Source: Rebecca billardiae RCC1528
Lineage: Eukaryota > Protista > Haptophyta
DNA: 64,000 bases
Reading direction: 5' to 3'
Assembly (NCBI GenBank): GCA_965240325.2
Contig: OZ251226.1
Coordinates: 62,001-126,000 of the forward strand
Shown: one piece after another, positions 1-64,000 of the stretch
Numbering within the stretch: position 1 is the stretch's first letter
How the letters are laid out: the number at the start of each line of letters is the position of its first letter
Notes under the pieces: generated by a model
The model's input: the letters and a program-made list of their open reading frames with translations, nothing else
Told to the model about the DNA's origin: nothing
Database searches by the model: none
Translations under genes and position numbers: made by a program

Positions 1-3000
1 GCGTGCTGCCCTCCTACCTCGCGTACGTGCGCGCGCAGCCCGCCTCGCTGCTGGTGCGGTACATGGGCTGCTACGGCGTCGAGATGTACGGCAAGCGCGT
101 GCACTTCCTCGTGATGCAGAGCGTCTTCCACGCGCTGGGGGGCCGGCAGCCGCACTACACGTACGACCTCAAGGTGGGGCCTCACGGGGGGGCCTCACGG
201 GGGGAGGCGGGAGGAGGAGGGGGGGCGGCAACGGCCACGCGCGCCGCGCGCCGCGCCCCTCGGCCCTCGGCCCACACGCCGCGCCCCTCCCCCCTCCTGT
301 GCCGCAGGGTTCGTACGTGGACCGCTCGACCGCCTCGCGCGGCGCTTGCCCCTCCGTGCGGCTGGACAACGACATGGCGCACACCCTCTTCCTGCACCCC
401 GAGCACGCGCGAGCTGGCCGCGCAGCTCGAGCGCGACACGGCGTGGCTCACGTCCAACGGGCTGCTGGACTACTCGCTGCTGCTCGGGCTGGTGAACAAG
501 CGCTACTTCCCCACGGACGCGCCGCACTCGGCGCAGCCGCAGCCAGCGCAGCCGCAGCCGCAGCCGCAGGGGGCGCGCGGCGCGGCGGACGGCGGCCCGC
601 GCGCGGCCGCGGCCGGCAGCGCCGCCGAGTGGCGCGGGTGCGCCGATGGCGGCTGCCCCGAGTGCGCCGACGGCGGCTGCCTCGACGGCGGCGGCTGCGC
701 CGCGCCGGAGCTCGACGCGTCGACGAGCGCGGCCCCTGCGCCCAGCCGGGGCGCGAGCAGCGCGCGCGCGCCGTGCGGCTGCGGCCGCGCCGCCGCACGG
801 CGCGTCTCCTCCGCCTGCTCGCGCTCCTCGGCCGGCCAGTCTTTGCCGGGGGCGGGGCGCTCGGTGCCGTCCACCCCGTCCACGCCGTCCGACCCGTCCA
901 GCTCGCGCAGGGGCAGCGCCGAGGGAAAGGGGCGGGGCGAGGCGGAGGCGGAGGCGGAGGCGGAGGCGGAGGGCGCGGAGGCGGCGCGTGGCGCGGGCGC
1001 GGGCGGTGCGCGCACCGAGGCGCGGCTGCCCAGCGTGCGCGCGCGCGAGGGCGGCGCGCCGCCGCTGCCGCGCTCGCGCTCGGCGGGCGCGACGCTGCGG
1101 CGCGCGTGCCCGCCGCGCGCGCTCTCCGCCGCGCGCTCGGGCTTCGGCTCGCTCTACTCGCTGGCGGAGGGCGGCAGCGCCGGCAGCGCCGGCAGCAGCG
1201 CGGCGGGCTCGGAGCGCGGCTGCGGCCACGACGGCGCGGGCCACGCGCGCGCGGACGAGGAGGCGGGGGGCGCGGGCGCGGGCGGCGGCGGCGCGCGCCA
1301 GCAGCAGCGCCACCGCCCGGCCGCGCCGCCGCGCGCGCACTCCGCCCCCTCGTGCGGCAGCGAGCGCTCGGCGCTGCCGTGCGCCGCGCCCCCGCCGCCG
1401 CCGTGCGCGCCGCTGCACTCGGCGCGCGCCGTGGTGGTGGAGGGCCCCGGGCTGTTCGTGTTCGGCATCATCGACATCCTGCAGACGTGGACGCTGCGCA
1501 AGCGGTGCGCGTGTGTGCGCGCGTGTGCGCGCGCCCACCCACTGCCGCGCGCGCCTCGGCCCCCGCCCCTGCCGCGCCCACACGCACGCACGCACACACG
1601 CGCACACCCGCGCACACACACGCACAGGCTGGAGTACCTCTTCAAGTCGTACGTGCGGTGCAAGGACAGGCGCGGCTTCAGCGCGGTGCGCCCCGCCGAG
1701 TACGGCGCCCGCTTCCAACGCAACGTGGTGCAGCGGTTGATCCGCGACCAGGCGGCGGCCACAGACGCGCTGCTGCAGCGCACGCGCGGCGCCCTCGAGC
1801 ACAGCGCGCGCCCTGCAGCAGCGCAGCAGCCCGCAGCGCAGCGCGCGCACAGCGCGGAGGGGGAGGGCGCGCAGCTGAGCGCGCTGTGCCGCGTGCGGCC
1901 CGCCTCCGCCTGCGCCGCCGCCTCCCCGCTGCCACCGGACTCGGCACCGGACTCGGCACCGGACGCGCCCCCGCCACCGGCCGGCGCAGGGGGCGCGGGC
2001 GCGGGCGCGGGCGGTGGCTGGGCGTGGGACGACGCGTCGGAGCTCTCGGAGCTCTTCTTCGACGCGGAGGAGGAGGGGGGCGGGGAGGAGGGGGGCGGGG
2101 CGCAGCAGCAGGGCGCGCCCCAGCCGTCGGCCCCCTTCTCCCCGCCCCCCTCCTCCTTGCTCGCCCTCCGCCCCTCGCCCGTGCGCGCTGGCTCGGAGCG
2201 GCAGCAGCACCCACTGGCCATGGCCGCACCGGACGCGCACGCCGCAGCAGCCGCGCAGCACCGCCCACTCAGCGCCGAGCGCGGCGGCGCGGGCGGCGGC
2301 GACGGCCCCGAGCACGGCGGCGCGCCCTCGTCCTCCGCCGCCGCCGCGCCTGGCGCCGCCGCGCGCGCCGCCGCCCCCGACCCCGCGCGCGCCGCCGACC
2401 GCAGCGGCGGGTGCGCGCCGGCCGGCAGCGGCAGCGGCAGCGGCAGCGGCAGCGGCAGCGGCAGCGGCAGCGGCAGCGGCAGCGGCAGCGGCAGCGGCAG
2501 CGGCAGCGGCAGCGGCAGCGGCAGCGGCAGCGGCAGCGGCAGCGGCAGCGGCAGCGGCAGCGGCAGCGGCAGCGGCAGCGGCAGCGGCAGCGGCGCGTGC
2601 GCGTGCGCAGGCTGCGCGCCCGGCGGCCCGCTGAGCCCCGAGCTGGGCGCGGCGCACGCGCTGTGCTCGCCCGCGCACACGCCGTCCAACTCGTCGCAGC
2701 ACAGCGGCGCGGCGCTGGACGGCGCGGCGCCGCTGCCGCTCGTCGTCTCGCACGTGAAGGCGTTCCGCACCGCCTCGGCCGAGCTGCCGCTGCCGCTGCC
2801 GCACGCGCCGCGCGCCTCGCGCGGCGCGTGCGGCGCGCCATCCGCGGGCGGGCGCGGCCGCGGCGGCGGCGGCGGCGTGGGCGGGCTGCTGGCACTGCGC
2901 GCGCCTGCGTGGCTCGCCGAGGCGGCGGCGCCGCCCGGCTGGCGCTTCGCACGGCGCACGGCCGCGGCGCCCACCGAGGGCAGCGCCGCGCGCGCCGGCG

Positions 3001-3167
3001 CGGCCGCGGGCGGCGCGGCCGACGCGTCGGCCGCGATGGAGGCTGGGCGCGCCGCGGCCGGCCGCGCGCCGGCGGCGCGTGACGGCGGGGCGGGCGCGGC
3101 GCGCGACGGCTGCGGAGCACGCGCTGAGCCGGGCGACGGCCGCGCGCTCAGCACGCTCGAGGTGTAG
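1..3167 (+). CDS. Phosphatidylinositol-phosphate 5-kinase (PIP5K family), 5'-truncated; introns 174-307 and 1505-1627; long low-complexity insert and tail
   Basis: Motifs LLVRYMGCY, HFLVMQSVF, YDLK|GS (joined across a GT-AG intron), LDYSLLLG, FGIIDILQTWTLRK|RLEYLFK and SAVRPAEYGARF match the PIPKc domain. An apparent frameshift lies near 405-411. Confidence 0.85.
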   Translation, partial: VLPSYLAYVRAQPASLLVRYMGCYGVEMYGKRVHFLVMQSVFHALGGRQPHYTYDLKVGPHGGASRGEAGGGGGAATATRAARRAPRPSAHTPRPSPLLCRRVRTWTARPPRAALAPPCGWTTTWRTPSSCTPSTRELAAQLERDTAWLTSNGLLDYSLLLGLVNKRYFPTDAPHSAQPQPAQPQPQPQGARGAADGGPRAAAAGSAAEWRGCADGGCPECADGGCLDGGGCAAPELDASTSAAPAPSRGASSARAPCGCGRAAARRVSSACSRSSAGQSLPGAGRSVPSTPSTPSDPSSSRRGSAEGKGRGEAEAEAEAEAEGAEAARGAGAGGARTEARLPSVRAREGGAPPLPRSRSAGATLRRACPPRALSAARSGFGSLYSLAEGGSAGSAGSSAAGSERGCGHDGAGHARADEEAGGAGAGGGGARQQQRHRPAAPPRAHSAPSCGSERSALPCAAPPPPPCAPLHSARAVVVEGPGLFVFGIIDILQTWTLRKRCACVRACARAHPLPRAPRPPPLPRPHARTHTRAHPRTHTHRLEYLFKSYVRCKDRRGFSAVRPAEYGARFQRNVVQRLIRDQAAATDALLQRTRGALEHSARPAAAQQPAAQRAHSAEGEGAQLSALCRVRPASACAAASPLPPDSAPDSAPDAPPPPAGAGGAGAGAGGGWAWDDASELSELFFDAEEEGGGEEGGGAQQQGAPQPSAPFSPPPSSLLALRPSPVRAGSERQQHPLAMAAPDAHAAAAAQHRPLSAERGGAGGGDGPEHGGAPSSSAAAAPGAAARAAAPDPARAADRSGGCAPAGSGSGSGSGSGSGSGSGSGSGSGSGSGSGSGSGSGSGSGSGSGSGSGSGSGSGSGSGACACAGCAPGGPLSPELGAAHALCSPAHTPSNSSQHSGAALDGAAPLPLVVSHVKAFRTASAELPLPLPHAPRASRGACGAPSAGGRGRGGGGGVGGLLALRAPAWLAEAAAPPGWRFARRTAAAPTEGSAARAGAAAGGAADASAAMEAGRAAAGRAPAARDGGAGAARDGCGARAEPGDGRALSTLEV
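2424..2594 (+). repeat. (GGCAGC)n hexamer repeat encoding poly-Gly-Ser in the PIP5K tail
   Basis: About 28 perfect tandem GGCAGC units. Confidence 0.95.
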
Positions 3168-4390
3168 CCGTCTGGTGAGTGGTGGCGCTGTGCAGTAGCC
3201 TAGTGCACAGCAGCAGTGCCGCAGTTACAGTAGCAGTTTATTAGCAGCACCGTACTCGTCACTATACTCACGGTCGTAGCAGTAGTAGCAGCATCACAGC
3301 CACAGGCCACAGCTCTGAGCTCAGAGTCAGGCCGCGCGGCCACTCATCGTCTCATGCGACGGCCACTCACTCACACTCTGACACTGGGCACGGCCACGGC
3401 CCGAGTTTCGTCGGCGGTCCCGTTCGCGGAGCAGCCGCGCCCACGGCCGGCCTCGGCGCCACACTCGGTCTCGGAGCGACGTCGGAGCCGCGGCCGCGGG
3501 CAGCGGGATGCCGTATGGGTCGGTCGAACACGCGTGGCATACTCGCCCACGCCGTCCGCGGCTACCACGGACCGGGCGTCCGCGCCTGTGGCTGTGGCAT
3601 CGGGCGCCTATCCGGTGGATCGGCAGCATCAGTTCATCGAGTATATATATATATATGGACATCAAGGACGCATGCGCGCGGGCTGTCAGTCGTAGCTGTG
3701 ACGGATGAGGAGTACAGCAAGGTGCCCGCTGGCACGGGTGGGTCAGAGCCTGCGGGCAGCCGACGGCACCGCGGCGCGGGCCGCCGCCCGGGGCTGCGCC
3801 ACGCGTCACGTCGCGCGCGATGCTGACATCAGAGGCTCCATCCACTTGGAGGCTGCCAGGATGGCAGTGCGCCGCGCTGATCCGCGGGCGCTCCCACCAC
3901 CGCGCCACGCACGCCGTCCGGCCACTGGCACTTCTCAGGGACGAGAGCCGCGCGCATCGTCACATCCGGATCATCGGCGGATGAGAATTCAAAGCGAGCA
4001 CGGTGGCAGAGTGCCGTGTCAAGGCCCACCCCGCACGCGGGCGCGCCGCGGAGGGCTCGCCCGGCAGCCGCGTGGCGAGCACGATCCCGCGGGTGGCGAT
4101 GCGCGCCGCGCTTCGGCACGACGCGCCTAGGCCGGGACGCGGAGGCGCATGCGGCGCCGCGCATCCGGCCTTCCGCCCGGAAAAACTCCGCGTTCGCATT
4201 TTCTTTTCGCTCGGCCGCGCGGGCCCTCGCGGTGCGGATCGCGACCGAGAGGGCGGAGGGTCGAATCTGGCGAGCAGTCCGGCGCCCCCGCGAGAGCGTG
4301 CGCTCCTGACCAGGCCGGGCCGACCAATCCGCGCGCGCGCGGTGCTCGCTCGTCCGCTGCCCCTGCGCGCCACGGGCGGCGCGCGTGGAG

Positions 4391-5116
4391 ATGGCGGTGG
4401 AGCCGCCGGTGCGCAGCCCGGAGCTGTCGCGCACGGCCGCGGCGCTGGCGCTCGCCGGGCTGCGCCTCGGCGCGACCGAGACGCGCGCCGCCGCCGCCGC
4501 CGCGGCCATCGCCGGCGCGGACGCGGACGCGCCCGCGCCCGCGCCGCCAACTCACGCGCCGACCGCGCGGCCGCATCGCAAGCGCGTCCGCGCCGAGGGC
4601 GCCGCCGCGCACGACGGCGCGCCCGGCGGGTCGGACGTTGCCGTCCTCGCCTCGCACGACGACGACGAGCGCGCGCTGCCGCCCGCCGACGAGCCCGCCG
4701 CGGCCGCCGCCGCGGCCGCCGCGGGCAAGCGCGCGCGCCGGCCGCGCATCGCGCCTGAGCCCGGACAGGAGAACGACGGCGCGGACGGCAAGCACGGCGC
4801 ACCGGCGGGTTGGACGGCTGGCGGGAGCGGACGCGCGGGCTTGGCGCCCGTCGCGCCGCCCGGCCTCGCCCACCCGCCCACCGCACCGCCCGCGCCGCGC
4901 GCGCCGGCGGGCGCGTCGCGCGCGCGCGCCGCGGCCGCGGCCGCGGCGCCGCCGCCGCCGCGCGCGCCGCGCGCGGCCGCGGCCGGCGCGGCCGCGCGCG
5001 GCCGTGGCAGTGTGCCGCGCCCGGGCGGTGGTGCGAGCGTGGGCTCTGGCGCGCACGCCGCCGCGCCAACCCCGCACGCGCCGCCATCCGCGGCGGACGA
5101 CGGCGGCGGCGACGAC

Positions 5117-5150
<34 letters not shown>

Positions 5151-5617
5151 AGGCGGAGGCGGGCGCGGGCGCGGGCGGCGCGTCCGAGGGCGGCGGCTCG
5201 GGCTCTGGCGGGATGGTGAAGTCGAGCGTGTACGTGGGCGTGCACATGTCGCACAAGCCGCTCCTCCTCCGCCCGTGGCTCGCGTGCTGCTGGGTCGGCG
5301 GCAAGAACCACCACCTCGGCTACCACCGCACGGAGCGCGAGGCGGCCGCCGCGTACGACTCGTTTGCGCGGCGGCACGGCAAGAAGCTCAACTTCCCGGA
5401 CTCGGGCGCCGGCGAGTCCGGCGCGACCAAGTCGGTGAAGAGCTCGCGGTACCGCGGCGTGCACTTCAAGAAGGGGAACAAGACGCGCCCGTGGAAGGCC
5501 GTCTGCGTCGTCGGCGGGCGGCAGCACCACCTCGGCTACTTCGCGAGCGAGGAGGCCGCGGCCGCCGCGTACGACGCGTTCGCGCGGCCGCACGGCCGAA
5601 CGCTCAACGGCGTGTGA
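4391..5617 (+). CDS. AP2/ERF-domain transcription factor with two tandem AP2 domains
   Basis: Two repeats, SSVYVGV...PWLACCWVGGKNHHLGYHRTEREAAAAYD...LNFP and SSRYRGV...PWKAVCVVGGRQHHLGYFASEEAAAAAYD, match the AP2 consensus (YRGV, W.A.I, LG.F...EEAA.AYD, LNFP). N-terminus is Ala-rich with basic NLS-like stretches. Confidence 0.9.
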
Positions 5618-6240
5618 CACGCGCGGCGCGGGCGCGGCGCGGGCGGAGGCGCGAAGGGCCGCGCGAGGCCGCGGGGGCGCGGAGGGCGCGAGGGGCGAGC
5701 GGGCTCGCGGCGCGCGCGGGATGCGGGGCGCTGGCGCGCGCGGAGCGGGCGCGCCGGCGAGGCGCGTGCCGCCAGCGCCGGCGGTCGCCTGTCGAGGCGC
5801 GGCCGCCGCGGCGGCGCGTGCGCTTGGCGCGCGCCGCCGCGCGCGCCGCTGCCGGCGGGCCAAGCCCACTGGTGCGGGGAGGTGGGGCGCGGCGGCCGGC
5901 GTGCGCGGCGCGCGGCGGCGGCAGTCCGCCGGCGCTCGCGGCGCCGGCTGCCGGCGGGGCGCACGGACGGGGCGAGCGTGTGTGCGGCGTGCGCGCCATT
6001 GGCTGGCGCGCCCGACCGGCGCACTGCGCCCGCCGCTCCGGGCGGCACCCGGGAGCGGGGCGCGTGCCGCGGCTTCGATTCGGGAGCGAGATTTCGGTCG
6101 GATTGTGCATGCGTGCCGACTAGAGCCAAAGATTCTCACTCGCCCGCCCCGCCAATCGGAGTCCGGCTGGGGCTGATGAAGCGCTTCGCGCCGTCCGGCG
6201 CGGAGGGACGAGTGTCCGGCTGCCCCGCTGCCCACGGGCG

Positions 6241-8267
6241 ATGGCGGCCGGTCGGCCCTGGCTCGTCGTCGCGGCGACGCTCGCGCTGGCGATGGCCGCG
6301 CGCATCGCGCACGTGGCCACGACCATCCTCGCGGCGCCACGCGCCATCGTCCTCGCGCCCGCCCGCCCCGCACGCGCCGACGAGGACGAGCCGGCCGCGC
6401 GCGTCGCCGCGGCGGCCGCGCTGGGCGGCGGCGGCGGCGCGGCAGCGCCGCCCGCCGACGAGGCGGCGGACGAGGCGGCGGAGCAGGCGCGCGCGAGCGC
6501 GGCGCAGCGCGACGCGGAGGACGAGGCGGCCGAGGGCGACGGCGCGCCCGACGCCGACCCGACCGCCGACCCGCCCGCGCCCGGCGTCGGCGGCAACAGC
6601 ACTCGCCAGCGGCTGAGCGCGCGCTCGCGGCTCGCGCTGCGTCTCTCCTCGCCCGAGGGGCGCGCGCTGGACGTGGGCACGCTCGAGCTCACGCCGGAGA
6701 AGTACGTGTTCGGTCAGCTCGTGCGCGTGATGCGCAACGGCCGCCCCGTCGCCGTGCCGCAGCAGCTCCCGCCCGGCGTGGCGGAGGCGGCGGGCGGCGG
6801 CGGCGGCGGCGGCGGGCCGGGCGGCGCGGACGAGGGCGCGGCGCCGCGCAGGCTGAGCCCGCTCGAGCAGCTGGCGAACGCGCTGCGCGTGCCCGCGCGC
6901 GGCGTGTGCTTCGTCGCCGCGGGCGCGTTCACGGGCGGGCGGTACACCAACAACATCTACCACCAGGCCGAGTTCGTCTGGCCCATGGTGGACGCGGCCA
7001 TCCGGGATGCGCGCGCGCCCGCCACTGTGCTCTGGCCGTTCGCGCTGCTGCCGTGGAGCAAGCAGGGTGCGCTGCGTAGTGCTGCGGCGCGTGCTGCGCG
7101 CGCGAGGGGGGGCGGGGGGAGCGGCGTCGAGGGCGGGGCGCGGAGGACGGGGCGCGCGCCCCGCGTGCTCCACGCCGCCGCGTCTGCCGCCCCTGATCGG
7201 CGCCCCTTCTGCTTCCCTTCCGTGTTCCTTCTCCGCACACGGCTGCCGCCGCCCCTGCCGCCGCCCCTGCCGCCGCCCCCGGCGCCGCCGCTGCCGCTGC
7301 CGCCCCCGCTGCCGGGGGCGCAGTGCTGGAGCTGCTGCTGCCGCTCACAGACGTGCTGGCGGGGGCAGAGGCCACGGCCACCGTGCAGCAGGCGCGCTGC
7401 ACGGCAGAGTCCGTGCCCTTCAAGGCGGTGGGCTCGGGCGGGGGCAAGGCGGGTGCGCGCGCGCGCCCGAGCGCGACGCGCTCGCGCGCGCGCGCGGCCG
7501 CCCACGCCCCCGCCCCCCCCCCGCCCCCAAACCCGCGCCGCGCGCCGCCCGGCGGCGCAGGCTACTGGCTGGACCCGCGCTCCGCCCCGATGGCGCGCAA
7601 GCTCACGCTCCGCCGGTGCCGCCGCCCGCTCCGCAACGCGAGCGCGGCGAGCACCGTCGTGCTGCTCGAGCGGCGCGCGGAGGAGGCGGCGGGCGCGCAC
7701 GGGCGCAAGCGGCGGCGCATCGCGCAGCGCGCCGCCGTGCTCGCGCTGCTGCGCGCGGCGATGCCGGGCGCGAGCGTGGAGCTGCGCTTCTCGCCCGGAG
7801 CGGACGTGCCGCTGTGCGCGCAGCTCGGCGCGTTCGCCGACGCGGCGCTCGTGCTCACGCCGCACGGCGCGCAGCTCAACAACGCTGTCTTTGCCCCCGC
7901 GCGCACCGCGCTGCTCGAGGCCATGCCATGGGCCAAGCGCAGCTACCCGGGGCACCTGGCGATGCTGCGCTACTCGGGGCTGACGCACGCGCGCGTGCAC
8001 TCCGCGCGCCCGCCCGCGGAGGACGGGCAGTGGGGCGACGGGCGGTACACCGAGGCGCAGTGCGAGGCCATCGAGCTCTGCTCGAGGTACTACCGAGATA
8101 GCGCCGAGATACACCTGCCCCCCCGGGAGCTGCACGCCGCGCTCGCGGCCGCCGCGCCCGATGGGCTGGCCGTGCGGCCGTGGGCGGAGGTGGCGCACGC
8201 GCTCGAGCGGGCGGGCTGGCGGATCGGCGAGGATGGGGGCTGGGCGCAGCGAGCGGCCGGGCGGTAG
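6241..8267 (+). CDS. Type II membrane glycosyltransferase, GT61/DUF563-like; introns 7067-7323 and 7453-7560
   Basis: N-terminal hydrophobic anchor; NNIYH motif; [24 protein letters not shown] and LLEAMP motifs typical of GT61. The GT-AG introns join the two ORFs in frame. Confidence 0.75.
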
Positions 8268-8358
8268 CGCGAACGCCGGCCGCGCGGCGCCGGCGGGCGC
8301 TCGCGGCAATCACGCGTCGCGGGGGCACCGCACGTCGGACGGCGGCGATACAGGACAG

Positions 8359-8460
<102 letters not shown>

Positions 8461-8899
8461 GGTTACGGATCGATGGTGAATCTTATAATAACAATTCAAT
8501 ATATTCGATGCGCGCGCGCGCATTCGATCGCGTAGTCTCGGATGCGCTGACGGCGACTGTCGACTGCTGTCGGATCGCGTCCGTGTGCGAGTTGCGACGC
8601 ATGCATAGTCATAACTCATACATTCATACTAGTACTAGTACTCCGATACTGTACAGTTTACTATGTTTTAACGTGCACACTTGGTTAAGGCGTGATTGAC
8701 GCCATCCAACACTGCACAAAGACACCGCCACAAAACAGACCGGCGCAGGCAGGTGAGGGGCGCGTTGCCGCACCTCATCGAGGCGGCCATTGCAGCAAGC
8801 GGCCGCCCCGCGCTCGGAGGCACGCGCTCGGGAGCGCGCTCTGACACCACACGGGGAGGGTGCTGTACTCCAGTGGAGGATGGGCTGCCGGCCGCGACG

Positions 8900-10126
8900 A
8901 TGGCGGCACGCCGCGCGTGCTGCGCGCACGCGCTCCGGCTGGCGCCGGTGTGCGGCGCGGGCATGCTGTACAACATGCAGTCGCTCTGCGTCAACCTCCT
9001 CGCCTCGCGCCACGCGATCGGCCCCGCGCAGTCGCTGCTGGCGCGCGGGCTCGTGCAGGCGCTCGGCGTGTGCGCCGCGCTGTGCGCGCCGAGCGGCGCC
9101 GACGCGCGCGCCGTGATGCCCGGCCGCGACGCGCGCGAGCGGGCGCTCCTGCTGGCGCGCGGGGCGCTCGGCGCGCTGGCCAGCCTGCTCAACTCCGTCG
9201 CCATCGCGTACCTCCCCTTCGCCCAGGCGATGACGCTCGCGGCGACCGTGCCGCTCTGGCTGACGGCCATGGCCGCATGCGCGCTGCCGGAGTGCCCGTC
9301 GCGGGAGGAGCTACTCGCCGTGGCGCTCGGCATGCTCGGCGTGGTGCTGGTCAGCTTGGACGGCGCCCACGCCCACGCCGCCGCCGGCCCCGCGAGCCTC
9401 GCCCCCGCGCGCGCGCTCGCGCTCACGTGCGCGTCCCTGAGCTCAGCGCTGTGCAACGCGAGCGTGCTGCTGCTGATGCGCACGCTCGGCGTGCAGAGCA
9501 GGCCCGTGCCCGCGCTGGTGAGCACGGCGTACCAGACGGCGGGGCTGCTCGTCTTCGCGCCGCTCGCCGCGCGCGCCGCCGCCGTGAGCGCGTGGGCCGC
9601 GCCGCGCGGCCCCGAGGCGTGGGCGCTGCTGCTGCTGCCCGGGCCGTGCGCGCTCGGCGGCAGCCTGCTGCTGTACTGCGGGTTCGCACGCAACCGCTCC
9701 GCCGTGGGCGTGGTGGTGCTGCAGGCGTCCGAGACGCTGCCCGCGCTGCCCGTGCAGGCGCTTACGGCGCAGCCCATCGGCGCGCGGATGCTCAGCGGCA
9801 ACGCGCTCGTCGTGCTCTCCGCCGCCCTGGGCACGCTGAGCGCGGCGCGCAGGCGGCGCAGCGCCGAGCTGGCGGCGGGGCCGCCGGACGACGGCGAGGC
9901 CGTGGCGCCGACGCAGCGCGTGCAGGCGGAGCCGACCAGCGTGGACGAGCCGTGGCACGACGCCGATCCGTTCGGCGTGGACGCCACCGATGCTCTGACG
10001 CCAACCGCGTCGGCTGCTGCGCCACCCGCGTCAGGCGCGACGCCGTGGCCGATGGTCGCTGAGCCAGTCTCAGCGCAGGCATCGTCGCAGCGGCAGCCGC
10101 CGTCATCCGAGCTGCCGCTGCTATGA
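8900..10126 (+). CDS. EamA/DMT-family multi-pass membrane transporter
   Basis: About 10 hydrophobic segments; LLARGALGALASLLNSVAIAYLPFAQAMTLAATVPLW and ELLAVALGMLGVVLV resemble EamA repeat signatures. Confidence 0.7.
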   Translation: MAARRACCAHALRLAPVCGAGMLYNMQSLCVNLLASRHAIGPAQSLLARGLVQALGVCAALCAPSGADARAVMPGRDARERALLLARGALGALASLLNSVAIAYLPFAQAMTLAATVPLWLTAMAACALPECPSREELLAVALGMLGVVLVSLDGAHAHAAAGPASLAPARALALTCASLSSALCNASVLLLMRTLGVQSRPVPALVSTAYQTAGLLVFAPLAARAAAVSAWAAPRGPEAWALLLLPGPCALGGSLLLYCGFARNRSAVGVVVLQASETLPALPVQALTAQPIGARMLSGNALVVLSAALGTLSAARRRRSAELAAGPPDDGEAVAPTQRVQAEPTSVDEPWHDADPFGVDATDALTPTASAAAPPASGATPWPMVAEPVSAQASSQRQPPSSELPLL

Positions 10127-10624
10127 ACGACGATCGTGGCGGCTGAATCTGGAGCCTGATGTGATCGAGCCCGCCGGAGCCTGCTCCTCTAAGGCTCATC
10201 AGCCCGACGACTCAGTTACGCGCGGATATAGACTTCTCATCATAAGTGATACATACGTCGGAGACGCGGAGTCGTTACCGAGTGAGTGACGCACACACAC
10301 TCACACTGTGACTGTCACAGACACAGTGACACAGTGACACACTCCGACTACACTGGCACTAGCCACTAGGCCACTTCAATGTCTTCATCCGGCTCCACAA
10401 GTCCACAGACCGCGCACGGATTCTCACGGGACTACCTGATTTGTCAGCTTGCGCGTCACAGCTGCACACTGCTACACATCAGGGATTCGCAAGGCGCAAT
10501 CCGCGACTACTGTTTACGGTCTAGTTAGCCGCGAGCGCAGGCCGGCGGCGGCACGGGCGGGCGGGGCGCGCCGCCGCCGGGCCGCGGGCGGCGCGCGGGT
10601 CGGGCCCTCCGTGGAGGTGGTATA

Positions 10625-12515
10625 TAGGTGGGCCCACTGGCTACTGTGGGATTATAGTGGCGCAGAGCGCGAGCTCATAGCGCGGTGTTTAATTTCGTCT
10701 CGAGCTGGATTCCAGCCCCATGAGATGGCCCCTGGCCTGCCTGGTAAAAAAACCAGTGGTACATGCTGTAAATATAGGGCGTAACGGTGACCCTACTTAC
10801 TTATTGGAAATGGCCTGTGACCAATGTAACGACCATGTAACGGGCGTCTTAAACGTGATATATAGGGTCGGCAGACGTCACTTTGATATATCACTTTGAT
10901 GAGCTGATCATAGGTCTTCAGCAGCATGCACACTCATTGTCACATATACGGCGTATATGGGCACTCTGAGAATACGGGATAACGACCGTTACACCCGTGC
11001 GTTACATATACACCGCCATGCTGATCAGCATGGCTGCCATAGTATTTCAGACGGTTTCAGACTGCTCTCGTAGCAGCCGTACGGCGTGCATGTGACACCT
11101 AAGAATTTTTCCAACCCTTCTACCCTCGAAGGACGAGTCTTGCGGAGCCGTGGGCAAAGATTGAGCCTGACCGAGTCGCGGCGCCAGCCCGCCGGCCGTG
11201 GTCAAGGCAAGCAGGAGTGGGGCACGCGGCGCCGGGCACATCCAGCAGCCCGCAGCTTGAACACGGCGGACAAGGTTCGCCGAGTGCTCATCTGTGGCGT
11301 TCAAGGCAGGCACTGCTACGCATCGAATGCCTTTTCTCGTGCTCCGACCTAACCGTTGCTCTACATTGCGACCAAGCTGTGTCCGAGCTGTCCTCAGCTG
11401 GACCGTCCTCTGCCTAACTGTGCGCAACGGCCGATTCGTCGCAGCGCCGAGCTGGCTCGCCGTGGTGTGCGCGCGCGTAGCGATGTGCACTCATCACCGC
11501 TTCCTGCGTGGCAGCAGGGCAAGATATGGCTCACTGGTAAGCTGGTACGCCTGCTGACCGTGCACCGGCGTCGGCGGCGCCGCCAACGTGCTCGGGCAGG
11601 CTCACGAAGGGCTTAAATCACTGTTGAACGGATCAACTGTACTGTCCGCAGCGAGCACGGCGCACAGCGGATGACCAAGCAGAGGCGGGGCGACTGCTGT
11701 GCGGCCGCGCGGGGGAGTAGCTAGGCTCTTGAGGTACGCGTAGAGCCATGACAGGGCTCAACAAGCGCATCAGCTGCAATCTACCCGGCTCGACGCGCAG
11801 CCCGACCTCGTGCAATCGTGTGGCTCGAGGCCCTCCAAGTGGCTCGTAGCTTCCAAACACCCGAGGAGCGTCGGCACTGAGAGTTGAGTCGAGGCCGGGG
11901 AGGTGACAGACGGCACACGCATCCGCTTTGACCGCTGTTTGACCATCAGATCCTTCCCCAAGTGCCCACGATCGTGTGAACAGCCACAGCGTTCGGTCAC
12001 ACCGCACAGACTTCCGGGGACCTGACCGACGAGGCGGGCCTCCGCAGGGCCGCAGAAGTAGCTGGGCATTGCCAGGACACCATGCAGATGCTGTCCCAGT
12101 AACGTCCTGGAGTGTCCCAGTTCGTTCACGGGTGTCCCAAGCTCGCGTTGTGCACGCATTACAATCCCCAAAGCTGTTCCCGTGTTTGAACGCGCGACTG
12201 TCGGCGAGAGATGGCAGACCGGGAAGATGACCCAGGTATGAACCGTTCGCATGGCTCGTTCCAGAGGGCTACGCAGCATGCTACGGGCGTGCGGCGCAGC
12301 GTGCCTCGCATGGCAGGCGGGCAAGCGCGGCGGACAACGCGCTGACGACGCGCACAGGTCCATCCCGGTCATCGTTTTCGCGATCGATCGGCTTCCCGGA
12401 CCGGGAGTTCGGCGGCCTGGAAAAAGGGACTTCAGCGCGAGGAAAAGAGCACGGCTGCGGTCCGAAAAAGCCAGAGAGATTGTGTTTTGATTTTTAATTG
12501 CTGTGGGCCCACCTA
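10625..12515. mobile_element. Non-autonomous/degenerate DNA transposon with 13-bp TIRs and 7-bp target-site duplication
   Basis: TAGGTGGGCCCAC at 10625-10637 and its reverse complement GTGGGCCCACCTA at 12503-12515. TGGTATA flanks both sides (10618-10624, 12516-12522). Interior is lower in GC with no intact ORF. Confidence 0.75.
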
Positions 12516-12551
12516 TGGTATACAACTGTTACATTATGAGAAGAAAACAAG

Positions 12552-12567
12552 GGTGTAGACATACACC
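12552..12567 (-). promoter_or_regulatory. Histone 3'-UTR stem-loop (GGTGTA-TGTC-TACACC)
   Basis: Perfect 6-bp stem with 4-nt loop, ~27 nt past the H2A stop; the same hairpin follows the other two H2A genes. Confidence 0.75.
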
Positions 12568-12593
12568 GGAGTGGGGGAAGGCGCGTGGCTCGC

Positions 12594-13577
12594 TTAGAAG
12601 TCCTGCGACGCCTGGGTCTTGGCCTTGCTCTTCTTGGGGAGGAGCACCTGCGCGCGCCGGGCGCACGGATCGGGCGGCAGCGCACGGCGCGCATCCAGGG
12701 CGCGGTCAGCGACGCGCGACCTCAGCCCCGCGAAGAGCGCCCATCTGTGCCGCCGCGCAGGGCGGCTCGAGCATCAACCCACCCGCCACTCCCGCGCCCA
12801 TCCCGCCCCGTTCCCGCCCCGCCGCCCCGCTCACCTGGTGGATGTTGGGCAGCACGCCGCCCGACGCAATCGTCACACCGCCCAGCAGCTTGTTCAGCTC
12901 CTCGTCGTTGCGGATGGCGAGGACGAGGTGGCGCGGCGTGATGCGCTTCTTCTTGTTGTCGCGGCACGCGTTGCCCGCGAGCTCGAGCACCTCAGCCGCC
13001 ACTGCGCACATGCCACAGCCGCGCGCGACGCAGCGCGCGTCAGCCACCCGAGCCCTGCGCCACGCACGCGCGCACGCCCGGCAGCGCGGCGGCGGCGGGC
13101 TCGCGGCGCGCGCGGCGTGGGCGCGCAGTCACACGGCGCGCGCGCGGCCACGCACTGTACTCGAGCACGGCGGTGAGGTACACCGGGCCGCCAGCACCCA
13201 GCCGCTTGGCGAGGCGCATGAAGCGGAGGTTGCGAGCAACGCGCGAGACCGGGAAGGTGAGCCCGGCCTTGAGCGACTTGGTGGTCGACTTCCTGCGCGG
13301 CGAGGCGGCGAGGAAGCGCGTCGCGCGCGCGCGCCGGCCACCGGCAGCGAGGGGCGCCGCGCGTCAGCCACGAGTCAGCCCGCGCCGCCCGGCCGGGCCG
13401 AGCGGGGCGTGCGCGCCGAGCGGTGCGACCGCTCGCACTCGGCACGAGCCGTGTGCGCGCGCGCCAAAGCCGCGAGAGGCGGTGAACGCATGCGTGCGCG
13501 CGAGCGCCCGCCAAGAGCCGCGCGGCCCGCGCGCACTTCTTCTTGTCGCCGCGGCCAGCAGAGCCCTTCGGAGGCAT
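12594..13577 (-). CDS. H2AX: Divergent histone H2A variant with H2A.X-type C-terminal SQDF; exons 13577-13537, 13292-13156, 13001-12835, 12647-12594
   Basis: Spliced product [132 protein letters not shown]. Three GT-AG introns. Confidence 0.88.
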
Positions 13578-13863
13578 GGTTGCGTTCGTTCGAGGGGGGG
13601 TCGAGAGTGGCGCGACTCGGGAGTGGCGAGCCGGTGGCCGCGCTTTGAACCTCAACCGGAGCGCTCGCGGCGCAAGGACCAGTGCCGCCGCCGCGGAGCG
13701 GTTGGCGTGCTGACCGTTGCCCCGTGGGTTTCGTCAGGCTGAGCGCAGCCAGTCTCTAATTCTCGGGCCGGTGGCGAAGACCAGTGCGCCGGCCAACCGT
13801 CGTCGTTGGCTTCAAACACAAGGCCTCGCCCCTCACTACTCCAGCGCTCGCGCAGCTCAAAAG
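13578..13863. promoter_or_regulatory. Bidirectional promoter region between head-to-head H2A genes
   Basis: Only ~290 bp separate the minus-strand ATG (13577) from the putative 5'-UTR intron donor (13864) of the plus-strand H2A. Confidence 0.5.
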
Positions 13864-14174
13864 GTGTGTGCCCCGAGCGCCGCGCGCCATCGCGCCGCGC
13901 GCCGCGACGGCGTGCGAGACGCGCGCGCGGGGGCGAGGCCGCGTCGGGCGCGCGTGCGTCGACACCGGTGTCGACGCACGCGCGCCCGGCGCGCGCCCAC
14001 GCTCCTCCGCTCCGGACGCGTGGGCGCGCGCGACCCGCATTGCGCGCGCCGAGCGCTCGAGCCGCCCGCCGCGCGCGTGTGCGACGGTGTGGCTCCCGTG
14101 GCTGACCCGCCGCTGTGCGCCCCTTCTCCTCGCGCCGCGCCTTCCGCCGCGCAGCAACCCCCGCACCCGACCAG

Positions 14175-14561
14175 ATGGCGAAGACTGTGACCCCCGGTGG
14201 CCGTGGCGGCTCGAAGAAGAAGTCGACCTCGCGCTCCGCGAAGGCCGGCCTCCAGTTCCCGGTGGGCCGCGTGCACCGGCACCTCAAGCTCGGCCGCTAC
14301 TCGCAGCGGATCGGCGCGGGTGCGCCGGTGTACATGGCCGCGGTCCTCGAGTACCTCGCCGCCGAGGTGCTCGAGCTCGCGGGCAACGCGGCGCGCGACA
14401 ACAAGAAGAGCCGCATCATCCCGCGCCACGTCACGCTCGCCGTGCGCAACGACGAGGAGCTGAACAAGCTGCTCGCGGGCGTGACGGTCGCGCAGGGTGG
14501 CGTGCTGCCCAACATCCACTCGGTCCTCCTCCCGAAGAAGGGCAAGAAGGGCGCTGAGTAA
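14175..14561 (+). CDS. H2A: Histone H2A (canonical type, tail KKGKKGAE); putative 5'-UTR intron 13864-14174 ending at the ATG
   Basis: [20 protein letters not shown]...[38 protein letters not shown]...[15 protein letters not shown] is the H2A signature. Confidence 0.97.
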
Positions 14562-14697
14562 GCGTGCTCGCGCACGCCGCCTCGGCCTCTGGGCATGCCC
14601 GCCGACTGCGCCGCCGACCGCGGCCAGTCAAACCCCTCCCCGAGCCGCTGCTCCGGCAGCGCGCGGCGCCGTAGCCGCGTCTTGGCTCGACTACCTC

Positions 14698-14713
14698 GGT
14701 GTATATCTACACC
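14698..14713 (+). promoter_or_regulatory. Histone 3'-UTR stem-loop (GGTGTA-TATC-TACACC)
   Basis: Perfect 6-bp stem with 4-nt loop, ~137 nt downstream of the stop. Confidence 0.75.
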
Positions 14714-15389
14714 CCTGGCTCTTCTCGCCCATGCGGTTTACACCCCCGGTTTGCTCCGCGCCGCGCGCCGCGCCCGCCCCGCCCCGCGCGGCCTGCGGTC
14801 ATGGTGTGAGTTCACTGTGAGTCCCCGAGAACGGAATTGGCCGCCGCGGCCCCGGTGAGTCAGAGTGTTATTGTTAGCTCGGTCACGATGCAGCGTGAGT
14901 GACTGACGGCAGCAACGGTCGTAATTCGGATGCGACAAGCCGACAGCATCGTCAGTACTCAGTAGTCGAGTACGTGGCGCAGGAGTCTCACTCCGTCTCT
15001 GAGTCCGAACTAGCTAGTACTGCCGATACTCAGTACTCATACTGCAGAGCGGGAGCCGCAGCAGGCTGCCTGTTGCCCGTGCCGCGTATTATTATTGCGC
15101 GCCATTGTATTACATATCAACCATGCTGCCATATCCTTGTATTAGTGAATATATAGTATCATTGAGTCGTCAGCTGTGCTGTGTGCGACGCCGCTCGGGC
15201 GCTGCAGCGGCCGGCCACACTCGCGCACGGCCGCCGTCACGGCCCGCTCGCACGATGAGTGACGTCACGATCGGCAGCGCCAAGCAGCTCGGCGGGTCAG
15301 CGTGGAGGCAGCACGCACGTGCGCGTGGCCCGCCGCCGCCGCCGTCCGCGCCAAGCAGCTCGGCCGCATGCCGCGCGCCACGCCGGCGG

Positions 15390-16573
15390 TCACCTCTCCT
15401 CGACGGCGATGGCCGCGACGCCGGCCGCGAGGGCGCCCTCCGCCGTCGCCTGCTCCGGCTGCGGGTCCCGCCGCGACGTGGAACGGGGGCGATGGGGCGC
15501 GGGCGCGGCAGTGGATGGGGTGAGGATCTGCGTGCCCGCGCGCGGCAGCCCGCGCGTGGCTGCGCGTGCGCGCTCGCGTGCGCGCAACGGCCGCGCGGCG
15601 CGTCGCGCACCTTGGCGTGCGCGCTGCCGGCCGGCTGCGGCTGCTCGTCCGGCTGCGCCGACTTGGCGTCCGCCCGTCGCCGCCCGAGCGCGTCGACGCA
15701 CTTGTCGATCGAGACGGTCTCGGAGATGGCGTCCATCTTGGGCACGTACGTGGTGAAGTGCGGCGTGGCGAAGTGCGCCTCGAGGTGCGCCATCGACGCC
15801 CACTCCTCCGTGATCACGAAGCGCGTCGGCGAGTCGGCCGACTTGACAAAGTTGTACTTGAGCACGCCGGGCTCGCGCCACGTGTGGTGCGCGAGCTTCT
15901 CCGCCATGGCGAGCCACTCGGCCTGGTTGGCCTCAGGCACGTCCTTCGTCACGATCACGTGCACCGCGCCGGGCGCCATCGGCGCGCTCGCCGCGTCCTC
16001 CGCCCGGGCCTTCTCGGCGGTCGCGGCGTCGTCCGCCTTGGTCGTGAGCAGCGGGTGCAGCGACTTGCGCCCGTCGACGTAGACGGCGACCCACTCGGCG
16101 AGGCGCAGGCCCAGGCGCTCGCAAGCGAGCTTGTCGTGCTCGTTCCGCGGCTGCTTCGCCACCACCGCGCCGTAGTGCAGCGTGTGGATCTTGTCGACGT
16201 AGTCGGTCACGCCGAAGCTGAGGAAGCCAAAGTTCATCAGCACGGTCGACATGGCGAGGCAGGACATCTCGGCGCCGCCGCCGTGGCCGCCCTGCGAGGA
16301 GAAGACGGTGCACAGCTTGCCGTCGCACTTGTTCCAGTTGTCCGCGGCGAACTCGTCCCACCACTTCTTCATGCGCCACGCGATGCCGCCGAGGTTGGTC
16401 GGCGTGCCGACAGCGAGGCCGTCCGCCCACAGCACGTCTGCGTGCGTGCAGTCCTCGGTGGAGCGCAGGCGGATCTCGTGGCCGGGGATCTGCGAGGCGC
16501 CCGCGGCGACGAGCTTGCCCATCTCCGACGTGCAGTCCGTGTTCGAGTGGTAGAAGACGAGGATGCGGCCCAT
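15390..16573 (-). CDS. WrbA-like flavodoxin-fold NAD(P)H oxidoreductase fused to an ABM (antibiotic biosynthesis monooxygenase-like) domain; intron 15610-15459
   Basis: Flavodoxin/WrbA part: MGRILVFYHSNTDCT, ADVLWADGLAVGTPTNLGGIAWRMKKWWD, GKLCTVFSSQGGHGGGAE, LHYGAV, ACERLGLRLAE. ABM part: TWREPGVLKYNFVKSADSPTRFVITEEWASMAHLEAHFATPHF. Confidence 0.88.
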
Positions 16574-17056
16574 GTTCTCGGCGTGGACAGGTGGACTGCG
16601 ATGGTGGCCGTGTGCGTTTTGGCTTGACCTTCGAGCGGGCTCGTCTCTGATTCCACGATTCCAAAGATCCTCGCCGCCGAGGATCAGGGTACTGTCTATA
16701 GCCGTAGGGCAGAGTACTGAAGACAGCTTCCTCATAGGGCGGCGGACGCCGATTTCGGAGCGGGATTGATCGAGTTTTGCCAATGGCGAAGCCGCATTTA
16801 CCCGAGAGCAATCAAGGGCGCCTGGGAGGCGGCGGCGGCCGAGGGCTGCGATGCCAAAGCGCGCGCGATGATTGGCCAGGCCCCGCCTCCGGTGGTGCTG
16901 CGAGGTAAATCCGCCGCCTATCTGCCGCTGTCCCGTTTTGCATCCGGCCATATGCGGTACCACCGGCGGGTAAACGGCGGATACCTGCCGGCGCACGTCC
17001 CACAACCGCCCTGCGACACTCGAATGCAGCCACCTGCCACGCAGCACGCGCACGCC

Positions 17057-19832
17057 ATGACCGCGACCACGAACCGCCCGCTCCCGCTCGTCGGCCTCGA
17101 CACGCTCGGCTCGGGCGACGAGACGGAGGACATCACCAAGACGATCCGCACGGCCATCCGCGCCGGCGTCCGCCTCTTCGACTGCGCCTCGCTCCACGGC
17201 AACGAGGAGGAGGTCGGCGCGGCGCTGCGCGCCGCGATCGACGCGGGCGAGGTGTCGCGCGAGGAGCTCTACGTCGTGGCCAAGCTGTGGTGCGCGGACG
17301 CGGCGCCGGAGGACGTTGAGACCGCGTGCCGCCGCACGCTCGACAACCTCGGCCTCGACTACCTCGACGAGTACGCCATGCACTGGTGCGCGCGCCGCGC
17401 CGCGCCGCGCCGCGCGCAAGTCTGCGCGCGCTCGTGAGGCCGGAGCCCCACCGCGCGCACGCGCGCCCGCGCGCTCCCGTCTCACGCGCGCCGCGCGCTC
17501 CACTGCGCGCCGCCCACCGCCGCGCGCAGGCCCGTGCGCATGCGCCCCGGCTCGAACGCGCTCACCTTCTCGCTCGTGCACGGCGCGGAGCGCGCGCCGA
17601 TCGCTCAGACGTACGGCGCGATGGAGAGGCTGGTGGAGGGCGGGCTCGTGCGCGCGCTGGGCGTGAGCAACATGGACGCGCGCATGCTCACCGAGCTCGC
17701 CGCCGACTGCGCCGTCAAGCCGCGCTCCCTCCACGTCGAGGCGCACCCGTTCCTGCCACAGCCGGAGCTGCTGGGCGCGTGCGGCGCGCTGGGCGTGCGG
17801 CTGGTGGCGCACAGGCCGCTCGGGCAGGTGTGCGCGGCGCCGCGCGCGTGGGGGCGCGCGGCCCCGGCCGACGGCGCGCTCACCCGCGTGCCCCGCCCGT
17901 GCCACGATCTCGCGCCGCGCCCGCGCGCAGGAGGACGGCGGCGCGCACACGGACCTGCGCCTGTACCCGGCTGTGCAGGCGGTCGCGCTGGAGGCGAACA
18001 AGTCCGCGGCGCAGGTGCTGCTGCGCTGGGGCGTGCAGCGCGGCGCGAGCGTGGTGCCGCGCTCGGCGCCCACCACCGCCCTCGGCGTGCTCGACTGGCA
18101 GCTCTCCGCCGAGCAGATGGGCCGCCTCGACGCGCTCGCGCGCGGCCTCCGGTTTGCGCGCGTGCCGTGGTTCGACTTTGACGCGCGGCCGCCGCTCAAC
18201 GTGAACGTGGCGCCGCCGGGGCAGCCGCTGCTCAAGGCGGGCGAGGAGGACGCGCGCGGCTTCTACCGCAACACGTTTGGGCGCGACGGCAAGCCGCTGC
18301 ACACCGAGGTCGTCATCCGGCGCGGGCTGCTCCAGCGCGACGCGCTCGCGGCGCACGCGAAGCACTTCCTGCCCGAGAAGTGCCACGGCGCGCCCATCCA
18401 CGTGCTGACGGACAGCGTGGTGGACAAGATCTACGGCGAGCAGGTGGTCGCCGGGCTGCGCGCGGCGGGGCTCGAGGTGCACAAGACCGCGATGCCCTCC
18501 GACCTCGCCGACGCCGCGGGCGAGCCCTCGACCGAGCACCACAAGACGATGGCCGTGCTGAGCGCGTGCGCGGACGAGATCCTGTGCAACGGCATCAACA
18601 AGAACTCGGCGATCGTCTCGCTCGGCGGCGGCGTGGTGAACAACCTGGCGGGCGTGCTCGCGGGCATGCTGTACCGCGGCATCGCGCTCGTGCACCTGCC
18701 CACCACCACCATGTCCACCTTCGACCCGGCGCTCGACTTCAAGCAGGCGGTCAACCACCCGCTCGGCAAGAACCTGCTCGGCTGCTACTACCCGGCGAGC
18801 ACGATCGCGATCGACCCGGACGCGCTCTCGACGCTCAGCGAGCGGCACATCCTCAACGGCATCTCGGAGGCGCTCAAGCACGGGCTGACGCAGTCGCGCG
18901 AGCTCACCGACATGATCGTCGACCCGCTGCGCGCCGGCCGGCCGCTCACCGACGGGCAGTACCTCGAGCGCATCTGCAAGGCGGCGCTCGAGATCAAGGC
19001 GCCCACACTCGACGCGTACGAGAAGACGGACTACAACGAGGTGTGCCCGCAGTACGGCCACGCGATCGGGCACGCGGTGGAGCACCTCTCGTGGAGCGGC
19101 CCGCTGCACCGCCCGCTGCTGCACGGCGAGGCGGTGGCGATCGGCATGTGCGTCTCCGCCGAGATCGCGCTGCGCAAGGGCATCTGCACGCAGGCGGTCG
19201 TGGACGAGCACTACGAGCTGATCGGCGCGACCGGGCTGCCCGCGTTTGTGCCGCGCTCGATGGACGCGGACAGGCTGGTGCGCCAGATGCGCTTCGACAA
19301 GCACACGCTCAAGAGCCCGGCGATGGGGCTGTGCGCCGCGATCGGCGGCATGGCCACCGACGCGGAGCGCGGCACCTACTTCTTCGAGACCAGCGCCGAC
19401 GAGCTGCACGCCGCGCTGCAGGCGAACGCGGCGCGGCGCGACCTGACGGAGGGCTGCGTGCAGTGCGCGCCCGAGCCGGCGCGCGCGCCTGAGGCCACCG
19501 CCGGCGCCGACGCCCACGCGCCGCCGCCCGCCGCCGCCTCCGCCGCCGGCACGCGGCCCGCCTCGCCCGACCCCGATGCCGAGGCCTCGCGCCCCGCCTC
19601 GCCCGAGCCCTTCGACCCCTCGGAGCTGCCCGCCGTGCAGCTGCCGCCGCCGCTGCCGTTTGTGCGCGCGGCCGACGAGGCGGTGCTCAACAAGTACCGC
19701 ACCGAGTACGCGCAGTACCGCAAGGGCGGCGCGTGGGGCTCGCGCGGCGAGCTGACCAAGCTCGCCAAGCGCGCGGGCACGATGAAGCCGGCGGCGCCGG
19801 TGGCCAGCCTGGTGGTCGGCGCATCCGCATGA
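17057..19832 (+). CDS. Aldo-keto reductase fused to a sugar-phosphate cyclase (DHQS superfamily, 2-deoxy-scyllo-inosose synthase-like); introns 17386-17529 and 17828-17930
   Basis: AKR part: PLVGL, AIRAGVRLFDCA..GNEEEVGAALR, REELYVVAKLW, LGLDYLDEYAMHW|P, MERLVEGGLVRALGVSN, EAHPFLPQPEL, KSAAQVLLRWGVQRG..VVPRS. Cyclase part continues in the same frame: SLGGGVVNNLAG, YRGIALVHLPTT, FKQAVNHPLGKNLLGCYYP, GISEALKH, YGHAIGHAVE, LHGEAVAIGM, MRFDK. Confidence 0.9.
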
Positions 19833-20502
19833 GCGCGCAGCGGCGCACTCCGCGCAGCGCCGCGCGAGCGGGCGGATAGTCATAGTCACGCCTCACGGCG
19901 GCCGGGGCGCCGTCAGTGGCGGGGCGAGTGTATGTAGTTGTACGCAACGCGACGCGGCGTCAATTACACTCACCACACAGCTAGCTATAGTGCGCTGCAG
20001 AGAGACTGAGAGAGCGCCAGCAGCCTCTAAGTAGCAATGACGGGCGAGACGAGATTGATGACTGCTACGACTAGCTAGTACGGGCAGAACTGTCGTACGT
20101 ACAGACTGGCGACTGCGGGCCGCCTCACTAGTGAGTCACTCACTCACTGCGGCGCGCAGCGCGCGCTGTCAGGCAGCCGCGCGCGCTGGCAGCGCTCCCG
20201 CTACTGACGGTCCGCGCCCGGGGAGCCTCGTCAATGAGTCCGCGTCCGCCCTATATAGATATATATAATATATATATTGATAGATGACCGCGTTCCGCGG
20301 TCCTTTTCCGTAGAACGAACGTAGTTCAGGGCCCGCGGTGGCGGTGCACCCTCCATCGCAGTCGTCTATTGACAGACCCGGAGTTGCATGCCCGTACAAC
20401 TAGACTCCAGCGGCGCGCCGCCGCCCGCCGCGCCCGGGGCGCGGGCCCATCGGCGCACTTCGCAGCCGCCGGCGCGGCGCCGATTGTGTACAGGCGGATG
20501 CG

Positions 20503-20816
20503 ACGAGGCGTGATCGACGCATGAGCGCGATTCCACGTGCACGCCAGGCCACGCGAAGCTGACAGCCAGGGAGCACGGTGCGGGGCCGCGGATTCGTTCG
20601 GGCCGCTGCTGCTGACTGACCGCTGAGTCCCGCCGCGGGTCACCGCGCACCGCGGCAGCGCCAGGATAGTTAGGTGATTTGCACTGGTCCGAGTAGGGTT
20701 CGACCAGCGCCTGCGCGACGGCCGACAGGCGGGCGCGAGGCGTGATCGACGCATGAGCGCAACTCGACGTGCACGCCAGGCCACGCGGAGCTGACAGCCC
20801 GAGGGAGCACGGTGCC
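20503..20816. repeat. Two diverged ~80-bp direct repeats (20503-20581, 20736-20816)
   Basis: CGAGGCGTGATCGACGCATGAGCGC...CGTGCACGCCAGGCCACGCG.AGCTGACAGCC..GGGAGCACGGTGC occurs twice. Confidence 0.85.
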
Positions 20817-22669
20817 GAGGTCGGAGGTGCGACTGGGCACCAGTCACGGATCGTTCGCGCACGCCGCGCGTGCACGGGCTGACACACCTCGATCAGGCTC
20901 GGCACGCGTTGCAGAGGCACAGCCAGCTCTGGGGACGTCACGCACCACCGTCGCCCGCGCAGCTCGTCCTCCTCGTAGAGTACCGTTCAGTTCCGAGGCG
21001 TAGCCCTCGCTCAGAGTCGACCGTCGACGATGGACTCGGATCGTCGGCGCTCCCCGGAAAGGCATGGCAAGGGCGGCGCGTGGTGAAGTCGAAGACTCAG
21101 AGATCGATCAGTCCGGCATCAGGCGCCGCTGCCCCCGAGCTTGCGAGAGCCCGAATACAGGGCGGCTGCCGCGGCGCGGCCGGGGCGCCCCGGCGCCGAC
21201 CGGCGCGCGGCCGCGCGCAGGCATCCGGCGCCGACCGGCGCGCGGCCGCGCGCAGGCATCGACACGGGGCGGCGGGGGCGCGCGGAGTGAGCGGGGGCAC
21301 GAACGCGATGTCGACGGCAGTCGGGACCCGCCGCAGCCGCGCGCTCCAGGCGCAACTCGCCGCGCGCACGTGCCCATCGCCGTCCTCACCCGTCGGTCGC
21401 TCGTGCGGCTCGCCCCCTCTCGCGGAGCCAGTGAGTCTCGCCGCAGCCGCGGCAACCAAGGTTTGGCTTTGCTGGGCAGCCGGCTCCACTCGTGTCAGAT
21501 AGTATTGAGATTCGCCGAGGTTGGCCCATCGGCTACTGACCCTTGCCTCGTCGGCTCCTGATACAGACACGGCGCGATTGAATAGTTGATTCAACTGATT
21601 CAAGGGACGTACATGGTCACATCGGTTCGCGGCAATCTCCATCTAGATACGTCATCGCTCCTTGGACCTTGCTGCAATCTCATTGGCCGGAAAAATCGCT
21701 TGTAACGGTTCGTTACGTTAGGGATCCTAAAGGGCGTGAAGTTTTTTGGACGGGCGTCACTCCACGCTTTACTATGAACTTGCCGTGCGCGCGACCTTTT
21801 TCGGCCGTGATGCATGTTAGAGAGGCGCGGCGGGTCTCAAAATTCGAAACTCGGTCTCCTCCAGCCATGAAAATCGTCCCCCGTCCCTTTTTTCTTGATC
21901 AAAGATCTTTTTGAAACGTTGTTCGGGCCCGCTGGTGCGGGCTCCACGCTGCGCGCTCCGCCCTGCACCGCGGGCCATGATGATGGCGCTGTATATATTC
22001 CCTGCTGCGTCCGCCGCCAGTCTGGCAGTCCGCAGATCGCGAGTCGTCCGGGTCGACTCGATCAGTGCATGCCGTGGGCGTGTGCCAGCCGAGGTGGGTC
22101 ATCACGCGCGGTGATCCCGGCCCCGTCAGGGGACTCACGTCGGAGCCGCCGGCACTCACTAGCACTGTCTACGGCAGCAGCTGCTACTTGCTAGCAGTAA
22201 CAGTGCATGATGATCATGATGGCGGCGCGGCGGACCGGACCGTCGTCGTACTATACGCGGCGACGATATTCGAGATCCGCGCGCCTGCAGTACTGTAGTG
22301 TCGTCACTTATAGCCGTTGTCGTAGTAGCGCGCATCAGGGCGAGGGCCGAGGCGCTGATGCCAGTTGCGCGCCACGTTGGTCATCGACATCGGCAGTCTG
22401 AGTCTCGCGTCCGCGCGCGCCGCCGCGCGCGGCCCGGCGCGCGCCGGGCGCAGAGTGCCACCAGCATCGGCGTCGCCACGGGGCGCGCGATCCCACTGGT
22501 CACTGGTGCATGGTGCCGAGGCGCGGTGCTGTGCAGCCTGCGCATCACGGAGCACGTTGGTGCGGCGAGAGGCCGAGGGAGAGCGGGGTCCGGCGCCGCG
22601 CCCGCCGTGCAGCGGCGCAGGCGCCGTGCGCGCCCGGCCTGGAGGCCCGAGGCCCGAGCCAACCCGCTC

Positions 22670-23635
22670 TCAACGGCGGCGGCGGCGGCGTGCGGCCGGC
22701 GGCGCCGGCGGTGACGACTCGGGCGGCGCGGGCGCGGGCTCTGGCTCGGCGGCCGCGGCCACGGGCGCGGGCGCGCGCTCGCGGCTGCGCTTGCGGCCGC
22801 CCGCGCCGCGCGCCGCCGGGCTCGGCGCGCCGCCCGCGCCCGCCGCCGCCGCCGAGCGCCCCGCGCGCGAGCGCTTGGGGCTCGGCTTGGCGCGCGCGCG
22901 CGGCGAGGCGGAGGCGGAGGCGGCACGGCGCTTGCCCGCCGCCGCCGAGCCGCCACGGCCGCCGCCGCCGGCGCGCACGCGCGCGGCTGGCTTGTTGGCG
23001 CGCGAGGGCGCGCGCGCGCGGCTGCGGCCTTGGCCAGCGTGCGCACCCGCCGCCGCCGCCTCGCCGCTGCCGCCGCCGCGCTCGTCATGCGCTGGGCCCG
23101 ACCGATCGGGGCTGTCCTCCTCCTCCTCCTCCTCGTCCTCGTCCTCCTCCTCCTCCGCCATCGCCTCCTCCTCCGTGCCGCTGCCGAGGCCGCTCATCTC
23201 CGCCTCCGACGACGACTCGTCGGAGTCCGTCTCGCTCCACGCGGACCGGCGGCGGCGGCGCGGGCGCGCGGCGGCGGCGCGTCGCGGCCGCTGCGCGCGC
23301 CGCCGCCGCGCGCCGTAGTCCAGGTCGTCGTCGTCGTCGAGGTCGTCGTCGTCGTCGTCGTCGTCGTCGGAGCCCGCCGCCTCCACCTCCGCGGCCGCGT
23401 CGTACAGCTGGTCGTCGTCGTCGTCGTCGTCGTCGTCGACGGCGCCCGCGGCGCCGCCCGCGGCGCCGCCGAGCCGCGCGGCCGCCGCGGCCGCGGCCGC
23501 GCGCGGCCGCCGGCCGCTGGGAGCGGCGTCGTCGTCGCCCCAGCGCTCGGCGTGGTGCCGCGCCGCGCGCGCCGCGCGCGCGCTCGGCGCCGGCGCGCCG
23601 CCGCCCACGCGCCGCCCGGCGAGCGAGCGCAGCCG

Positions 23636-23669
<34 letters not shown>

Positions 23670-23879
23670 GCGCTGGGGCGCGCGTGCTCGCGCGCAGGGC
23701 TCGCGCCGCGCGCGCCGGCGCGCGGCGCGGCGCCACCGGCCGCGCCGCCCGCCGCCTCGTCCTCGTCCTCCTCCTCGTCGCTGCCGATGATGACGCGGCG
23801 TGCGCCCGCGCGGCGCCCGGGCGGCGGCGGCGGCGGCGGCGGCGGCGGGTGCGCGGGCGAGCCCTCGCGAGCGTGCGCC

Positions 23880-23918
<39 letters not shown>

Positions 23919-24097
23919 GCCGCGTCGTCGTCGTCGTCCGCGAGCAGGTGCACATGCGAATTTCGACCGACCAGCTCCCACCCGCCGCCGTCGGCGGTGG
24001 TGGCGGCGGCGGCGGCGCCCGCGGGCGGCGCGCCGGCGCGCGCGCTCGCGGCGAGCGCGCGCGCCTGCGGCCCGGCGACGCCGTGCCCGAGCCGCTG

Positions 24098-24137
<40 letters not shown>

Positions 24138-26113
24138 GGCGCGCGCCGCTGCGCCGCCGCCGACGGCTCGGGCAGCGCGTCGCGCGCGCACAGCTCGGCG
24201 CGCGCGCGCGCGCGCACGGCGGGCGCGGCGTGCAGCGCGGCGGCGGCGGCGGCGGCGGCGGCGTGCCCGCGCGCGTACCCCGCCACGGCCTCGCGGCGCC
24301 GCGCCTGCACGGCCAGCGGGTACGGCGCGCCCTCGAGCGACACAAGCAGCGGCGCGCGCGCGGGCAGGCTGCGCGCGCGCGGCGGCGGCAGCAGCGGCGG
24401 CGGCGCGGCGGGCGCGGCGGGCGCGGCGGGCGCGGCGGGCGCGGCGGGCGCGGCGGGCGCGGCGGGCGCGGCGGCGGGCGCGGCGGCCGCCGCCGAAGCC
24501 GCCGCCGCCGCCACCGCCGCCGCTGCCGCCGCGCGCGCGCCGCCGCGCGCGCCACCGCCGCGCCGCCGCCCGGCCGCCGCGGGCTCGGGCGGCGGGCCGG
24601 CGACAACGACGGGTGGCGGCGGCGGCGCGAGCGCGGCGCCACCGCCACCGCCGCCGCCGCCGCCGCCGCCCGGCGCAAGCAGGCCGCCGAGCGCGGCGTC
24701 CGCGCCCGCGTCCGCGTCGAAGGGCCCGGGCCGCGTGTAGTCCGCGTCGAGGAACTGCTCGATCGGCGGAGCGCTGCTCACGCCGCCGCCGCCGCCGCCG
24801 GGCGCGCCGGCGCGTGCGGCCGCGGCCGCCGCCGTCGGCTCGGCGGCGGGCGCGGCGCCCGCGGCGCGCGGCGGCGGCGGGTGCGCGCGCGACGCGGCCG
24901 CGCCGGTGGCGAGGACGGTGAAGCCGCCCGCCGTGTCTGCCACGACGAGCCGCTCGCCCGTCGCGTCCCAGCTGCGCGCGCGGCAGCGGGGCGGGGGCGC
25001 GGCCGCGCGGGCGGGCGGCGCGCGCGTGAGCCGCAGGCGCGGCGCTCAGCGCGCGGGCACGGCGCGCGCACACGCACGGCGCGCGGCAGCCGCGCGCAGC
25101 AAGCACGCGCGCGCACACACACGCACCCACGCGCACACACACGCGCGCAGGCAGGCAGGCAGGCAGGCCGAGCACCGGCCGCGTGCGCGCGCGCGCCCAC
25201 CGGCCGTCCACCAGCGCATAGTCCTCTGGCGCGATGTCGCCCAGCCGCGCGCGCAGCAGCCGGCCCGCCGCGCCGCCGCCGTCCGCGTCGCCGCCCGCGC
25301 CGCCGGGCGCGCCGTACGTGTGCAGCGCCTCGCCGCTGCTCACGTCCCACAGCACGAGCACGCCGTCGTACCCTGCACCCGCGCGCGGGCGCGCGCGCGC
25401 GCGTGGGCGTGTGTGTGGGTGCGGCGCAGTGGGTGGGCGCGCGGCGGCTGCCGCGCGCCGCCGCCCGGCTCGGCGCCGCGCGTGCCGCGCGCACCCGCCG
25501 TCATCACCACCTCGGGCCAGCGCGGGTGCGTGTCCGTCACGAAGATCTGCTGGCTGTGCCCGCTGCGACGGCGGAGGGGGGCGGCGGCACGGGCGCGCGC
25601 CAGCCAGCGCGGCTGAGCACCGCCCGGCCGCGGCCGCACGGCGCGCGCGCGCACCCCGCCGCGCGCGCGCGCGCGCGCACCGCAGCACACGCAGCCTTGC
25701 GCCCGACTCCGCCTCCCACACGTGCAGCGCGCCGTCCGTGTGCGCGGTCACGGCGAGGCAGTCGGCCAAGCCCGCCCACACCGCCATGTTGACCAGCGGC
25801 GGCTGCTGCGCCGCGGGCGCGCCCGGCCGCGCTTGCTCGCTGCGCGCCACGCGCGCACGCGCGCGCGCGCGCCCGGTGCGCCGCACGGGAGGCGGAGGGG
25901 GCGCCGCGCCGCGCCTCAGCTCAGCTCAGCGGGGGCGGCGCGCGGCGGCGGGCCGGGCGGGCGCGGCGCGGCGCGGCGCGGCGCTTGAACGCACCCGAGT
26001 GTCTTGAGCTGCCACTCCTCCGCCATGCTCGCGGCGGCGCACGCCCACGGGGCGCCGGAGACGAGCGCTGCGCGCGCGGCCAGCAGCGCGCTCGCGGCGG
26101 CCGCGCTGAGGCG

Positions 26114-26146
<33 letters not shown>

Positions 26147-28695
26147 ACGGCTGCTGCCGCCGCCGCCGCCCGCCGCGAGCGCGCGCTGCTCGTTGAGCCG
26201 GCCGGAGCGCGCGGGCTTGCGCGCCGCCGCGCGCCAGATCCGCGCCTGCGGCCGCGGGGCGCCCACGCGCCCACGCACACACACGCGCACACACACGCAC
26301 ACACACGCACACACACACACGCACACACACGCACACACACGCCCAGCCGAAGCGGTGACGGCGACGCGCGCACGCAGCGGGGGTGAGCGCGGGCGCACGC
26401 GAGGGCGCGCGCGCACGCCCGCACGCCCGCGGCCGCGCGCACCTGCCCGTCCCTCGAGCCGGTGAGCAGCCGCGTGCTGCCGCCGTGCGCGCGCGACCAC
26501 TGCGCCGAGGTGACGTCGTGTTTGTGTCCGTCCAACCGGCGCACCTTGTACGCGCGCGCGCGCGCGGTGAGCGGGCACGCGCCGACGCGCGCCGCGCCGG
26601 CCGCGCCCGGGGCCGCCGCCGCCTCGGCGTCGAGCGCCCACTGCGCGCTCGCCGCGCGGCGCGGCGCGGCGCGGCGGGCGGCGGCGGCGCGTGAGCCGCG
26701 CGCGCCGCCGCGTGTCGCGAGCGCGCGCGCGCTCGCGCGGCGGGCGCCGCCGCCCGCCGCGCGGCCGCGCGCCCCGCGGCCGCACCTGCAGCTCAAGCTC
26801 GGCGATCAGGTCCGCCTCGGCCGCGGACGCGAGGCCGAACACCGTGGCGGTGCACTCGGAGGTGCCGACGGCGAAGCGGGTGCCGCCCGCGCTCCACGCC
26901 ACACAGAAGGTGCAGCACGCCTGCGCGCACCGCACGCAGCACACACGCACGCGCACACGCACACGCACACGCACACACGCACACGCACACGCACACATAC
27001 ACGCACACGCACGCACACACGCACACGCACACGCACACGCACACACACACGCACACGCACACACACACACACGCACGCACGCACAAACGGGGAGAGAGAG
27101 AGGGCGGCGTGCGGGGCGGCGAGCGCGCGTGAGGCCCGCCGCCACGCGCGCGTGCCGCGCGGCGCCGAGGGCGTTGGCGCGTTGGCGCGTGCGTGCGCGC
27201 GTGCGTGCGTGCGTGCGCGCGGCCCGTCACCTCGTGGCTGAAGGCGGCCACCGACTTGAGGGGCAGACGCGTGAGCTGCCAGCCGCACACGGCGCCCAGC
27301 GCGCTCAGGCCCTCGCCCACGCCCTCGCCGCCGGACGCAGCGGGGGTGGGCGCCGCAGCGCCGGCGGCCGCGGGCTGCTGCGCCGCGCCGCCCGCCGCAG
27401 CCTCGGGCGGCGCGTGCGTGTGCGTGTGCGTGTGCGTGTGCGCGTGCGCGTGCGCGTGCGCGTGCGTGTGCGCGGCCAGGAGCAGCCCCGCAGGCGAGAG
27501 GGCGCTGCCCACGATCCACTCGGAGAGGCTGGGGCGCGCGGGCTGCGCGCCGCCGCCGCCGCCGCGCGCGCCGCCGCCGCCGCCACCGCCGCGCCTGGCC
27601 GCCGCCTTGCCGCCGCCGGCCGCCGCGCGCGACGCCGGCTGCTTGCGCGACGCGCCCGCGGCCGGCGGCGCCGCCGCGCCGCCCGCCGCGGCCGCGTCGG
27701 CGGCGAGCGACGCACCGGGCGCGAGCCCCGCCGCCGCGGCCAGCCACGCCGCGGGCGGCGGCGCCGTGTACAGCAGCGCGTTGCCTGCGCGCGCGCGCGC
27801 GCGCGCACGCACGGCACGCGCGCGCCGCGTCGGCCGCTGCAGCCGAGTGCGCGCCCGCGCCGCGTGCGGCGCGCGGCGCGCGGCGCGCGCGCGTTGCGGG
27901 GTGCGCGCACGGCGCACGCACCGGCCTGGTCGGTGGCGAGGAGCGCTGGCAGCGAGGCGCCGTCCCACGGGCGCCAGTCCACCTGCGCGCGGCGCGTCGG
28001 CGCGCGGGCGGCGCGTCAGCTCGGCTGCGGCGCGCGAGCGCACGTCGGTGCGCGGCGCAACCATAGCGCGCAACCCGCGCGCGCGGCGGCAGCGCGGCGG
28101 CGGCGCGGCGGCGGCGCGCGGCGGCGGCGCGCACCGTTTGCACCGGCGCGGTGGCGCGGAGCACGGCGATGCAGCGCGGCGGGCCGCACGCGCCGTGCAG
28201 CCCGGCCGCACCCGCCTCGCCCGGCGGCTGCTGCGCCGCGCCGCCCGCGCCCGCGCCCGCGCCCGCGCTGCCGCCCGGCTGCAGCGGCGGCCTGAGCAGC
28301 CAGATGCGCACACTCATGTCGTTGGAGGCGGTGGCGAGCAGCCCGTCGTCGGCGGAGATGGCGATGTCGGTCACGTCCATCGTGTGCCCGCGCAGCGTGT
28401 ACAGCAGGTACCCCGAGCGCGCGCACCACACCTTCACCAGCGCGTCGTCGGCCGCGGTCACGAGGGCGGTGCCGCCGTGGTCGAAGGCGCAGCAGTACAC
28501 CGCCTCGGCGTGGCCGCGCGCGCCGTGCGCGCGGCGGAGGCCCTTGAAGGCGAGCTTGGCGGAGGGGCGCACGCGCGCGCGCGACGCGGCGACCTCGCGC
28601 GCGCACAGCTGCGAGCAGATCGGCGCGGGCGCGCCCGACGCGCACGCCGACGCGGCGGACGCGGCGAGCGCGCGCGCCGTGCGCGCCGCCGCCAG

Positions 28696-28729
<34 letters not shown>

Positions 28730-29394
28730 AGCGCGAGCGCGGCCGCGGCGGTGCCGGGCAGCGCGCCGGGCGCGCCGCCGCGCACGCCCGGCGGCGCCTC
28801 GCCCAGCACGCGCCCGTCGAGCAGCGTCGTCACACACAGCCCGCCCGGCGCCGCGGCCGCGCTGAGCGTGAGCAGCCGGTCTGCGAGCCGCTGCAGCTGC
28901 CCGCGACCCGCCGCGCCGGCGGCGCCGCCGCCGCCCGCCGCGGCCTCGAGCTCGTCCAGGGAGGCGGCGAGGCGGACGAAGGGTAGCGGCGAGTGCGCAC
29001 CCACCGACGCCGCCTCGGGCGGCGCGGGCGTGTCAATCAGTGCGCCGCCGCCGCCGCCGCCGCCGGCAGCGCGTGCGGACGCGCCCGCCGCGTGCGCCGC
29101 CGCCGCCGCCGCCGCCGTGGCGGCGGCGGCGCGCGCGCGCGCATCGTCGTCGGCGGTAGCGCGCTCGGTGTGGCGAGACGCGCCAAGCCCGGCCGCCGCG
29201 CGCGAGACCACGGCGGGCGGCAGCAGCGCCGCGTGGCACATCGCGCCCGCCAGCTGGTCGAGCAGAGCGCACTGCTCCGCGTCAGACGCGACGGCGCGGA
29301 GGTGGCGCAGGGCGAGCCACGTGAGCTCGGAGGTGGAGGCGCGCGGCGGGCCGACGAGCGAGCGCCCGCCGGCGGCCGCGTGCGCATCGGCCAT
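22670..29394 (-). CDS. BRWD/PHIP-like WD40-repeat protein, multi-exon, with an acidic/low-complexity C-terminus
   Basis: N-terminal SELTWLALRHL; GHAEAVYCCAFD..GTALVTAADDALVKVW...LLYTLRGHTMDVTDIAIS..LLATASNDMSVRIW; GHKHDVTSAQWS..LLTGSRDG; GHSQQIFVTDTHP..VVMTAG|YDGVLVLWD; PIEQFLDADY. This order matches the BRWD1/PHIP WD region. Several GT-AG introns contain CA/CG repeats; exon boundaries were not all resolved. Confidence 0.78.
26940..27085. repeat. (CA/CG)-type microsatellite (GCACAC)n within an intron
   Basis: Run of ACACGC/ACAC units. Confidence 0.85.
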
Positions 29395-29986
29395 CTTCGG
29401 CCGCCAGCCGCGCGTGCGCGAGCGGCAGGGCGAGCGAGTGGCTCCCCAAGCGCTTCGGTACGGGCGGCCCTCGCCTCCCTCCCGCGCGCTTCAGACCTGA
29501 GCTCGCTGCGCGGGCTGAGTGGCCAAGCGCGGCTGGCCGCTGGACACGTGCGACGGTTGGTCCAGTCCATTATTTGCTGCGCGCGCATTTGAAATGCCAC
29601 CGGTCAATCGGTCATGTTGGCGCGCCGCGCGCGGCCGATTCTCAGCGACAACGAACTTCGCCGCACACTACTGTACACAGCATCATCCGATGATTCAATC
29701 GTCTCGATAGCCAGGTCATAGAGTGCCCACTGGTCCGCCGAACCGAGGCCAGCACTAGTCAGCCAGTGAGGGCGGTTTAAGTATAATTTACAAAGTACAA
29801 CGGCGGCGCGCGCGAGCGGCGGGCGCCTGGGGCAGAGCCAATCATTGGCCAGGCGAGAGACACGCGGCAGCGCCGGCAGTTGGGGCCGCGCGGCGGGCGC
29901 GCGCGCCGGCTGCCGCGCGGCGGCGGCGGCGGCGCGGCGGGCCCGTGACCCGGTTACGGTGGCCCACGACTCGAGACAACGCAGAG

Positions 29987-30002
29987 GGTGTAGATATACA
30001 CC
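29987..30002 (-). promoter_or_regulatory. Histone 3'-UTR stem-loop (GGTGTA-TATC-TACACC)
   Basis: Same hairpin ~51 nt downstream of the H2A.X stop. Confidence 0.75.
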
Positions 30003-30052
30003 GAGGGAAAGGGGTGGTGCGCGTGGAGCGCCCGGGGAGCGCGAGAGCACGC

Positions 30053-30454
30053 TTAGAACTCCTGGCTCGAGCCCGCCTTCTTCGCGCCCTTCTTGGGCAG
30101 CAGCACCGAGTGGATGTTGGGCAGCACGCCGCCCTGCGCGACCGTCACGCCCGCGAGCAGCTTGTTCAGCTCCTCGTCGTTGCGCACGGCGAGCGTGACG
30201 TGGCGCGGGATGATGCGGCTCTTCTTGTTGTCGCGCGCCGCGTTGCCCGCGAGCTCGAGCACCTCGGCGGCGAGGTACTCGAGGACCGCGGCCATGTACA
30301 CCGGCGCACCCGCGCCGATCCGCTGCGAGTAGCGGCCGAGCTTGAGGTGCCGGTGCACGCGGCCCACCGGGAACTGGAGGCCGGCCTTCGCGGAGCGCGA
30401 GGTCGACTTCTTCTTCGAGCCGCCACGGCCGCCGGGGGTCACAGTCTTTGCCAT
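30053..30454 (-). CDS. H2AX: Histone H2A.X (C-terminal SQEF); putative 5'-UTR intron 30701-30468
   Basis: Core identical in protein to the H2A at 14175; ends [13 protein letters not shown], the SQ-E-hydrophobic gamma-H2AX motif. Confidence 0.95.
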
Positions 30455-30959
30455 CGGGTTCGAGAGGCTGCGGCCGGGGAGGCGGCGCGCGCGCGCGCCG
30501 GACCAGAGGCGGCGGCGCGTGAGCGATGCGCCGCGCCGAGCCCGCGCGCGCAGCGCGGCGCGGGCGGGCGCGCGAAGCGCGCCGGGGCGCGCGCGGGCGC
30601 GAACGGCGCGCGCGCGCGCGACGCGCCCGATGGCGGCGGCACGCGCGCGCGACACCGCGCCCCGCGCTGGCGTGCGCGCCCGCCGCGCCGCGCGCGCTTA
30701 CGTTGTGTGTGGGGTGTGCGCTGGTGCGGACAGTGGACAGGGCCGGTGGCGGCGGGCGGCGTGGGCTGGCGCTGGCTGGCTGAGGGCTGCGACGCCCACA
30801 CGCGCCGAGCGCGCTCGGAGTCCGGACCGTGAGCTGCCGTCCGCTCCGGATTGACCCGAGATTCGGCAAAGGGCCAGGCCGAGCGGGCTGGAGGGAGGAG
30901 GGCGGTTCCTGAGTGGCCCCGCTTGAACCCAGCAAGCAGCCGACGACGGCACGAGCGAG

Positions 30960-32825
30960 ATGCGCAGGCTCCTCGCGCTCGTGCTGCTGGGCGCGGTGGG
31001 CGTCGGCGGCGCGCTCGGCGCGACGCTCGACGCGATGCGCGTCTGCCCTGACGGCGACGCCACCTGTGTCGCCGGATCGCCCTGCGCGGCCGCCGAGGCG
31101 CGCGCGCGCGCCGCGCGCGCCGAGGCGGACGCTTGGAGGTCGAGCGCGCGCGAGCTCAACCTGACGGTGGCGCAGCTCGGGCTGCAGATGGAGGAGCTGC
31201 GCGAGGCGCACGAGGCCGCGCTGCGCGACGCCGCCGCCTCCGCCGAGCGCCTCGTCGCCGAGCAGAGCCACGCGGCTGCCGCCCTCGACGCGGCCCTCGC
31301 GGCCTCGCGCCGGGTGCGCGCGCTGTTGCGCGCTGTTGCGCGCTGTTGCGCGGCGCGCGGGCGGCGCGCGCGGCGCGTGCCCGGCGCCTCGCGCGCGCCT
31401 CGCCCACCCGCGTCCCCCGCCCCGCCCCCGTCCTCCCGCCCCTCTCCGCAGGAGGTCGCCTCCCTCGAGCAGCGGCTGCTCGCGTCTGAGGCCGAGATGG
31501 CGCGCGTGGGCTCGCAGCTCCAGGCGCGCGCGCACGCGTCGAGCGTGCGCGAGGCGCACCTGCGCGTGCTGCAGGAGCAGCTGGACTCGGCGGAGGCGGC
31601 GATCAACCAGACCCTCGCCGCGCACCTCGTGCACGCCCTCGAGTCCACCGTCGACGAGGCCGGCGCCCTCGTCGAGAGCGCGCACACCGCCGTCCGCACC
31701 CTCGGCAACGCCACCGGCCGGACGGCCGCGGCCGCGCGCTTCGCCGCGTGGTGGCTGCGGCCCGCGCGCGGCGGCGCGAAGGGCGGCGGCGCGGCGGAGG
31801 AGGCGGAGGGCGCGGGGCCGCTCGCGAGGCTCGGCGCCGCGCTCGGCGCCACGCTCCCCGCCGCCGTGCGCGCGCCCTGTGGCGCCGCGGCGGCCGCGGC
31901 CGCGGCCGCGGCGCGCGCGGCGCTCGGCGCGGCCGCGCGCGCCGCCGGCGCCGCGTGCGCCGCGCCGCCCGCCGCGGCGGCGTGGCAGAGCGCGGCGGCG
32001 GGCGTGGGCGCGGCGGGCGCGCGGCTGTCGGGCGCGACCGACCTCCTCCGCGCCCGCGCCGCGCCCGCCCTCTCCGCCCTCTCCGCCGCGTGGGTCTCCG
32101 TGACGGTCCGCGACGCGTCGGCCGCCACCGCCGCCGACTGGGCGGCGCTGGGCGGCGCGAGCGTGGCCGTGCTCAGCGCGACGATGGCGGCGGTGCGCGC
32201 GGGGCGCTCGGCGGCGCTGCGCGTGGCGCTGCGCGCGTGGCTCGCGCTGCTCGCGGCCGCGCACGCCGCCCTCGCCTCGGGCCTCGCCGCGCCCGGCGGC
32301 GCCGTCGACGGCACCGCCTGCGGCGCGGGCGCGCACCGAGCGCTGCGCGCGGGCGGCGCGGGCGCGGCGCGCGCGATGCCGCTGTGGGCGGCGCCGGCGC
32401 TGCTCGCTGCGGCGGTGGGGCTGCCCTCGCGCTCGCGGCGCTCGTCGCGGGCGGCGCGCTGCGCGGCGACCGCCGCGCTCGGCGCGCTCCTCGCGCACGC
32501 CGGCGCGCTGCGGGTGCGCGCCTCGCGCGCAGCGCAGCGCGCAGCGCAGCGCGCAGCGCGCAGCGCGCAACGGCCGCGGCGCGCGCCCCGGCCGGCCGCC
32601 CGTCGCAGCCAGCGGCAGCAGCCGCCGCGCCTGCGCTCAGCTCACTCCGGCCCCGCCCGCGCCGCGCGCGCCACGCCACCTCCCTGCGTGCGTGCCGCCG
32701 TCCGCGCGCGCGCGCGCCTGGCGCAGGCGCAGAGTCTGGAGCAGCCCGCGACCGAGGCGGACGCGGTGGCGTGCGCGCTCTCCGCCGGCACCGCCGCGTG
32801 GCTGCTCATCGCGGCGCGCGGCTGA
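30960..32825 (+). CDS. Hypothetical protein with signal peptide, coiled coil and hydrophobic C-terminal segments; probable introns 31314-31451 and 32514-32726
   Basis: MRRLLALVLLGAVGVGG signal; heptad-like ELNLTVAQLGLQMEELREAHEAALRD and EVASLEQRLLASEAEMARV; in-frame GT-AG introns. Divergent from H2A.X. Confidence 0.6.
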   Translation: MRRLLALVLLGAVGVGGALGATLDAMRVCPDGDATCVAGSPCAAAEARARAARAEADAWRSSARELNLTVAQLGLQMEELREAHEAALRDAAASAERLVAEQSHAAAALDAALAASRRVRALLRAVARCCAARGRRARRVPGASRAPRPPASPAPPPSSRPSPQEVASLEQRLLASEAEMARVGSQLQARAHASSVREAHLRVLQEQLDSAEAAINQTLAAHLVHALESTVDEAGALVESAHTAVRTLGNATGRTAAAARFAAWWLRPARGGAKGGGAAEEAEGAGPLARLGAALGATLPAAVRAPCGAAAAAAAAAARAALGAAARAAGAACAAPPAAAAWQSAAAGVGAAGARLSGATDLLRARAAPALSALSAAWVSVTVRDASAATAADWAALGGASVAVLSATMAAVRAGRSAALRVALRAWLALLAAAHAALASGLAAPGGAVDGTACGAGAHRALRAGGAGAARAMPLWAAPALLAAAVGLPSRSRRSSRAARCAATAALGALLAHAGALRVRASRAAQRAAQRAARSAQRPRRAPRPAARRSQRQQPPRLRSAHSGPARAARATPPPCVRAAVRARARLAQAQSLEQPATEADAVACALSAGTAAWLLIAARG

Positions 32826-33047
32826 CCGTCGCGTGTCGTGACTCGCAGTCGTGAGCCCTCTCGCCAAGCCAGGCACCCGCTCGCCTCGTGTCGCTGTCGG
32901 GTACTCGAGTTCCTGTTGGCGCGGCAGGGGGGGGTATCTCCGTAGCTTCAAATACCCGTGTTATCAGCAAGATCCTGGCCCACTCAGACAGCTCAGTAGT
33001 CAGTGACTTACTGGCGCGGGCCCTCCTGAAAGCCAGCTAGGCGTCGA

Positions 33048-35347
33048 AGTGAAATTTTCCGGGAGATTTCAGATTCTGACTCCCCGGACTACAAATTTAC
33101 CCCTCTTTAGGCTACGAATTCTGGATGTCTTGAGAATTCTCATCGCGTTCAAGATTGGCTGTGATATATTCAGATAATACAAAGAATGGCGAGATATGCT
33201 TTACGACCGGTGCGCACATGGTCCGCATACACGATTGCACCACTATAAAAGAATGAACTCTACTATGCAGCCCATCTGTCGTGAATAAATGGTCCCTATG
33301 TCAAAGCGACGGTCGTAATCCGATCGAATACGTACACGGTAAATGGTGCCTATGTCAAGGTGACGGTCGTAATCCGATCGAATACGCAAACGGGTACGTC
33401 GATTACAAGATAGAGCCCGGACGACCGGACGTGGCCGACGACTCTTCCTTTCCAGCCTCGTCGCATCCAGCGCATCTGCCCAGCGAGCCCTCGCATGCGC
33501 ACACGCTGCGATATCACCAGCAGATAACGACGTTACCATGCACGGCGATGTGATGATCGGCACGGAGCGCGCCGCTGGCAAGCACACGATCGTACGCGAT
33601 TACGCCAGCGCCGTCGCACCCAGTCCGTCTTCACCTGCACCTTCTATGTTCCGTGGTTCCGTCACATCGGTCGACGCAGCACGCAGCGCAGCTGACGTTG
33701 TCGCCCGGCCGCACCATTCGCTCGCACACATCCTCGGTGAGCATCTTCCTCGTGTACGCGCATCGCTCTCCAAGCTGCACCCGTGCCGCAGTGCGCCGCC
33801 GGACATGGCCCTACTTGCTGCTGCGTATGAATCCAAACGATGTGGGAAGCCTCGATCACATTTCTACCCGGCCGACGCTCATCGCAAGGCGTGTGATCAA
33901 CGCGTGCGGCAGCTCGAGACGCTCCTGAAACGCGATGCCCACGACGTACACGCAGCGATCTGGCTCGGGCACGCTCTGCCACCGCCGCCCTGCGCCGGTA
34001 CCTGCTGCAGCAGTGCGGCTCCAACTGGAGCGTTCCTCAATGATGTCTGCTCTGCCACCAACAACACGTCCACGAATTCTGACTCGCCGATGATGCCCGA
34101 CCTCTCACACGCAACGCCGCCGTCGATGCACGCTTGCACCATCTCGCAACTCCCAAACTTTTCCGCCGCCATCGGTACCACACCTGCGCGCGCTTACGAC
34201 ATGCTCGCGGCGCATGACCTTGTCCTAAGCACGGCAGATCTTCACGCTCTCGAGCTGCAGTGCAATGCCGTCAGCTCCCACCGACCGCTCTCTCAACTCG
34301 TTCCGGCGGCGGACTACCATTCCGTCAACACCCGATTGTGGCGGCTGGGCGTGCGCATCAACCTCATTTCGCCCGCCTTGCACGGCCGCATCTGGCCGCA
34401 GCAGCAGTCCGCCGTCGCCGCCTGTGCCCACGCTCCCACCACCACCGCCTCCAACCCGACTCCACTCAACCCGCTCGGCGCTGCGTCGTTCTCGGCAGCC
34501 CAGTCGAGCGCAGCGGTGGCAGGCGACGACGAAACCGACACGTTCAAGGCGCTCCTCGTCGCGCTCGAGCACTTCGAGAAGCCGATCGACGACGACCACG
34601 GCCGCGCGCGCAAGGATCTGTGTCCTCTCACTTCTGCACTGGCGCGCGCGCGCGCGCGCGGCGGCGATGACTGACCGTACTTCATTTACACTTCCTGTCG
34701 CGCGACAGTGTACCTCTGCATCATACGTACTGCCCGTACGGCTGCATCCGAGTACGTTTGTTCGTCCTGGATGTTCCATTTGCCAGCTACCTCTCTCCGA
34801 GGCCTCACGCGTTCGGCTGCCTACTGGGCCCTTGGCTGCCAGCTACGATCCGAATGGAGTCTCTCTTGCGCGCGCGCGCGGCGCGCGCGGCGCCGCCAAC
34901 TCTGGTGAGAGCCTCCGCCTGTATCCTGCCTTACTGCCGGCCTCTACCGGCCGTCAGTGGCTATGTTGCCAAGGGCCGCCGACGGTTGGCCCGACTAAAG
35001 TTCTCGTTAGACACTGTGGTCTAAGAGGGGATATATATATAAGACGGTAATCGACGATCGTCGATCGGCCGGCCGCGGTAACGACTAGTATACGCGGAGG
35101 AGTCGGGGCGGTAGGCGGGAGGAGCACCGACGAGTCGCGTCACCGTGACACTGACGTCACTGACGATGAGTGACATCAGCAGGCGGGCTCTGGCCTTCGG
35201 TTGACCCCTGCCAGAGACGGGCACTGTGATGAGCTCCTTCATGACGAAGTCATCACTGCTCGTGAATAAAACTGCACAGGAGGACGACCTCAATGGAGTG
35301 AAATCTTCCGGGAGATTTCAGATTCTGACTCCCCGGACTACAAATTT
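33048..35347. repeat. 51-bp hairpin-forming direct repeats (33048-33098, 35297-35347) bracketing a lower-GC 2.2-kb segment
   Basis: AGTGAAATYTTCCGGGAGATTTCAGATTCTGACTCCCCGGACTACAAATTT occurs twice with 1 mismatch. Confidence 0.85.
33538..34674 (+). CDS. Hypothetical intronless ORF in a lower-GC, possibly mobile segment
   Basis: 378-aa ORF with non-low-complexity composition and atypical codon usage; no recognisable domain. Confidence 0.35.
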   Translation: MHGDVMIGTERAAGKHTIVRDYASAVAPSPSSPAPSMFRGSVTSVDAARSAADVVARPHHSLAHILGEHLPRVRASLSKLHPCRSAPPDMALLAAAYESKRCGKPRSHFYPADAHRKACDQRVRQLETLLKRDAHDVHAAIWLGHALPPPPCAGTCCSSAAPTGAFLNDVCSATNNTSTNSDSPMMPDLSHATPPSMHACTISQLPNFSAAIGTTPARAYDMLAAHDLVLSTADLHALELQCNAVSSHRPLSQLVPAADYHSVNTRLWRLGVRINLISPALHGRIWPQQQSAVAACAHAPTTTASNPTPLNPLGAASFSAAQSSAAVAGDDETDTFKALLVALEHFEKPIDDDHGRARKDLCPLTSALARARARGGDD

Positions 35348-35561
35348 GCCGGACGCAGGCCCGGTCTGGTGAGCAGCGGAAAGCGAAAGGGCCGGGCAAA
35401 GTGCTCACGATCTGTTCGTCGGGGCGCGGACCAGCGCAGGGCGGCGCGGGAGTGAATCGGTCGACTGCCGCCGCCGAGCCGCCATCCGCCGTACGCTCGG
35501 CGCAGGACTGCTTGCACGCACTCCGCGGCGCACGCGCGCGCGCATGCCTCTCCGGCACGCG

Positions 35562-36722
35562 ATGAGACAACCCTTCGCCGTCGCCATCCTCCTCCTTGCG
35601 TCCGCTCTTTCCGCCTGGGCGGCTGACGATCCAACGCCGCCGCCCAGCCCTCCACCCAGCCTACCGCCCAGCCCGCCGTCAAGCCCGCCGTCTCCACCGC
35701 CGAGTCCGCCACCGCCGAGCCCTCCCCCGCCGCCTCCACCGTCACCGCCGCCTTCTCCCCCTCCAAGCCCGCCTCCGCCGAGCCCGCCGCCGCCGCCGCC
35801 GCCGTCGCCGCCGCCGTCGCCACCGCCGCCGCCGCCGCCGCCGTCGCCGCCGCCGTCGCCACCGCCGCCCTTTGTGGCGCTGGCTCCGTCCTCACCGCCG
35901 CCCTCGCCGCTGCCACCGCCCAGCCCGCCGCCCAGCCCGATGCCGCCGCCTTTGCCGCCGCCATCGCCGCCGCCGCCCCCGCCGCCTTCGCCGCCGCCGT
36001 CGCCGCCGCCGCCGTCGCCGCCGCCCAGCCCGCCGCCGCCGCCGCCGCCGCCGTCGCCGCCGCCCAGCCCGCCGCCCAGCTCGCCGCCCACGCCGCCGGC
36101 CCCCTTTGTGGCGCTGGCTCCGCCCTCACCGCCGCCCTCGCCGCCGCCGGCGCCCAGCCCGCCGCCCAGCCCGATGCCGCCGCCTTCGCCGCCACCATCG
36201 CCGCCGCCGCCCCCGCCGCCTTTGCCGCCGCCATCGCCGCCGCCGCCAGCGCCGCCGCCCAGCCCGCCGCCGCCGCCGCCGCCGCCGTCGCCGCCGCCCA
36301 GCCCGCCGCCGCCGCCGCCGCCCGCACTGCCGCCCTTGCCGCTGCCGCCCCCGTCGCCACCCGCGCCGAATGTCGACAGCCCGCCCTCGCCGCCGCCATC
36401 ACCACCGCCGAGCCCCTCGCCGCCGCCATCACCACCGCCGAGCCCGCCGCCGCCATTCCCGCCCTCGCCGCCGCCCTCGCCGCCACCCTCGCCGCCGCCG
36501 CCGCCCGCGGCGCCCTCGCCGCCGCCATCGCCGCCGCCGCCCATGCCGCCGCCCAGCCCGCCGCCCTCGCCGCCACCACCCTCGCTGCCGCCCTCGCCGC
36601 CGCCGCCGCCCTCGCCGCCGCCGCCCGCGCCGCCGCCCAGCCCGCCGCCGCCGCCGCCCTCGCCGCCGCCCTCGCCGCCGCCAACGCCGCCGCCAGCGCC
36701 GCCGCCGAGCCCGCCGCCGAGC

Positions 36723-36757
<35 letters not shown>

Positions 36758-37298
36758 CGCGCCGCCGTCCGCGCCGCCGCCGCCCTCGCCGCCCGCGCCG
36801 CCGCCCGCGCCCCCCGCGCCGCCGCCCTCGCCGCCGCCGCCCACGCCGCCGCCCAGCCCGCCGCCCACGCCGCCGCCCTCGCCGCCGCCCTCGCCGCCGC
36901 CCAGCCCGCCGCCCTCGCCGCCGCCGCTGCTCGCTGCGATCGTGCGCGCCGCCGCCACGCTCGAGGGCGAGCCGTCCGCCTGGGAGGAGGGCACGCCCTC
37001 CGGCGACGCGCTGCGCGCCAACTTCTCCGCCGCGGTGGGCGGCGCGCTCGGCCTCGCGCCCGACGCCGTCAGCGTGAGCTCCGTCGAGTCCGGATCCGCC
37101 GTCGTCACGTTCCGGACGGCGGAGGTGGGCGTGCGCGACGTGAACGCCTCCGCCGTCGCCGCGTTCGTGAGCAACAACGCGACCGAGCTCGCCGCCGCGA
37201 TCAGCGCGTCCACCGGGCTCGGCGTGAACGCGTCCTCCATCGCTCTGCTCAGCGTCACGCTCATCGGGTACGCACCCTCGCCGCCGCCGCCGCCGCAG

Positions 37299-37340
<42 letters not shown>

Positions 37341-37362
37341 GGTGGCGGCGGCGGCGGCGATG

Positions 37363-37394
<32 letters not shown>

Positions 37395-38378
37395 AACAGC
37401 ACCTCCGCCCGCCGCCCCTCCTCCGACGAGGATCTGGCGGAGGGTGAGACGATTGGCATCGTGCTCGTGCTGCTGTGCCTACTGTGCGCGTGCTGCGCCG
37501 CCTTCTTCGCCTACTACAGGCGCAAGAAGGCGCAGGGGGGCGGCGGCGGCGGCGGCGGCGGTGGCGCCGGCCAGTTCGATTCGCCGATGCCGGGCCAGCC
37601 GGCGGGCGGTGCGCGGTACACGCCCGGCTCGGGCGGCGCGCGCTCTGAGAACGTGGTCCCTGGCGAGGATGCGGGCAGCTGGGCGCAGGCGCAGCAGCAC
37701 CAGCCGCCGCCCGCGCCGCCTGCGCGGCAGACGACGCCGCCGCCGCAGCCGGCGGCAGCGGGCGCCGACGCGCAGCGCAGCATGCAGTGGCAGCAGCAGC
37801 AGCAGCAGCAGCAGTGGCAGCAGCAGCAGCAGCAGCAGCAGCAGTGGCAGCTGCAGCAGCAGCAGCAGCAGCAGCAGCAGCGGGCGGCCGAGCCCGCGCC
37901 GTTCGTCGCGCAGTTCCCAGACGAGCCGCCGCAGCCGCAGCCGCAGCCGCAGCTGCAGCAGCAGCGCGCTCCGCAGCCCGCAGGCGCCGCGCCGCCGTCC
38001 TACTCCGAGCCCTACCCAGCGGCGGAGGCGCAGCCCACGCCCGCGCCGCCCGCGCCCGCGCTCGACGACCCGTTTGCACAGGCGCGCCCGGCGCCCGCGC
38101 AGCAGCAGCCGGCCGCGCCCGAGCCGGCGTTCGACCCGTTCGGCGCGAACGCCGGCGCAGCCGCCGAGCCGGGCGCGGCGGGCGCGGCGGCCGTCGACGA
38201 GAATCCGTTTGCGAGGCCGGCGCCGGCGGAGGGCGCGGGCGCGCCGCCGCAGCCCACCGCCGCTGCGGAGTGGGACCCATTCGGTGGCGGCGGCGCGCAG
38301 CCAGCAGACGGGCAGCAGGCCGGCGCCGACGCCAGCCGCGCGAGCAGCGGGTACGAGCCAAGCTACGGCCACCTCTGA
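35562..38378 (+). CDS. Ser/Pro-rich (extensin-like) single-pass membrane glycoprotein with a DPF/NPF-bearing cytoplasmic tail
   Basis: Signal peptide MRQPFAVAILLLASALSAWA; ~430 aa of SPPP/PPSP repeats; a globular SEA-like juxtamembrane domain (VSVSSVESGSAVVTF); TM IGIVLVLLCLLCACCAAFFAYY followed by RRKK; polyQ; DDPF, FDPF, ENPF and WDPF motifs. Confidence 0.85.
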
Positions 38379-38919
38379 GCCACCTCTGAGCCCTCCACCT
38401 CTGAGCCCTCCTGACAGCCGTGGGTCTGAGCTGGCAGCGGGGCGGCGGCGCGGATCCCGTCGTGTGGACGGCGCCTCGACAGTCGCGCCCAGCGCTCGGC
38501 GGACGGTGCGCCCAGTCCTGTCTCCTGAGTCCGGCAGTCGGCATCGTCGTCCGGATGTGTTGTGACTGGGCAGGTCACGCCCCCGGGGCGCTCACGGCCG
38601 CTCACGCGGCACCGTCGACACTAGCGGGCGCGTCGCCGTCGGGCCGTCGGCCGGCGCGGCCCGTGCGGCGTACCGGAGTGGCACTGGCAGCCCCGCGGGC
38701 GCGGCGCGCATGATCAGATTGATGACGATGTGCGACGAGCCCGACTGGCGACTGCCCGTGTAACGCGCGGCGCGGTGCGCGCTGCATATGCCCATCGTCT
38801 GCTGGCTCGGATATCAGAACTACGTAGTCTACGGTGCTGAGTGTCGATCGAGTGAGTCGTCGTCACAGTAGTGGTGATGACTGCGGCGGGCCCTCACAGC
38901 AGTCGGATATATATATATA

Positions 38920-40918
38920 TGTGTAAACTTTTCTGAGGATAGCGCACCAGCTAAATCCCTTGACGGTTGACCGTCATCCGGGCCGAAGTGGCGCAAAATG
39001 GCGGATGCCCCCTTTGGACGCCCTTCCGCGCCTTCGAGCGGCTCGTGCGCGTCAGGAAGTGCGCCGAAGCGTATCCGGAGCATGCTCCATCGACGCGTCG
39101 CACTGCTGGGCCCTTGCATGCGAGCCCATGCCGACGTCTGAGTGCGCCTCGCTGCGCACGGTACAGCTTGACGGTACACGGCACGATTGGGGCCGCGAGC
39201 AGCCTCGTGCGCGCGACCGAGCCAGAGGTGGTCGTCAAGAGTAGCACGAGCGGCGGCACACGAGCGGGGCTGGTCGTTGCCGAATATCTGACGCACCAAT
39301 CGACCTCGCGCAGACCCATCTGCTCGTTTGTGCAAGTGTTGGAAAGGATGAGCAGCTGCCTGCAAACGCCGAGCGCACAGATGAGGCGTGGGCGAGCGAA
39401 GGGGCGGCGAGGGCCGGCGCGTGCGCGCGCGTAAATTCGAGCCTCCCCATACGCATCGAAACACACCGCGCTCGCTCGTCGAGCTGCGCATGGGCATCGG
39501 TGCGCGCGCGCCAACGCGGCGCGCCGTGCTCGAGCCCGGCGGATGCACACCTGCTTGCGCGCGCACGCGCGCGTGATGGACCGAGGAGGTCGCGCGAGCA
39601 TGCGCGATGTGTCTGGATGGAGCGTGTAGGAGGCGTAGGCTGCGCTCCGCACGCGCTCCGCCACCGTGCACCGCGCTGCCCCTCGCCCACGCGGTCGCCG
39701 CCGAGCCTAGATTCAAACGCGTGCGAGCGCTCGAGCGCACCTCCGAGCAGCAGTCGCAGCTATCGTGTCGAAGGCGTGGCGAGAGGCAGATGTGCATGCC
39801 AAGTCGCGCAATGGGGGTGCCCATCACGCGCACACACTCGCGCACGCTCGCCGCACCACCTCGTCGCGCCCACGCGCAGCGCGCGGGGCGCGCTTCGCGC
39901 CCGGAGCAGCTGCCGAGCGGCTCCCGCGCGCAGTGCGCGCGTCGAGTAGGGCTCAGCCAATGGTCCGAGGGCGAGCCCCCGAGCGTCGTGCGTGACGCAC
40001 ATGGACCTAGTACAACGCCGCGTACCACTCGCTGCCACCATAGGGCCCGTACCAGCGAGCTGTGGCCGCCGCAGACACCCAAAAGCTGCTCAACGGTCAG
40101 CGCGCGACAGCCGACGAGCGCCCGACGCGCGCGTCCACCACCGTGATGAGCACGGACGAGCGCGCGCGCCCGTGTCGTAGCTTAGGTGGGGTCCCCCGAT
40201 CGCACGCACCACCGCGCTGCCACGCCTTCGACCATCTTGTGTCACCATGTGGCCGCTCGCCGCTCGCGCCGAGCGGCTGGCGGCGCAGCTGCACGACCGG
40301 CAAACAGTCAGCGCGCGGCAAGGGTGGAGTCCGGCGAGGGTCGGCCGGACTGTCCGGCGCCACCAAGGTGGACCACGTGGTGGTCACCGGCGCGCTCGAC
40401 ACCACGCTCGAGGCCATGGAGGCCGCCCACGAGCAGAAATGCTCACTGCATCTGCCTGTGCAGTGCCTTTGCAGTGCTCCTTTGCGCGCGCACGCAGCGG
40501 CGAAGAGCGAAAGAGTTTAGCCCGACATCGTCCGGGGCTCAAGGGTACCATCATCAAAGAATGGAATGCGCGCAAAGGTCGGGCTAAACAAATTTCGTGT
40601 CGCCCGTGCCGCGCGCGCGCAAGCACGGCCCATGCGGCTCCTTGCACATCTGCTGCAGATCGGCTCGTGCGCGACGAGCGCACCGAGGAGGAAGGTGCGC
40701 GCTCGCGAGCTGGCGCACCTGGGAGTCCTCGCGGCCTCCGAGCAGAAAGAGCGCGTCGAGCGCCGCGCCGCAGGTCGCACGGTCGCGATCTCGCGAGAGC
40801 GGTCGTGCGAGGATGGGCCGCGCCATGGCGCGTTTCAGCCTCCGAACGCGGCCTCCGTGAAATCCGGATGACGGTCAAGGGATTTTGCTGGTGCGCTATC
40901 CTCAGAAAAGTTTACACA
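38920..40918. mobile_element. 2-kb non-autonomous TIR DNA transposon at a TA tract
   Basis: TGTGTAAACTTTTCTGAGGATAGCGCACCAGCWAAATCCCTTGAC at 38920 is the reverse complement of 40874-40918 (1 mismatch), extending to CGTCATCCGG. TA repeats flank it; no transposase ORF. Confidence 0.85.
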
Positions 40919-41143
40919 CACACATATATTTAACGACGTGGTATGCAACGGGCAAGCGTCAGGCTCAGAGTGCAGCAGACACATATAGAATGCGTCCGCG
41001 CCTTCCGACCAGGTCAGGCAGTGCGCCACCCGCAGCCCTGCCCCCCTACGGGAGCGGGGGCGGGATGGAGCACCGCCTCGGCCTGGGGCACGCGGCGGCG
41101 ACGGCAGATGCCGCCGCGGCCGAGCGCCTTCCGGTGAAGCACT

Positions 41144-41420
41144 TGGATGAGGCTGAGGTCGTAGTCGATGTCGCCGCCTGCCGACCTAGCGGCGTGCAGC
41201 TGCGGGAAGCGACAGCCGCGGCTGTCGCCCCCGGGCGCCCGCGTGGGCGCCTGGATGAAGATGAGGTCGTAGTACACGTCGCCGCGTACCGGCCTAGCGG
41301 CGCGCAGCTGCAGAAGAGGGGCTTGGAGAGTGAGCGCGCCGCCCAGCGCGCTCAGGTCGATGAAGCGGATGAGGGTGTAGTCGACGTCGCAGCCCGGCCC
41401 GCCGGCGGGCTGCTGCAGGG
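41144..41420. repeat. Three diverged ~60-bp repeats at ~108-bp spacing
   Basis: GATGAR...GAGGT/GGT.GTAGT..A.GTCGC...GC.GCTGC pattern recurs three times; on the minus strand it reads as GD[IV][DY]YDL..I-like peptides. Confidence 0.55.
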
Positions 41421-43248
41421 AAATGTAGAAAGCGTCGTCGTCAGCAACGCGTGTCACCGGCTCAGGCGCGCTCGCATCCGCCAACACCGCCCGCCCGAGC
41501 GACGAGATGAGCAAGGCTCTCAACACACATATATATATATATGGGTTGGCGCTGCGCGTCAACTTGGGCTGGAAACCTGTTTCTGAAACGCACGATGGCA
41601 CGCCGGGCCGGTGGCCCGTGCTCTGAATTCCGACGCTCGGCCATGGGCGCCACAGGGGCGCCGCGGCGGGGCTGACGACGCGCGCGCGTGTGCACGTCTG
41701 GGCACGGAGTGCGCGCTGCAACGTCTGTCCCGTCTGCAGCACCACGCCCCGCGCTGTGAGTGAGAGTGTGGCCCGCGCCCAAGCGAAACGCCGGACGGGC
41801 GGCACTCCGCCGACCTTGCCGTCCGCCGACCAACCCGCGGCCGCCTGCTGCAGCTCGTGGAAGGCACGAAGTCGCGCGCTCGCGCGTGGATGGCGGCCCT
41901 GCGCGTATGCGCCCGCCGCGCGTGCCGCTTCATCCGCTGGCACCGCACGCGAGGGCGCTCGTCGCGCGCAGTCGGCAGCTCGAGCCCTCCGCCGCCCAAC
42001 CGGGCCGGCGCCACGCCTCGCGCTCGTGCTCGAGCTGAGGCGGCGCGTGTCGCCCGAGCCGGCGGGTTCGCACGCGTGCGCGTGGTGGGCGGCCTCGCGC
42101 GTGAGCCCGCCGCGCGCCCCGCGTTGCTCGCTGGCGCCGCACGAGCCGTTCGTCGCGCGACCGACCGCAAGAGGGCGACCCTCGGGCTCGTGGGCTCTCG
42201 CTCTCTGTCGGCTTCGGACCCGGGACGCCGAGGCCGCGCGAGGTTGCTCCGATGCTCGTAGTCCAATGCAAGATGATACCCGCGTGCCACTATCGGCGCG
42301 CCCTTTCGCTCGTGAATTGTCTAGCGAGAAAGTGACGGATTCGTGTGAATGTGAAGTGTGAACTCGCGACACGACGAATGGGCCGATGCGATTCGCGCGA
42401 ATGTGAGTACGCAAAGCGCCGAACGACGAGCGGCTTTTGACCGAACGACGAGCGGCTTTTGTCCTATCGAGCGCGTAAGTGAGTACGCGAATTCCGCTTA
42501 TGTGACCCGGTGGGCCGATGGGTGGTGAGTGGGGCGTCAAATAAAGGCCCGCGACGGGCTGGTCCCCAGCGTGAAGTCGTGCCTTTGTTCTCGTGGGTTT
42601 CCAGAATATATAAACAGCGGGGGCCTAGCGGCCTTTTCCCGGTGGGGCTGGTCGAACACAGCGCGTCTAGGACGCGACGGAGAAGCTTGCCAGGGCCGGC
42701 AGACCCGACGACGATGGGACGAGTTGGCCGTTCAGCGCTGACTAACGGTATCATCCGGGCTGCCGCGCCTTCGCGCGTCGCGCGTGCGATTTAGCCATTA
42801 GCCAGGCGCGGCAGCGCGGCACTCTTCTGCAAGGCCCACCGAGGCGCCAGCGAGGCGCGCCGGCGAGTGAGGCGCGCGTCGATGCAGTCGTCGCTGCGCA
42901 CGGCCGCTCGGGCACGGCGGCACGGCAACGGCACGCACCGATCACGCCGTGCGTGCGCGCGCCGGCCATCGACGCGTGCTAGTCGTGCAGTAACTGCAGC
43001 TCCGTGGGGTTTTCCGCACGTCGTGCGCGCTGCTGCCGCCGGACGCCCAGATGGCGCGCGACCGCGTCGGTCGCGGCGGCCTCGCGCGCCGCGCGCGGGG
43101 CGGCTCGACGCGCGGCGTGACCCTCGCGGCGCTCCGCGTTGCGCGCCTCGTCCACGCCGTTCAGCGTGCTCGCCAGCCGCGCGCGCAGCTGCGCGAGGCA
43201 CGCGTCGAGCGCTGCCGGCGTCTCGCAGTTTGGGTGCGAGGCCGCGGG

Positions 43249-43766
43249 GGTCCCCGGTCGGGAGGGGCACATCGTGAGTCGTGACTTTGGCCGCCGTCGG
43301 CCCGACATGGCCACGTCGGCTGACGATGTCGTGCACGAGCTGGATAGGGCCTCGTGCGGGTGCACGGCGAGGCGCGCCAGGTCCACAAACGGCTCGTCGC
43401 GCAGTTCCAGCGCACGCAGCCCGGCGACGCGCGCGTCCCAGCGCGCGACGTGTTTGGACAGCGCGTCGTTGGCGAATTGCGCGCACGCCGCCGCGCTCCG
43501 CCTCCCCACAAACGGCTCGTCGCGCAGTTCCAGCGCACGCAGCCCGGCGACGCGCGCGTCCCAGCGCGCGACGTGTTTGGACAGCGCGTCGTTGGCGAAT
43601 TGCGCGCACGCCGCCGCGCTCCGCCTCCGCATCTGCACGCCACACGCCGCGTAGACCACGAACGAATCTATCCAGCTCGTGCACGACATCGTCAGCCGAC
43701 GTGGCCATGTCGGGCCGACGGCGGCCAAAGTCACGACTCACGATGTGCCCCTCCCGACCGGGGACC
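43249..43766. repeat. 99-bp perfect inverted repeat enclosing a 2 x 123-bp tandem duplication
   Basis: 43249-43347 is the reverse complement of 43668-43766; 43383-43505 is repeated at 43506-43628. Confidence 0.92.
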
Positions 43767-44056
43767 ATCGCCGCCAGATTTGTGGGAATCGCAACCACAT
43801 CTCTATGCGGCGCGCGCAGAATTAACCACATGCGCTTCGATTCCCGAGGCGTGCCTTTAATTGGCGCAAAAATTAACCAAGTGCGTTCTCGATTCCCGAG
43901 GCGTGCCTAATCAAAAAACGTTTGAGGCCCCATTGTTCGTATTCCTACTCCGGTATTACTTGGGACAGCAGTACGTCACACACAATTAAAGGGGGTCGGA
44001 GCTGGGTCTCCCAGGGCTTTCTCACGAAATAAAATTGTTTAAAGCTGTGTTCACCA

Positions 44057-44335
<279 letters not shown>

Positions 44336-44517
44336 GCAGCTAGCATCAGATCATAAAATATATATATGTGCGAATGATTGCGCGGCGTCGCGGTCGCGTC
44401 CGCCGGTGGGCGGGATCGTCATCGTGATGTCATTCGTGTCTCGTCTCTCGAGTGACGCTCATCAGACACCGTGCTGCCTGCTGGCGTGCATCAACCACTC
44501 GGCGGCAGGAATCGTTG

Positions 44518-46053
44518 TCAGTCGTACCGATACCTCAGCCCGTCGCCCGCGCCGCGCGAGCGCGTCGTCTGCACCCCCTCCGGGAAGGGCGGCCACATGC
44601 GCCGCCGCACCCACGGCAGCGCGAGCCCCGCGCTGCTCAGCTCCGCGTGGCCGCGCGCGACCGCGCTGAAGGGCGGGCGGCGCGGCGGCGCGTTCAGCGC
44701 CGCCAGCTCGTCGAGCTCGTCGGCAAGGTCGGGCTCGGCGGTGGCCTGGAGCTCGGCGGCGAGCGCGAGCGGGTCGACCCCGGCCCAGCGCGCCGGCGTC
44801 GCGCTGAGGCTCGTCGACGTGCTCCCGCCGTCCGGCGTCGAGCCGCCGCCGGGCGTCGACGCGCTGGGGCTGCGCGCTGCCGGCTCGCCGCGCAGCGCCG
44901 CGGCTGCGTGGAGCGGCGAAGGTGGCGTGGCGGGGTGGCTGGGGCTCGCGTCGCCGGCCTCGGGCCCGGGCGCGCGGGGGCTCGCGGGCTCGAGGCCCGG
45001 CAGCGCCGTCGGCTCGCCCGCCTCGCCGCCGCGCTCACCGCCGCCGCGGCCGCCGAGGCCGCCGGCGGACGGACTGCCCGCGGCTGCGCCAGAGCCACGC
45101 GGCGAGTGCGCGCGCGCGCGCGCCGAGCGCGGCGGCGCGCGCGGCGCGCGCTCGAGCTTGAGGGTCGAGATGGGCGAGGTGGGCCCGGCGGGGTGCACGT
45201 GCGTGCCGCGCCGGCCCGCGGCGCGCTCGGCCGCGAGGTAGAACACCACGATCGCGCACGCGAGCAGCACGAGCACCGCCCAGGCCGCGTCGGTGCCGCC
45301 CAGAGCGGGCGCGGTGCCCGGGGCGAGGCCGAGCCCTGCTGCTGCGCCGCGCTTGCCGCCGAGCGCGCGCAGCCGCCGGCCGAGCGCGTGCTGCGCGCGG
45401 CGGGCCATGGCGCCGACGCCCTCGGCCGTGCGCACCGACGCGAAGCGCTCCCCGCGCTCGAGCGCGCGCGCCGTGCGCCCCTCCAGCCGCATGCTCGCAC
45501 CGCGGCCGGCGCGCGGCGCGGCCACGCACCGCTCCGCGCCCAGCCCTGTGCAGAGCAAGGGCGGGGCGTCGCGCGCGGCGCGCGGGCGGAGCGAGCGCGG
45601 CGGCGCGGGGAGCGCGCGCTGCGGAGGGGCCGGCTCGGGCTGCACCGTCCACGCGCGCCGGCGGCGCGAGCCGCACTCGACCAGCGCCGGCCAGCCGCCG
45701 CGCACGCCGAGGCAGACGCCACCCGCCGGGTCGGAGACGCGCACCGGCACGGCGGCGGCGGCGTGCGGCGCGCGGCTGCGGGAGAGGACGTAGCTGGCGA
45801 GGCCGGGCGCGAGGCTGCGCGACGTGGTGGCGGCGTGCCGATCCGTCACTGCCACCAGCGCCCACTGCGCGCGCGGCGCGCCGCACGGCATCGGCTGCAG
45901 GCTCGACTTGTCCCGCCCCGCGCACATGGCGGAGGGGGAACCGGCGCGGTCGGGGAGCTGCAGCGTGACGTGGGACGGCGGGGCGCGCGGCTCGAGGGAG
46001 AGCGCCGAGCACGACGCGCACAGCAGCACCGACGCGAGCAGCCGGCGGCCCAT
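44518..46053 (-). CDS. Hypothetical type I membrane protein, possibly with a ricin-B-like (beta-trefoil) lectin ectodomain
   Basis: Signal MGRRLLASVLLCASCSA; two C..(L)..C...(Q)W units (MCAG..LQPMPC..AQW; VCLGV..LVECG..AW); TM AAWAVLVLLACAIVVFYL. The 3' end is uncertain. Confidence 0.5.
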   Translation of the reverse strand: MGRRLLASVLLCASCSALSLEPRAPPSHVTLQLPDRAGSPSAMCAGRDKSSLQPMPCGAPRAQWALVAVTDRHAATTSRSLAPGLASYVLSRSRAPHAAAAVPVRVSDPAGGVCLGVRGGWPALVECGSRRRRAWTVQPEPAPPQRALPAPPRSLRPRAARDAPPLLCTGLGAERCVAAPRAGRGASMRLEGRTARALERGERFASVRTAEGVGAMARRAQHALGRRLRALGGKRGAAAGLGLAPGTAPALGGTDAAWAVLVLLACAIVVFYLAAERAAGRRGTHVHPAGPTSPISTLKLERAPRAPPRSARARAHSPRGSGAAAGSPSAGGLGGRGGGERGGEAGEPTALPGLEPASPRAPGPEAGDASPSHPATPPSPLHAAAALRGEPAARSPSASTPGGGSTPDGGSTSTSLSATPARWAGVDPLALAAELQATAEPDLADELDELAALNAPPRRPPFSAVARGHAELSSAGLALPWVRRRMWPPFPEGVQTTRSRGAGDGLRYRYD

Positions 46054-46351
46054 CCTCGCGAGACGAGAGGGCGGCGCAATGTTGGTCCCCGAGAGGAAGC
46101 TTGGGGATCCCGCGTGAGGGTCGCGCCCGGCTAGCCAAGCCGAGGTTCCACAAGGCGGGTGCGCATCGTCAGCGGCGTTAAGACGCGGGTAATCAAATGC
46201 CTATCATCATTATTTTGACGACACCTATAAGCGGATAAAAGCGAGGCGACTACGGGGTGTGATACAGTTTACTAAGAATAAGAGACGCACACAGCTCAGG
46301 CAGGCGAGATTAGCAGGTGATTGGCTCATCAGTCCGGCGGAACCCCGGTGT

Positions 46352-49300
46352 CAGTCCGGGTCAAGTGCACGCTTCGCGAGATCTGAGCCTCGCGATGGCG
46401 TCGGCCGGGATGCGGCCCCGCAGCCGACGCCCCTCGGCGGAGGGGGCGCGGCGCCGCGGCGCGAGCGAGGAGGCGGCGACGAGGTGCGCGCCTGCACGCA
46501 CCGGTCGTGTGTGGCCCTGCTCCGCGCCTCCGCGGCCAAGCAGCTGCACTCCCTCGCCCGCCCGCCCGCTCGCGCGTGTGGCGTGCGCGCGCGGGGCGGC
46601 CGCGCACCCTCGCGGGGTCGCGCGCGCGTGGCACGGCCGAGGGCGGCCAGGCGGGCGCCGCGCGCGGGGGGCGTGCGTATGACCCCAAGAGCCATCGCGC
46701 GCGCCCGGGCCACCGAGCCGGATACGGCCGCGTTGCGATTTCCGCAACCGCCAGACACGCGCGTGCTCAGAACGGCGCCCCGCGGCCCCGCGTGCGCGCG
46801 CGACGCGCGCGCAGGGCGAGGGAGCGCCGCAGGGGCTGTTTCTGGCGCGGGCAAAGAGGGGCAGGTACAGCTGACTGCCACCATCTCTTCTGACCTGGTC
46901 AGAGAGCGGCTGGCTGCCAGCCGACGTGATCTGTGTGTCTGTCCGTGCGCCGCCGGCCGGCGCGAACAGAGTGCGCACAGCCGAACTCGTACTCGTGAGC
47001 ACGTCCCTCCCACTGGGAGGCGCTCTCGTTCGGAGGGAGGTGCTCTCGTCTGACGACACCACCTCCCTCCGCTGGCGCCGCCCGTTTGACGCTGGTCGGG
47101 ATGGCCGCGTGCGTGCGCAGCGCCCGCCTCGCGTCGCGCGTCCCTAGTGCAGAGCGCGCGCTTGGCCGCGCGCGACGCGGCGGAGTCGAGTCTGACATGC
47201 CCCTGGCCCTCCTGGCGCCGCGCAACGCCGCCCATCGCCGCTCTCACGTGCATGCCTGCCGCGCACGGCTTGGGCTTGTCAGCACAGGCTGGCGGCGGCG
47301 CGCCGGGCCAAGGGCTCGGCCAGTGTTGCGCCCCTCGGCCAGGCCGAGACTTGGCGGAGGCGTGGGTAGTGCCATCGCCCGCCCGGATCCCGGGCCTCGC
47401 CGTCAGAGTGTGCACGCGAGGCGTGCTGTCGTGGTCGACAGGTGAGGCGGTGCGCGCTCGCCCTCGAGCAGGCAGCGGACGTACCGGCAGGCGCGCCACA
47501 CAGCGGGGCTGTCGAGCTGCTTCCGGCTGGGTAGATCGACGGTGCATGCATGCCCCGGTCGGAGGCGTGCGCGGGTTCGGAGGCTGGTGAATGCTCGGCA
47601 GCGGATCCACGTGTCTTGCCGGGCACGGCAGCGCGACAGCTCGGCAACCAGTATCGAGGACGCGCGGCATCAGAGCGCTGGCCGGCGTGCTGGCAGGCTC
47701 AAACGCCGGGCCGATGCCTGCGCCTTGGCCGGGACGTAGACTGCTGCGGGCGGTGGCTCAGTGATGGTGGAGACCGGTGGCTGGCTCGGTGGACGGTTCG
47801 GCGGCCCGACGAAGACGGGCTGTGAGACGGCTGAGGCGGCGGCGCGGCGGCGGGATCGCCGCGTCACTGTCGCTCTCGGTCAGAGCTTTGCGGTGACACA
47901 GCGCGGCCAAGCTCTGGGTGTTGGTGCTGACGCTGCCATGTTGTCGCACGGGCCACCCGCTTGGCTCTGGCTCACCGATGCCCGGACATGCTGAAGCAGG
48001 GCTCTGCGGGATGGCTGCGTCACCTCAGTAAGGCTGAGTCCGTGAGAGGGATGGTCGTCGCTGCCCAGTCTGGTCGAGTTTGATGAACTGACTTAGACTA
48101 TTACTCGGGCGCCTCCAACATTCGGATGCGGCAATATTATAAGCATCATGAGCCTCAGGCAGGCAGTCTCAGGTCGCGTGTCGTCAGGAGCAGGCCCCGG
48201 GCGCGCTGGCCGGGCACTCGCAGCCGAAGGACCGCAATCGATCAAGGATTGATTGCCAAGTCGTCAGCCGACTGTGAAGCTGAGCCTGAGGATGCCCCTC
48301 TGCTGCCGGGCCGCGAGACGATCGAATAAAAATAATGATATATTATATGACGATGACGCGACGATAGTGATGCAGCCGCGATAGTAGACGGCTACTATAC
48401 GGTTGTCGTTACGTGACTGCTAATATGCAACATGCGGCGTCAGCTCCTGCTGTGGAACTCGATCTACCAGATCGACCGCCTGGTGATGACGCCGATCGAT
48501 CTCCCTCACGAACTCAGCCCTCCCGTGGTGACGTAGGGAGTCCCGCGGAGCTACTCCGGCCAGGAGGCTTTGACCTTCAGACTCTTCCCACCGCCATCGC
48601 CAGCGCCGAACCAGCCATGCTGGCCGCCGCGCGAGCCCACTGATCAAGCCCGCCTCTGCCGCTTCCGCCACCGAGCCCGCGTCCATCCCCACCACCCTCG
48701 CTGCCGCCCAGACTGCCCGGCCGTCTGCTTCTCTGGCCATCCGCCAAGCCGCAAGCGGCCCGTCGGCCGCGGGCCGTGGGTGGCGGGTCAGCTGCATACC
48801 GTCGCCGCTACCGAGCCCGTCGCCGAGCCCGCCACTGTCACCGCCTACGTCGCCGCCACCAAGCCCGCCGCCGAGCCCGCAACCGTCACTGCCTACATCT
48901 CCGCCACCAAGCCCTCTACCATCATCGCCGCCATCAGCACAGCCGCCGACCCGACCGCCGAGCTCGCTGCCGAGCCTGCCACCGTCACCGCCAGGTCAGA
49001 AGAGATGGTGGCAGTCAGCTGTACCTGCCCCTCTTTGCCCGCGCCAGAAACAGCCCCTGCGGCGCTCCCTCGCCCTGCGCGCGCGTCGCGCGCGCGCGCG
49101 GGGCCGAGGGGCGCCGTTCTGAGCACGCGCGTGTCTGGCGGTTGCGGAAATCGCAACGCGGCCGTATCCGGCTCGGTGGCCCGGGCGCGCGCGATGGCTC
49201 TTGGGGTCATACGCACGCCCCCCGCGCGCGGCGCCCGCCTGGCCGCCCTCGGCCGTGCCACGCGCGCGCGACCCCGCGAGGGTGCGCGGCCGCCCCGCGC

Positions 49301-49537
49301 GCGCACGCCACACGCGCGAGCGGGCGGGCGGGCGAGGGAGTGCAGCTGCTTGGCCGCGGAGGCGCGGAGCAGGGCCACACACGACCGGTGCGTGCAGGCG
49401 CGCACCTCGTCGCCGCCTCCTCGCTCGCGCCGCGGCGCCGCGCCCCCTCCGCCGAGGGGCGTCGGCTGCGGGGCCGCATCCCGGCCGACGCCATCGCGAG
49501 GCTCAGATCTCGCGAAGCGTGCACTTGACCCGGACTG
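46352..49537. repeat. 547-bp near-identical inverted duplication (46352-46898 / 48991-49537); possible foldback element
   Basis: Arms are reverse complements with about 2 mismatches seen; TGT flanks both outer ends. Confidence 0.9.
48799..48995 (+). pseudogene. Fragment of a Ser/Pro-rich (extensin-like) coding sequence
   Basis: The frame from 48799 reads PSPLPSPSPSPPLSPPTSPPPSPPPSPQPSLP..., cut off by the inverted-repeat arm at 48991. Confidence 0.45.
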
Positions 49538-49589
49538 TGTTCCGTTCACTCCGCCAGACCGCCTGAGCCCCGCCCCCCGCACGGCCGTC

Positions 49590-50042
49590 ATGGGGAAGGG
49601 CGAGTGCTTCAAGATCGTCAACAAAACGCCGTATACCATCAGCCCCGTGGACCAGGGGCAGGGCTCCATGAACCAGTGGGGGCCCTTCAACGACATCTTG
49701 CCTGGAGCGACCATGCAGTCGTACTTTGAGTTTGACGAGTCCATCTTCAACGACACGAGTGGCGACTCGGCTTACGTGGGGTACGACCTTCAAGGTAGCG
49801 GCGACGGATGGTCATCTGCCTTCACTATCGGCGTTGGCACGCAAGGCAACATGCAGGACCCGTCTAATCCCGCGTTTTATGTGCCGAATATTGGGAACGG
49901 TGGCCCGTTCCAGGCCGAGATGGCCGCCACGAGCGCTTCAACGTGCGTTCTGCCGGACAAGAACCCCACGTACCTCGTCACGATCACTGGTTCAGCCCCG
50001 TCGTCGTACATAGGCCCGTCTGGCCCATACTACTCACCCTAA
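49590..50042 (+). CDS. Small 150-aa beta-rich protein, possibly aegerolysin/actinoporin-like fold
   Basis: MGKGECFKIVNKTPYTI...GSMNQWGPFNDILPGATMQSYFEF...AYVGYDL...FTIGV. Intronless with normal coding composition; the I.N.T...W....I.PG pattern recalls small beta-sandwich lipid-binding proteins. Confidence 0.55.
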   Translation: MGKGECFKIVNKTPYTISPVDQGQGSMNQWGPFNDILPGATMQSYFEFDESIFNDTSGDSAYVGYDLQGSGDGWSSAFTIGVGTQGNMQDPSNPAFYVPNIGNGGPFQAEMAATSASTCVLPDKNPTYLVTITGSAPSSYIGPSGPYYSP

Positions 50043-51087
50043 TGACCTGTTGCCAAAGCTACGCAGGCTTCCGCGCCCGCGGATGCCGGGCCTGACGAGT
50101 GACGGACCGCGGGGGGCGCGGTCGGCGCGGTGCCGCCGCGGTCATAGTGCGGGAGGCATCCGGCGGCACAGTGTCATTGACGTGACTCGCGTTGCGGTTT
50201 GACTCGTTTGGCGGATCGTCCTGGGCCTGGCTCCCGCTCCTCGGCGCGCCCAGTCGTCCGCGTCGCCACGTCGGCCTACTTCGCCGACTACGCTATACAG
50301 CGCTACAGCTGCTACTCGTATCTGGTGACTCGGTACGGTTCATGACTGATGACTCCTTGGTGAGGGCAGAATAATAATGAGACATCAAAAATCCGCGATG
50401 AGCAGTCGATCTCAAGTCCAGCAGGGGCAACCAGGAGCGCCCAGGCACTGAGGCAAGCCACCGTACAGCACGCCCTGTCCCTGAGTGCGCAGTGTCACCA
50501 CGGGGGGTCCTGGCGGCCGCAGTGGCCCCCCTGAGCCGGCCCACCTCGAGCCCAATGGGAGCGCACAGAGGGCAGCAGCAGCGGCTGCCACCCTGGGCAC
50601 GGTTCGAGAGGCTGGCACCCCGTTGGCAGATGCACTCCTCCCCTGTGTGGCAGCAGGGGCGAACACCACAGTCGTCCTGGTCACCAGAGACCCTCCCACC
50701 GGCGCCCCTCTTCGTATGGTCCAGGTCTTCCACAGCCCAGGCTCCCCCCAGTACAACCGGCACGACCCGCTGCACATTGAGGTGCTACCCTGGCCCCAAG
50801 TGGCCACCAGGCTGGCAGCGGGCGCAATCGGACAGACCAGGGTCATCTCTCACTGGAGAGGCCATTACAGGACCACAGTCCCAAGGGCACGGCCAGGTCA
50901 GGCCCACTGAGGCCACAGGCCCGCAGGCAGAACTCAGGCTGGCCAGAGGCCCCTGCTGGGGAGGGTGGGGGAACTGCCCAAGCGCCGGGGGGGGGGGGGG
51001 GGGGGGGGGGGGGACGAGCTCAACCAGAACCACCAGGCCCAGCAGAGACACGACCATCCCCCACAAGTACCGGAACCAGTCCCCGAC

Positions 51088-51700
51088 GGCGAGTCCAACT
51101 ACTACTAACTTCGGCGAGTCCAACTACTACAAACTTCTGCGAGTCCATGACGACTACTACTAACTTCGGCAAGTCCAACTACTACTAACTTCGGCGAGTC
51201 CAACTACTACTAACTTCGGCGAGTCCAACTACTACTAACCTCGGCGAGTCCAACTACTACGAACCTCGGCGAGTCCAACTACGACTAACTTCGGCGAGTC
51301 CAACTACTACTAACTTCGGCGAGCCCAACTACCACTAACTTCAGCGAGTCCAACTACCGTACTAACTTCGGCGAGTCCAACTACTACTAACTTCGGTGAG
51401 TCCAACTACTACTAACTTCGGCGAGTCCAACTACTACTAACTTCGGCGAGTCCAACTACTACTTCGGCGAGTCCAACTACTACTAACTTCGGGGAGTCCA
51501 ACTACTACTACTAACTTCGGCGAGTCCAACTACTACTAACTTCGGCGAGTCCAACTACTACCAATTTCGGCGAGTCCAACTACTACTAACTCAGGCGAGT
51601 CCAACTACTACTAACTTCGGCGAGTCCAACTACTACCAACTTCGGCGAGTCCAACTACTACTAACTCAGGCGATCGAGTCCAACTACTACTAACTTCGGC
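51088..51700. repeat. 25-bp minisatellite (ACTAACTTCGGCGAGTCCAACTACT)n, ~24 copies
   Basis: Head-to-tail units with point variants and ACT-number slippage; no unique spacers. Confidence 0.95.
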
Positions 51701-52149
51701 CACAACATCATCCACCAGCTGCTGACCAAGAACAGGCTACACCATCGTCCACCATGACCTGCCACTGACCAAGTAGGCGACGACATCATCCGCACCAGCT
51801 GCTGACCAAGTAGGGGACGGCCTGGCCGACGCCAACATGCTCACTCGCCTTTGATTTCGTACCCATGCACTTCCTGGTGGGCCTGACGACGTCCGGACGA
51901 CGACAACAACGACATCCGCCATGGGGACCAACATCAACGCGCTCACACCACTGCCACTGCTGCAAGCTTCGACCTTAAATCATAGAATTAGTCTGGATCT
52001 AAAATCCGGAGGGGCGGCGGTGATCGTGCCGGACCACGAACAGGGGCGAAGGCGCCAAACCCTCCAGTGCCGCTCGCGCCAAAAGCCGTGCTGCCAGCGC
52101 GAGCGGGCGCGTGAGAGGAGAGCGTGTGTGTGCGGGGCGGCTCAGGGAC

Positions 52150-53722
52150 ATGGCGCGCGACGAGCAGCTGAAGCAGAGCATGGCAGCAGCTTGCTACGCT
52201 GGCGATGCACAGGCGCTGCGGACGCTCCTCGCCCCGGGCCTCGATCTCGAATGCCCGCTTGCGTACGGGCGGACTGCTCTGATGCTCGCATGCATGTACG
52301 GACACACCGAGTGCGCGCGGCTGCTGCTCGAGGCGGGCGCATCGACGAAGACCACGGCCGCAAGCATTGGGAAAGCCCTGGCGTGCGCGTGCTTTCACGA
52401 CCACGCGCCTTGCGCACGGCTGCTCATCGATGCGGGAGCCGACGTGAACGTGGGCGATCAGGGGCAGCCTCGAGCCACTGCGCTCTGCTTTGCCAGCAGC
52501 TCCGGTGCCGCGGCGTGCGTGCGCGTCCTCCTCGAAGCTCGCGCGTGCGTCGATCAGCTGAACTCCGATGGATCTCGTGCCATCCACTTTGCGTGCGCCT
52601 TCGGCCAACCCGAGTGCGTGCAGCTGCCCCTCGCGGCGCGCGCTGACGTTCACGGCGCGTGCAGCGCTGGCTACTCATCGCTTGCTTCCGCCGTGCGGGG
52701 GCTGCACGTGCCGTGCGTGGAGCTGCTCCTCGATGCCAACGCCGATATTGACGAAGGTGTGCCGGTGCGCGGAGCGAAGGGGGTGTACCAATCGCTGCTG
52801 CTCACCGCAGTGCTCACCACACCGCAGTACCGCACCGACCACACGCCCGCCGAGCGGCTGCGTGTGACGCAGCTGCTGTGCAAGGCCCAAGCGCTGCGCG
52901 GACCACGCAGCTCGGACCGCTCTGACCTCACCGATCGCGAGGACGCCGCCGTCTGTCTTCAGGCGACGTGGGGGCTGATCGGGCAGGGCAAGCCCGACGA
53001 GCTGTTGGCCTGGGTGGAGCGCGCGTCGCGCTGGCGCACGGCCCTGCAGCACGTCGAGCTGCTGAGCGAGGCGGAGGCGGTGGCGCAGCTGCGCGCGCTC
53101 ACCGACGCCGACGCCCTCCAGATCGGCTTCAAGGGCGAGCCGTCGCCCCTCGAGCTGGCGCACGAGGCGCTCGTCGACAATCCGCGCCACGGCGCGGCGC
53201 TGGCTGTAGTGGCCGCGGCGGGCCGCTGGAGCCCCAACACGCACCACCTATTTCCGCCGCGCGCACGCGCGCGCGCTGTGGAGCTGCTGCTGCTCGGGTA
53301 CGAGCTGGCCGCGGACGGAAGGTTTGACGGCGGCATGCACTCGGGCGTGGCGCAGCAGCTGTGGGTGGAGCGCGTGCTGCCACACGCGGTCGACCGTGGG
53401 CACGCGCCGCTGCGTGCGAGCGCGCGAGTGTGCGCAGCGTGCGGCAGCTGCGGCTGGCACCGGTGCGGTCAGTGCAAGGCTGTGTACTGCAGGTGCGCGC
53501 GCGGCCGCGCCCACGACCCAACCAGGCGCGGGCGGCTATCGGGCGCGCTGGCAGCTCTGCCCTCACACGCGGTGCGCAACCCACCCACTCTGCCCGCTTG
53601 ACCTGACCACGCTGGACGTGCGTCGCTGGGGTGTCAGTGAGGAGTGCCAGCGCCGCGATTGGCCGAAGCACCGCAAGCGCTGCCGTCTCCAGGCTCACCG
53701 GGCTGCCAAGAAATGTAAGTGA
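52150..53722 (+). CDS. Ankyrin-repeat protein with C-terminal MYND zinc finger; intron 53493-53637
   Basis: Ankyrin repeats (GRTALMLACMYGHTECARLLLEAGA, LLIDAGADVN, GSRAIHFACAFGQPECV). The spliced CAACG...HRCGQCKAVYC|SEECQRRDWPKHRKRC is a MYND finger. Confidence 0.88.
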
Positions 53723-54636
53723 GCATCGATTATTGGCGACGCCCACCGCGCAGCAGCCACTCAACGCCGCGTCCGGGTGCTGCCTCACTGTCAGTGTCGT
53801 GTTGCAGGTAGTAGGTACAGTACTCCGCCATGACTGATCAGCAGCATAATTGATATGACGATTGACGAGCGTAATTATATAATAATTATATATATGTTGC
53901 ACTCTGAGCCTGACGCTTGGCCGATGCTGCCACGTCGTTAAATATATATATCAGTCGTCGCACTTTATTTTTCTACTTATTATTATTATTGACGAGCACT
54001 GGGCTTCGTGAGTTGAATAAGTTCGATCACTACGCGACACGGCCTATACACGGCCGATAAGTCTGAGACACGCGAATCCGTCATCATCATCCTGTTTTGT
54101 CTATACAGTAGCAGACTGCTAAGAGTGCTCGATATCTTCGAGCGAGTGATAGCTCATGGTTGATTACTACAAGGGCCGCACCCCCGATGGCTGGAGCGCG
54201 CCAGGGTGGGGTGTCGCCGACCTGCGAAGTCAAAGTGGAGCAGATTATAATGCATAATTATAATATAATTTAGTATTTACAAAGAATCAAGATTGACGCT
54301 TATTTGACGCACACAGCTCAAGCAGGCGAGATTGCCACGCCCGGCCTAATCTGTCACCGCCCATGAAGCCGTCGGCGTCGCCGATGAAACGCCGTCGGAA
54401 GGTTCATTCAGCCGTCCTACTACGTAGTATCTGAGACCAACAAGACCAAGACCGCATGACCTTGCGCCAGAAACCGAAGGCGCGCGAGAAAAACATGCGA
54501 CGAAAAAGAAGATAATTATGACAACTACGACCTATTCTGCTGAGCCATCTGAGGGTGGTGCAGGAGCGTTTCGAGTCCGGTTGATCGCGAAACAGTTCTT
54601 GAGTCTTGACGTCCGCCGCAAGCCGCCGAACAAGAC

Positions 54637-55314
54637 ATGAAGGCCGCCGCCGCTCTCGCCGCGCTCGTCGCGCTCACCTCGCCGTACGGCGGGGAGAGCC
54701 ACACGCTGGGCAACACGGAGGTGGCGAAGGTGCGCGATCAGCTCGTGAGCTTTCTTGAGCTCACCATCTCGCGCATGAACGCGACAAGCACGCTCGACGC
54801 GTCCCAGCTCGTGAGCGACATCGTGGACGGCACATCCTCGACGACCGGCCTCGTGGTCGGGAAGGCGGGGATCAAGCACAAGGCGGGCGAAGGGCCGACG
54901 CTGCTCAACTCGACGCTGCTCGCAAGCGCGCGCGGCGAGCTCGTCAGCCACCTGGAGATCATGATCGGCAAGATGAACTCCACTGCCAAGGTGGACGCGC
55001 AGGCGCTGTTGGACGATCTGATCGACGAGATTGCCGCGGTGACCGGCGTGCCGTCGGCCGCGGTGCCGCTCGTTCCCGGCTTCTCGGACGTGGTGCGGCT
55101 CCGCCTGAGCATGCATGACGCCATGATCGACGGCGTCGGCCTGCTGCCCCTCACGATCGCCTACCTCGCAGGCGCGTGCTTGACAGCGCTCGCGCTCGCG
55201 CTCGCGGTATGGACGCACCGCCTCGCCGCTAAGCGCGTCGACCCGAGCGGGCTCCTCACGCGGCCGGTGCTCGGAGGGACAGCCACAAGCGGGTATGCGC
55301 GCGTCGTGAGCTGA
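54637..55314 (+). CDS. Hypothetical small membrane protein with a duplicated helical unit
   Basis: Signal-like N-terminus; internal repeat RDQLVSFLELTISRMNATSTLDASQLVSDIVD / RGELVSHLEIMIGKMNSTAKVDAQALLDDLID; C-terminal TM. Confidence 0.7.
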   Translation: MKAAAALAALVALTSPYGGESHTLGNTEVAKVRDQLVSFLELTISRMNATSTLDASQLVSDIVDGTSSTTGLVVGKAGIKHKAGEGPTLLNSTLLASARGELVSHLEIMIGKMNSTAKVDAQALLDDLIDEIAAVTGVPSAAVPLVPGFSDVVRLRLSMHDAMIDGVGLLPLTIAYLAGACLTALALALAVWTHRLAAKRVDPSGLLTRPVLGGTATSGYARVVS

Positions 55315-57518
55315 TCAACCTGCCCAGCAGCACCACGTCCGGGATGGCCGACGACCCATCGCGACGAGCAGCGCTACTCTGCGGGGCCGCGGCTGACCGG
55401 TCTCCGCAGACATGACTCGTGACACTGCGACGTGAGACGACACCGTTGTAACCCGACGTAGCTACTATGGTTTAACGGCGTGATGATTCGTCTGACCACT
55501 CTGACTCGCAACTGATCCGCGCGCGCTCGGCGCCTGCGCATGCACAGTCGGCTGTCAGTCGTCGCGGCACCGATCACGATACTTGAATGTGATGTCCGGA
55601 TGCCAGTCGGCCCTCGCGGACCGCGCCCGAGCCGCCCGACCCGGTCACTCGTCGCGGCCCACTGGCGCGCGGACCGGCTGTCGTCCGGCACGCCGCCACG
55701 CGGCACGCCGCGAGACCGCACTTAGCCCCGCGTCTCAGTCTGACTACGCGGTCCCGTCGGGTCCCGCCAACTCAGCCGAGTGCCCGGCGGGGTCCCCGCC
55801 GGCTGTCAGCGCGGTGTAACGAGACCGAGTCAGTGAGGCCGCGGTAGTTCAGTGACTCAGAGTCAGATCGAAGTATAGACAGCATCAACTACTACGTCTC
55901 AGAAAAGCAGTCATCGGTATTAACTAGTACTATGATGCAAGTGCCAGGCAGGCCCGCGTCAATGCTATAGATCGGCTGCTATCCGCCGTCCGCGGTCACC
56001 GTCGGACCTCAGACGGACCGAACTGTGAGTCACACTCCTCACTCTCCTGCCCTGTCACGACCACTCGGTAGTCGTCACCAGCACGGCTCGGCTCGCCCGC
56101 AGGCGCAGCTCCGGGCAGTCCGACGGTCGCTGTCACACTCACAGACACAGGCAGTCTGAGCGGCACAATATAAATAACCGTACCGCGTGCTGCTGCAGCA
56201 ATAGCTGCGATATATTAATTACTGAAGCGAGACGAGGACTCATCATCCGGATCCGAGACGTGACAGCAGTCGACGATAGTCAATAGCCGGGCGTACGGAC
56301 CGTATACTCCGTAGGCTAAGTCGTAATAAGTGTATAATTAGTGGCGACCGAGCCGATTAACTACAACGCAGCAGAGCGACCAACATCAATAACGTGCTCA
56401 CATCACCACTGCCACTGCTGCAAGCTTCGACCAGTACCACGACAGACGAATCCGAGGAGGGCTGCGCCCTCGTGCCTGTGTCTTTAAATCATAGAATTAG
56501 TACGTAGCTTGATCTCGAGTCAGCTGATGAATCAACTACGGCCTACGGGCGGTACGGCTAGTTAGTCCATCAATGCGGTTCATTGGCGACTCCGAATCAA
56601 ATTCAAGTGGCTCCCTGACAGTATAGCAGTGGCACTCAATCAATCGTGAATCGACATTCTCGCGCAGTCTCTGCACGGCGGCAGCCTCGCAGATCAGACA
56701 GCGCGGATGAGGTGCGTTCGCAACTGGTGCTCATGGCGGGGCAGCTGTTTGGTGCACTCCTCAGTGTCGTGCCAACGCAGAGCCAAGCCAGCGTGCCGCT
56801 GTGCAGCGACACGCTTGTCTCTCCTTGGAACGCTCGACGAGGAGGGGCGGGTCACGTGTAGGAGGTAGCGCAGCTGCACACATTTCGATCATCTGCGACA
56901 GCAACCATCGGTCACGAGTACCCTGCTGCTAAGCAGTGCGCGAGAACGCAGCTCGCACGATTCAAGGCAAGCAGCGGCATGTGCGCGGGTGCGCGAATGG
57001 GTGCGAGTGCAACAGGCGACGAAGCGGAGGGCGAAATAGCACCACACGAGTTCACTGGGTGATTGTGGGCTCAACGCGGCCCATCGCACCGCCACTCGCG
57101 GCCGATGCAGCCCCGTCCATCCCCCGAGTCGGAGTGAACTCATCGCGCGCAAGGGCACAGGGCCGCGCGCCTGCGCCCCTCGCGCGCGCGCACTGCCAGA
57201 GGACACCCACAGCGACGAGTGCACTCTCCTAGCGAGACGCGTGCCGCGGGAAGATGCCCCCCGCTCTCAACCTCAACCGAGGCGCGCGAGAGGCGCTCTG
57301 GGTCCACGGCCGTGCGGCGCACCTCCGGCCGCAGCGATACCCGCGGAGTCTTCCGGAAGGGTTCGATTCCGGAATCCGGACCGACTTCAGCCGGTAGCCG
57401 AATCCCGCCGCCATACAGTTTACTGTTTAGAATAAGAGACGCACATGTACAGCTCAGGCAGGCGAGATATTAAATCATAGAATGAGTATGAAGCCTTATA
57501 ATCATATATGTGCACCCG

Positions 57519-59174
57519 ATGGCCACGCTCCTGGCCGCCACGGTCCTGTTCGCGAGCCACGCCCCGGGACCAGCCTCGGGTGTTCGCGCATCGCTGGACA
57601 CTGATACGCTCACCGTCGGGCGTGGACTTCCGATCGGCGAATGCTCGCGCCAAGCGCTGAGCGCGCTGCTACTCGTGCAGCCCACATCGGCGGCGGCCGC
57701 CTGCGCTGTGTGTGCGGACGGGTCGCGCGTCGCCGACCTGCTCGTCGACCCGGCCGACGTGCGCTCAATCGCCAGGCCGCTGGCCGATCTCCTCGGAGCA
57801 GGCGCTGACACTGTGACTGGCGCCGCAGTCACGATTCACGCGTGCCGCCCGCCCCGTGCGCCGCCAAGCGCGGAGCTGGCTGTGCTCGTGCCGACGATCC
57901 CCGAGCACGTGCGAGTGTACGCCGCGCTCGTGCAGTCGCTCGCCACGCATCTGCCCGCCCCGGGCGGCACTGCCGCGCCGTGGGACCTGCTGTCGGTGCA
58001 CAGCTCCGTCCGTGAGCTCGTCGAGGTCGCGCGCATCGCGCACGGCAGCCACGACCTTGCGCGCGTCCTGCCGCCCGGCTCCGTGTTTCGCTCGCTCCCG
58101 AGAGATGCGGTGCGCTTCCTGGTCTTCGACCCTGCGGTGCAGCCCCGCCTGCGCGAGCGCTGGACGTTCAAGTACACCTTCCAGTCGCTCAAGAAGATCT
58201 GGGCGTGGACGCACGTGCGGCACGAGCTCGCGCTCGTGCTCGACTCCGACTTCCAGATCCTCCGCCCGGTGGACGTGCGCGCGGTGGCACGCGCGCTCGC
58301 GTACGTGGTCCCCCTGACCAATGTCGAGGCCGCCGCCACGCGCAGGTTCCACAACGTGCTCCACTACGTGAACGAGGTGCTGCCCGAGCAGATGCGCCTG
58401 GGCTGGGACTACCCGTTTGAGCTGCCCTGGGTGATCGTCCGCCCGGCTGCGGCCGAGCTGCACCGCGTGCTCGGCGATGCGGCGGAGCGCGAGAGCGCCG
58501 GGAGCAGCCGTGACTACGTGGCGCAATGGCTCTCGGTGCCCAGCGCGGTCGCCAAGCCCCGCGCTCTCTTCGAGATCCTCTTGTACCGCGCGGTGCTGCT
58601 GCACGCCTTCTCCGCCAACGTGACGAGGCTCCCGCTCGACCAGGCGCTGTTCCGCCCGCCGAGCTCGACGTTGTCCCGCCAGCCCTGCAACGCGAGCTTC
58701 CGACGAGGCGTGTACGCAGCGTTGCCGGATGCGCTCGGGGCGGACGGCGGCGTCGGCTACGGCGTCACCACGGCCGCTGTGCTGTGTGCAGCCGCGTCTT
58801 GCATCGACAAGACGTCATCCAGGCGTCTTCATCGCAAGCCGGCGCATCTCGACAACGGACGCCCGTGGCTGCTCATGGAAGTGAATATGGATCGTAAGGG
58901 GCGCCTTCGACCCGAGCAGGAGGTGCAGCCTGTTCCTGCAGCAGGCAATGCCAGCAGCGACCTCAGCAGCCGCCAAACGCCGTTGCTGACTCCGATGGCA
59001 CCAGCGGCAGCAGCAGGCCGGCGCTACGGCAGCCCGGCCGCCTCGCTCACGTCGTGGCCGCTGGCATGCGCTGCACAGTGGCAAGGGGCCTGGGCTTGCC
59101 GATCGTACGCCCAAACGCTCGGGATCGATCTCGTCGCGAGGCCGTCCCGCCCGCCACTGCGAGCTCCGCTGTGA
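57519..59174 (+). CDS. Secreted/Golgi glycosyltransferase-like protein (GT-A DxD motif)
   Basis: Signal peptide MATLLAATVLFASHA; LAVLVPTIPEH; KYTFQSLKKIWAW...LVLDSDFQILRPVD (DxD); intronless. Confidence 0.55.
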   Translation: MATLLAATVLFASHAPGPASGVRASLDTDTLTVGRGLPIGECSRQALSALLLVQPTSAAAACAVCADGSRVADLLVDPADVRSIARPLADLLGAGADTVTGAAVTIHACRPPRAPPSAELAVLVPTIPEHVRVYAALVQSLATHLPAPGGTAAPWDLLSVHSSVRELVEVARIAHGSHDLARVLPPGSVFRSLPRDAVRFLVFDPAVQPRLRERWTFKYTFQSLKKIWAWTHVRHELALVLDSDFQILRPVDVRAVARALAYVVPLTNVEAAATRRFHNVLHYVNEVLPEQMRLGWDYPFELPWVIVRPAAAELHRVLGDAAERESAGSSRDYVAQWLSVPSAVAKPRALFEILLYRAVLLHAFSANVTRLPLDQALFRPPSSTLSRQPCNASFRRGVYAALPDALGADGGVGYGVTTAAVLCAAASCIDKTSSRRLHRKPAHLDNGRPWLLMEVNMDRKGRLRPEQEVQPVPAAGNASSDLSSRQTPLLTPMAPAAAAGRRYGSPAASLTSWPLACAAQWQGAWACRSYAQTLGIDLVARPSRPPLRAPL

Positions 59175-59594
59175 CACCAAGGTGACACGCAGCGCCCGAG
59201 ATACTGACACGTGCTAATGCCCGCGGACCTAAATAATACTACCGTAGTAGTGTACTAGTGTCGTCAATGTCATCATGGTTGACAATGACAAGCTAGATGT
59301 GGTACATCTGTCCAACGCCAACGGTCGGCCTTACCGTGCCGGTTCGTTGGTAGCCTAAGTCGTCGTTTTACTCGTAACTCGGCAAGCGGCAGTCGTCGCG
59401 CTTCGGAGCCCTCCGTTCCAGAAGGCGATTAGTTCGGACACGGTCCGGGAGGGGTTTAGGTCGTGGACGACCTAAACCCCTCCCGGACCACAGTGGGCGC
59501 ACGCGGGGCCGCGGCCGTTGAGAGGGGCGGGGGCGGGCGGGCGACGTCGACGTCGAGGCGGTCTACGCGCTCTGCTGTCGAGGAGTTGCTGTTT

Positions 59595-60584
59595 GCGCCG
59601 CGCGCCGCGCTGGCGGGGTGGCCTGGACCCATGCGCGCCTTCGAACCCCCGGCGACCGCGCGCGCATCGGCTTCCTCCGCCTGCGAGTCGCCCGCGACCG
59701 CGCCCGCCGCCCGCTTGGAGTGGGTTGACCGCGCCCGAGCCTGCTCGCCGCCGAGCGCAGGGATGAGTTGAGCGCGGCGCGAGGCGGCGATCGTGGTCGG
59801 GCGATCGCATGCGCCCATATGGGCCCCATCTGCCACGGCGCGACCGCTTCAGCATGCGTATGTGACGCCACTTGTCATGGTTGTCTCATGTCGCGTAGCA
59901 GGTGAGCACTGTCGGCCAGCGTGTCCGCGCGCGCGCGCGCCTGAGCAGGGCCAGACGGGTCTGAAACACGTCACAGTTGGCACCAGGGCATGCTGATTGC
60001 CGTGTATTGCCCAGCGTGGGTCACCAAGGGCATGCCCTTCACTGCACTGCCAGCTCGCAACGTGCGTCAATGCTGACGGCAACTCCAGTCGAGAAGAACT
60101 TGCTTGAGTTCTCGTCGCGAACACGGCATCAGCAGACGCCACATGACTACGGATGCGGACCACTCGTGCCACCCAGTTTGCGCAGTGCAGACATCACGAG
60201 ACGCCACAGAGCGGCATCCGACCCGCAGAGCCCTGCGCGCGCGCGCGCGCGCGGACACGCTGGCCGACAGTGCTCACCTGCTACGCGACATGAGTCAACC
60301 ATGACAAGTGGCGTCACATACGCATGCTGAAGCGGTCGCGCCGTGGCAGATGGGGCCCATATGGGCGCATGCGATCGCCCGACCACGATCGCCGCCTCGC
60401 GCCGCGCTCAACTCATCCCTGCGCTCGGCGGCGAGCAGGCTCGGGCGCGGTCAACCCACTCCAAGCGGGCGGCGGGCGCGGTCGCGGGCGACTCGCAGGC
60501 GGAGGAAGCCGATGCGCGCGCGGTCGACGGGGGTTCGAAGGCGCGCATGGGTCCAGGCCACCCCGCCAGCGCGGCGCGCGGCGC
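59595..60584. repeat. ~345-bp near-perfect inverted repeat with ~300-bp spacer
   Basis: 59595-59940 is the reverse complement of ~60241-60584 with few mismatches; the ORF track shows mirror-image peptides. Confidence 0.92.
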
Positions 60585-60917
60585 CCAAGTCACGTTTCTC
60601 TCGGGCCGCACGTCGGCCACGCGCCACTTGATCGCCATCCTGCCGCCACGAGCCGGGTGCGGGGCGCCTTGGAGGCGGAACAACACCTCGTGGAACGGGT
60701 GGCGGCCGCCGCCCGTCCTTCGGCCGTCGGCGTTCATCGGAAGGCGGCTGCTCGAAAACGACGGCTCTCGGAACTCGGCCGCTGATCAGGCTGGTGAGCA
60801 GAGCATCAATCTGCTGTGCATTTCCGCGGGGCAGCGGCCTAGATGAGCGCACGCCGCTGAGAGCGGAGGCTGCGGAGCGAAGGAACGAGCGCGGCGCCCT
60901 GCTCCGGCGCGCGCAGC

Positions 60918-61386
60918 ATGATCCCCCTCGACATCTGGTCGGCCTGCAAGCGCGGCAACCTGCGCGCCGTCCGCGCCATCCTCGACTCAAGCTCGGCCGC
61001 CGTGGACGAGCGTGACGACAATGGAGTCACGCCGCTCATGGTGCGCGCGGCGGCGCGGTGACACAGCGGGCGGCGTTGGCGGGGAGGCGGGGCTGCGCGC
61101 GCAGGAGAGCCGCCGCCGTCACCCGCCGGGCAGGCGCGTGCTCGGTCGCCGCGTGACGCCGCGACACTCGCCGCATGACGCGCGGCGCGCGCCGGCACCC
61201 GGGCGTGGCCCGTCCGCTGCGCCGCGCCGCGCAGCACGCGGCCTCGTGCGGGCGGATGGACGTGGTGGCCTTCCTCCTCGAGCGCGGGGCGGACATGTCC
61301 GCCCAGGACCTCGAGTCCGGTGCGCCCTTGCGCCGCGCCTCCCCCGCAGCCCGCGCGCGCTGCCGCCCCGCTCACGCGCGGCCGGC

Positions 61387-61419
<33 letters not shown>

Positions 61420-64000
61420 GCAGGGTGGTGCGCGATGCACCGCGCCATCTTCGCGCGGCAGCTCGGCGTCGTCTCGCTGCTGCTCAAGGCGTCGGCGCAC
61501 GGCAGCGGCGCGCTGCTCGCGCCGCTCGACCGCGCGGGCACCTCGCCGCTCGAGCTGCTGCGCGGCCCCGCGTCCGCGGGCGCGCCAGCCGTGCACGGCC
61601 GCGCAGGCAAGCTGCTCGTGTGGGGCCACGACTCCAACTTCACGCTCGGGCTCGCCACGGGCGCGGGCGTGTCGGACGTGCGCGTGCCCACTGTGGTCGA
61701 CCTGACCGACAGCGACACCGAAGACGATCAAGACGACGACGACGACGATGACGGCGGCGGCGACGGCGGCGGCGCGGACGGCGCGCCGGCTGACGCCGAC
61801 GCCGACGCCGACGCCGCCGAGCGCCCTCGCCCGCGGCGGCGCGCGCGCGGCGCGCTCGCGTGCGCGTCGGCCAAGTTCCACGCCCTCACGCTCACGGCGG
61901 ACGGGCGGCTGTACGCGAACGGCGTGGGCCGCGGCGGCCGGCTGGGTCTCGGCGACGAGTCGACGGCGGTGCTGCCCGTGCGCGTGCGCGGCGCGCTCGG
62001 CTCTGTGCGCGTCGTGAGCGTCGCCGCCGGACTCGCGCACTCGGCGGCCGTCACGTGCGCGGGCGCGGTGTTCACGTGGGGCGCGGCGGCGTCCGGGGCG
62101 CTGGGGTACCGCACGGCGGAGGACGTGCTCACGCCTCGGCGCGTGCCGCTCTACGCGCCGCCGCCCGCGGGCGGCGGCGGCAGTCACGGCGCGGCCGGCA
62201 CGCGCGCGGCCGCGCCCGCGCTCTCGCGCGGACCCTCGCTCGACTCGTGCGCCGAGATTGCAATCTCGGTGGCGGCGGGCGAGGCGCACACGCTGGCGCT
62301 GAGCGCGCGCGGGCGCGTGTACGCGTGGGGCTCGGCGGCGAAGGGCGCGCTCGGCCTGCCGCTCGGCGGTGCGGGCGGTGCGGGCGCGGCCGGCGCGGCG
62401 GGCGGCGCGGCCGGCGCGGCCGGCGGCGCGGGCGCGGCCGGCGGCGCGGCCGGCGGCGCGGCCGGCGGCGCGCTGCAGCTGCTGCCGCGCCGTCTGGAGC
62501 TGTTCGACGGCGGGCGCGCGGCGTCCGCCGCGGCGTGCGCGAGCGGCGGCGCGCCCGCCTCCACGCCGCGCGCCGCCCCCGACGCGCCCTCCGCGGCCGC
62601 GCTCGTGACGGCCATCTCCGCCAGCGGCCACCGGTGCGCGCTGCTGAGCGCGGACGGGGGCGCGTACTGCTGGGGCGAGGGGATCGGCGCGCAGCCCGTG
62701 CGCGTGCGCGTGCCCAAGGCCGAGCCGCCCGCGCCGCGCGGCGCGCCGCGCCGCTGCCGCGGCCGCCGCGTCGTCTGCGTCTCCGTCGGCTTGTCGCACT
62801 TTGCCGCCGCGTGCGCTGACGGGTGCGCGTGGGCGTGGGACGGGGCGCTGCAGCCGCGCGCGCTGCACTGCGCCGGCCGAGGCGGCGGCGGCGCGGGGCA
62901 CATCGTGCAGGTGAGCGCGGGCAAGTACGTCACGCTCGCGCGCTCCGCCGAGGGCGGCGTGTACTCCTGGGCCGAGAACTGGTCGCAGCTCGCGCCGCCG
63001 CCCACGGCTGTGCGCGTGCTCGGCGCGTCGCAGGCCGCCTTTGTGGGCGCGGGCGGCGAGGGTCGACTGTGCGCGGTGGTGACGGAGGCGGGCGTGGGCG
63101 TGCCGCGCGAGCTGCGCGCGGGCGCGCGCGGGGCGGGCGGCGCGCCGCGCACGCTGCAGCACCTCTGCATGGCCGCGCTCGCCCCGCACGTCACGCCCGC
63201 CAACGCGGTGGCGCTGTGCGCGCTCGCCTCCGCGCGCGCGCTCGGCCCGCTCGGCGCGCACGCCGCGGCGGTCGCGGCGGCCAACCTGCCCGCGCTGCTG
63301 GCGTGCACGGAGTGGGCGGCGCTGCCGCAGCCCGCGCTCGAGGCGCTCACGCGCGCGTGCGGCAAGGAGCCCGCGCCGCACCCGCGCGACGACGCCGACG
63401 ACGACGGCGTCGAGTGCTGCGGGCGCGCGCCGGCCGCCGCGCGCGGCGCGCCGCCGCGCGCCGCCGCGCCGCCGTCGGCGCGGCCCGCTGGCGGCGTGGG
63501 CGGGCGGCGCGGCAGCGCGCGCGAGCGCGGCGCGCTCGGCGCGGCGCAGAGCGCCTCGCCGCACGCGCCGACTGCCGACGCGCGCGCCGACGCCGACGCG
63601 GCGGGCACGCCCTCGCCGCGCGCGCCGCACGCGACGCCGGCGCGCGGCGCGCCGCACGGCGCGGAGTCGGCGCGCGCCGAGGGCGGCGCGCGCGGCGGCG
63701 GGGCGGAGGGTGCGGGCGCGGGCACGCGCCGCGCGCTCGGCGGCGCGCTCGCCGAGGCGAGCGCGCGCGCCGAGCCGCCCGCCACCGCCGCCGCCGCGCG
63801 GCAGCAGCGGGGCTTCGCCGTCGCGCCCGCAGCCGGCGCGACCGGCGCCGAGCGCGCCGCCGAGCGCGCCGCGCCGCAAACGCCGCCGCCGCCGCACGCC
63901 GCGCCGCCGCCTTCGGCTTCGGCTTCGGCTTCGGCCTCGTCGCTCGAGCAGCAGCTCGCCGCCATGTCGAGTGCGTCCATCGCGGGCTGGGGGTACACGC
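60918..64000 (+). CDS. IBTK-like ankyrin + RCC1-repeat protein, 3'-truncated; introns 61041-61234 and 61320-61423
   Basis: Spliced DDNGVTPLM|HAASCGRMDVVAFLLERGADMSAQDLESG|WCAMHRAIF, then LLVWGHDSNFTLG, AKFHALTLTADGRLYANGVGRGGRLGLGDE, VAAGLAHSAAVT..GAVFTWG, VAAGEAHTLALSARGRVYAWG. This order is typical of IBTK/Btb1. Confidence 0.85.

Follow-up and report, generated by a model that had tools for sequence, protein, structure and literature searches.

A conserved 16-nt hairpin behind pavlovophyte H2A genes is probably the lineage's own form of the histone mRNA 3' stem-loop

Three histone H2A genes lie in a 64-kb stretch of DNA from the haptophyte Rebecca billardiae (hereafter the window, meaning the whole stretch that was analysed), and each is followed by the same short palindrome. 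The question raised by this arrangement is whether the palindrome is a form of the histone mRNA 3' stem-loop and, if so, how it relates to the animal element. Textbook accounts of mRNA 3' ends made without polyadenylation centre on histone stem-loops, and the history of these elements beyond animals is still being reconstructed: the histone genes of Volvox and Chlamydomonas carry 3' palindromes that are taken to be animal-like stem-loops, and the stem-loops of protist histone genes have reportedly been surveyed. Like the hairpin described here, these are short, conserved 3' hairpins of non-animal histone genes, some of them intron-containing, but they belong to other lineages and have other sequences. 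No description of a haptophyte histone stem-loop was found in the searchable literature, and haptophytes are absent from the stem-loop set of a eukaryote-wide survey (Zhao et al. 2026, bioRxiv 10.64898/2026.10.14.759114).

The genes beside the hairpins were assigned to H2A by complementary means. Genes 2 and 3 exceed the cut-offs of Pfam PF00125 and PF16211, and gene 1 was identified by tblastn with the gene 2 protein, by its 132-aa spliced translation and by H2A sequence motifs. The gene 2 protein is 95% identical to the H2A of Pavlovales sp. CCMP2436. No H2B, H3 or H4 gene is present in the window. The pattern GGTGTATRTCTACACC (GGTGTA-TRTC-TACACC) has three exact matches in the window, all in sense orientation and all 3' of H2A stops (Table 1). 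Chance would supply 0.01 matches, and a count of 5 was reached in none of 100 dinucleotide shuffles; when up to 2 mismatches are allowed, the only extra matches in the window are opposite-strand readings of two of these near-palindromic sites. Folded alone, the hairpin has an energy of -6.9 kcal/mol, and in each of the seven contexts folded it emerges as the minimum-free-energy element. The hairpin is 44% GC, and its sequence has stayed the same inside a window of 72% GC. An earlier note on this DNA had placed the same 16-nt hairpin in sense orientation after each H2A stop, at distances of about 27, 137 and 51 nt, with loop position 2 as the sole site of variation and with otherwise unrelated 3' flanks. 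The three exact copies confirm this description: the distances were reproduced to within 1 nt, loop position 2 is A or G with the rest identical, and the best local alignment of any two flanks centres on the hairpin.

Table 1. Positions in the window of the hairpin copies, the candidate downstream elements and the H2A genes.
Feature	Position	Strand	Remarks
Hairpin copy 1	12552..12567	-	GGTGTA-TGTC-TACACC; 26 nt past gene 1 stop
Hairpin copy 2	14698..14713	+	GGTGTA-TATC-TACACC; 136 nt past gene 2 stop
Hairpin copy 3	29987..30002	-	GGTGTA-TATC-TACACC; 50 nt past gene 3 stop
TCTC after stem 1	12538..12541	-	+11 to +14; candidate downstream element
TCTC after stem 2	14723..14726	+	+10 to +13; candidate downstream element
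TCTC after stem 3	29973..29976	-	+11 to +14; candidate downstream element
H2A.X-type gene 1	12594..13577	-	132 aa, ends SQDF; four exons, three GT-AG introns
Gene 1 exons	13577-13537, 13292-13156, 13001-12835, 12647-12594	-	spliced translation
H2A gene 2	14175..14561	+	intronless, 128 aa, without SQ motif
H2A.X-type gene 3	30053..30454	-	intronless, 133 aa, ends SQEF

The hairpin recurs in other pavlovophytes. In Pavlovales sp. CCMP2436 the identical 16-mer lies 95-167 nt past the stops of H2A and H2A.X-type genes, and the H2B gene of this alga carries the same stem with the loop TTTC 84 nt past its stop. The window thus shows the hairpin after H2A and H2A.X-type genes, and CCMP2436 shows it after H2A, H2A.X-type and H2B genes. 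The 16-mer also follows H2A genes on three pavlovophyte-like metagenome contigs and is invariant in at least four pavlovophyte sources, the fetched DNA spanning 51 to 72% GC. Besides all three copies in the window, six further pavlovophyte copies lie in sense orientation after core histone stops. The distance from stop to hairpin is long and variable in Pavlovales (26-180 nt), and when six 3' flanks were compared pairwise, the hairpin was the best local alignment in 15 of 15 comparisons. Among the fetched loci, H3 and H4 were represented by nothing except an H3 fragment of 37 codons on the border of one locus and a chimeric H2A/H4 open reading frame at the CCMP2436 H2B locus.

These observations bear on the possibility that the shared 16-mer is a functionless relic of gene duplication or arose by chance. 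Genes 2 and 3 did duplicate recently, their coding DNA being 97.6% identical. However, the sequences around the hairpin are unrelated even between these two genes, the number of matches far exceeds the chance expectation, and the 16-mer recurs identically in further species and also follows a second histone class. Conservation across species and across classes contradicts such an origin, to which we give almost no credence.

A sister form of the hairpin was found in Emiliania huxleyi, where GGTGTT-TCTA-AACACC followed by ACCC stands 20-26 nt past the stop after H2A and five dispersed H2B loci; no H3 or H4 lies within 10 kb of these H2B loci. This prymnesiophyte type, of which no published description was found, can be written GGUGUU-UNUN-AACACC plus ACC(C). 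It shares the first five stem pairs, the geometry and loop U1 and U3 with the pavlovophyte form, and both occur after H2A and H2B genes within the same phylum. The prymnesiophyte type differs in having a U-A closing pair and an ACCC 3' flank, both of which are animal-like, and in lying nearer to the stop (20-63 nt). The ACCC flank was seen only in this type. It is also weakly recognised by the Rfam Histone3 model, RF00032, which gives the E. huxleyi-type hairpins 20-22 bits, below the gathering score of 34 bits, with an E value of 4e-4 in a local search. The window form, in contrast, had no match to RF00032 at the gathering threshold in the whole window, and none even at E<=10 in searches of 2.5-kb, 66-nt and 86-nt segments; the earlier prediction that the standard model would miss it was correct.

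When 11 sequences of the two types were aligned, all 66 stem cells paired and the two basal G-C pairs were invariant (11/11). One change on both sides of the stem was seen, at the closing pair (A-U versus U-A), so that the covariation support for the stem amounts to a single evolutionary event. The loops observed were TATC, TGTC, TTTC, TCTA, TTTT, TTTA and TTTG, with U1 and U3 kept in every copy and position 4 varying among haptophyte copies (C, A, U or G). A CGC about 20 nt upstream, conserved in one alignment, was rejected as not credible in such GC-rich DNA. In the window and about 137 kb of NCBI loci from haptophytes, the hairpin class was found solely after histone genes.

The palindrome might instead act as DNA, as the binding site of a dimeric factor or as a cruciform by which transcription is ended or the expression of histone genes coordinated. 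Such a role would fit an inverted repeat that always lies outside coding sequence. It does not readily explain why the asymmetric TRTC-type loop always reads on the sense strand, on either genomic strand (9/9 pavlovophyte copies and all E. huxleyi-type copies), nor that the closing pair has changed on both sides with pairing preserved, nor that the covariance model of histone stem-loop RNA recognises the sister form. We consider action at the DNA level very improbable.

The presence of the hairpin in other species and behind H2B, the sister form in E. huxleyi, the one closing-pair flip and the retention of loop U1 and U3 lead to the conclusion that pavlovophytes carry their own form of the histone 3' stem-loop. 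What follows the H2A genes of this haptophyte alga is a diverged version of a known element, not a new system. The proposal of a lineage-specific histone 3' stem-loop has thus gained ground, since its subject is invariant among pavlovophytes, extends to H2B and stands one compensatory change from hairpins recognised by RF00032. In functional terms, the 16-nt hairpin probably serves Pavlovales as their histone mRNA 3' stem-loop, most likely bound by an SLBP-type protein that would define or protect the 3' end.

Comparison with the metazoan element defines what has been kept and what has changed. Both hairpins stand on the sense strand in the 3' UTRs of several classes of core histone gene (here H2A, H2A.X type and H2B), and both have a 6-bp stem, a 4-nt loop, two basal G-C pairs and loop U1 and U3. 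In the pavlovophyte stem, GGUGUA/UACACC, positions 4 and 6 are purines and the closing pair is A-U, whereas the metazoan canonical stem reads GGYYYU/ARRRCC. At loop position 2 the pavlovophyte hairpin has A, G or U, unlike the metazoan stem-loop. The 3' flank is CCY rather than ACCCA, and the 5' flanks in the window are C/U-rich (CUCC or CCUC) and lack the A run of the metazoan CCAAA; lower-GC Pavlovales relatives retain CAAAC or CCAAUC 5' of the stem. Unlike its metazoan counterpart, the pavlovophyte hairpin lacks a purine-rich downstream element, lies up to 180 nt from the stop and is found on an intron-containing gene. SLBP reportedly recognises the stem's second G, the 5' flank, and U1 and U3 in the loop. 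The earlier claim that SLBP contacts are retained holds for loop U1 and U3; the basal pair and loop C4, which it also counted, are not known to be read by SLBP.

Within the transcribed H2A 3' UTR, GGUGUA-URUC-UACACC folds as six base pairs topped by a 4-nt loop. By homology with known histone stem-loops, an SLBP-type protein would most likely bind this hairpin, and the bound protein would define or protect the 3' end of the message. As in animals, green algae and other protists, the level of histone mRNA would thereby be tied to DNA replication. Cleavage would be expected a few nucleotides past the stem, with no poly(A) tail added. A UCUC about 10-14 nt past the stem may, tentatively, substitute for the purine-rich downstream element of animals. 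Consistently, TCTC begins at +10 to +12 in 6/9 pavlovophyte flanks, which none of 500 shuffles matched in a position-restricted test. The downstream flanks are pyrimidine-rich, and general 5-mer enrichment in them was not significant (reached by 1431/2000 shuffles). Regarding the machinery itself, no Rfam family, U7 snRNA included, matched the window at gathering scores, and a crude motif scan for SLBP in the window and a few loci gave nothing credible.

The hairpin could also be a histone-specific 3' UTR element with a role in stability, translation or S-phase decay, possibly bound by SLBP, on messages that undergo ordinary cleavage and polyadenylation farther downstream, U7-type cleavage having been lost or never present. 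The long and variable distance from the stop agrees with this arrangement, as does the lack of both the ACCCA flank and the purine-rich downstream element, and an AT-rich stretch 3' of gene 1, within DNA of 72% GC, could contain a poly(A) site. One member of the E. huxleyi H2A protein cluster is an MMETSP transcriptome entry, and MMETSP libraries are reportedly poly(A)-selected; this entry is weak evidence because histone messages frequently leak into libraries of this kind. A precedent for such a combination comes from early fungi, in which stem-loop and polyadenylation features are described as coexisting (Zhao et al. 2026, bioRxiv 10.64898/2026.10.14.759114). Against polyadenylation at a distant site, the position-specific UCUC at 10-14 nt past the stem suggests a processing site near the hairpin. 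We regard downstream polyadenylation of these messages as unlikely, and favour the hairpin as the element at which the 3' end is defined or protected.

A more far-reaching version of this preferred reading is that pavlovophytes have re-specified the histone 3'-end system, such that the stem-loop has changed, UCUC replaces the U7 target and intron-containing H2A.X-type genes are served. This is conceivable, and we put it forward tentatively. If it is true, the changes fall at stem positions 4 and 6 and in the 3' flank, which are relied on by animal SLBP and 3'hExo, and a co-evolved SLBP together with a different downstream recognition factor would be implied.

The pavlovophyte form amounts to a natural mutant series, in which the basal G-C pairs persist along with loop U1 and U3, while changes have occurred in both flanks, at one stem position and at the closing pair. 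The kept and changed positions therefore show which contacts are dispensable, and the form offers a test case for co-evolution of SLBP and its RNA. Since the Rfam Histone3 model misses it entirely, annotating the 3' ends of histone messages in these algae will require a model made for the lineage.

Scans beyond the haptophyte loci returned matches of other kinds. A metagenome scan with the 18-mer CGGTGTATRTCTACACCC gave 13 matches, all within bacterial coding repeats (peptide GAVYVYTR); as none was near a histone gene, the scan was uninformative. A viral scan for the pavlovophyte form returned 39 contigs, mostly of low GC content (26-40%), in which the hairpin is extended to a longer stem (GGGGTGTATTTCTACACCCC); given this longer stem and the lack of a histone motif upstream in any of them, these contigs were set aside as unrelated. 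Separately, histone-type stem-loops follow the Rep and Cap genes in small circular CRESS-DNA virus genomes. These genomes hint at a wider possibility, that viruses of algae with the GGUGUU-type hairpin, E. huxleyi and its relatives, may copy the histone hairpin to time their own expression.

Of the core histones, the window encodes H2A alone, in three genes (H2B, H3 and H4 were not found), and a copy of one 16-nt hairpin lies in the sense orientation 26, 136 and 50 nt past the stop codons of genes 1, 2 and 3, respectively. The earlier note had reported the hairpin behind all three genes and read it as a lineage-specific histone 3' stem-loop; the placement was confirmed, with three exact copies against a mean of 0.01 expected by chance in dinucleotide shuffles, and the reading proved largely right. 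Allowing up to two mismatches to GGTGTATRTCTACACC added only opposite-strand readings of two near-palindromic sites. A structural scan of the window, accepting every hairpin of the form GG....T.T.....CC with six stem pairs, returned the three copies and a single further site, at 5297; this site is rich in G-U and was taken for chance. The GC content of the hairpin is 44%, as compared to 72% for the window, and its folding energy is -6.9 kcal/mol alone; it is the minimum-free-energy element in each 56-nt context.

H2A genes and hairpin copies in the window
Feature	Position	Strand	Description
H2A gene 1, H2A.X type	12594-13577	-	four exons, GT-AG introns; 132 aa; ends SQDF
H2A gene 2	14175-14561	+	intronless; without SQ motif
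H2A gene 3, H2A.X type	30053-30454	-	intronless; ends SQEF
Hairpin copy 1	12552-12567	-	exact match to GGTGTATRTCTACACC
Hairpin copy 2	14698-14713	+	exact match to GGTGTATRTCTACACC
Hairpin copy 3	29987-30002	-	exact match to GGTGTATRTCTACACC

Genes 2 and 3 matched Pfam Histone and Histone_H2A_C above cut-offs, and the nearest named protein to the window H2A is that of Pavlovales sp. CCMP2436 (95% identity). No recorded protein was an exact match, and the source was accordingly placed as a further pavlovophyte haptophyte. The coding DNA of genes 2 and 3 is 97.6% identical and their UTRs are unrelated save for the hairpin, a pattern that points to gene conversion limited to the coding sequence; their C-terminal ends differ, SQEF being present in gene 3 only. 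A 54-nt palindrome without spacer (27-nt arms, 96% complementary) occupies 13940-13993, within the divergent promoter of about 600 bp shared by genes 1 and 2, and the region upstream of gene 3 showed nothing comparable.

The identical 16-mer recurs in CCMP2436, 167 nt past an H2A stop and 95 nt past that of an intron-containing H2A.X-type gene, and 3' of H2A genes on three pavlovophyte-like metagenome contigs of 65-68% GC (L002, L003 and L021). The CCMP2436 H2B gene, located with E. huxleyi H2B as query, has the same stem with loop TTTC in its 3' UTR, 84 nt past the stop, and thus the element is not H2A-specific. When the six 3' flanks from the window and CCMP2436 (three each) were compared pairwise, the best local alignment was in each case centred on the hairpin. 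CCMP2436 also contains a short ORF (L029, 7552-7710, minus strand) that fuses an H2A N-terminus to an H4-like C-terminus (TLYGFGG) and is probably a chimeric pseudogene; no GGTGTA-type hairpin lies 3' of it.

The pavlovophyte hairpin is a new lineage variant of the known histone stem-loop element. Metagenome H2A genes of 87-90% identity (L018, L019 and L020) are followed by an A/C-rich stretch, GGTGTT-TTT[T/A/G]-AACACC and then ACC(C)A, and E. huxleyi CCMP1516 has GGTGTT-TCTA-AACACC and then ACCC, 20-26 nt past the stop, behind H2A and five dispersed H2B loci. The Rfam Histone3 model, RF00032, scored these GGTGTT-type hairpins at 20-22 bits, below its gathering score of 34, with E of 4e-4 in the 86-nt search. 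For the pavlovophyte form the model returned nothing, neither at the gathering threshold across the window nor at E<=10 in searches of 2.5 kb and of 66 or 86 nt, as had been predicted for this model. In an 11-sequence alignment, 66 of 66 stem cells were paired; in the 8 pavlovophyte rows the stem is closed by A-U, and in the 3 GGTGTT-type rows (the three metagenome H2A hairpins) by U-A, a difference that, as read from the alignment, is one compensatory change. U1 and U3 of the loop are present in every copy, and positions 2 and 4 vary. The asymmetric loop reads in sense in all cases and both sides of the closing pair are altered, which makes a role of the palindrome at the level of DNA unlikely.

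A histone stem-loop in haptophytes is nowhere described in the literature searched, the survey of Davila Lopez and Samuelsson (2008) lying outside its scope. A preprint surveys stem-loops across eukaryotes (Zhao, Bond and Ni Leathlobhair, 2026; bioRxiv 10.64898/2026.10.14.759114), with a protist set restricted, according to its methods, to groups without haptophytes.

The most likely binding partner of the hairpin, judged by homology, is an SLBP-type protein, and the hairpin would mark or protect the 3' ends of histone mRNAs linked to replication. The main alternative, which we consider rather doubtful, is that it is a histone-specific RNA element but the messages are polyadenylated at a more distal site; this fits the long, variable spacing between stop and hairpin and the lack of both ACCCA and a purine-rich element. 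The flanks past the stem are pyrimidine-rich, an element of the animal, purine-rich kind is absent from them, and a general 5-mer test on them was not significant. A TCTC beginning between +10 and +12 is shared by 6 of 9 pavlovophyte flanks (matched by 0 of 500 shuffles), or by 5 of 8 without the L002 ortholog (4 of 500), and is a candidate processing element. Just 3' of hairpin 1, the stretch at 12452-12551 (minus strand), which includes AATTAAAAATCAAAAC, is strikingly AT-rich against the 72% GC of the window. It may serve gene 1, which contains introns, as an alternative poly(A) region; such a region is known for mammalian H2AX.

The hairpin class GGTGT[AT]-T.T.-[AT]ACACC was found behind histone genes only, both in the window and in roughly 137 kb of NCBI loci from haptophytes. 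The 18-mer CGGTGTATGTCTACACCC recurs in JGI metagenome contigs (L004-L016) inside bacterial repeats encoding GAVYVYTR; these matches were rejected as coincidental, being coding repeats unrelated to histones. Viral contigs, mostly of low GC, also contain a 17-mer with this core, in which the stem is usually lengthened. Given these outside matches, the association with histone genes holds in the lineage and is not universal.

A scan of IMG/VR contigs with the E. huxleyi-type hairpin revealed six complete circular CRESS-DNA virus genomes of 2.0-3.5 kb with a histone-type stem-loop (L072, L073, L074, L079, L081 and L085), consisting of an A-rich flank, GGTGTT-TNTN-AACACC and usually ACC. All six have terminal overlaps (99-123 nt), five have an ori hairpin with AGTATTAC, and four encode Viral_Rep and/or Rep helicase domains (Pfam). 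The stem-loop lies 9-41 nt past the nearest long upstream ORF, mostly Rep or a putative Arg-rich Cap, and scores 24-31 bits with RF00032, below gathering (34) and above the cellular algal copies. The viruses may have copied the 3' end of their hosts' histone mRNAs, for instance to link expression to S phase; no paper on histone-type hairpins in CRESS-DNA viruses was found in the literature searched. Behind unrelated genes, GGTGTTTTT[C/G/T]AACACC followed by ACC recurs in further IMG/VR contigs of 25-37% GC, several labelled giant-virus MAGs (L080, L069, L071/L084, L082/L083 and L086), with four copies in L080, all on one strand. Mimivirus transcript ends follow a hairpin rule, which these hairpins recall, with the difference that one shared hairpin sequence is used in the L080 group.

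Follow-up and report, generated by a model that had tools for sequence, protein, structure and literature searches.

A divergent gene pair of a pavlovophyte alga, built around an uncharacterised sugar-phosphate cyclase clade, as a candidate deoxy-cyclitol module

Introduction

Several described systems place a sugar-phosphate cyclase gene beside genes for tailoring enzymes, among them the EEVS and MT-Ox pair for gadusol of vertebrates and some algae, and the ebo cluster with EboD (DEIS). EboD is also a precedent for new substrate specificities still emerging in this superfamily, to which 3-dehydroquinate synthase (DHQS) belongs. The dehydration of an inosose to a cyclohexane-1,2-dione is known from IolG/IolE inositol catabolism, and DOI, the product of the aminoglycoside DOI synthase BtrC, dehydrates chemically to benzenoids. 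In yeast, DOI is reduced to quercitols.

Haptophytes and diatoms contain solutes regulated by salinity, among them cyclohexanetetrol and related deoxy-cyclitols. The tetrol reportedly occurs in Monochrysis (now Diacronema) lutheri, its classical producer; there are records for Nitzschia ovalis and for Chaetoceros muelleri, and a putative one, based on NMR, for Isochrysis galbana. An initial sequence-only reading of the DNA analysed here knew of no described genes for this compound, and we found no paper naming such genes. Here we describe a gene pair within 64 kb of very GC-rich DNA from a pavlovophyte alga (the whole stretch is called the window), which turns from an odd single pair into a defined and conserved candidate gene set for ring-shaped osmolytes. 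Canonical versions occur in D. lutheri, with the enzyme KAG8466660.1 as an example, and in Nitzschia.

Results

Two divergent genes encode four domains

The two genes lie back-to-back, with a flavodoxin-like and an ABM domain encoded on the minus strand and an aldo-keto reductase (AKR) and a DHQS-superfamily cyclase on the plus strand (Table 1). Their divergence from a spacer of about 480 bp, first noticed from the letters alone, was borne out (16574-17056, 483 bp), and the spacer is presumed to be a bidirectional promoter. The four domains were likewise matched where they had been placed, by Pfam or, for the flavodoxin-like domain, by PDB structures. The reading frames of the pair are intact, with GC3 values of 0.97-1.0.

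The plus gene starts at ATG 17057 and encodes 842 aa from three exons, which join in frame and are collinear with the orthologues. Its introns of 144 and 103 nt start with GTGCGC and GTGTGC, respectively, and end with GCGCGCAG; in blastn the match to the D. lutheri gene breaks off at 17386, the start of intron 1. Codon periodicity in the C-terminal tail continues to about 19700. Regarding the minus gene, the main exon (GC3 about 0.98) shares 75% identity across 320 aa with the N-terminal region of a 589-aa D. lutheri protein. The window proteins are not those of the annotated D. lutheri set. An end of the minus gene at 15390 requires an 83-nt intron, while the unspliced frame stays open to 15170. 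The intron model appears to fit better than read-through, because both homology to relatives and codon periodicity cease at about 15600-15660 and because GC3 is 0.89 in the putative last exon as compared to a flat 0.79 in the read-through frame. This putative exon ends with a mildly hydrophobic Ala/Gly/Val-rich tail.

Table 1. Features of the divergent gene pair (positions within the window)
Feature	Position	Strand	Evidence or remark
Putative last minus-gene exon, 45 codons + TGA	15390..15527	-	GC3 0.89, GC2 0.67
Putative minus-gene intron, 83 nt	15528..15610	-	GTGCGC donor, CACGCAG acceptor, resembling both plus-gene introns
Minus-gene main exon, 321 codons: flavodoxin-like FMN reductase domain, linker, ABM domain	15611..16573	-	ATG at 16573
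ABM domain (ferredoxin-like, YgiN/LsrG-type), aa 204-294	15692..15964	-	Pfam ABM 2.5e-16
Flavodoxin-like domain (2ark-type, WrbA-related), aa 1-173	16055..16573	-	PDB 2ark 2.7e-66; WrbA structures about 1e-9
Divergent intergenic spacer	16574..17056		483 bp, between both start codons; GC down to about 0.63
Plus exon 1, AKR N-terminal part	17057..17385	+	Pfam Aldo_ket_red (PF00248) 2e-15
Intron 1, 144 nt, GT..AG	17386..17529	+	Splicing restores conserved MHWPV junction
Plus exon 2, AKR middle part	17530..17827	+	Pfam Aldo_ket_red 6e-11
Intron 2, 103 nt, GT..AG	17828..17930	+	Splicing restores frame and orthologue alignment
Plus exon 3	17931..19832	+	Pfam DHQ_synthase 1e-26, DHQS_C 3e-21
Exon 3 start, AKR C-terminal part with degenerate cofactor motif	17931..18173	+	Alignment of 15 fusions
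Sugar-phosphate cyclase domain, DHQS superfamily, DFKQAVN / NE..PQYGH clade	18306..19403	+	Pfam DHQ_synthase + DHQS_C
Plus-gene end: low-complexity C-terminal tail, TGA stop	19404..19832	+	Tail not conserved with orthologues

The name WrbA, given at first to the flavodoxin-like domain, is loose. Both WrbA equivalog models of NCBIfam stay far under their cut-offs (NF002999, 48.6 bits against 141; TIGR01755, 37.4 against 132), and WrbA identity was rejected. The nearest solved relative is 2ARK, a 'flavodoxin' from Aquifex aeolicus, and the domain resembles NAD(P)H:quinone oxidoreductases. The ABM domain, a single repeat of the typical kind, scores 60 bits against a Pfam gathering cut-off of 23.1, with PDB matches to 4hl9 (5e-7), YgiN (1.4e-4) and LsrG (4e-3).

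The cyclase is not DHQS-like at the active site and no clear DOI synthase

The equivalents of E183, H246 and H262 (Glu/His/His metal ligands) are invariant in the cyclase family, and 123 of its 126 members carry the DFKQAxN motif, which corresponds to the Lys141 motif of DOI synthases. Active-site residues at the positions of Arg264, Asn268 and Glu243 were compared with those of two solved types, DHQS and the BtrC DOI synthase. Glu occupies the position of DHQS Arg264 (codon 19038-19040), and Gln, within the PQYGH motif, that of BtrC Glu243, which equals DHQS Asn268 (codon 19050-19052; Gln in 120/126 members). Besides, the cyclase reaches 194 bits with the aroB equivalog model TIGR01357, whose cut-off is 305. 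A 3-dehydroquinate synthase identity was rejected on these three grounds (residues compared with 3ZOK).

The proposal of a DOI-synthase-like cyclase stood in part, through the KQAVN motif and the lack of Arg264. In a single-sequence PDB search BtrC came first (142 bits, 2.5e-40), with DHQS at 134 bits (6e-38), whereas the family profile of the clade favours DHQS (215 bits) over BtrC (192); scores for the structures of EEVS and DDGS were clearly lower. The AlphaFold model (pLDDT 89) superimposes on 2GRU/2D2X with TM scores of 0.80-0.83, and in Foldseek the DHQS and BtrC folds tie. The cyclase is thus no clear DOI synthase, because the profile ranks DHQS above BtrC, the folds tie and Glu243 is replaced by Gln. 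By these comparisons it falls within an uncharacterised clade that is about equidistant from DHQS and DOI synthase, and its candidate substrates are glucose-6-P (G6P), mannose-6-P and sedoheptulose-7-P.

The AKR domain of the window copy looks impaired

The AKR barrel is recognised by Pfam PF00248 on exons 1 and 2. Within the catalytic tetrad, Asp42, Lys and His are kept while Tyr is replaced by His47 (codon CAC, 17195-17197), so that the motif reads FDCASLHGNE as compared to ..LYGNE in about 30 relatives. The Tyr is kept by about 30 related fusions, and only the Anisonema fusion P0024 also lacks it. Two cofactor motifs have changed as well, YSPLG to HRPLG and IPKSxxxxRIxxN to VPRSAPTTAL, the latter by a 4-residue deletion that takes out the conserved Arg and Asn; in an alignment of 15 fusions only the window copy shows these two changes. 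Compared with its D. lutheri counterpart, the AKR domain is further diverged by about 10 points, while the cyclase domain shows no such excess. From its residues, the AKR of the window copy looks catalytically impaired. The ketoreduction that had been assigned to it is therefore doubtful at this locus.

The pairing recurs in two algal phyla

We followed the pair across other genomes. On D. lutheri contig JAGTXO010000007.1 a flavodoxin-ABM-ThuA gene (minus strand), a His_Phos_1 gene and an AKR-cyclase gene lie within 5.7 kb, and the same trio is found on three metagenome contigs. Nitzschia inconspicua has its AKR-cyclase and an ABM-flavodoxin-ThuA gene in head-to-head orientation, an arrangement repeated on the uncultured diatom-like contig L007. 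An AKR-cyclase gene adjoining a flavodoxin-ABM gene was seen in the window, D. lutheri, N. inconspicua, L007 and L009-L010, and this adjacency recurs in two algal phyla. Fusions of the partner domains come in several orders (Flav-ABM-ThuA, ABM-Flav-ThuA, SDR-Flav-ABM-ThuA), and both families co-occur in six named taxa (D. lutheri, N. inconspicua, Entomoneis, Norrisiella, Monosiga and Porphyridium). The two trees are congruent, with the window copy sister to the Pavlovales clade for the cyclase (support 100/100) and sister to that same clade for flavodoxin-ABM (83/85). Co-occurrence with conserved synteny, which had been put forward as a check, is thus seen in D. lutheri, N. inconspicua and L007; however, the two genes are not neighbours in Pavlovales sp. 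CCMP2436, Prymnesium, Porphyridium, Monosiga and one diatom-like lineage, where the last four cases are based only on Pfam lists of called genes.

The nearest relatives (D. lutheri clade) and most other flavodoxin-ABM proteins carry a ThuA domain, linked to 3-keto-sugar metabolism. No ThuA was detected in the whole 64-kb window by tblastn with six ThuA queries, and the histidine-phosphatase gene found inside the D. lutheri cluster is absent from the window. Neither a recognisable dehydratase nor an IolE-type (xylose-isomerase-like) protein is present. The cyclase and flavodoxin-ABM parts retain all family-invariant residues. We read the window copy, from its sequence, as a divergent and reduced paralogue or early-branching orthologue, trimmed and partly degenerate, which probably supplies a predicted cyclase and a flavoprotein activity and relies on other loci for reduction.

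Discussion

Because the partnership recurs in D. lutheri and in diatoms, the two genes probably act as a single functional unit in one pathway. We consider it rather probable that the pair is a copy of a pathway module that is conserved in algae and built around the uncharacterised cyclase clade. The compact pathway cluster seen in the sequence-only reading is sustained by the recurrent pairing, the fusions and the congruent trees, but at this locus it is weakened by the impaired AKR and by the absence of ThuA and histidine phosphatase.

Deoxy-cyclitol chemistry is plausible for such a module. With NAD+ and a metal, the cyclase would act on a sugar 6-phosphate, namely a hexose 6-phosphate and preferably glucose-6-P, and release phosphate in forming a deoxy-inosose; the fused AKR of canonical copies would reduce a ring ketone; and the divergent flavodoxin-like and ABM (plus ThuA) protein would take on the other steps of dehydration, tautomerisation and redox tailoring. 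The end product would be a deoxygenated cyclitol, with 1,4/2,5-cyclohexanetetrol as the leading candidate. The regiochemistry would be right if DOI lost its C2 proton together with its C3 hydroxyl in an IolE-like dehydration to 4,5-dihydroxycyclohexane-1,2-dione, which two ketoreductions would then turn into the 1,2,4,5-tetrol. That the cyclase clade, the AKR and flavodoxin-ABM-ThuA together make this pavlovophyte and diatom osmolyte, with ABM and/or ThuA taking on IolE-like dehydration and tautomerisation as roles new for these folds, is a more tentative proposal. Against the module with the chemistry outlined above, choanoflagellates and Porphyridium have both genes, though they are not known as tetrol producers. 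The His_Phos_1 gene of the D. lutheri cluster is a possible hint of sedoheptulose-7-P supply and as such also speaks against that reading.

It is unlikely, though less so than the other alternatives, that the genes form a linked module with other chemistry, in which sedoheptulose-7-P or another sugar phosphate would give a cyclitol, C7 or otherwise, that has nothing to do with cyclohexanetetrol. The Glu and Gln at the Arg264 and Asn268/Glu243 positions, a pair unlike both DHQS and the BtrC DOI synthase, would suit it, as would the family profile without preference for DOI synthase, the EboD precedent and the D. lutheri histidine-phosphatase gene, whose superfamily includes sedoheptulose bisphosphatase. 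It is opposed by the DOI-synthase-type KQAVN and GGGxxxN motifs, by BtrC as top single-sequence PDB match, by the clearly lower scores of the EEVS and DDGS structures and by the overlap between where the C6 tetrol is known and where the cluster occurs.

We give little credence to the pair being chance neighbours at a bidirectional promoter outside one pathway, or to the window copy being a decaying, functionless duplicate. The AKR losses (that of Tyr found also in Anisonema), the excess divergence of the AKR over the cyclase, the missing ThuA and the unlinked state in several genomes are what decay or chance would leave; they are countered by adjacency in two phyla, fusions in several domain orders, congruent trees, intact frames with high GC3 and all family-invariant residues kept in the cyclase and flavodoxin-ABM parts. 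Equally improbable is a quinone route from an inosose to an aromatic triol or quinone, with flavodoxin-like and ABM domains as a fused MdaB/WrbA-YgiN-type quinone reductase/quinol monooxygenase cycle: it draws on the YgiN-like ABM, the quinone-oxidoreductase-like flavodoxin domain and the known E. coli pair of flavoprotein quinone reductase and ABM quinol monooxygenase, but the constant ketoreductase (AKR, SDR) and ThuA partners suit saturated cyclitol chemistry better, and we know of no such aromatic product from these algae.

Returning to the conserved module, it gives the widespread eukaryotic flavodoxin-ABM-ThuA fusion proteins their first functional context, and it can be set against known systems. 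With BtrC (PDB 2D2X/2GRU) the algal cyclase shares the fold (TM about 0.8), counterparts of the Glu and two His metal ligands, and the K141-type IKQAVN, GGGxxxN and YYP motifs, and neither has the DHQS Arg264. Identity to BtrC is 27-28% across the domain by Foldseek and is estimated at roughly 35-45% in the best-conserved HMMER block. In contrast to BtrC, the algal enzyme has an invariant Asn-Glu four and five residues upstream of the Gln that replaces Glu243, is eukaryotic and AKR-fused, and has no aminotransferase partner. DHQS (AroB or the AROM domain) shares superfamily, fold and NAD+/metal chemistry and gives the top profile score, whereas the algal cyclase differs by Arg264 to Glu, Asn268 to Gln and GGKT to DFKQ, and its fusion partner is an AKR and not, as in AROM, shikimate enzymes. 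In EEVS/MT-Ox and EboD the cyclases belong to other clades and have other partners, and the products are C7 compounds or derive from mannose. IolG/IolE and the DOI reductases share the chemical precedent, while the window pair is without the IolE-type protein. The uncharacterised bacterial NTP_transferase-cyclase fusions and the cyclases of Burkholderiaceae glycan clusters are members of the same clade (DFKQAxN, PQYGH) at 39-44% identity. Their neighbours are kinase, nucleotidyltransferase, CDP-alcohol and glycerophospho-transferases or GT4 enzymes, without flavodoxin-ABM-ThuA; as in the algal cyclase with its reductase, a ketoreductase (SDR) always adjoins the bacterial cyclase or is fused to it. 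The bacterial context, in surface-glycan clusters, points to surface polymers made with an activated cyclitol.

Results

The sequence-only reading had described two divergent fusion genes, and these were confirmed by their start codons, by the spacer between them and by their Pfam domains (see table). In the plus gene, Aldo_ket_red is encoded by exons 1 and 2 and DHQ_synthase and DHQS_C by exon 3, and removal of both introns yields collinearity with the orthologues. The flavodoxin-like domain of the minus gene matches PDB 2ARK (2.7e-66; WrbA structures near 1e-9), and its ABM domain was detected by Pfam at 2.5e-16. Both genes display extreme codon periodicity, with a GC3 of 0.97-1.0. The open frame of the minus gene runs to 15170, homology and periodicity ending near 15600-15660; a gene model with a short intron and an end at 15390 is plausible, if unverified. 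A canonical histone H2A gene lies past this end, and its exact protein is absent from the public gene collection. Two stretches of the window have a GC content of ~0.45-0.6, versus a 72% background, and no codon periodicity; they may be repeat or transposon sequence.

Coordinates of the features in the window and at related loci
Locus	Feature	Position	Strand	Remarks
Window	Spacer	16574-17056		483 bp
Window	Plus gene	ATG 17057, TGA 19830-19832	+	842 aa
Window	Plus-gene introns	17386-17529, 17828-17930	+	GC-rich, GT..AG
Window	Minus gene	ATG 16573	-	flavodoxin-like, then ABM domain
Window	Putative minus-gene intron	15610-15528	-	83 nt; GTGCGC donor, type as in plus-gene introns
Window	Putative last minus-gene exon	ends 15390	-	45 codons; coding periodicity better than read-through
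Window	Histone H2A gene	14175-14561	+	~830 bp past proposed minus-gene 3' end
Window	Low-GC stretches	10000-12400, 32800-33400		
D. lutheri GCA_019448385.1, JAGTXO010000007.1 (L014)	589-aa flavodoxin-ABM-ThuA gene (minus), His_Phos_1 gene, AKR-cyclase KAG8466660.1	4320-9765		consecutive, His_Phos_1 between both pathway genes
Metagenome contigs L009-L011 (n=3)	Trio as in D. lutheri			
Nitzschia inconspicua	642-aa ABM-flavodoxin-ThuA gene and AKR-cyclase			head-to-head
Diatom-like contig L007	As in N. inconspicua			
Pavlovales sp. CCMP2436, L001	SDR-type gene	4334-5432		divergent to flavodoxin-ABM gene, 4.5 kb away
Pavlovales sp. CCMP2436, L001	P0123, flavodoxin-ABM	10001-11722		annotated 313 aa
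Porphyridium purpureum, L016	Two clade cyclase paralogues	7256-11287		head-to-head
Bacterial L012	Operon around nucleotidyltransferase-cyclase fusion	6706-17633		
Bacterial L013	Same operon, conserved	8941-16717		
Burkholderia diffusa L030	Cyclase, SDR, GT4 glycosyltransferases, UDP-GlcNAc 2-epimerase	2570-12092		

The best matches of the window proteins are all from Pavlovales, and GC content is 72.4% in the window versus 73.25% in Diacronema lutheri. By blastn, identity to the D. lutheri locus is 75-81% and confined to the two genes; tblastx of the window against this locus returned noise only. The window proteins differ from those annotated in D. lutheri, and no database protein identical to either was found. 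The source of the window is thus an alga of Pavlovales type. The first 320 residues of the 589-aa D. lutheri protein are 75% identical to the window minus protein. An 814-aa TPP enzyme adjoins the D. lutheri cluster; a role as an IolD-like dione hydrolase was dropped, since its matches are to an acetolactate-synthase-type model and to benzoylformate decarboxylase.

Fusion of AKR and cyclase is frequent among diatoms and Pavlovales, and stand-alone cyclases of the same clade were found in Prymnesium, Porphyridium, Erythrolobus, Norrisiella, an ochromonad, Chrysophaeum, Salpingoeca and Monosiga. Both gene families are present in six named taxa, and the order of the flavodoxin, ABM and ThuA domains of the partner protein varies between taxa. 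That the two genes stay together across lineages, a point raised by the earlier reading, held in part: they are neighbours in D. lutheri, N. inconspicua and contigs L007 and L009-L011, but unlinked in Pavlovales sp. CCMP2436, Prymnesium, Porphyridium, Monosiga and one diatom-like lineage (the last four judged from Pfam lists of called genes only). The protein pairs P0017/P0280 and P0064/P0278 may be further co-located cases, the longest contig being of equal length for both members of each pair. Trees of the cyclase (100/100) and of flavodoxin-ABM (83/85) both place the window copy as sister of the same Pavlovales clade, which indicates that the pair was inherited together.

Several variations accompany this arrangement. 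In pelagophytes and Chrysotila (P0267, P0268, P0290, P0292), an extended-SDR domain of the epimerase/dehydratase type precedes flavodoxin-ABM-ThuA at the N terminus, and in CCMP2436 an SDR-type gene lies near the flavodoxin-ABM gene. The last residues of the CCMP2436 protein P0123 can be aligned to the beginning of the ThuA domain in D. lutheri, so that the public gene model is probably truncated. Likewise, short flavodoxin-ABM proteins were rejected as a paralogue class of their own: P0121 groups with a long form in the tree, and several short entries are thus probably truncated records. Among the called neighbours of the two Porphyridium purpureum cyclase paralogues there was no flavodoxin-ABM gene. 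Neither ThuA nor His_Phos_1 was found in the whole 64-kb window, and no sequence relative of the ThuA domain with a solved structure was found.

The AKR domain of the window copy departs from its relatives. The catalytic Tyr (..LYGNE), kept in about 30 related AKR-cyclase fusions, is replaced by His47 (CAC, 17195-17197), the only other deviation among the compared fusions being one euglenid sequence. In the window copy alone, YSPLG is changed to HRPLG, and IPKSxxxxRIxxN to VPRSAPTTAL with a 4-residue deletion. Identity to diatom AKR domains is 42-43% for the window AKR versus 50-55% for that of D. lutheri, while the cyclase domains of the two are conserved to an equal degree. His47, the altered motifs and the extra divergence make a canonical NADPH-dependent reductase function of the window AKR doubtful. 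Judged by its sequence, the window copy is derived: its AKR is impaired and it lacks the ThuA domain.

Bacterial relatives of the cyclase show 39-44% identity and the motifs of the algal enzymes. Some are fused to a nucleotidyltransferase, within operons that encode an SDR, an APH-type kinase, a second nucleotidyltransferase, a CDP-alcohol phosphatidyltransferase and a glycerophosphotransferase; methyltransferases also occur at both loci (L012 and L013). Its gene content suggests that this operon makes a CDP-activated cyclitol destined for a surface polymer. Stand-alone clade cyclases occur in the cultured Burkholderiaceae B. diffusa, Trinickia symbiotica and Paraburkholderia atlantica (L030 in B. 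diffusa; also L027 and L028). In B. diffusa, the sole such locus examined, the cyclase and an SDR are surrounded by GT4 glycosyltransferases, a context that points to a polysaccharide with a carbocyclic unit. Since an SDR stands beside the cyclase in both bacterial contexts, cyclase plus ketoreductase forms the constant core. Matches to the flavodoxin-ABM-ThuA partner are almost exclusively eukaryotic, the bacterial ones being two weak hits to the ThuA domain.

Discussion

The main value of the window pair lies in the conserved gene set to which it belongs, through which ideas on how algal deoxy-cyclitols arise can be tested. In the proposed route, the cyclase would form a deoxy-inosose from a sugar 6-phosphate; loss of the C2 proton and C3 hydroxyl from DOI would give 4,5-dihydroxycyclohexane-1,2-dione, and two ketoreductions would then leave hydroxyls at positions 1, 2, 4 and 5. 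IolE removes the C2 proton and C3 hydroxyl analogously from 2-keto-myo-inositol, and with such a dehydration of DOI the cyclohexanetetrol regiochemistry works. The reductase would set both new stereocentres, compatible with the chiral 1,4/2,5 isomer, and the flavoprotein might reduce an enol-one or dione. LsrG, an ABM enzyme, isomerises a 2,3-dione, and ThuA is tied, as in its Pfam description, to the metabolism of 3-keto-sugars, which are chemically akin to inososes; by these likenesses, roles for the ABM and ThuA domains can be envisaged. The tetrol occurs in Monochrysis (now Diacronema) lutheri. Nitzschia ovalis and Chaetoceros muelleri have also been reported to contain it, and NMR has putatively identified it in Isochrysis galbana; the full cluster is present in D. 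lutheri and one Nitzschia species. In yeast, DOI is reduced to quercitols, hence its ketoreduction is facile. Our literature search found no paper on cyclohexanetetrol genes or on the AKR-cyclase fusion, and a paper on gene neighbourhoods in green algae deals with EEVS rather than this family.

The most serious rival, itself rather improbable, is that the cyclase uses another substrate such as sedoheptulose-7-P; the active-site pair, which is unusual, and the presence of a histidine phosphatase inside the D. lutheri cluster speak for it, and this phosphatase might bear on the sugar phosphate feeding the cyclase. An MdaB-YgiN type quinone cycle acting on an aromatised product is less likely still. 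Equally little weight falls on chance adjacency of the two genes or decay of the window copy.

By sequence comparison the cyclase is part of a distinct clade within the DHQS superfamily, of which a 2026 review lists only MIPS, DOIS, DDGS, EEVS, EVS, DHQS and DEIS. Many clade cyclases (P0018, P0056, P0068, P0069, P0073, P0012) end in short Cys-x-Cys-type C termini, possibly for lipidation or metal binding; the window protein has no such motif. In a single-sequence search its best solved relative is the DOI synthase BtrC (2.5e-40), closely followed by plant DHQS (6e-38), EEVS and DDGS structures matching far more weakly, but a profile of 17 family members favours DHQS (215 bits) over BtrC (192 bits), and an AlphaFold model (pLDDT 89) fits DHQS and DOIS structures equally (TM ~0.8). 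A shikimate DHQS was ruled out, the cyclase scoring well under the aroB equivalog cut-off and the family carrying an invariant Glu at the position of DHQS Arg264. This Arg is missing from BtrC as well, and the two enzymes share IKQAVN (DFKQAVN in the window), GGGxxxN and YYP; in contrast, 120 of 126 relatives have Gln (motif NE..PQYGH) in place of the characteristic Glu243 of BtrC. The pathway first proposed is supported in part: the pair belongs to a conserved gene set, whereas an intact AKR and, on profile, fold and Glu243, a clear DOIS identity do not hold. Altogether, the profile, fold, active-site and aroB-model results indicate a cyclase that is distinct from DHQS and not a demonstrated DOIS.

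Follow-up and report, generated by a model that had tools for sequence, protein, structure and literature searches.

A reductase–cyclase fusion gene in the haptophyte Rebecca billardiae encodes a member of a distinct sugar-phosphate cyclase family that shares a branch with 2-deoxy-scyllo-inosose synthase

As the window we analyzed a 64,000-nucleotide stretch of the Rebecca billardiae RCC1528 genome (GCA_965240325.2, contig OZ251226.1, positions 62,001 to 126,000 of the forward strand). It contains a predicted gene on the forward strand (17057-19832) with three exons and two GT..AG introns, whose spliced coding sequence of 2529 nt encodes a fusion protein of 842 aa with an aldo-keto reductase (AKR) as its N-terminal half and a sugar-phosphate cyclase as its C-terminal half (Table 1). 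The gene model is based on splice signals, homology and GC3, and the two introns that the initial annotation had placed in the AKR part are real as frame-restoring GT..AG junctions. GC3 steps up at 17057, from 0.64-0.80 upstream to 0.98-1.0 downstream, which places the start codon there and leaves the protein without an N-terminal presequence; the two-domain fusion enzyme is probably cytosolic. Alignment with fused homologues reveals a His (SLHGNE) at the position of the AKR catalytic Tyr, and the fused reductase may therefore be impaired or altered. The Ala/Pro-rich C-terminal tail has neither a Pfam match nor a counterpart in the homologues.

The product of the divergent gene about 480 bp upstream joins a flavodoxin-like domain to an ABM domain. 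This pairing is absent within 8 kb in Pavlovales CCMP2436 and in four other eukaryotic loci, and a comparison of five eukaryotic cyclase loci found no conserved neighbours. The surroundings of the window gene contain no ebo genes.

Table 1. Features of the fusion gene and its upstream neighbour (positions within the window; residues in domain numbering)
Feature	Position	Strand	Evidence or remark
Flavodoxin-like domain fused to ABM domain (context)	15557..16573	-	Pfam ABM 1.4e-16; Flavodoxin_2 weak, 0.0036
Exon 1: start codon and N-terminal AKR part	17057..17385	+	ATG at 17057; GT donor after 17385; Pfam Aldo_ket_red 3.3e-16
Intron 1, GT..AG	17386..17529	+	Excision restores the frame and the AKR "MHWP" motif; product aligns with fused homologues
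Exon 2: mid AKR domain	17530..17827	+	Pfam Aldo_ket_red 2.8e-10
Intron 2, GT..AG	17828..17930	+	Spliced product collinear with fused homologues P0009, P0023 and P0025
Exon 3: AKR C-terminus, conserved linker, cyclase domain, Ala/Pro-rich tail, stop	17931..19832	+	One open frame
Sugar-phosphate cyclase domain, DHQ_synthase and DHQS_C fold	18243..19451	+	Pfam, AlphaFold2, Foldseek (TM 0.73-0.79 to DHQS, DOIS, EEVS and DDGS structures)
GGGVVNNLAG, glycine-rich turn	18624..18653	+	Second Asn common to DOIS (DHQS: Asp); first Asn family-specific
GMLYRGIALVHLPTT	18663-18707	+	Motif in frame in the cyclase ORF
FKQAVNHPLGKNLLGCYYP	18738..18794	+	Superfamily-conserved Lys; KQ common to DOIS; preceding Asp-Phe family-specific, replacing DHQS Gly-Gly
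SEALKH, metal-ligand Glu and conserved Lys	18864..18881	+	Invariant E213 and K216
YNEVCPQYGHAIGH	19032..19073	+	Invariant Glu270, invariant Gln274, metal-ligand His, second conserved His
QYGHAIGH	19050-19073	+	Gln codon CAG at 19050-19052
LHGEAV, second metal-ligand His	19119..19136	+	Invariant H298-G-E
C-terminal tail, 116 aa, Ala/Pro-rich, predicted coding	19482..19829	+	GC3 0.94-0.97, then 0.74 past the stop

The C-terminal half belongs to the sugar-phosphate cyclase superfamily, with both Pfam domains present, a fold like the one in 3-dehydroquinate synthase (DHQS), and preserved metal and NAD positions. DHQ_synthase and DHQS_C are matched with E-values of 1.1e-26 and 3e-21, and PF01761 and PF24621 score 93.2 and 76.3 bits against gathering cut-offs of 24.2 and 27.6. 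In an AlphaFold2 model of 18231-19481 (mean pLDDT 93.8, pTM 0.92; TM about 0.78 to DHQS and DOIS) the folded part comprises roughly residues 5 to 407, so that the range first proposed for the domain, 18290-19440, is essentially correct. All motifs are in frame within the ORF that opens at 17973, and those quoted in the initial annotation, including the Gln codon, lie where it had put them. The superfamily-conserved positions are all kept (D61, E102, K105, the GGG turn, R149, T158, D165, K171, N181, E213, K216, K256, H277, H281 and H298); the conserved catalytic, metal and NAD positions form an intact set. The Lys in FKQAVNHPLGKNLLGCYYP we take to be the catalytic Lys of DHQS. The three metal ligands, Glu (SEALKH), His (YGH) and His (LHGEAV), are present as had been noted, and they are invariant among the relatives described below.

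These relatives and the window cyclase form a coherent and distinct family, here called the QYGH family, whose signature consists of GGGV(V/I)NN, FKQA(V/I)N and QYGH, together with an invariant Glu that precedes the Gln by four residues. The Gln had earlier been read as a possible mark of a new subfamily, and this reading is borne out: among the members gathered by word search and genome scan, it is found in all ~135 relatives with a readable motif and is therefore not a private mutation of the window gene. The source annotations call nearly all members "3-dehydroquinate synthase", so that the definition of the family corrects a widespread mis-annotation, and one red-algal member is auto-annotated as 2-deoxy-scyllo-inosose (DOI) synthase (DOIS). 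The literature was searched for DOIS in eukaryotes or algae, for cyclohexanetetrol, quercitol and bradyrhizose, and for BtrC Glu243; it yielded no account of the QYGH family or of the residue roles, and a 2026 review of the cyclase field lists no eukaryotic DOIS-like class (PMC12904256).

Members are spread over many protist lineages, and among bacteria they occur in Patescibacteria, Proteobacteria and Chloroflexi. Those from eukaryotes form one clade (100/100) that includes haptophytes, stramenopiles, red algae, euglenids, a chlorarachniophyte and choanoflagellates; the generalization that enzymes with DOIS signatures are essentially bacterial thus fails for the QYGH branch, with its large eukaryotic clade of at least six protist groups. 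In the maximum-likelihood tree this clade is nested among bacterial members, which suggests a bacterial origin of the whole eukaryotic clade, one that would be old. The initial annotation had read the contrast between an intronless cyclase and an intron-containing AKR as consistent with horizontal acquisition followed by fusion. In the orthologue from Pavlovales sp. CCMP2436, however, the cyclase part contains at least three introns, and the intron argument for a recent transfer consequently fails. Further observations likewise lend this scenario no support: an exon of the same orthologue spans the AKR/cyclase junction, GC3 is 0.98-0.99 in the AKR and cyclase halves of the window gene alike, and ORFs or transcripts that carry the fusion without interruption are found in distant organisms. 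AKR::cyclase fusions are present in at least eight eukaryotic proteins; a complete transcript of this kind is found in the euglenid Anisonema acinus, and two contigs carry the fusion as uninterrupted single ORFs.

The position of the family was analyzed against eight DHQS, five DOIS-type, three sedoheptulose-7-phosphate cyclase and one EboD-like reference. In place of the curated BtrC, NeoC, RifG, ValA, Ava_3858 and EboD sequences, PGAP-named plasmid genes were used and checked through their gene neighbourhoods: adjoining genes for DegT aminotransferase, PIG-L deacetylase, glycosyltransferases and radical-SAM proteins validate the DOIS references, and the single EboD-like reference is labelled solely via a TatD-family neighbour. 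A careful maximum-likelihood tree separates the DOIS references and the QYGH family from DHQS, the sedoheptulose-7-phosphate cyclases and the EboD-like sequence at 100/99, and an AU test rejects a grouping of the QYGH family with core DHQS (p 0.004), in agreement with the earlier claim that, of DOIS, DHQS, EEVS and DDGS, the window domain is nearest to DOIS. On their side of this split, the QYGH family (100/98) and the DOIS references (100/99) each form a group of their own; the tree is unrooted, and "sister of DOIS", like the observation that the family is not nested in the DOIS clade, is to be read with the root on the DHQS side. An attempt at rooting with E. coli GldA and YqhD as outgroups produced branches of 8-10 changes per site and a basal polytomy.

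Similarity scores are less discriminating. The best PDB match of the single sequence is BtrC, a DOIS, at 141.7 bits versus 135 for the top DHQS, while a search with the family profile reverses this order, with DHQS structures at 225 bits and BtrC at 200, so that raw scores cannot assign the class. Likewise, Foldseek returns TM values of 0.71-0.79 to DHQS, DOIS, EEVS and DDGS structures alike, and structure comparison cannot discriminate between them. Since the profile slightly favours DHQS and Foldseek favours no class, the affinity to DOIS rests on the tree and a few motifs.

The Pfam and source names of the domain, together with the profile scores, might suggest a divergent DHQS of the shikimate pathway, a reading that we consider highly improbable in view of the tree and the AU test. 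Against the aroB equivalog TIGR01357 the domain scores 195.8 bits, below the cut-off of 305. The eight DHQS references carry GGGxxxD, GGK(T/V) and NxGHT, in line with the DHQS signatures given in the initial annotation, whereas in the window protein and 39 family relatives the DHQS Arg is replaced by an invariant Glu, the Asn by Gln, GGK by DFK and the Asp of the GGG turn by Asn. For the Arg and Asn of R-x-x-x-N-x-G-H-T, and for G-G-K-T at the catalytic Lys, we assume the roles seen in the A. nidulans DHQS structure; the Arg would presumably be the ligand of the DAHP carboxylate. The fusion to an AKR and the absence of a targeting presequence also argue against DHQS, and the bacterial members belong to clusters for glycans and CDP-alcohols, where the scanned neighbours include no aro genes. 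The probable product of the window enzyme is a carbocyclic sugar alcohol, not aromatic amino acids.

There is similarly very little to recommend a sedoheptulose-7-phosphate cyclase (EEVS, EVS or DDGS type) for the synthesis of sunscreens or C7-cyclitols. The fold is common to these enzymes and the window domain (Foldseek), and EEVS and DDGS genes are known in algae (PMC4426668), but branches of 100/99 and 100/97 place the three PGAP-named sedoheptulose-7-phosphate cyclases far from the QYGH family. They have Asp in place of Gln274, Pro in place of His281 and Met in place of Lys256, and PDB ValA and DDGS score lowest in both the single-sequence and the profile searches.

The window cyclase, then, shares a strongly supported branch with DOIS and is not a canonical DOIS. 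The motifs named for the latter in the initial annotation, GGGxxGN, KQAVN and EYGHT, are indeed present in BtrC (PDB 2d2x) and in the five DOIS-type references. The window protein has the final Asn of the first motif as well as KQAVN, and the Gly before that Asn is itself Asn in the whole family. In addition, at least seven positions in the active-site region differ from DOIS. Among these are Glu270, which aligns with the conserved Arg of DHQS, and Gln274, where DOIS has a conserved Glu and DHQS a conserved Asn; this invariant Glu/Gln pair corresponds to Ala-or-Gly/Glu in DOIS and Arg/Asn in DHQS, and residues 268-274 form a single short helix in the AlphaFold2 model. Mutagenesis of BtrC reportedly tied Glu243, the Glu of EYGHT, to phosphate elimination. 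The alignment suggests either that the active-site carboxylate may have shifted by one helical turn or that the substrate may differ near C1/C2.

A bona fide DOI synthase, converting glucose 6-phosphate to 2-deoxy-scyllo-inosose by BtrC chemistry with a conservative Glu-to-Gln exchange, would be a narrower form of the explanation favoured below, and one that we regard as possible but rather unlikely. It would account for BtrC as the top single-sequence PDB match, for the DOIS side of the 100/99 branch, for the automatic annotation of the red-algal member, and for the Asn of GGGxxxN, KQAVN, Y-G-H and H155, a combination that only DOIS shares with the window protein. It is less readily reconciled with Gln274 and with N137, D169, F170, H217, E270, K357 and H358, all invariant in the family and missing from the five DOIS-type references, or with the separate 100/98 group. 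Moreover, bacterial loci with scanned neighbours contain no 2-deoxystreptamine genes such as that for DegT aminotransferase, and contain an SDR gene instead.

This coupling to a ketoreductase is pervasive. An orthologous SDR adjoins the cyclase or lies within ~4 kb of it in 19/19 complete bacterial loci, and neighbours in the bacterial loci also include a kinase, nucleotidyltransferases, and a CDP-alcohol phosphatidyltransferase or glycosyltransferases; a triple fusion, NTP_transferase::cyclase::SDR, exists as well (P0104/L011). Together with the repeated fusion to an AKR, this makes a route from hexose 6-phosphate via deoxy-inosose to deoxy-cyclitol likely. The best explanation, in which we have good though not full confidence, is accordingly an NAD+- and metal-dependent cyclase of the QYGH family that works with the fused AKR or another reductase to make a deoxy-cyclitol; the substrate, product and physiological role of the window enzyme are those that we infer as follows. 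By analogy with DOIS, (I) the cyclase would oxidize a hexose 6-phosphate at C4, (II) phosphate elimination, re-reduction, ring opening and aldol closure of the carbocycle would follow, giving a deoxy-inosose, a cyclohexanone polyol, and (III) the ketone would be reduced to the deoxy-cyclitol, either by the AKR at the N-terminus of the fusion or by a different reductase. Glucose 6-phosphate is the default guess for the substrate on the same analogy, and in the alga the deoxy-cyclitol would most plausibly serve as a compatible solute.

Alternatively, the enzyme may have a new substrate or product: another hexose 6-phosphate epimer, an amino-sugar phosphate, or cyclization with an extra dehydration, feeding a deoxy-cyclitol such as 1,4/2,5-cyclohexanetetrol. 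We put this forward only tentatively, as it is purely inferential. Two new invariant acidic residues, D169 and E270, and the invariant H217 lie along the region with which DHQS and DOIS would touch the C1/C2 end of their substrate, as we assume from the DHQS and BtrC structures. EboD, which acts on mannose 6-phosphate (PMC12904256), may serve as a precedent for new substrate specificities in the superfamily. There are reports of cyclohexanetetrol in haptophytes and diatoms (PMC7998644, PMC5334607), both of which have the QYGH family, and our literature search turned up no paper that names a gene for its biosynthesis. On the other hand, choanoflagellates, euglenids and red algae have the family as well, and the tetrol requires a further deoxygenation for which no candidate enzyme was identified.

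Extending the favoured cyclase–reductase route, we can offer as a speculation, and a doubtful one, that the QYGH cyclase, with its fused reductase, is the enzyme still missing at the entry to the deoxy-cyclitol osmolytes made by marine algae, with 1,4/2,5-cyclohexanetetrol as the prime candidate. The chemistry would then be unlike that of DOIS, with a relocated carboxylate (Glu270/Gln274) and possibly another sugar phosphate or an added dehydration, and the bacterial cousins might make a cyclitol that is activated with CDP and goes into envelope polymers or solutes.

The classes of the superfamily are few (DHQS, aminoDHQS, DOIS, EEVS, EVS, DDGS and, since 2024, DEIS), and each new cyclase class opened a pathway, for example to gadusol in vertebrates or to the ebo product. 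The QYGH family is large and sharply defined, has its own invariant active-site residues, and spans protists and bacteria. If its product is a deoxy-cyclitol, three matters become directly testable: (I) the route to algal cyclitol osmolytes such as cyclohexanetetrol, (II) the cyclitol that some candidate-phyla bacteria activate with CTP, and (III) the takeover of the role of the catalytic Glu of DOIS by another residue.

Among known systems, DOIS shares with the window cyclase the fold (TM 0.73-0.78) and several motifs named above that DHQS lacks (the Asn ending the GGG turn, K-Q-A-V-N, Y-G-H and His155). It differs in the signature Glu of EYGH, which is Gln here and Glu in all five DOIS-type references, in its partners, a DOI aminotransferase and aminoglycoside genes rather than an SDR/AKR ketoreductase, and in that the QYGH family is present across eukaryotes. 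DHQS (AroB; TIGR01357; PDB 3zok, 1dqs) has in common with the family the fold, the NAD, metal and phosphate-binding positions, and Lys357, which is common to DHQS only, but is set apart by the replacements and the equivalog cut-off described above. EboD, recognised only recently, is a DHQS-like cyclase on a hexose 6-phosphate (mannose 6-phosphate) found in bacteria and algae (PMC12904256, PMC5133447); the EboD-like reference, however, groups with the sedoheptulose-7-phosphate cyclases, far from the QYGH family, and its signature reads D-F-G-H. In the case of the bacterial module alone, a functional analogy may be drawn between its CDP-alcohol phosphatidyltransferase, nucleotidyltransferases and kinase and the IPCT/DIPPS system of di-myo-inositol phosphate. 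The logic of IPCT/DIPPS leads from a cyclitol phosphate via a CDP-cyclitol to a phosphodiester. There, the cyclitol comes from myo-inositol-phosphate synthase, whereas in the bacterial module it would come from a DOIS-like cyclase and an SDR.

Residue-by-residue alignment reads GGGLTGN, KQAVN, GKNLVGFYYP and EYGHTIGH in BtrC (PDB 2d2x), a synthase of 2-deoxy-scyllo-inosose (DOI synthase, DOIS), and GGGVIGD, GGKT and NLGHTFGH in the 3-dehydroquinate synthase (DHQS) structures 3zok and 6lk2. Our annotated references, drawn from plasmids and E. coli K-12, comprise three PGAP-named DOIS, two DOIS-like genes adjoining amidinotransferases, three sedoheptulose-7-phosphate cyclases, eight DHQS or DHQS-family genes adjoining other aro genes, and one EboD-like gene adjoining a TatD-family hydrolase gene. 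Every DOIS-type reference carries GGGxxGN, KQ and EYGHT, and every DHQS reference GGGxxxD, GGK and NxGHT. The class signatures given in the initial annotation are thus confirmed on BtrC, 3zok, 6lk2 and the collected references, and the cyclase motifs that it quoted from the window are all in place, with CAG at 19050-19052 as the Gln codon. Two of the three PGAP-named DOIS adjoin PIG-L deacetylase, glycosyltransferase and radical-SAM/SPASM genes (one of these also a DegT aminotransferase), which are typical 2-deoxystreptamine neighbours. We note that plasmid DOIS-like genes with EYGHT in Streptomyces sp. NBC_00853 (L009:3755-4906) and Mycobacterium sp. SMC-8 (L031:4947-6119), with no annotation beyond hypothetical protein or iron-containing alcohol dehydrogenase, adjoin inosamine-phosphate amidinotransferases; these loci are possibly guanidino-deoxycyclitol clusters.

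The class of the window cyclase cannot be read from raw similarity: BtrC comes top in a single-sequence search, DHQS comes top in a family-profile search, and Foldseek finds all classes alike. Three lines of evidence agree with the initial annotation that the enzyme is not a DHQS. The domain reaches 195.8 bits with the NCBIfam aroB equivalog, below the cut-off of 305. The conserved DHQS Arg, which we take to be the ligand of the DAHP carboxylate (Arg264 of A. nidulans DHQS), is replaced by Glu, the Asn by Gln, and the Gly-Gly before the catalytic Lys by Asp-Phe; these three changes are common to the window protein and all 39 of the 39 relatives aligned with the references. Finally, forcing the window cyclase and its relatives, here called the QYGH family, together with core DHQS is 30.8 log-likelihood units worse and is rejected (AU p = 0.004).

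A careful IQ-TREE analysis (57 rows, 419 columns, LG+C20+F+G4; support as ultrafast bootstrap/SH-aLRT) separates the DOIS-type references plus the QYGH family from all DHQS, sedoheptulose-7-phosphate cyclases and the EboD-like reference with 100/99 support, and recovers both the DOIS-type references (100/99) and the QYGH family (100/98) as groups. All eukaryotes form a single clade (100/100), sister to a nucleotidyltransferase-fused bacterial group (99/95), with the remaining bacterial members on deeper branches; a quick tree of 89 rows agrees. The DOIS-like placement is carried by this 100/99 branch of an unrooted tree and by a few motifs. Rooting with GldA and YqhD, whose branches are very long, left a polytomy at the base, so that "sister of DOIS" is conditional on a root at the DHQS side.

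Used as the query of a word-indexed search, the cyclase domain matched 4168 proteins at E <= 1e-10, and the best 89 of these 4168 matches are eukaryotic or metagenomic (46-72% identity). Family members occur in haptophytes and other lineages, among them Pavlovales sp. CCMP2436, Prymnesium parvum (three paralogues), Pleurochrysis, Entomoneis, Ochromonadaceae, Chrysophaeum, Pelagophyceae sp. CCMP2097, Porphyridium (two paralogues), Erythrolobus, Rhodomonas, Norrisiella, the euglenids Anisonema and Jenningsia, and the choanoflagellates Salpingoeca and Monosiga. Next in rank after the best 89 come bacterial proteins of ~625 aa with a nucleotidyltransferase fused N-terminal to the cyclase. In a scan that took a single genome from each prokaryotic species, 20 loci emerged, in Patescibacteria, Gammaproteobacteria MAGs, Sulfurovum, Trinickia, Paraburkholderia, Burkholderia diffusa, Rhodopseudomonas palustris BisB18, Chloroflexi, Bdellovibrionales and others.

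GGGV(V/I)NN, FKQA(V/I)N and QYGH are kept in essentially all members covering the region, eukaryotic and bacterial alike, which makes Gln274 (cyclase-domain numbering) a hallmark of the family. A 74-sequence alignment contains 55 invariant positions, including N137, N138, D169, F170, K171, Q172, E270, Q274, K357 and H358. Alignment with the references reveals that N138, Q172 and H155 are common to DOIS only and K357 to DHQS only, while N137, D169, F170, H217, E270, Q274 and H358 are absent from DOIS and DHQS references alike. In the predicted model, invariant Glu270 lies four residues before Gln274 on one short helix (residues 268-274). Judged by these residues, the window cyclase is neither an ordinary DOIS nor a DHQS but belongs to its own family. 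The family appears to be undescribed: no account of it was found in the literature searched, a 2026 superfamily review (PMC12904256) included.

The open frame that encodes the cyclase contains PF01761 (1.1e-26) and PF24621 (3e-21), and Pfam finds the remainder of the aldo-keto reductase (AKR), a ketoreductase, in two frames upstream. Predicted splicing gives a CDS of 2529 nt (842 aa) and restores the AKR "MHWP" motif. At the ATG (17057), GC3 rises from 0.64-0.80 upstream to 0.98-1.0, then stays at 0.94-0.99 as far as the stop before falling to 0.74; this profile supports the start at 17057, a protein that lacks an N-terminal presequence, and a C-terminal tail that is coding. This 116-aa, Ala/Pro-rich tail behind the cyclase (19482-19829; coding-like GC3 of 0.94-0.97) has no Pfam match and no counterpart in homologues. 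GC per 2 kb of the window is 60-86%, and 24001-26000 and 62001-64000, at 84-86%, are extreme even for the R. billardiae genome. The open frame of the divergent neighbour continues to 15170 via a low-complexity, Arg-rich stretch; this neighbour is not kept beside the cyclase at the other eukaryotic loci compared, including Pavlovales sp. CCMP2436.

Features of the window gene and its divergent neighbour
Feature	Coordinates	Strand	Description
Flavodoxin-like::ABM fusion gene	15557-16573	-	Head-to-head (divergent) neighbour of the window gene; ABM, antibiotic biosynthesis monooxygenase domain
Intron 1 of window gene	17386-17529	+	Canonical GT..AG
Intron 2 of window gene	17828-17930	+	Canonical GT..AG
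Open frame, 619 codons	17973-19832	+	AKR end plus the two Pfam halves of the dehydroquinate-synthase fold

Horizontal acquisition followed by fusion had been proposed for this gene, from an intronless cyclase beside an intron-bearing AKR. Since the tree places all eukaryotes within bacterial diversity, eukaryotes probably gained the family by a single old transfer from bacteria. The intron pattern, however, lends no support to the proposed acquisition and fusion, because the CCMP2436 cyclase part holds at least three introns, codon-position composition is identical across both halves of the window gene, and the AKR::cyclase fusion is common to diatom-like, chrysophyte-like and euglenid sequences in one 100/99 subclade. 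GC is ~47% at the CCMP2436 locus (L040) versus ~72% in the window gene. We note that the public NCBI annotation divides the CCMP2436 AKR::cyclase into two genes (L040:5271-9270, MU631333.1). One exon (L040:6956-7285) runs from the end of the AKR through the linker into the start of the cyclase, and the split is consequently an annotation error in one fusion gene. In sum, the core of the initial annotation holds (a DOIS-like enzyme rather than a DHQS, and a new subfamily, since the Gln that replaces the DOIS Glu is invariant alongside further family-specific residues), and its evolutionary detail is wrong.

The strongest clue to function comes from two unrelated ketoreductase classes tied to this one cyclase family, which points to a ketone product that is immediately reduced to a cyclitol. 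In bacteria the partner is an SDR (Pfam adh_short), usually the next gene downstream; tblastn with the SDR of a bacterial module (L014) finds an orthologue (38-66% identity) adjoining or within ~4 kb of the cyclase at 19 of 19 complete-ORF bacterial loci. A nucleotidyltransferase::cyclase::SDR triple fusion in a Patescibacteria MAG (P0104, L011:1037-3208) is a Rosetta-stone link between cyclase and ketoreductase. In Patescibacteria and Gammaproteobacteria MAGs (L001, L012-L018; e.g., L014:6469-11521) the genes stand in a conserved order (CDP-alcohol phosphatidyltransferase, nucleotidyltransferase::cyclase, SDR, APH-type kinase and second nucleotidyltransferase), with teichoic-acid-type glycerophosphotransferases also close by at one such locus. 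This module looks like a pathway to a CDP-cyclitol and parallels the IPCT/DIPPS route to di-myo-inositol phosphate. Standalone cyclase and SDR pairs (L020-L022, L024, L026-L028) occur in Trinickia, Paraburkholderia, Burkholderia diffusa, Rhodopseudomonas, Chloroflexi and Bdellovibrionales; the Trinickia pair (L020) lies amid GT4 glycosyltransferases, and DUF5672 adjoins in the last three, surroundings that suggest a cyclitol-containing surface glycan.

The eukaryotic partner is an AKR N-terminal to the cyclase, found as eight near-full and four N-terminally cut fusions among the 120 matches listed. The fusions include a complete Anisonema acinus transcript, and two environmental contigs carry uninterrupted AKR::cyclase ORFs (L002:1701-3731, L046:2841-5024). 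Alignment with fused homologues places His at the AKR catalytic Tyr position of the window gene (SLHGNE, 17195-17212). Tyr is retained by the fusions P0009 and P0025, and the fusion from Anisonema carries Asp. The reductase part may be altered or, in some lineages, inactive.

Without a presequence, the window protein is probably cytosolic. The closest genomic match is Pavlovales sp. CCMP2436, where the genes keep the same order and each aligned segment shows 40-87% identity. The earliest reported source of 1,4/2,5-cyclohexanetetrol is Monochrysis (Pavlova) lutheri. PMC7998644 and PMC5334607 (the latter citing Fujii 1995 and Garza-Sanchez 2009) report the tetrol among the solutes of the haptophyte Isochrysis galbana and, in diatoms, as an osmolyte that responds to salinity, and the literature searched names no biosynthetic gene for it. 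This tetrol is a plausible candidate target: by our own chemical reasoning, DOI could yield it through β-elimination of the hydroxyl that lies para to CH2, followed by two ketone reductions. The QYGH family also occurs beyond haptophytes and diatoms, in choanoflagellates, euglenids and red algae.

DOIS chemistry is established and serves as the template for the steps proposed here. C4 of a hexose 6-phosphate would be oxidised by NAD+, phosphate would be lost by elimination across C5-C6, C4 would be re-reduced, and ring opening followed by aldol closure would give a deoxy-inosose, from which the AKR or SDR would form a deoxy-inositol. In alignment with the references, the NAD-, metal- and phosphate-contact positions of the superfamily are all kept in the window cyclase, an enzyme of known type for which a concrete and testable function is proposed. 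In contrast to the pairs Ala-or-Gly/Glu in DOIS and Arg/Asn in DHQS, the QYGH family carries Glu270/Gln274. Either Glu270 may stand in for the DOIS Glu, with Gln274 hydrogen-bonding like the DHQS Asn, or the new acidic D169 and E270 may recognise a substrate that differs at its C1/C2 end, which would mean another epimer or an amino sugar as substrate. The altered substrate of the latter would have a parallel in EboD, which acts on mannose 6-phosphate (PMC12904256).
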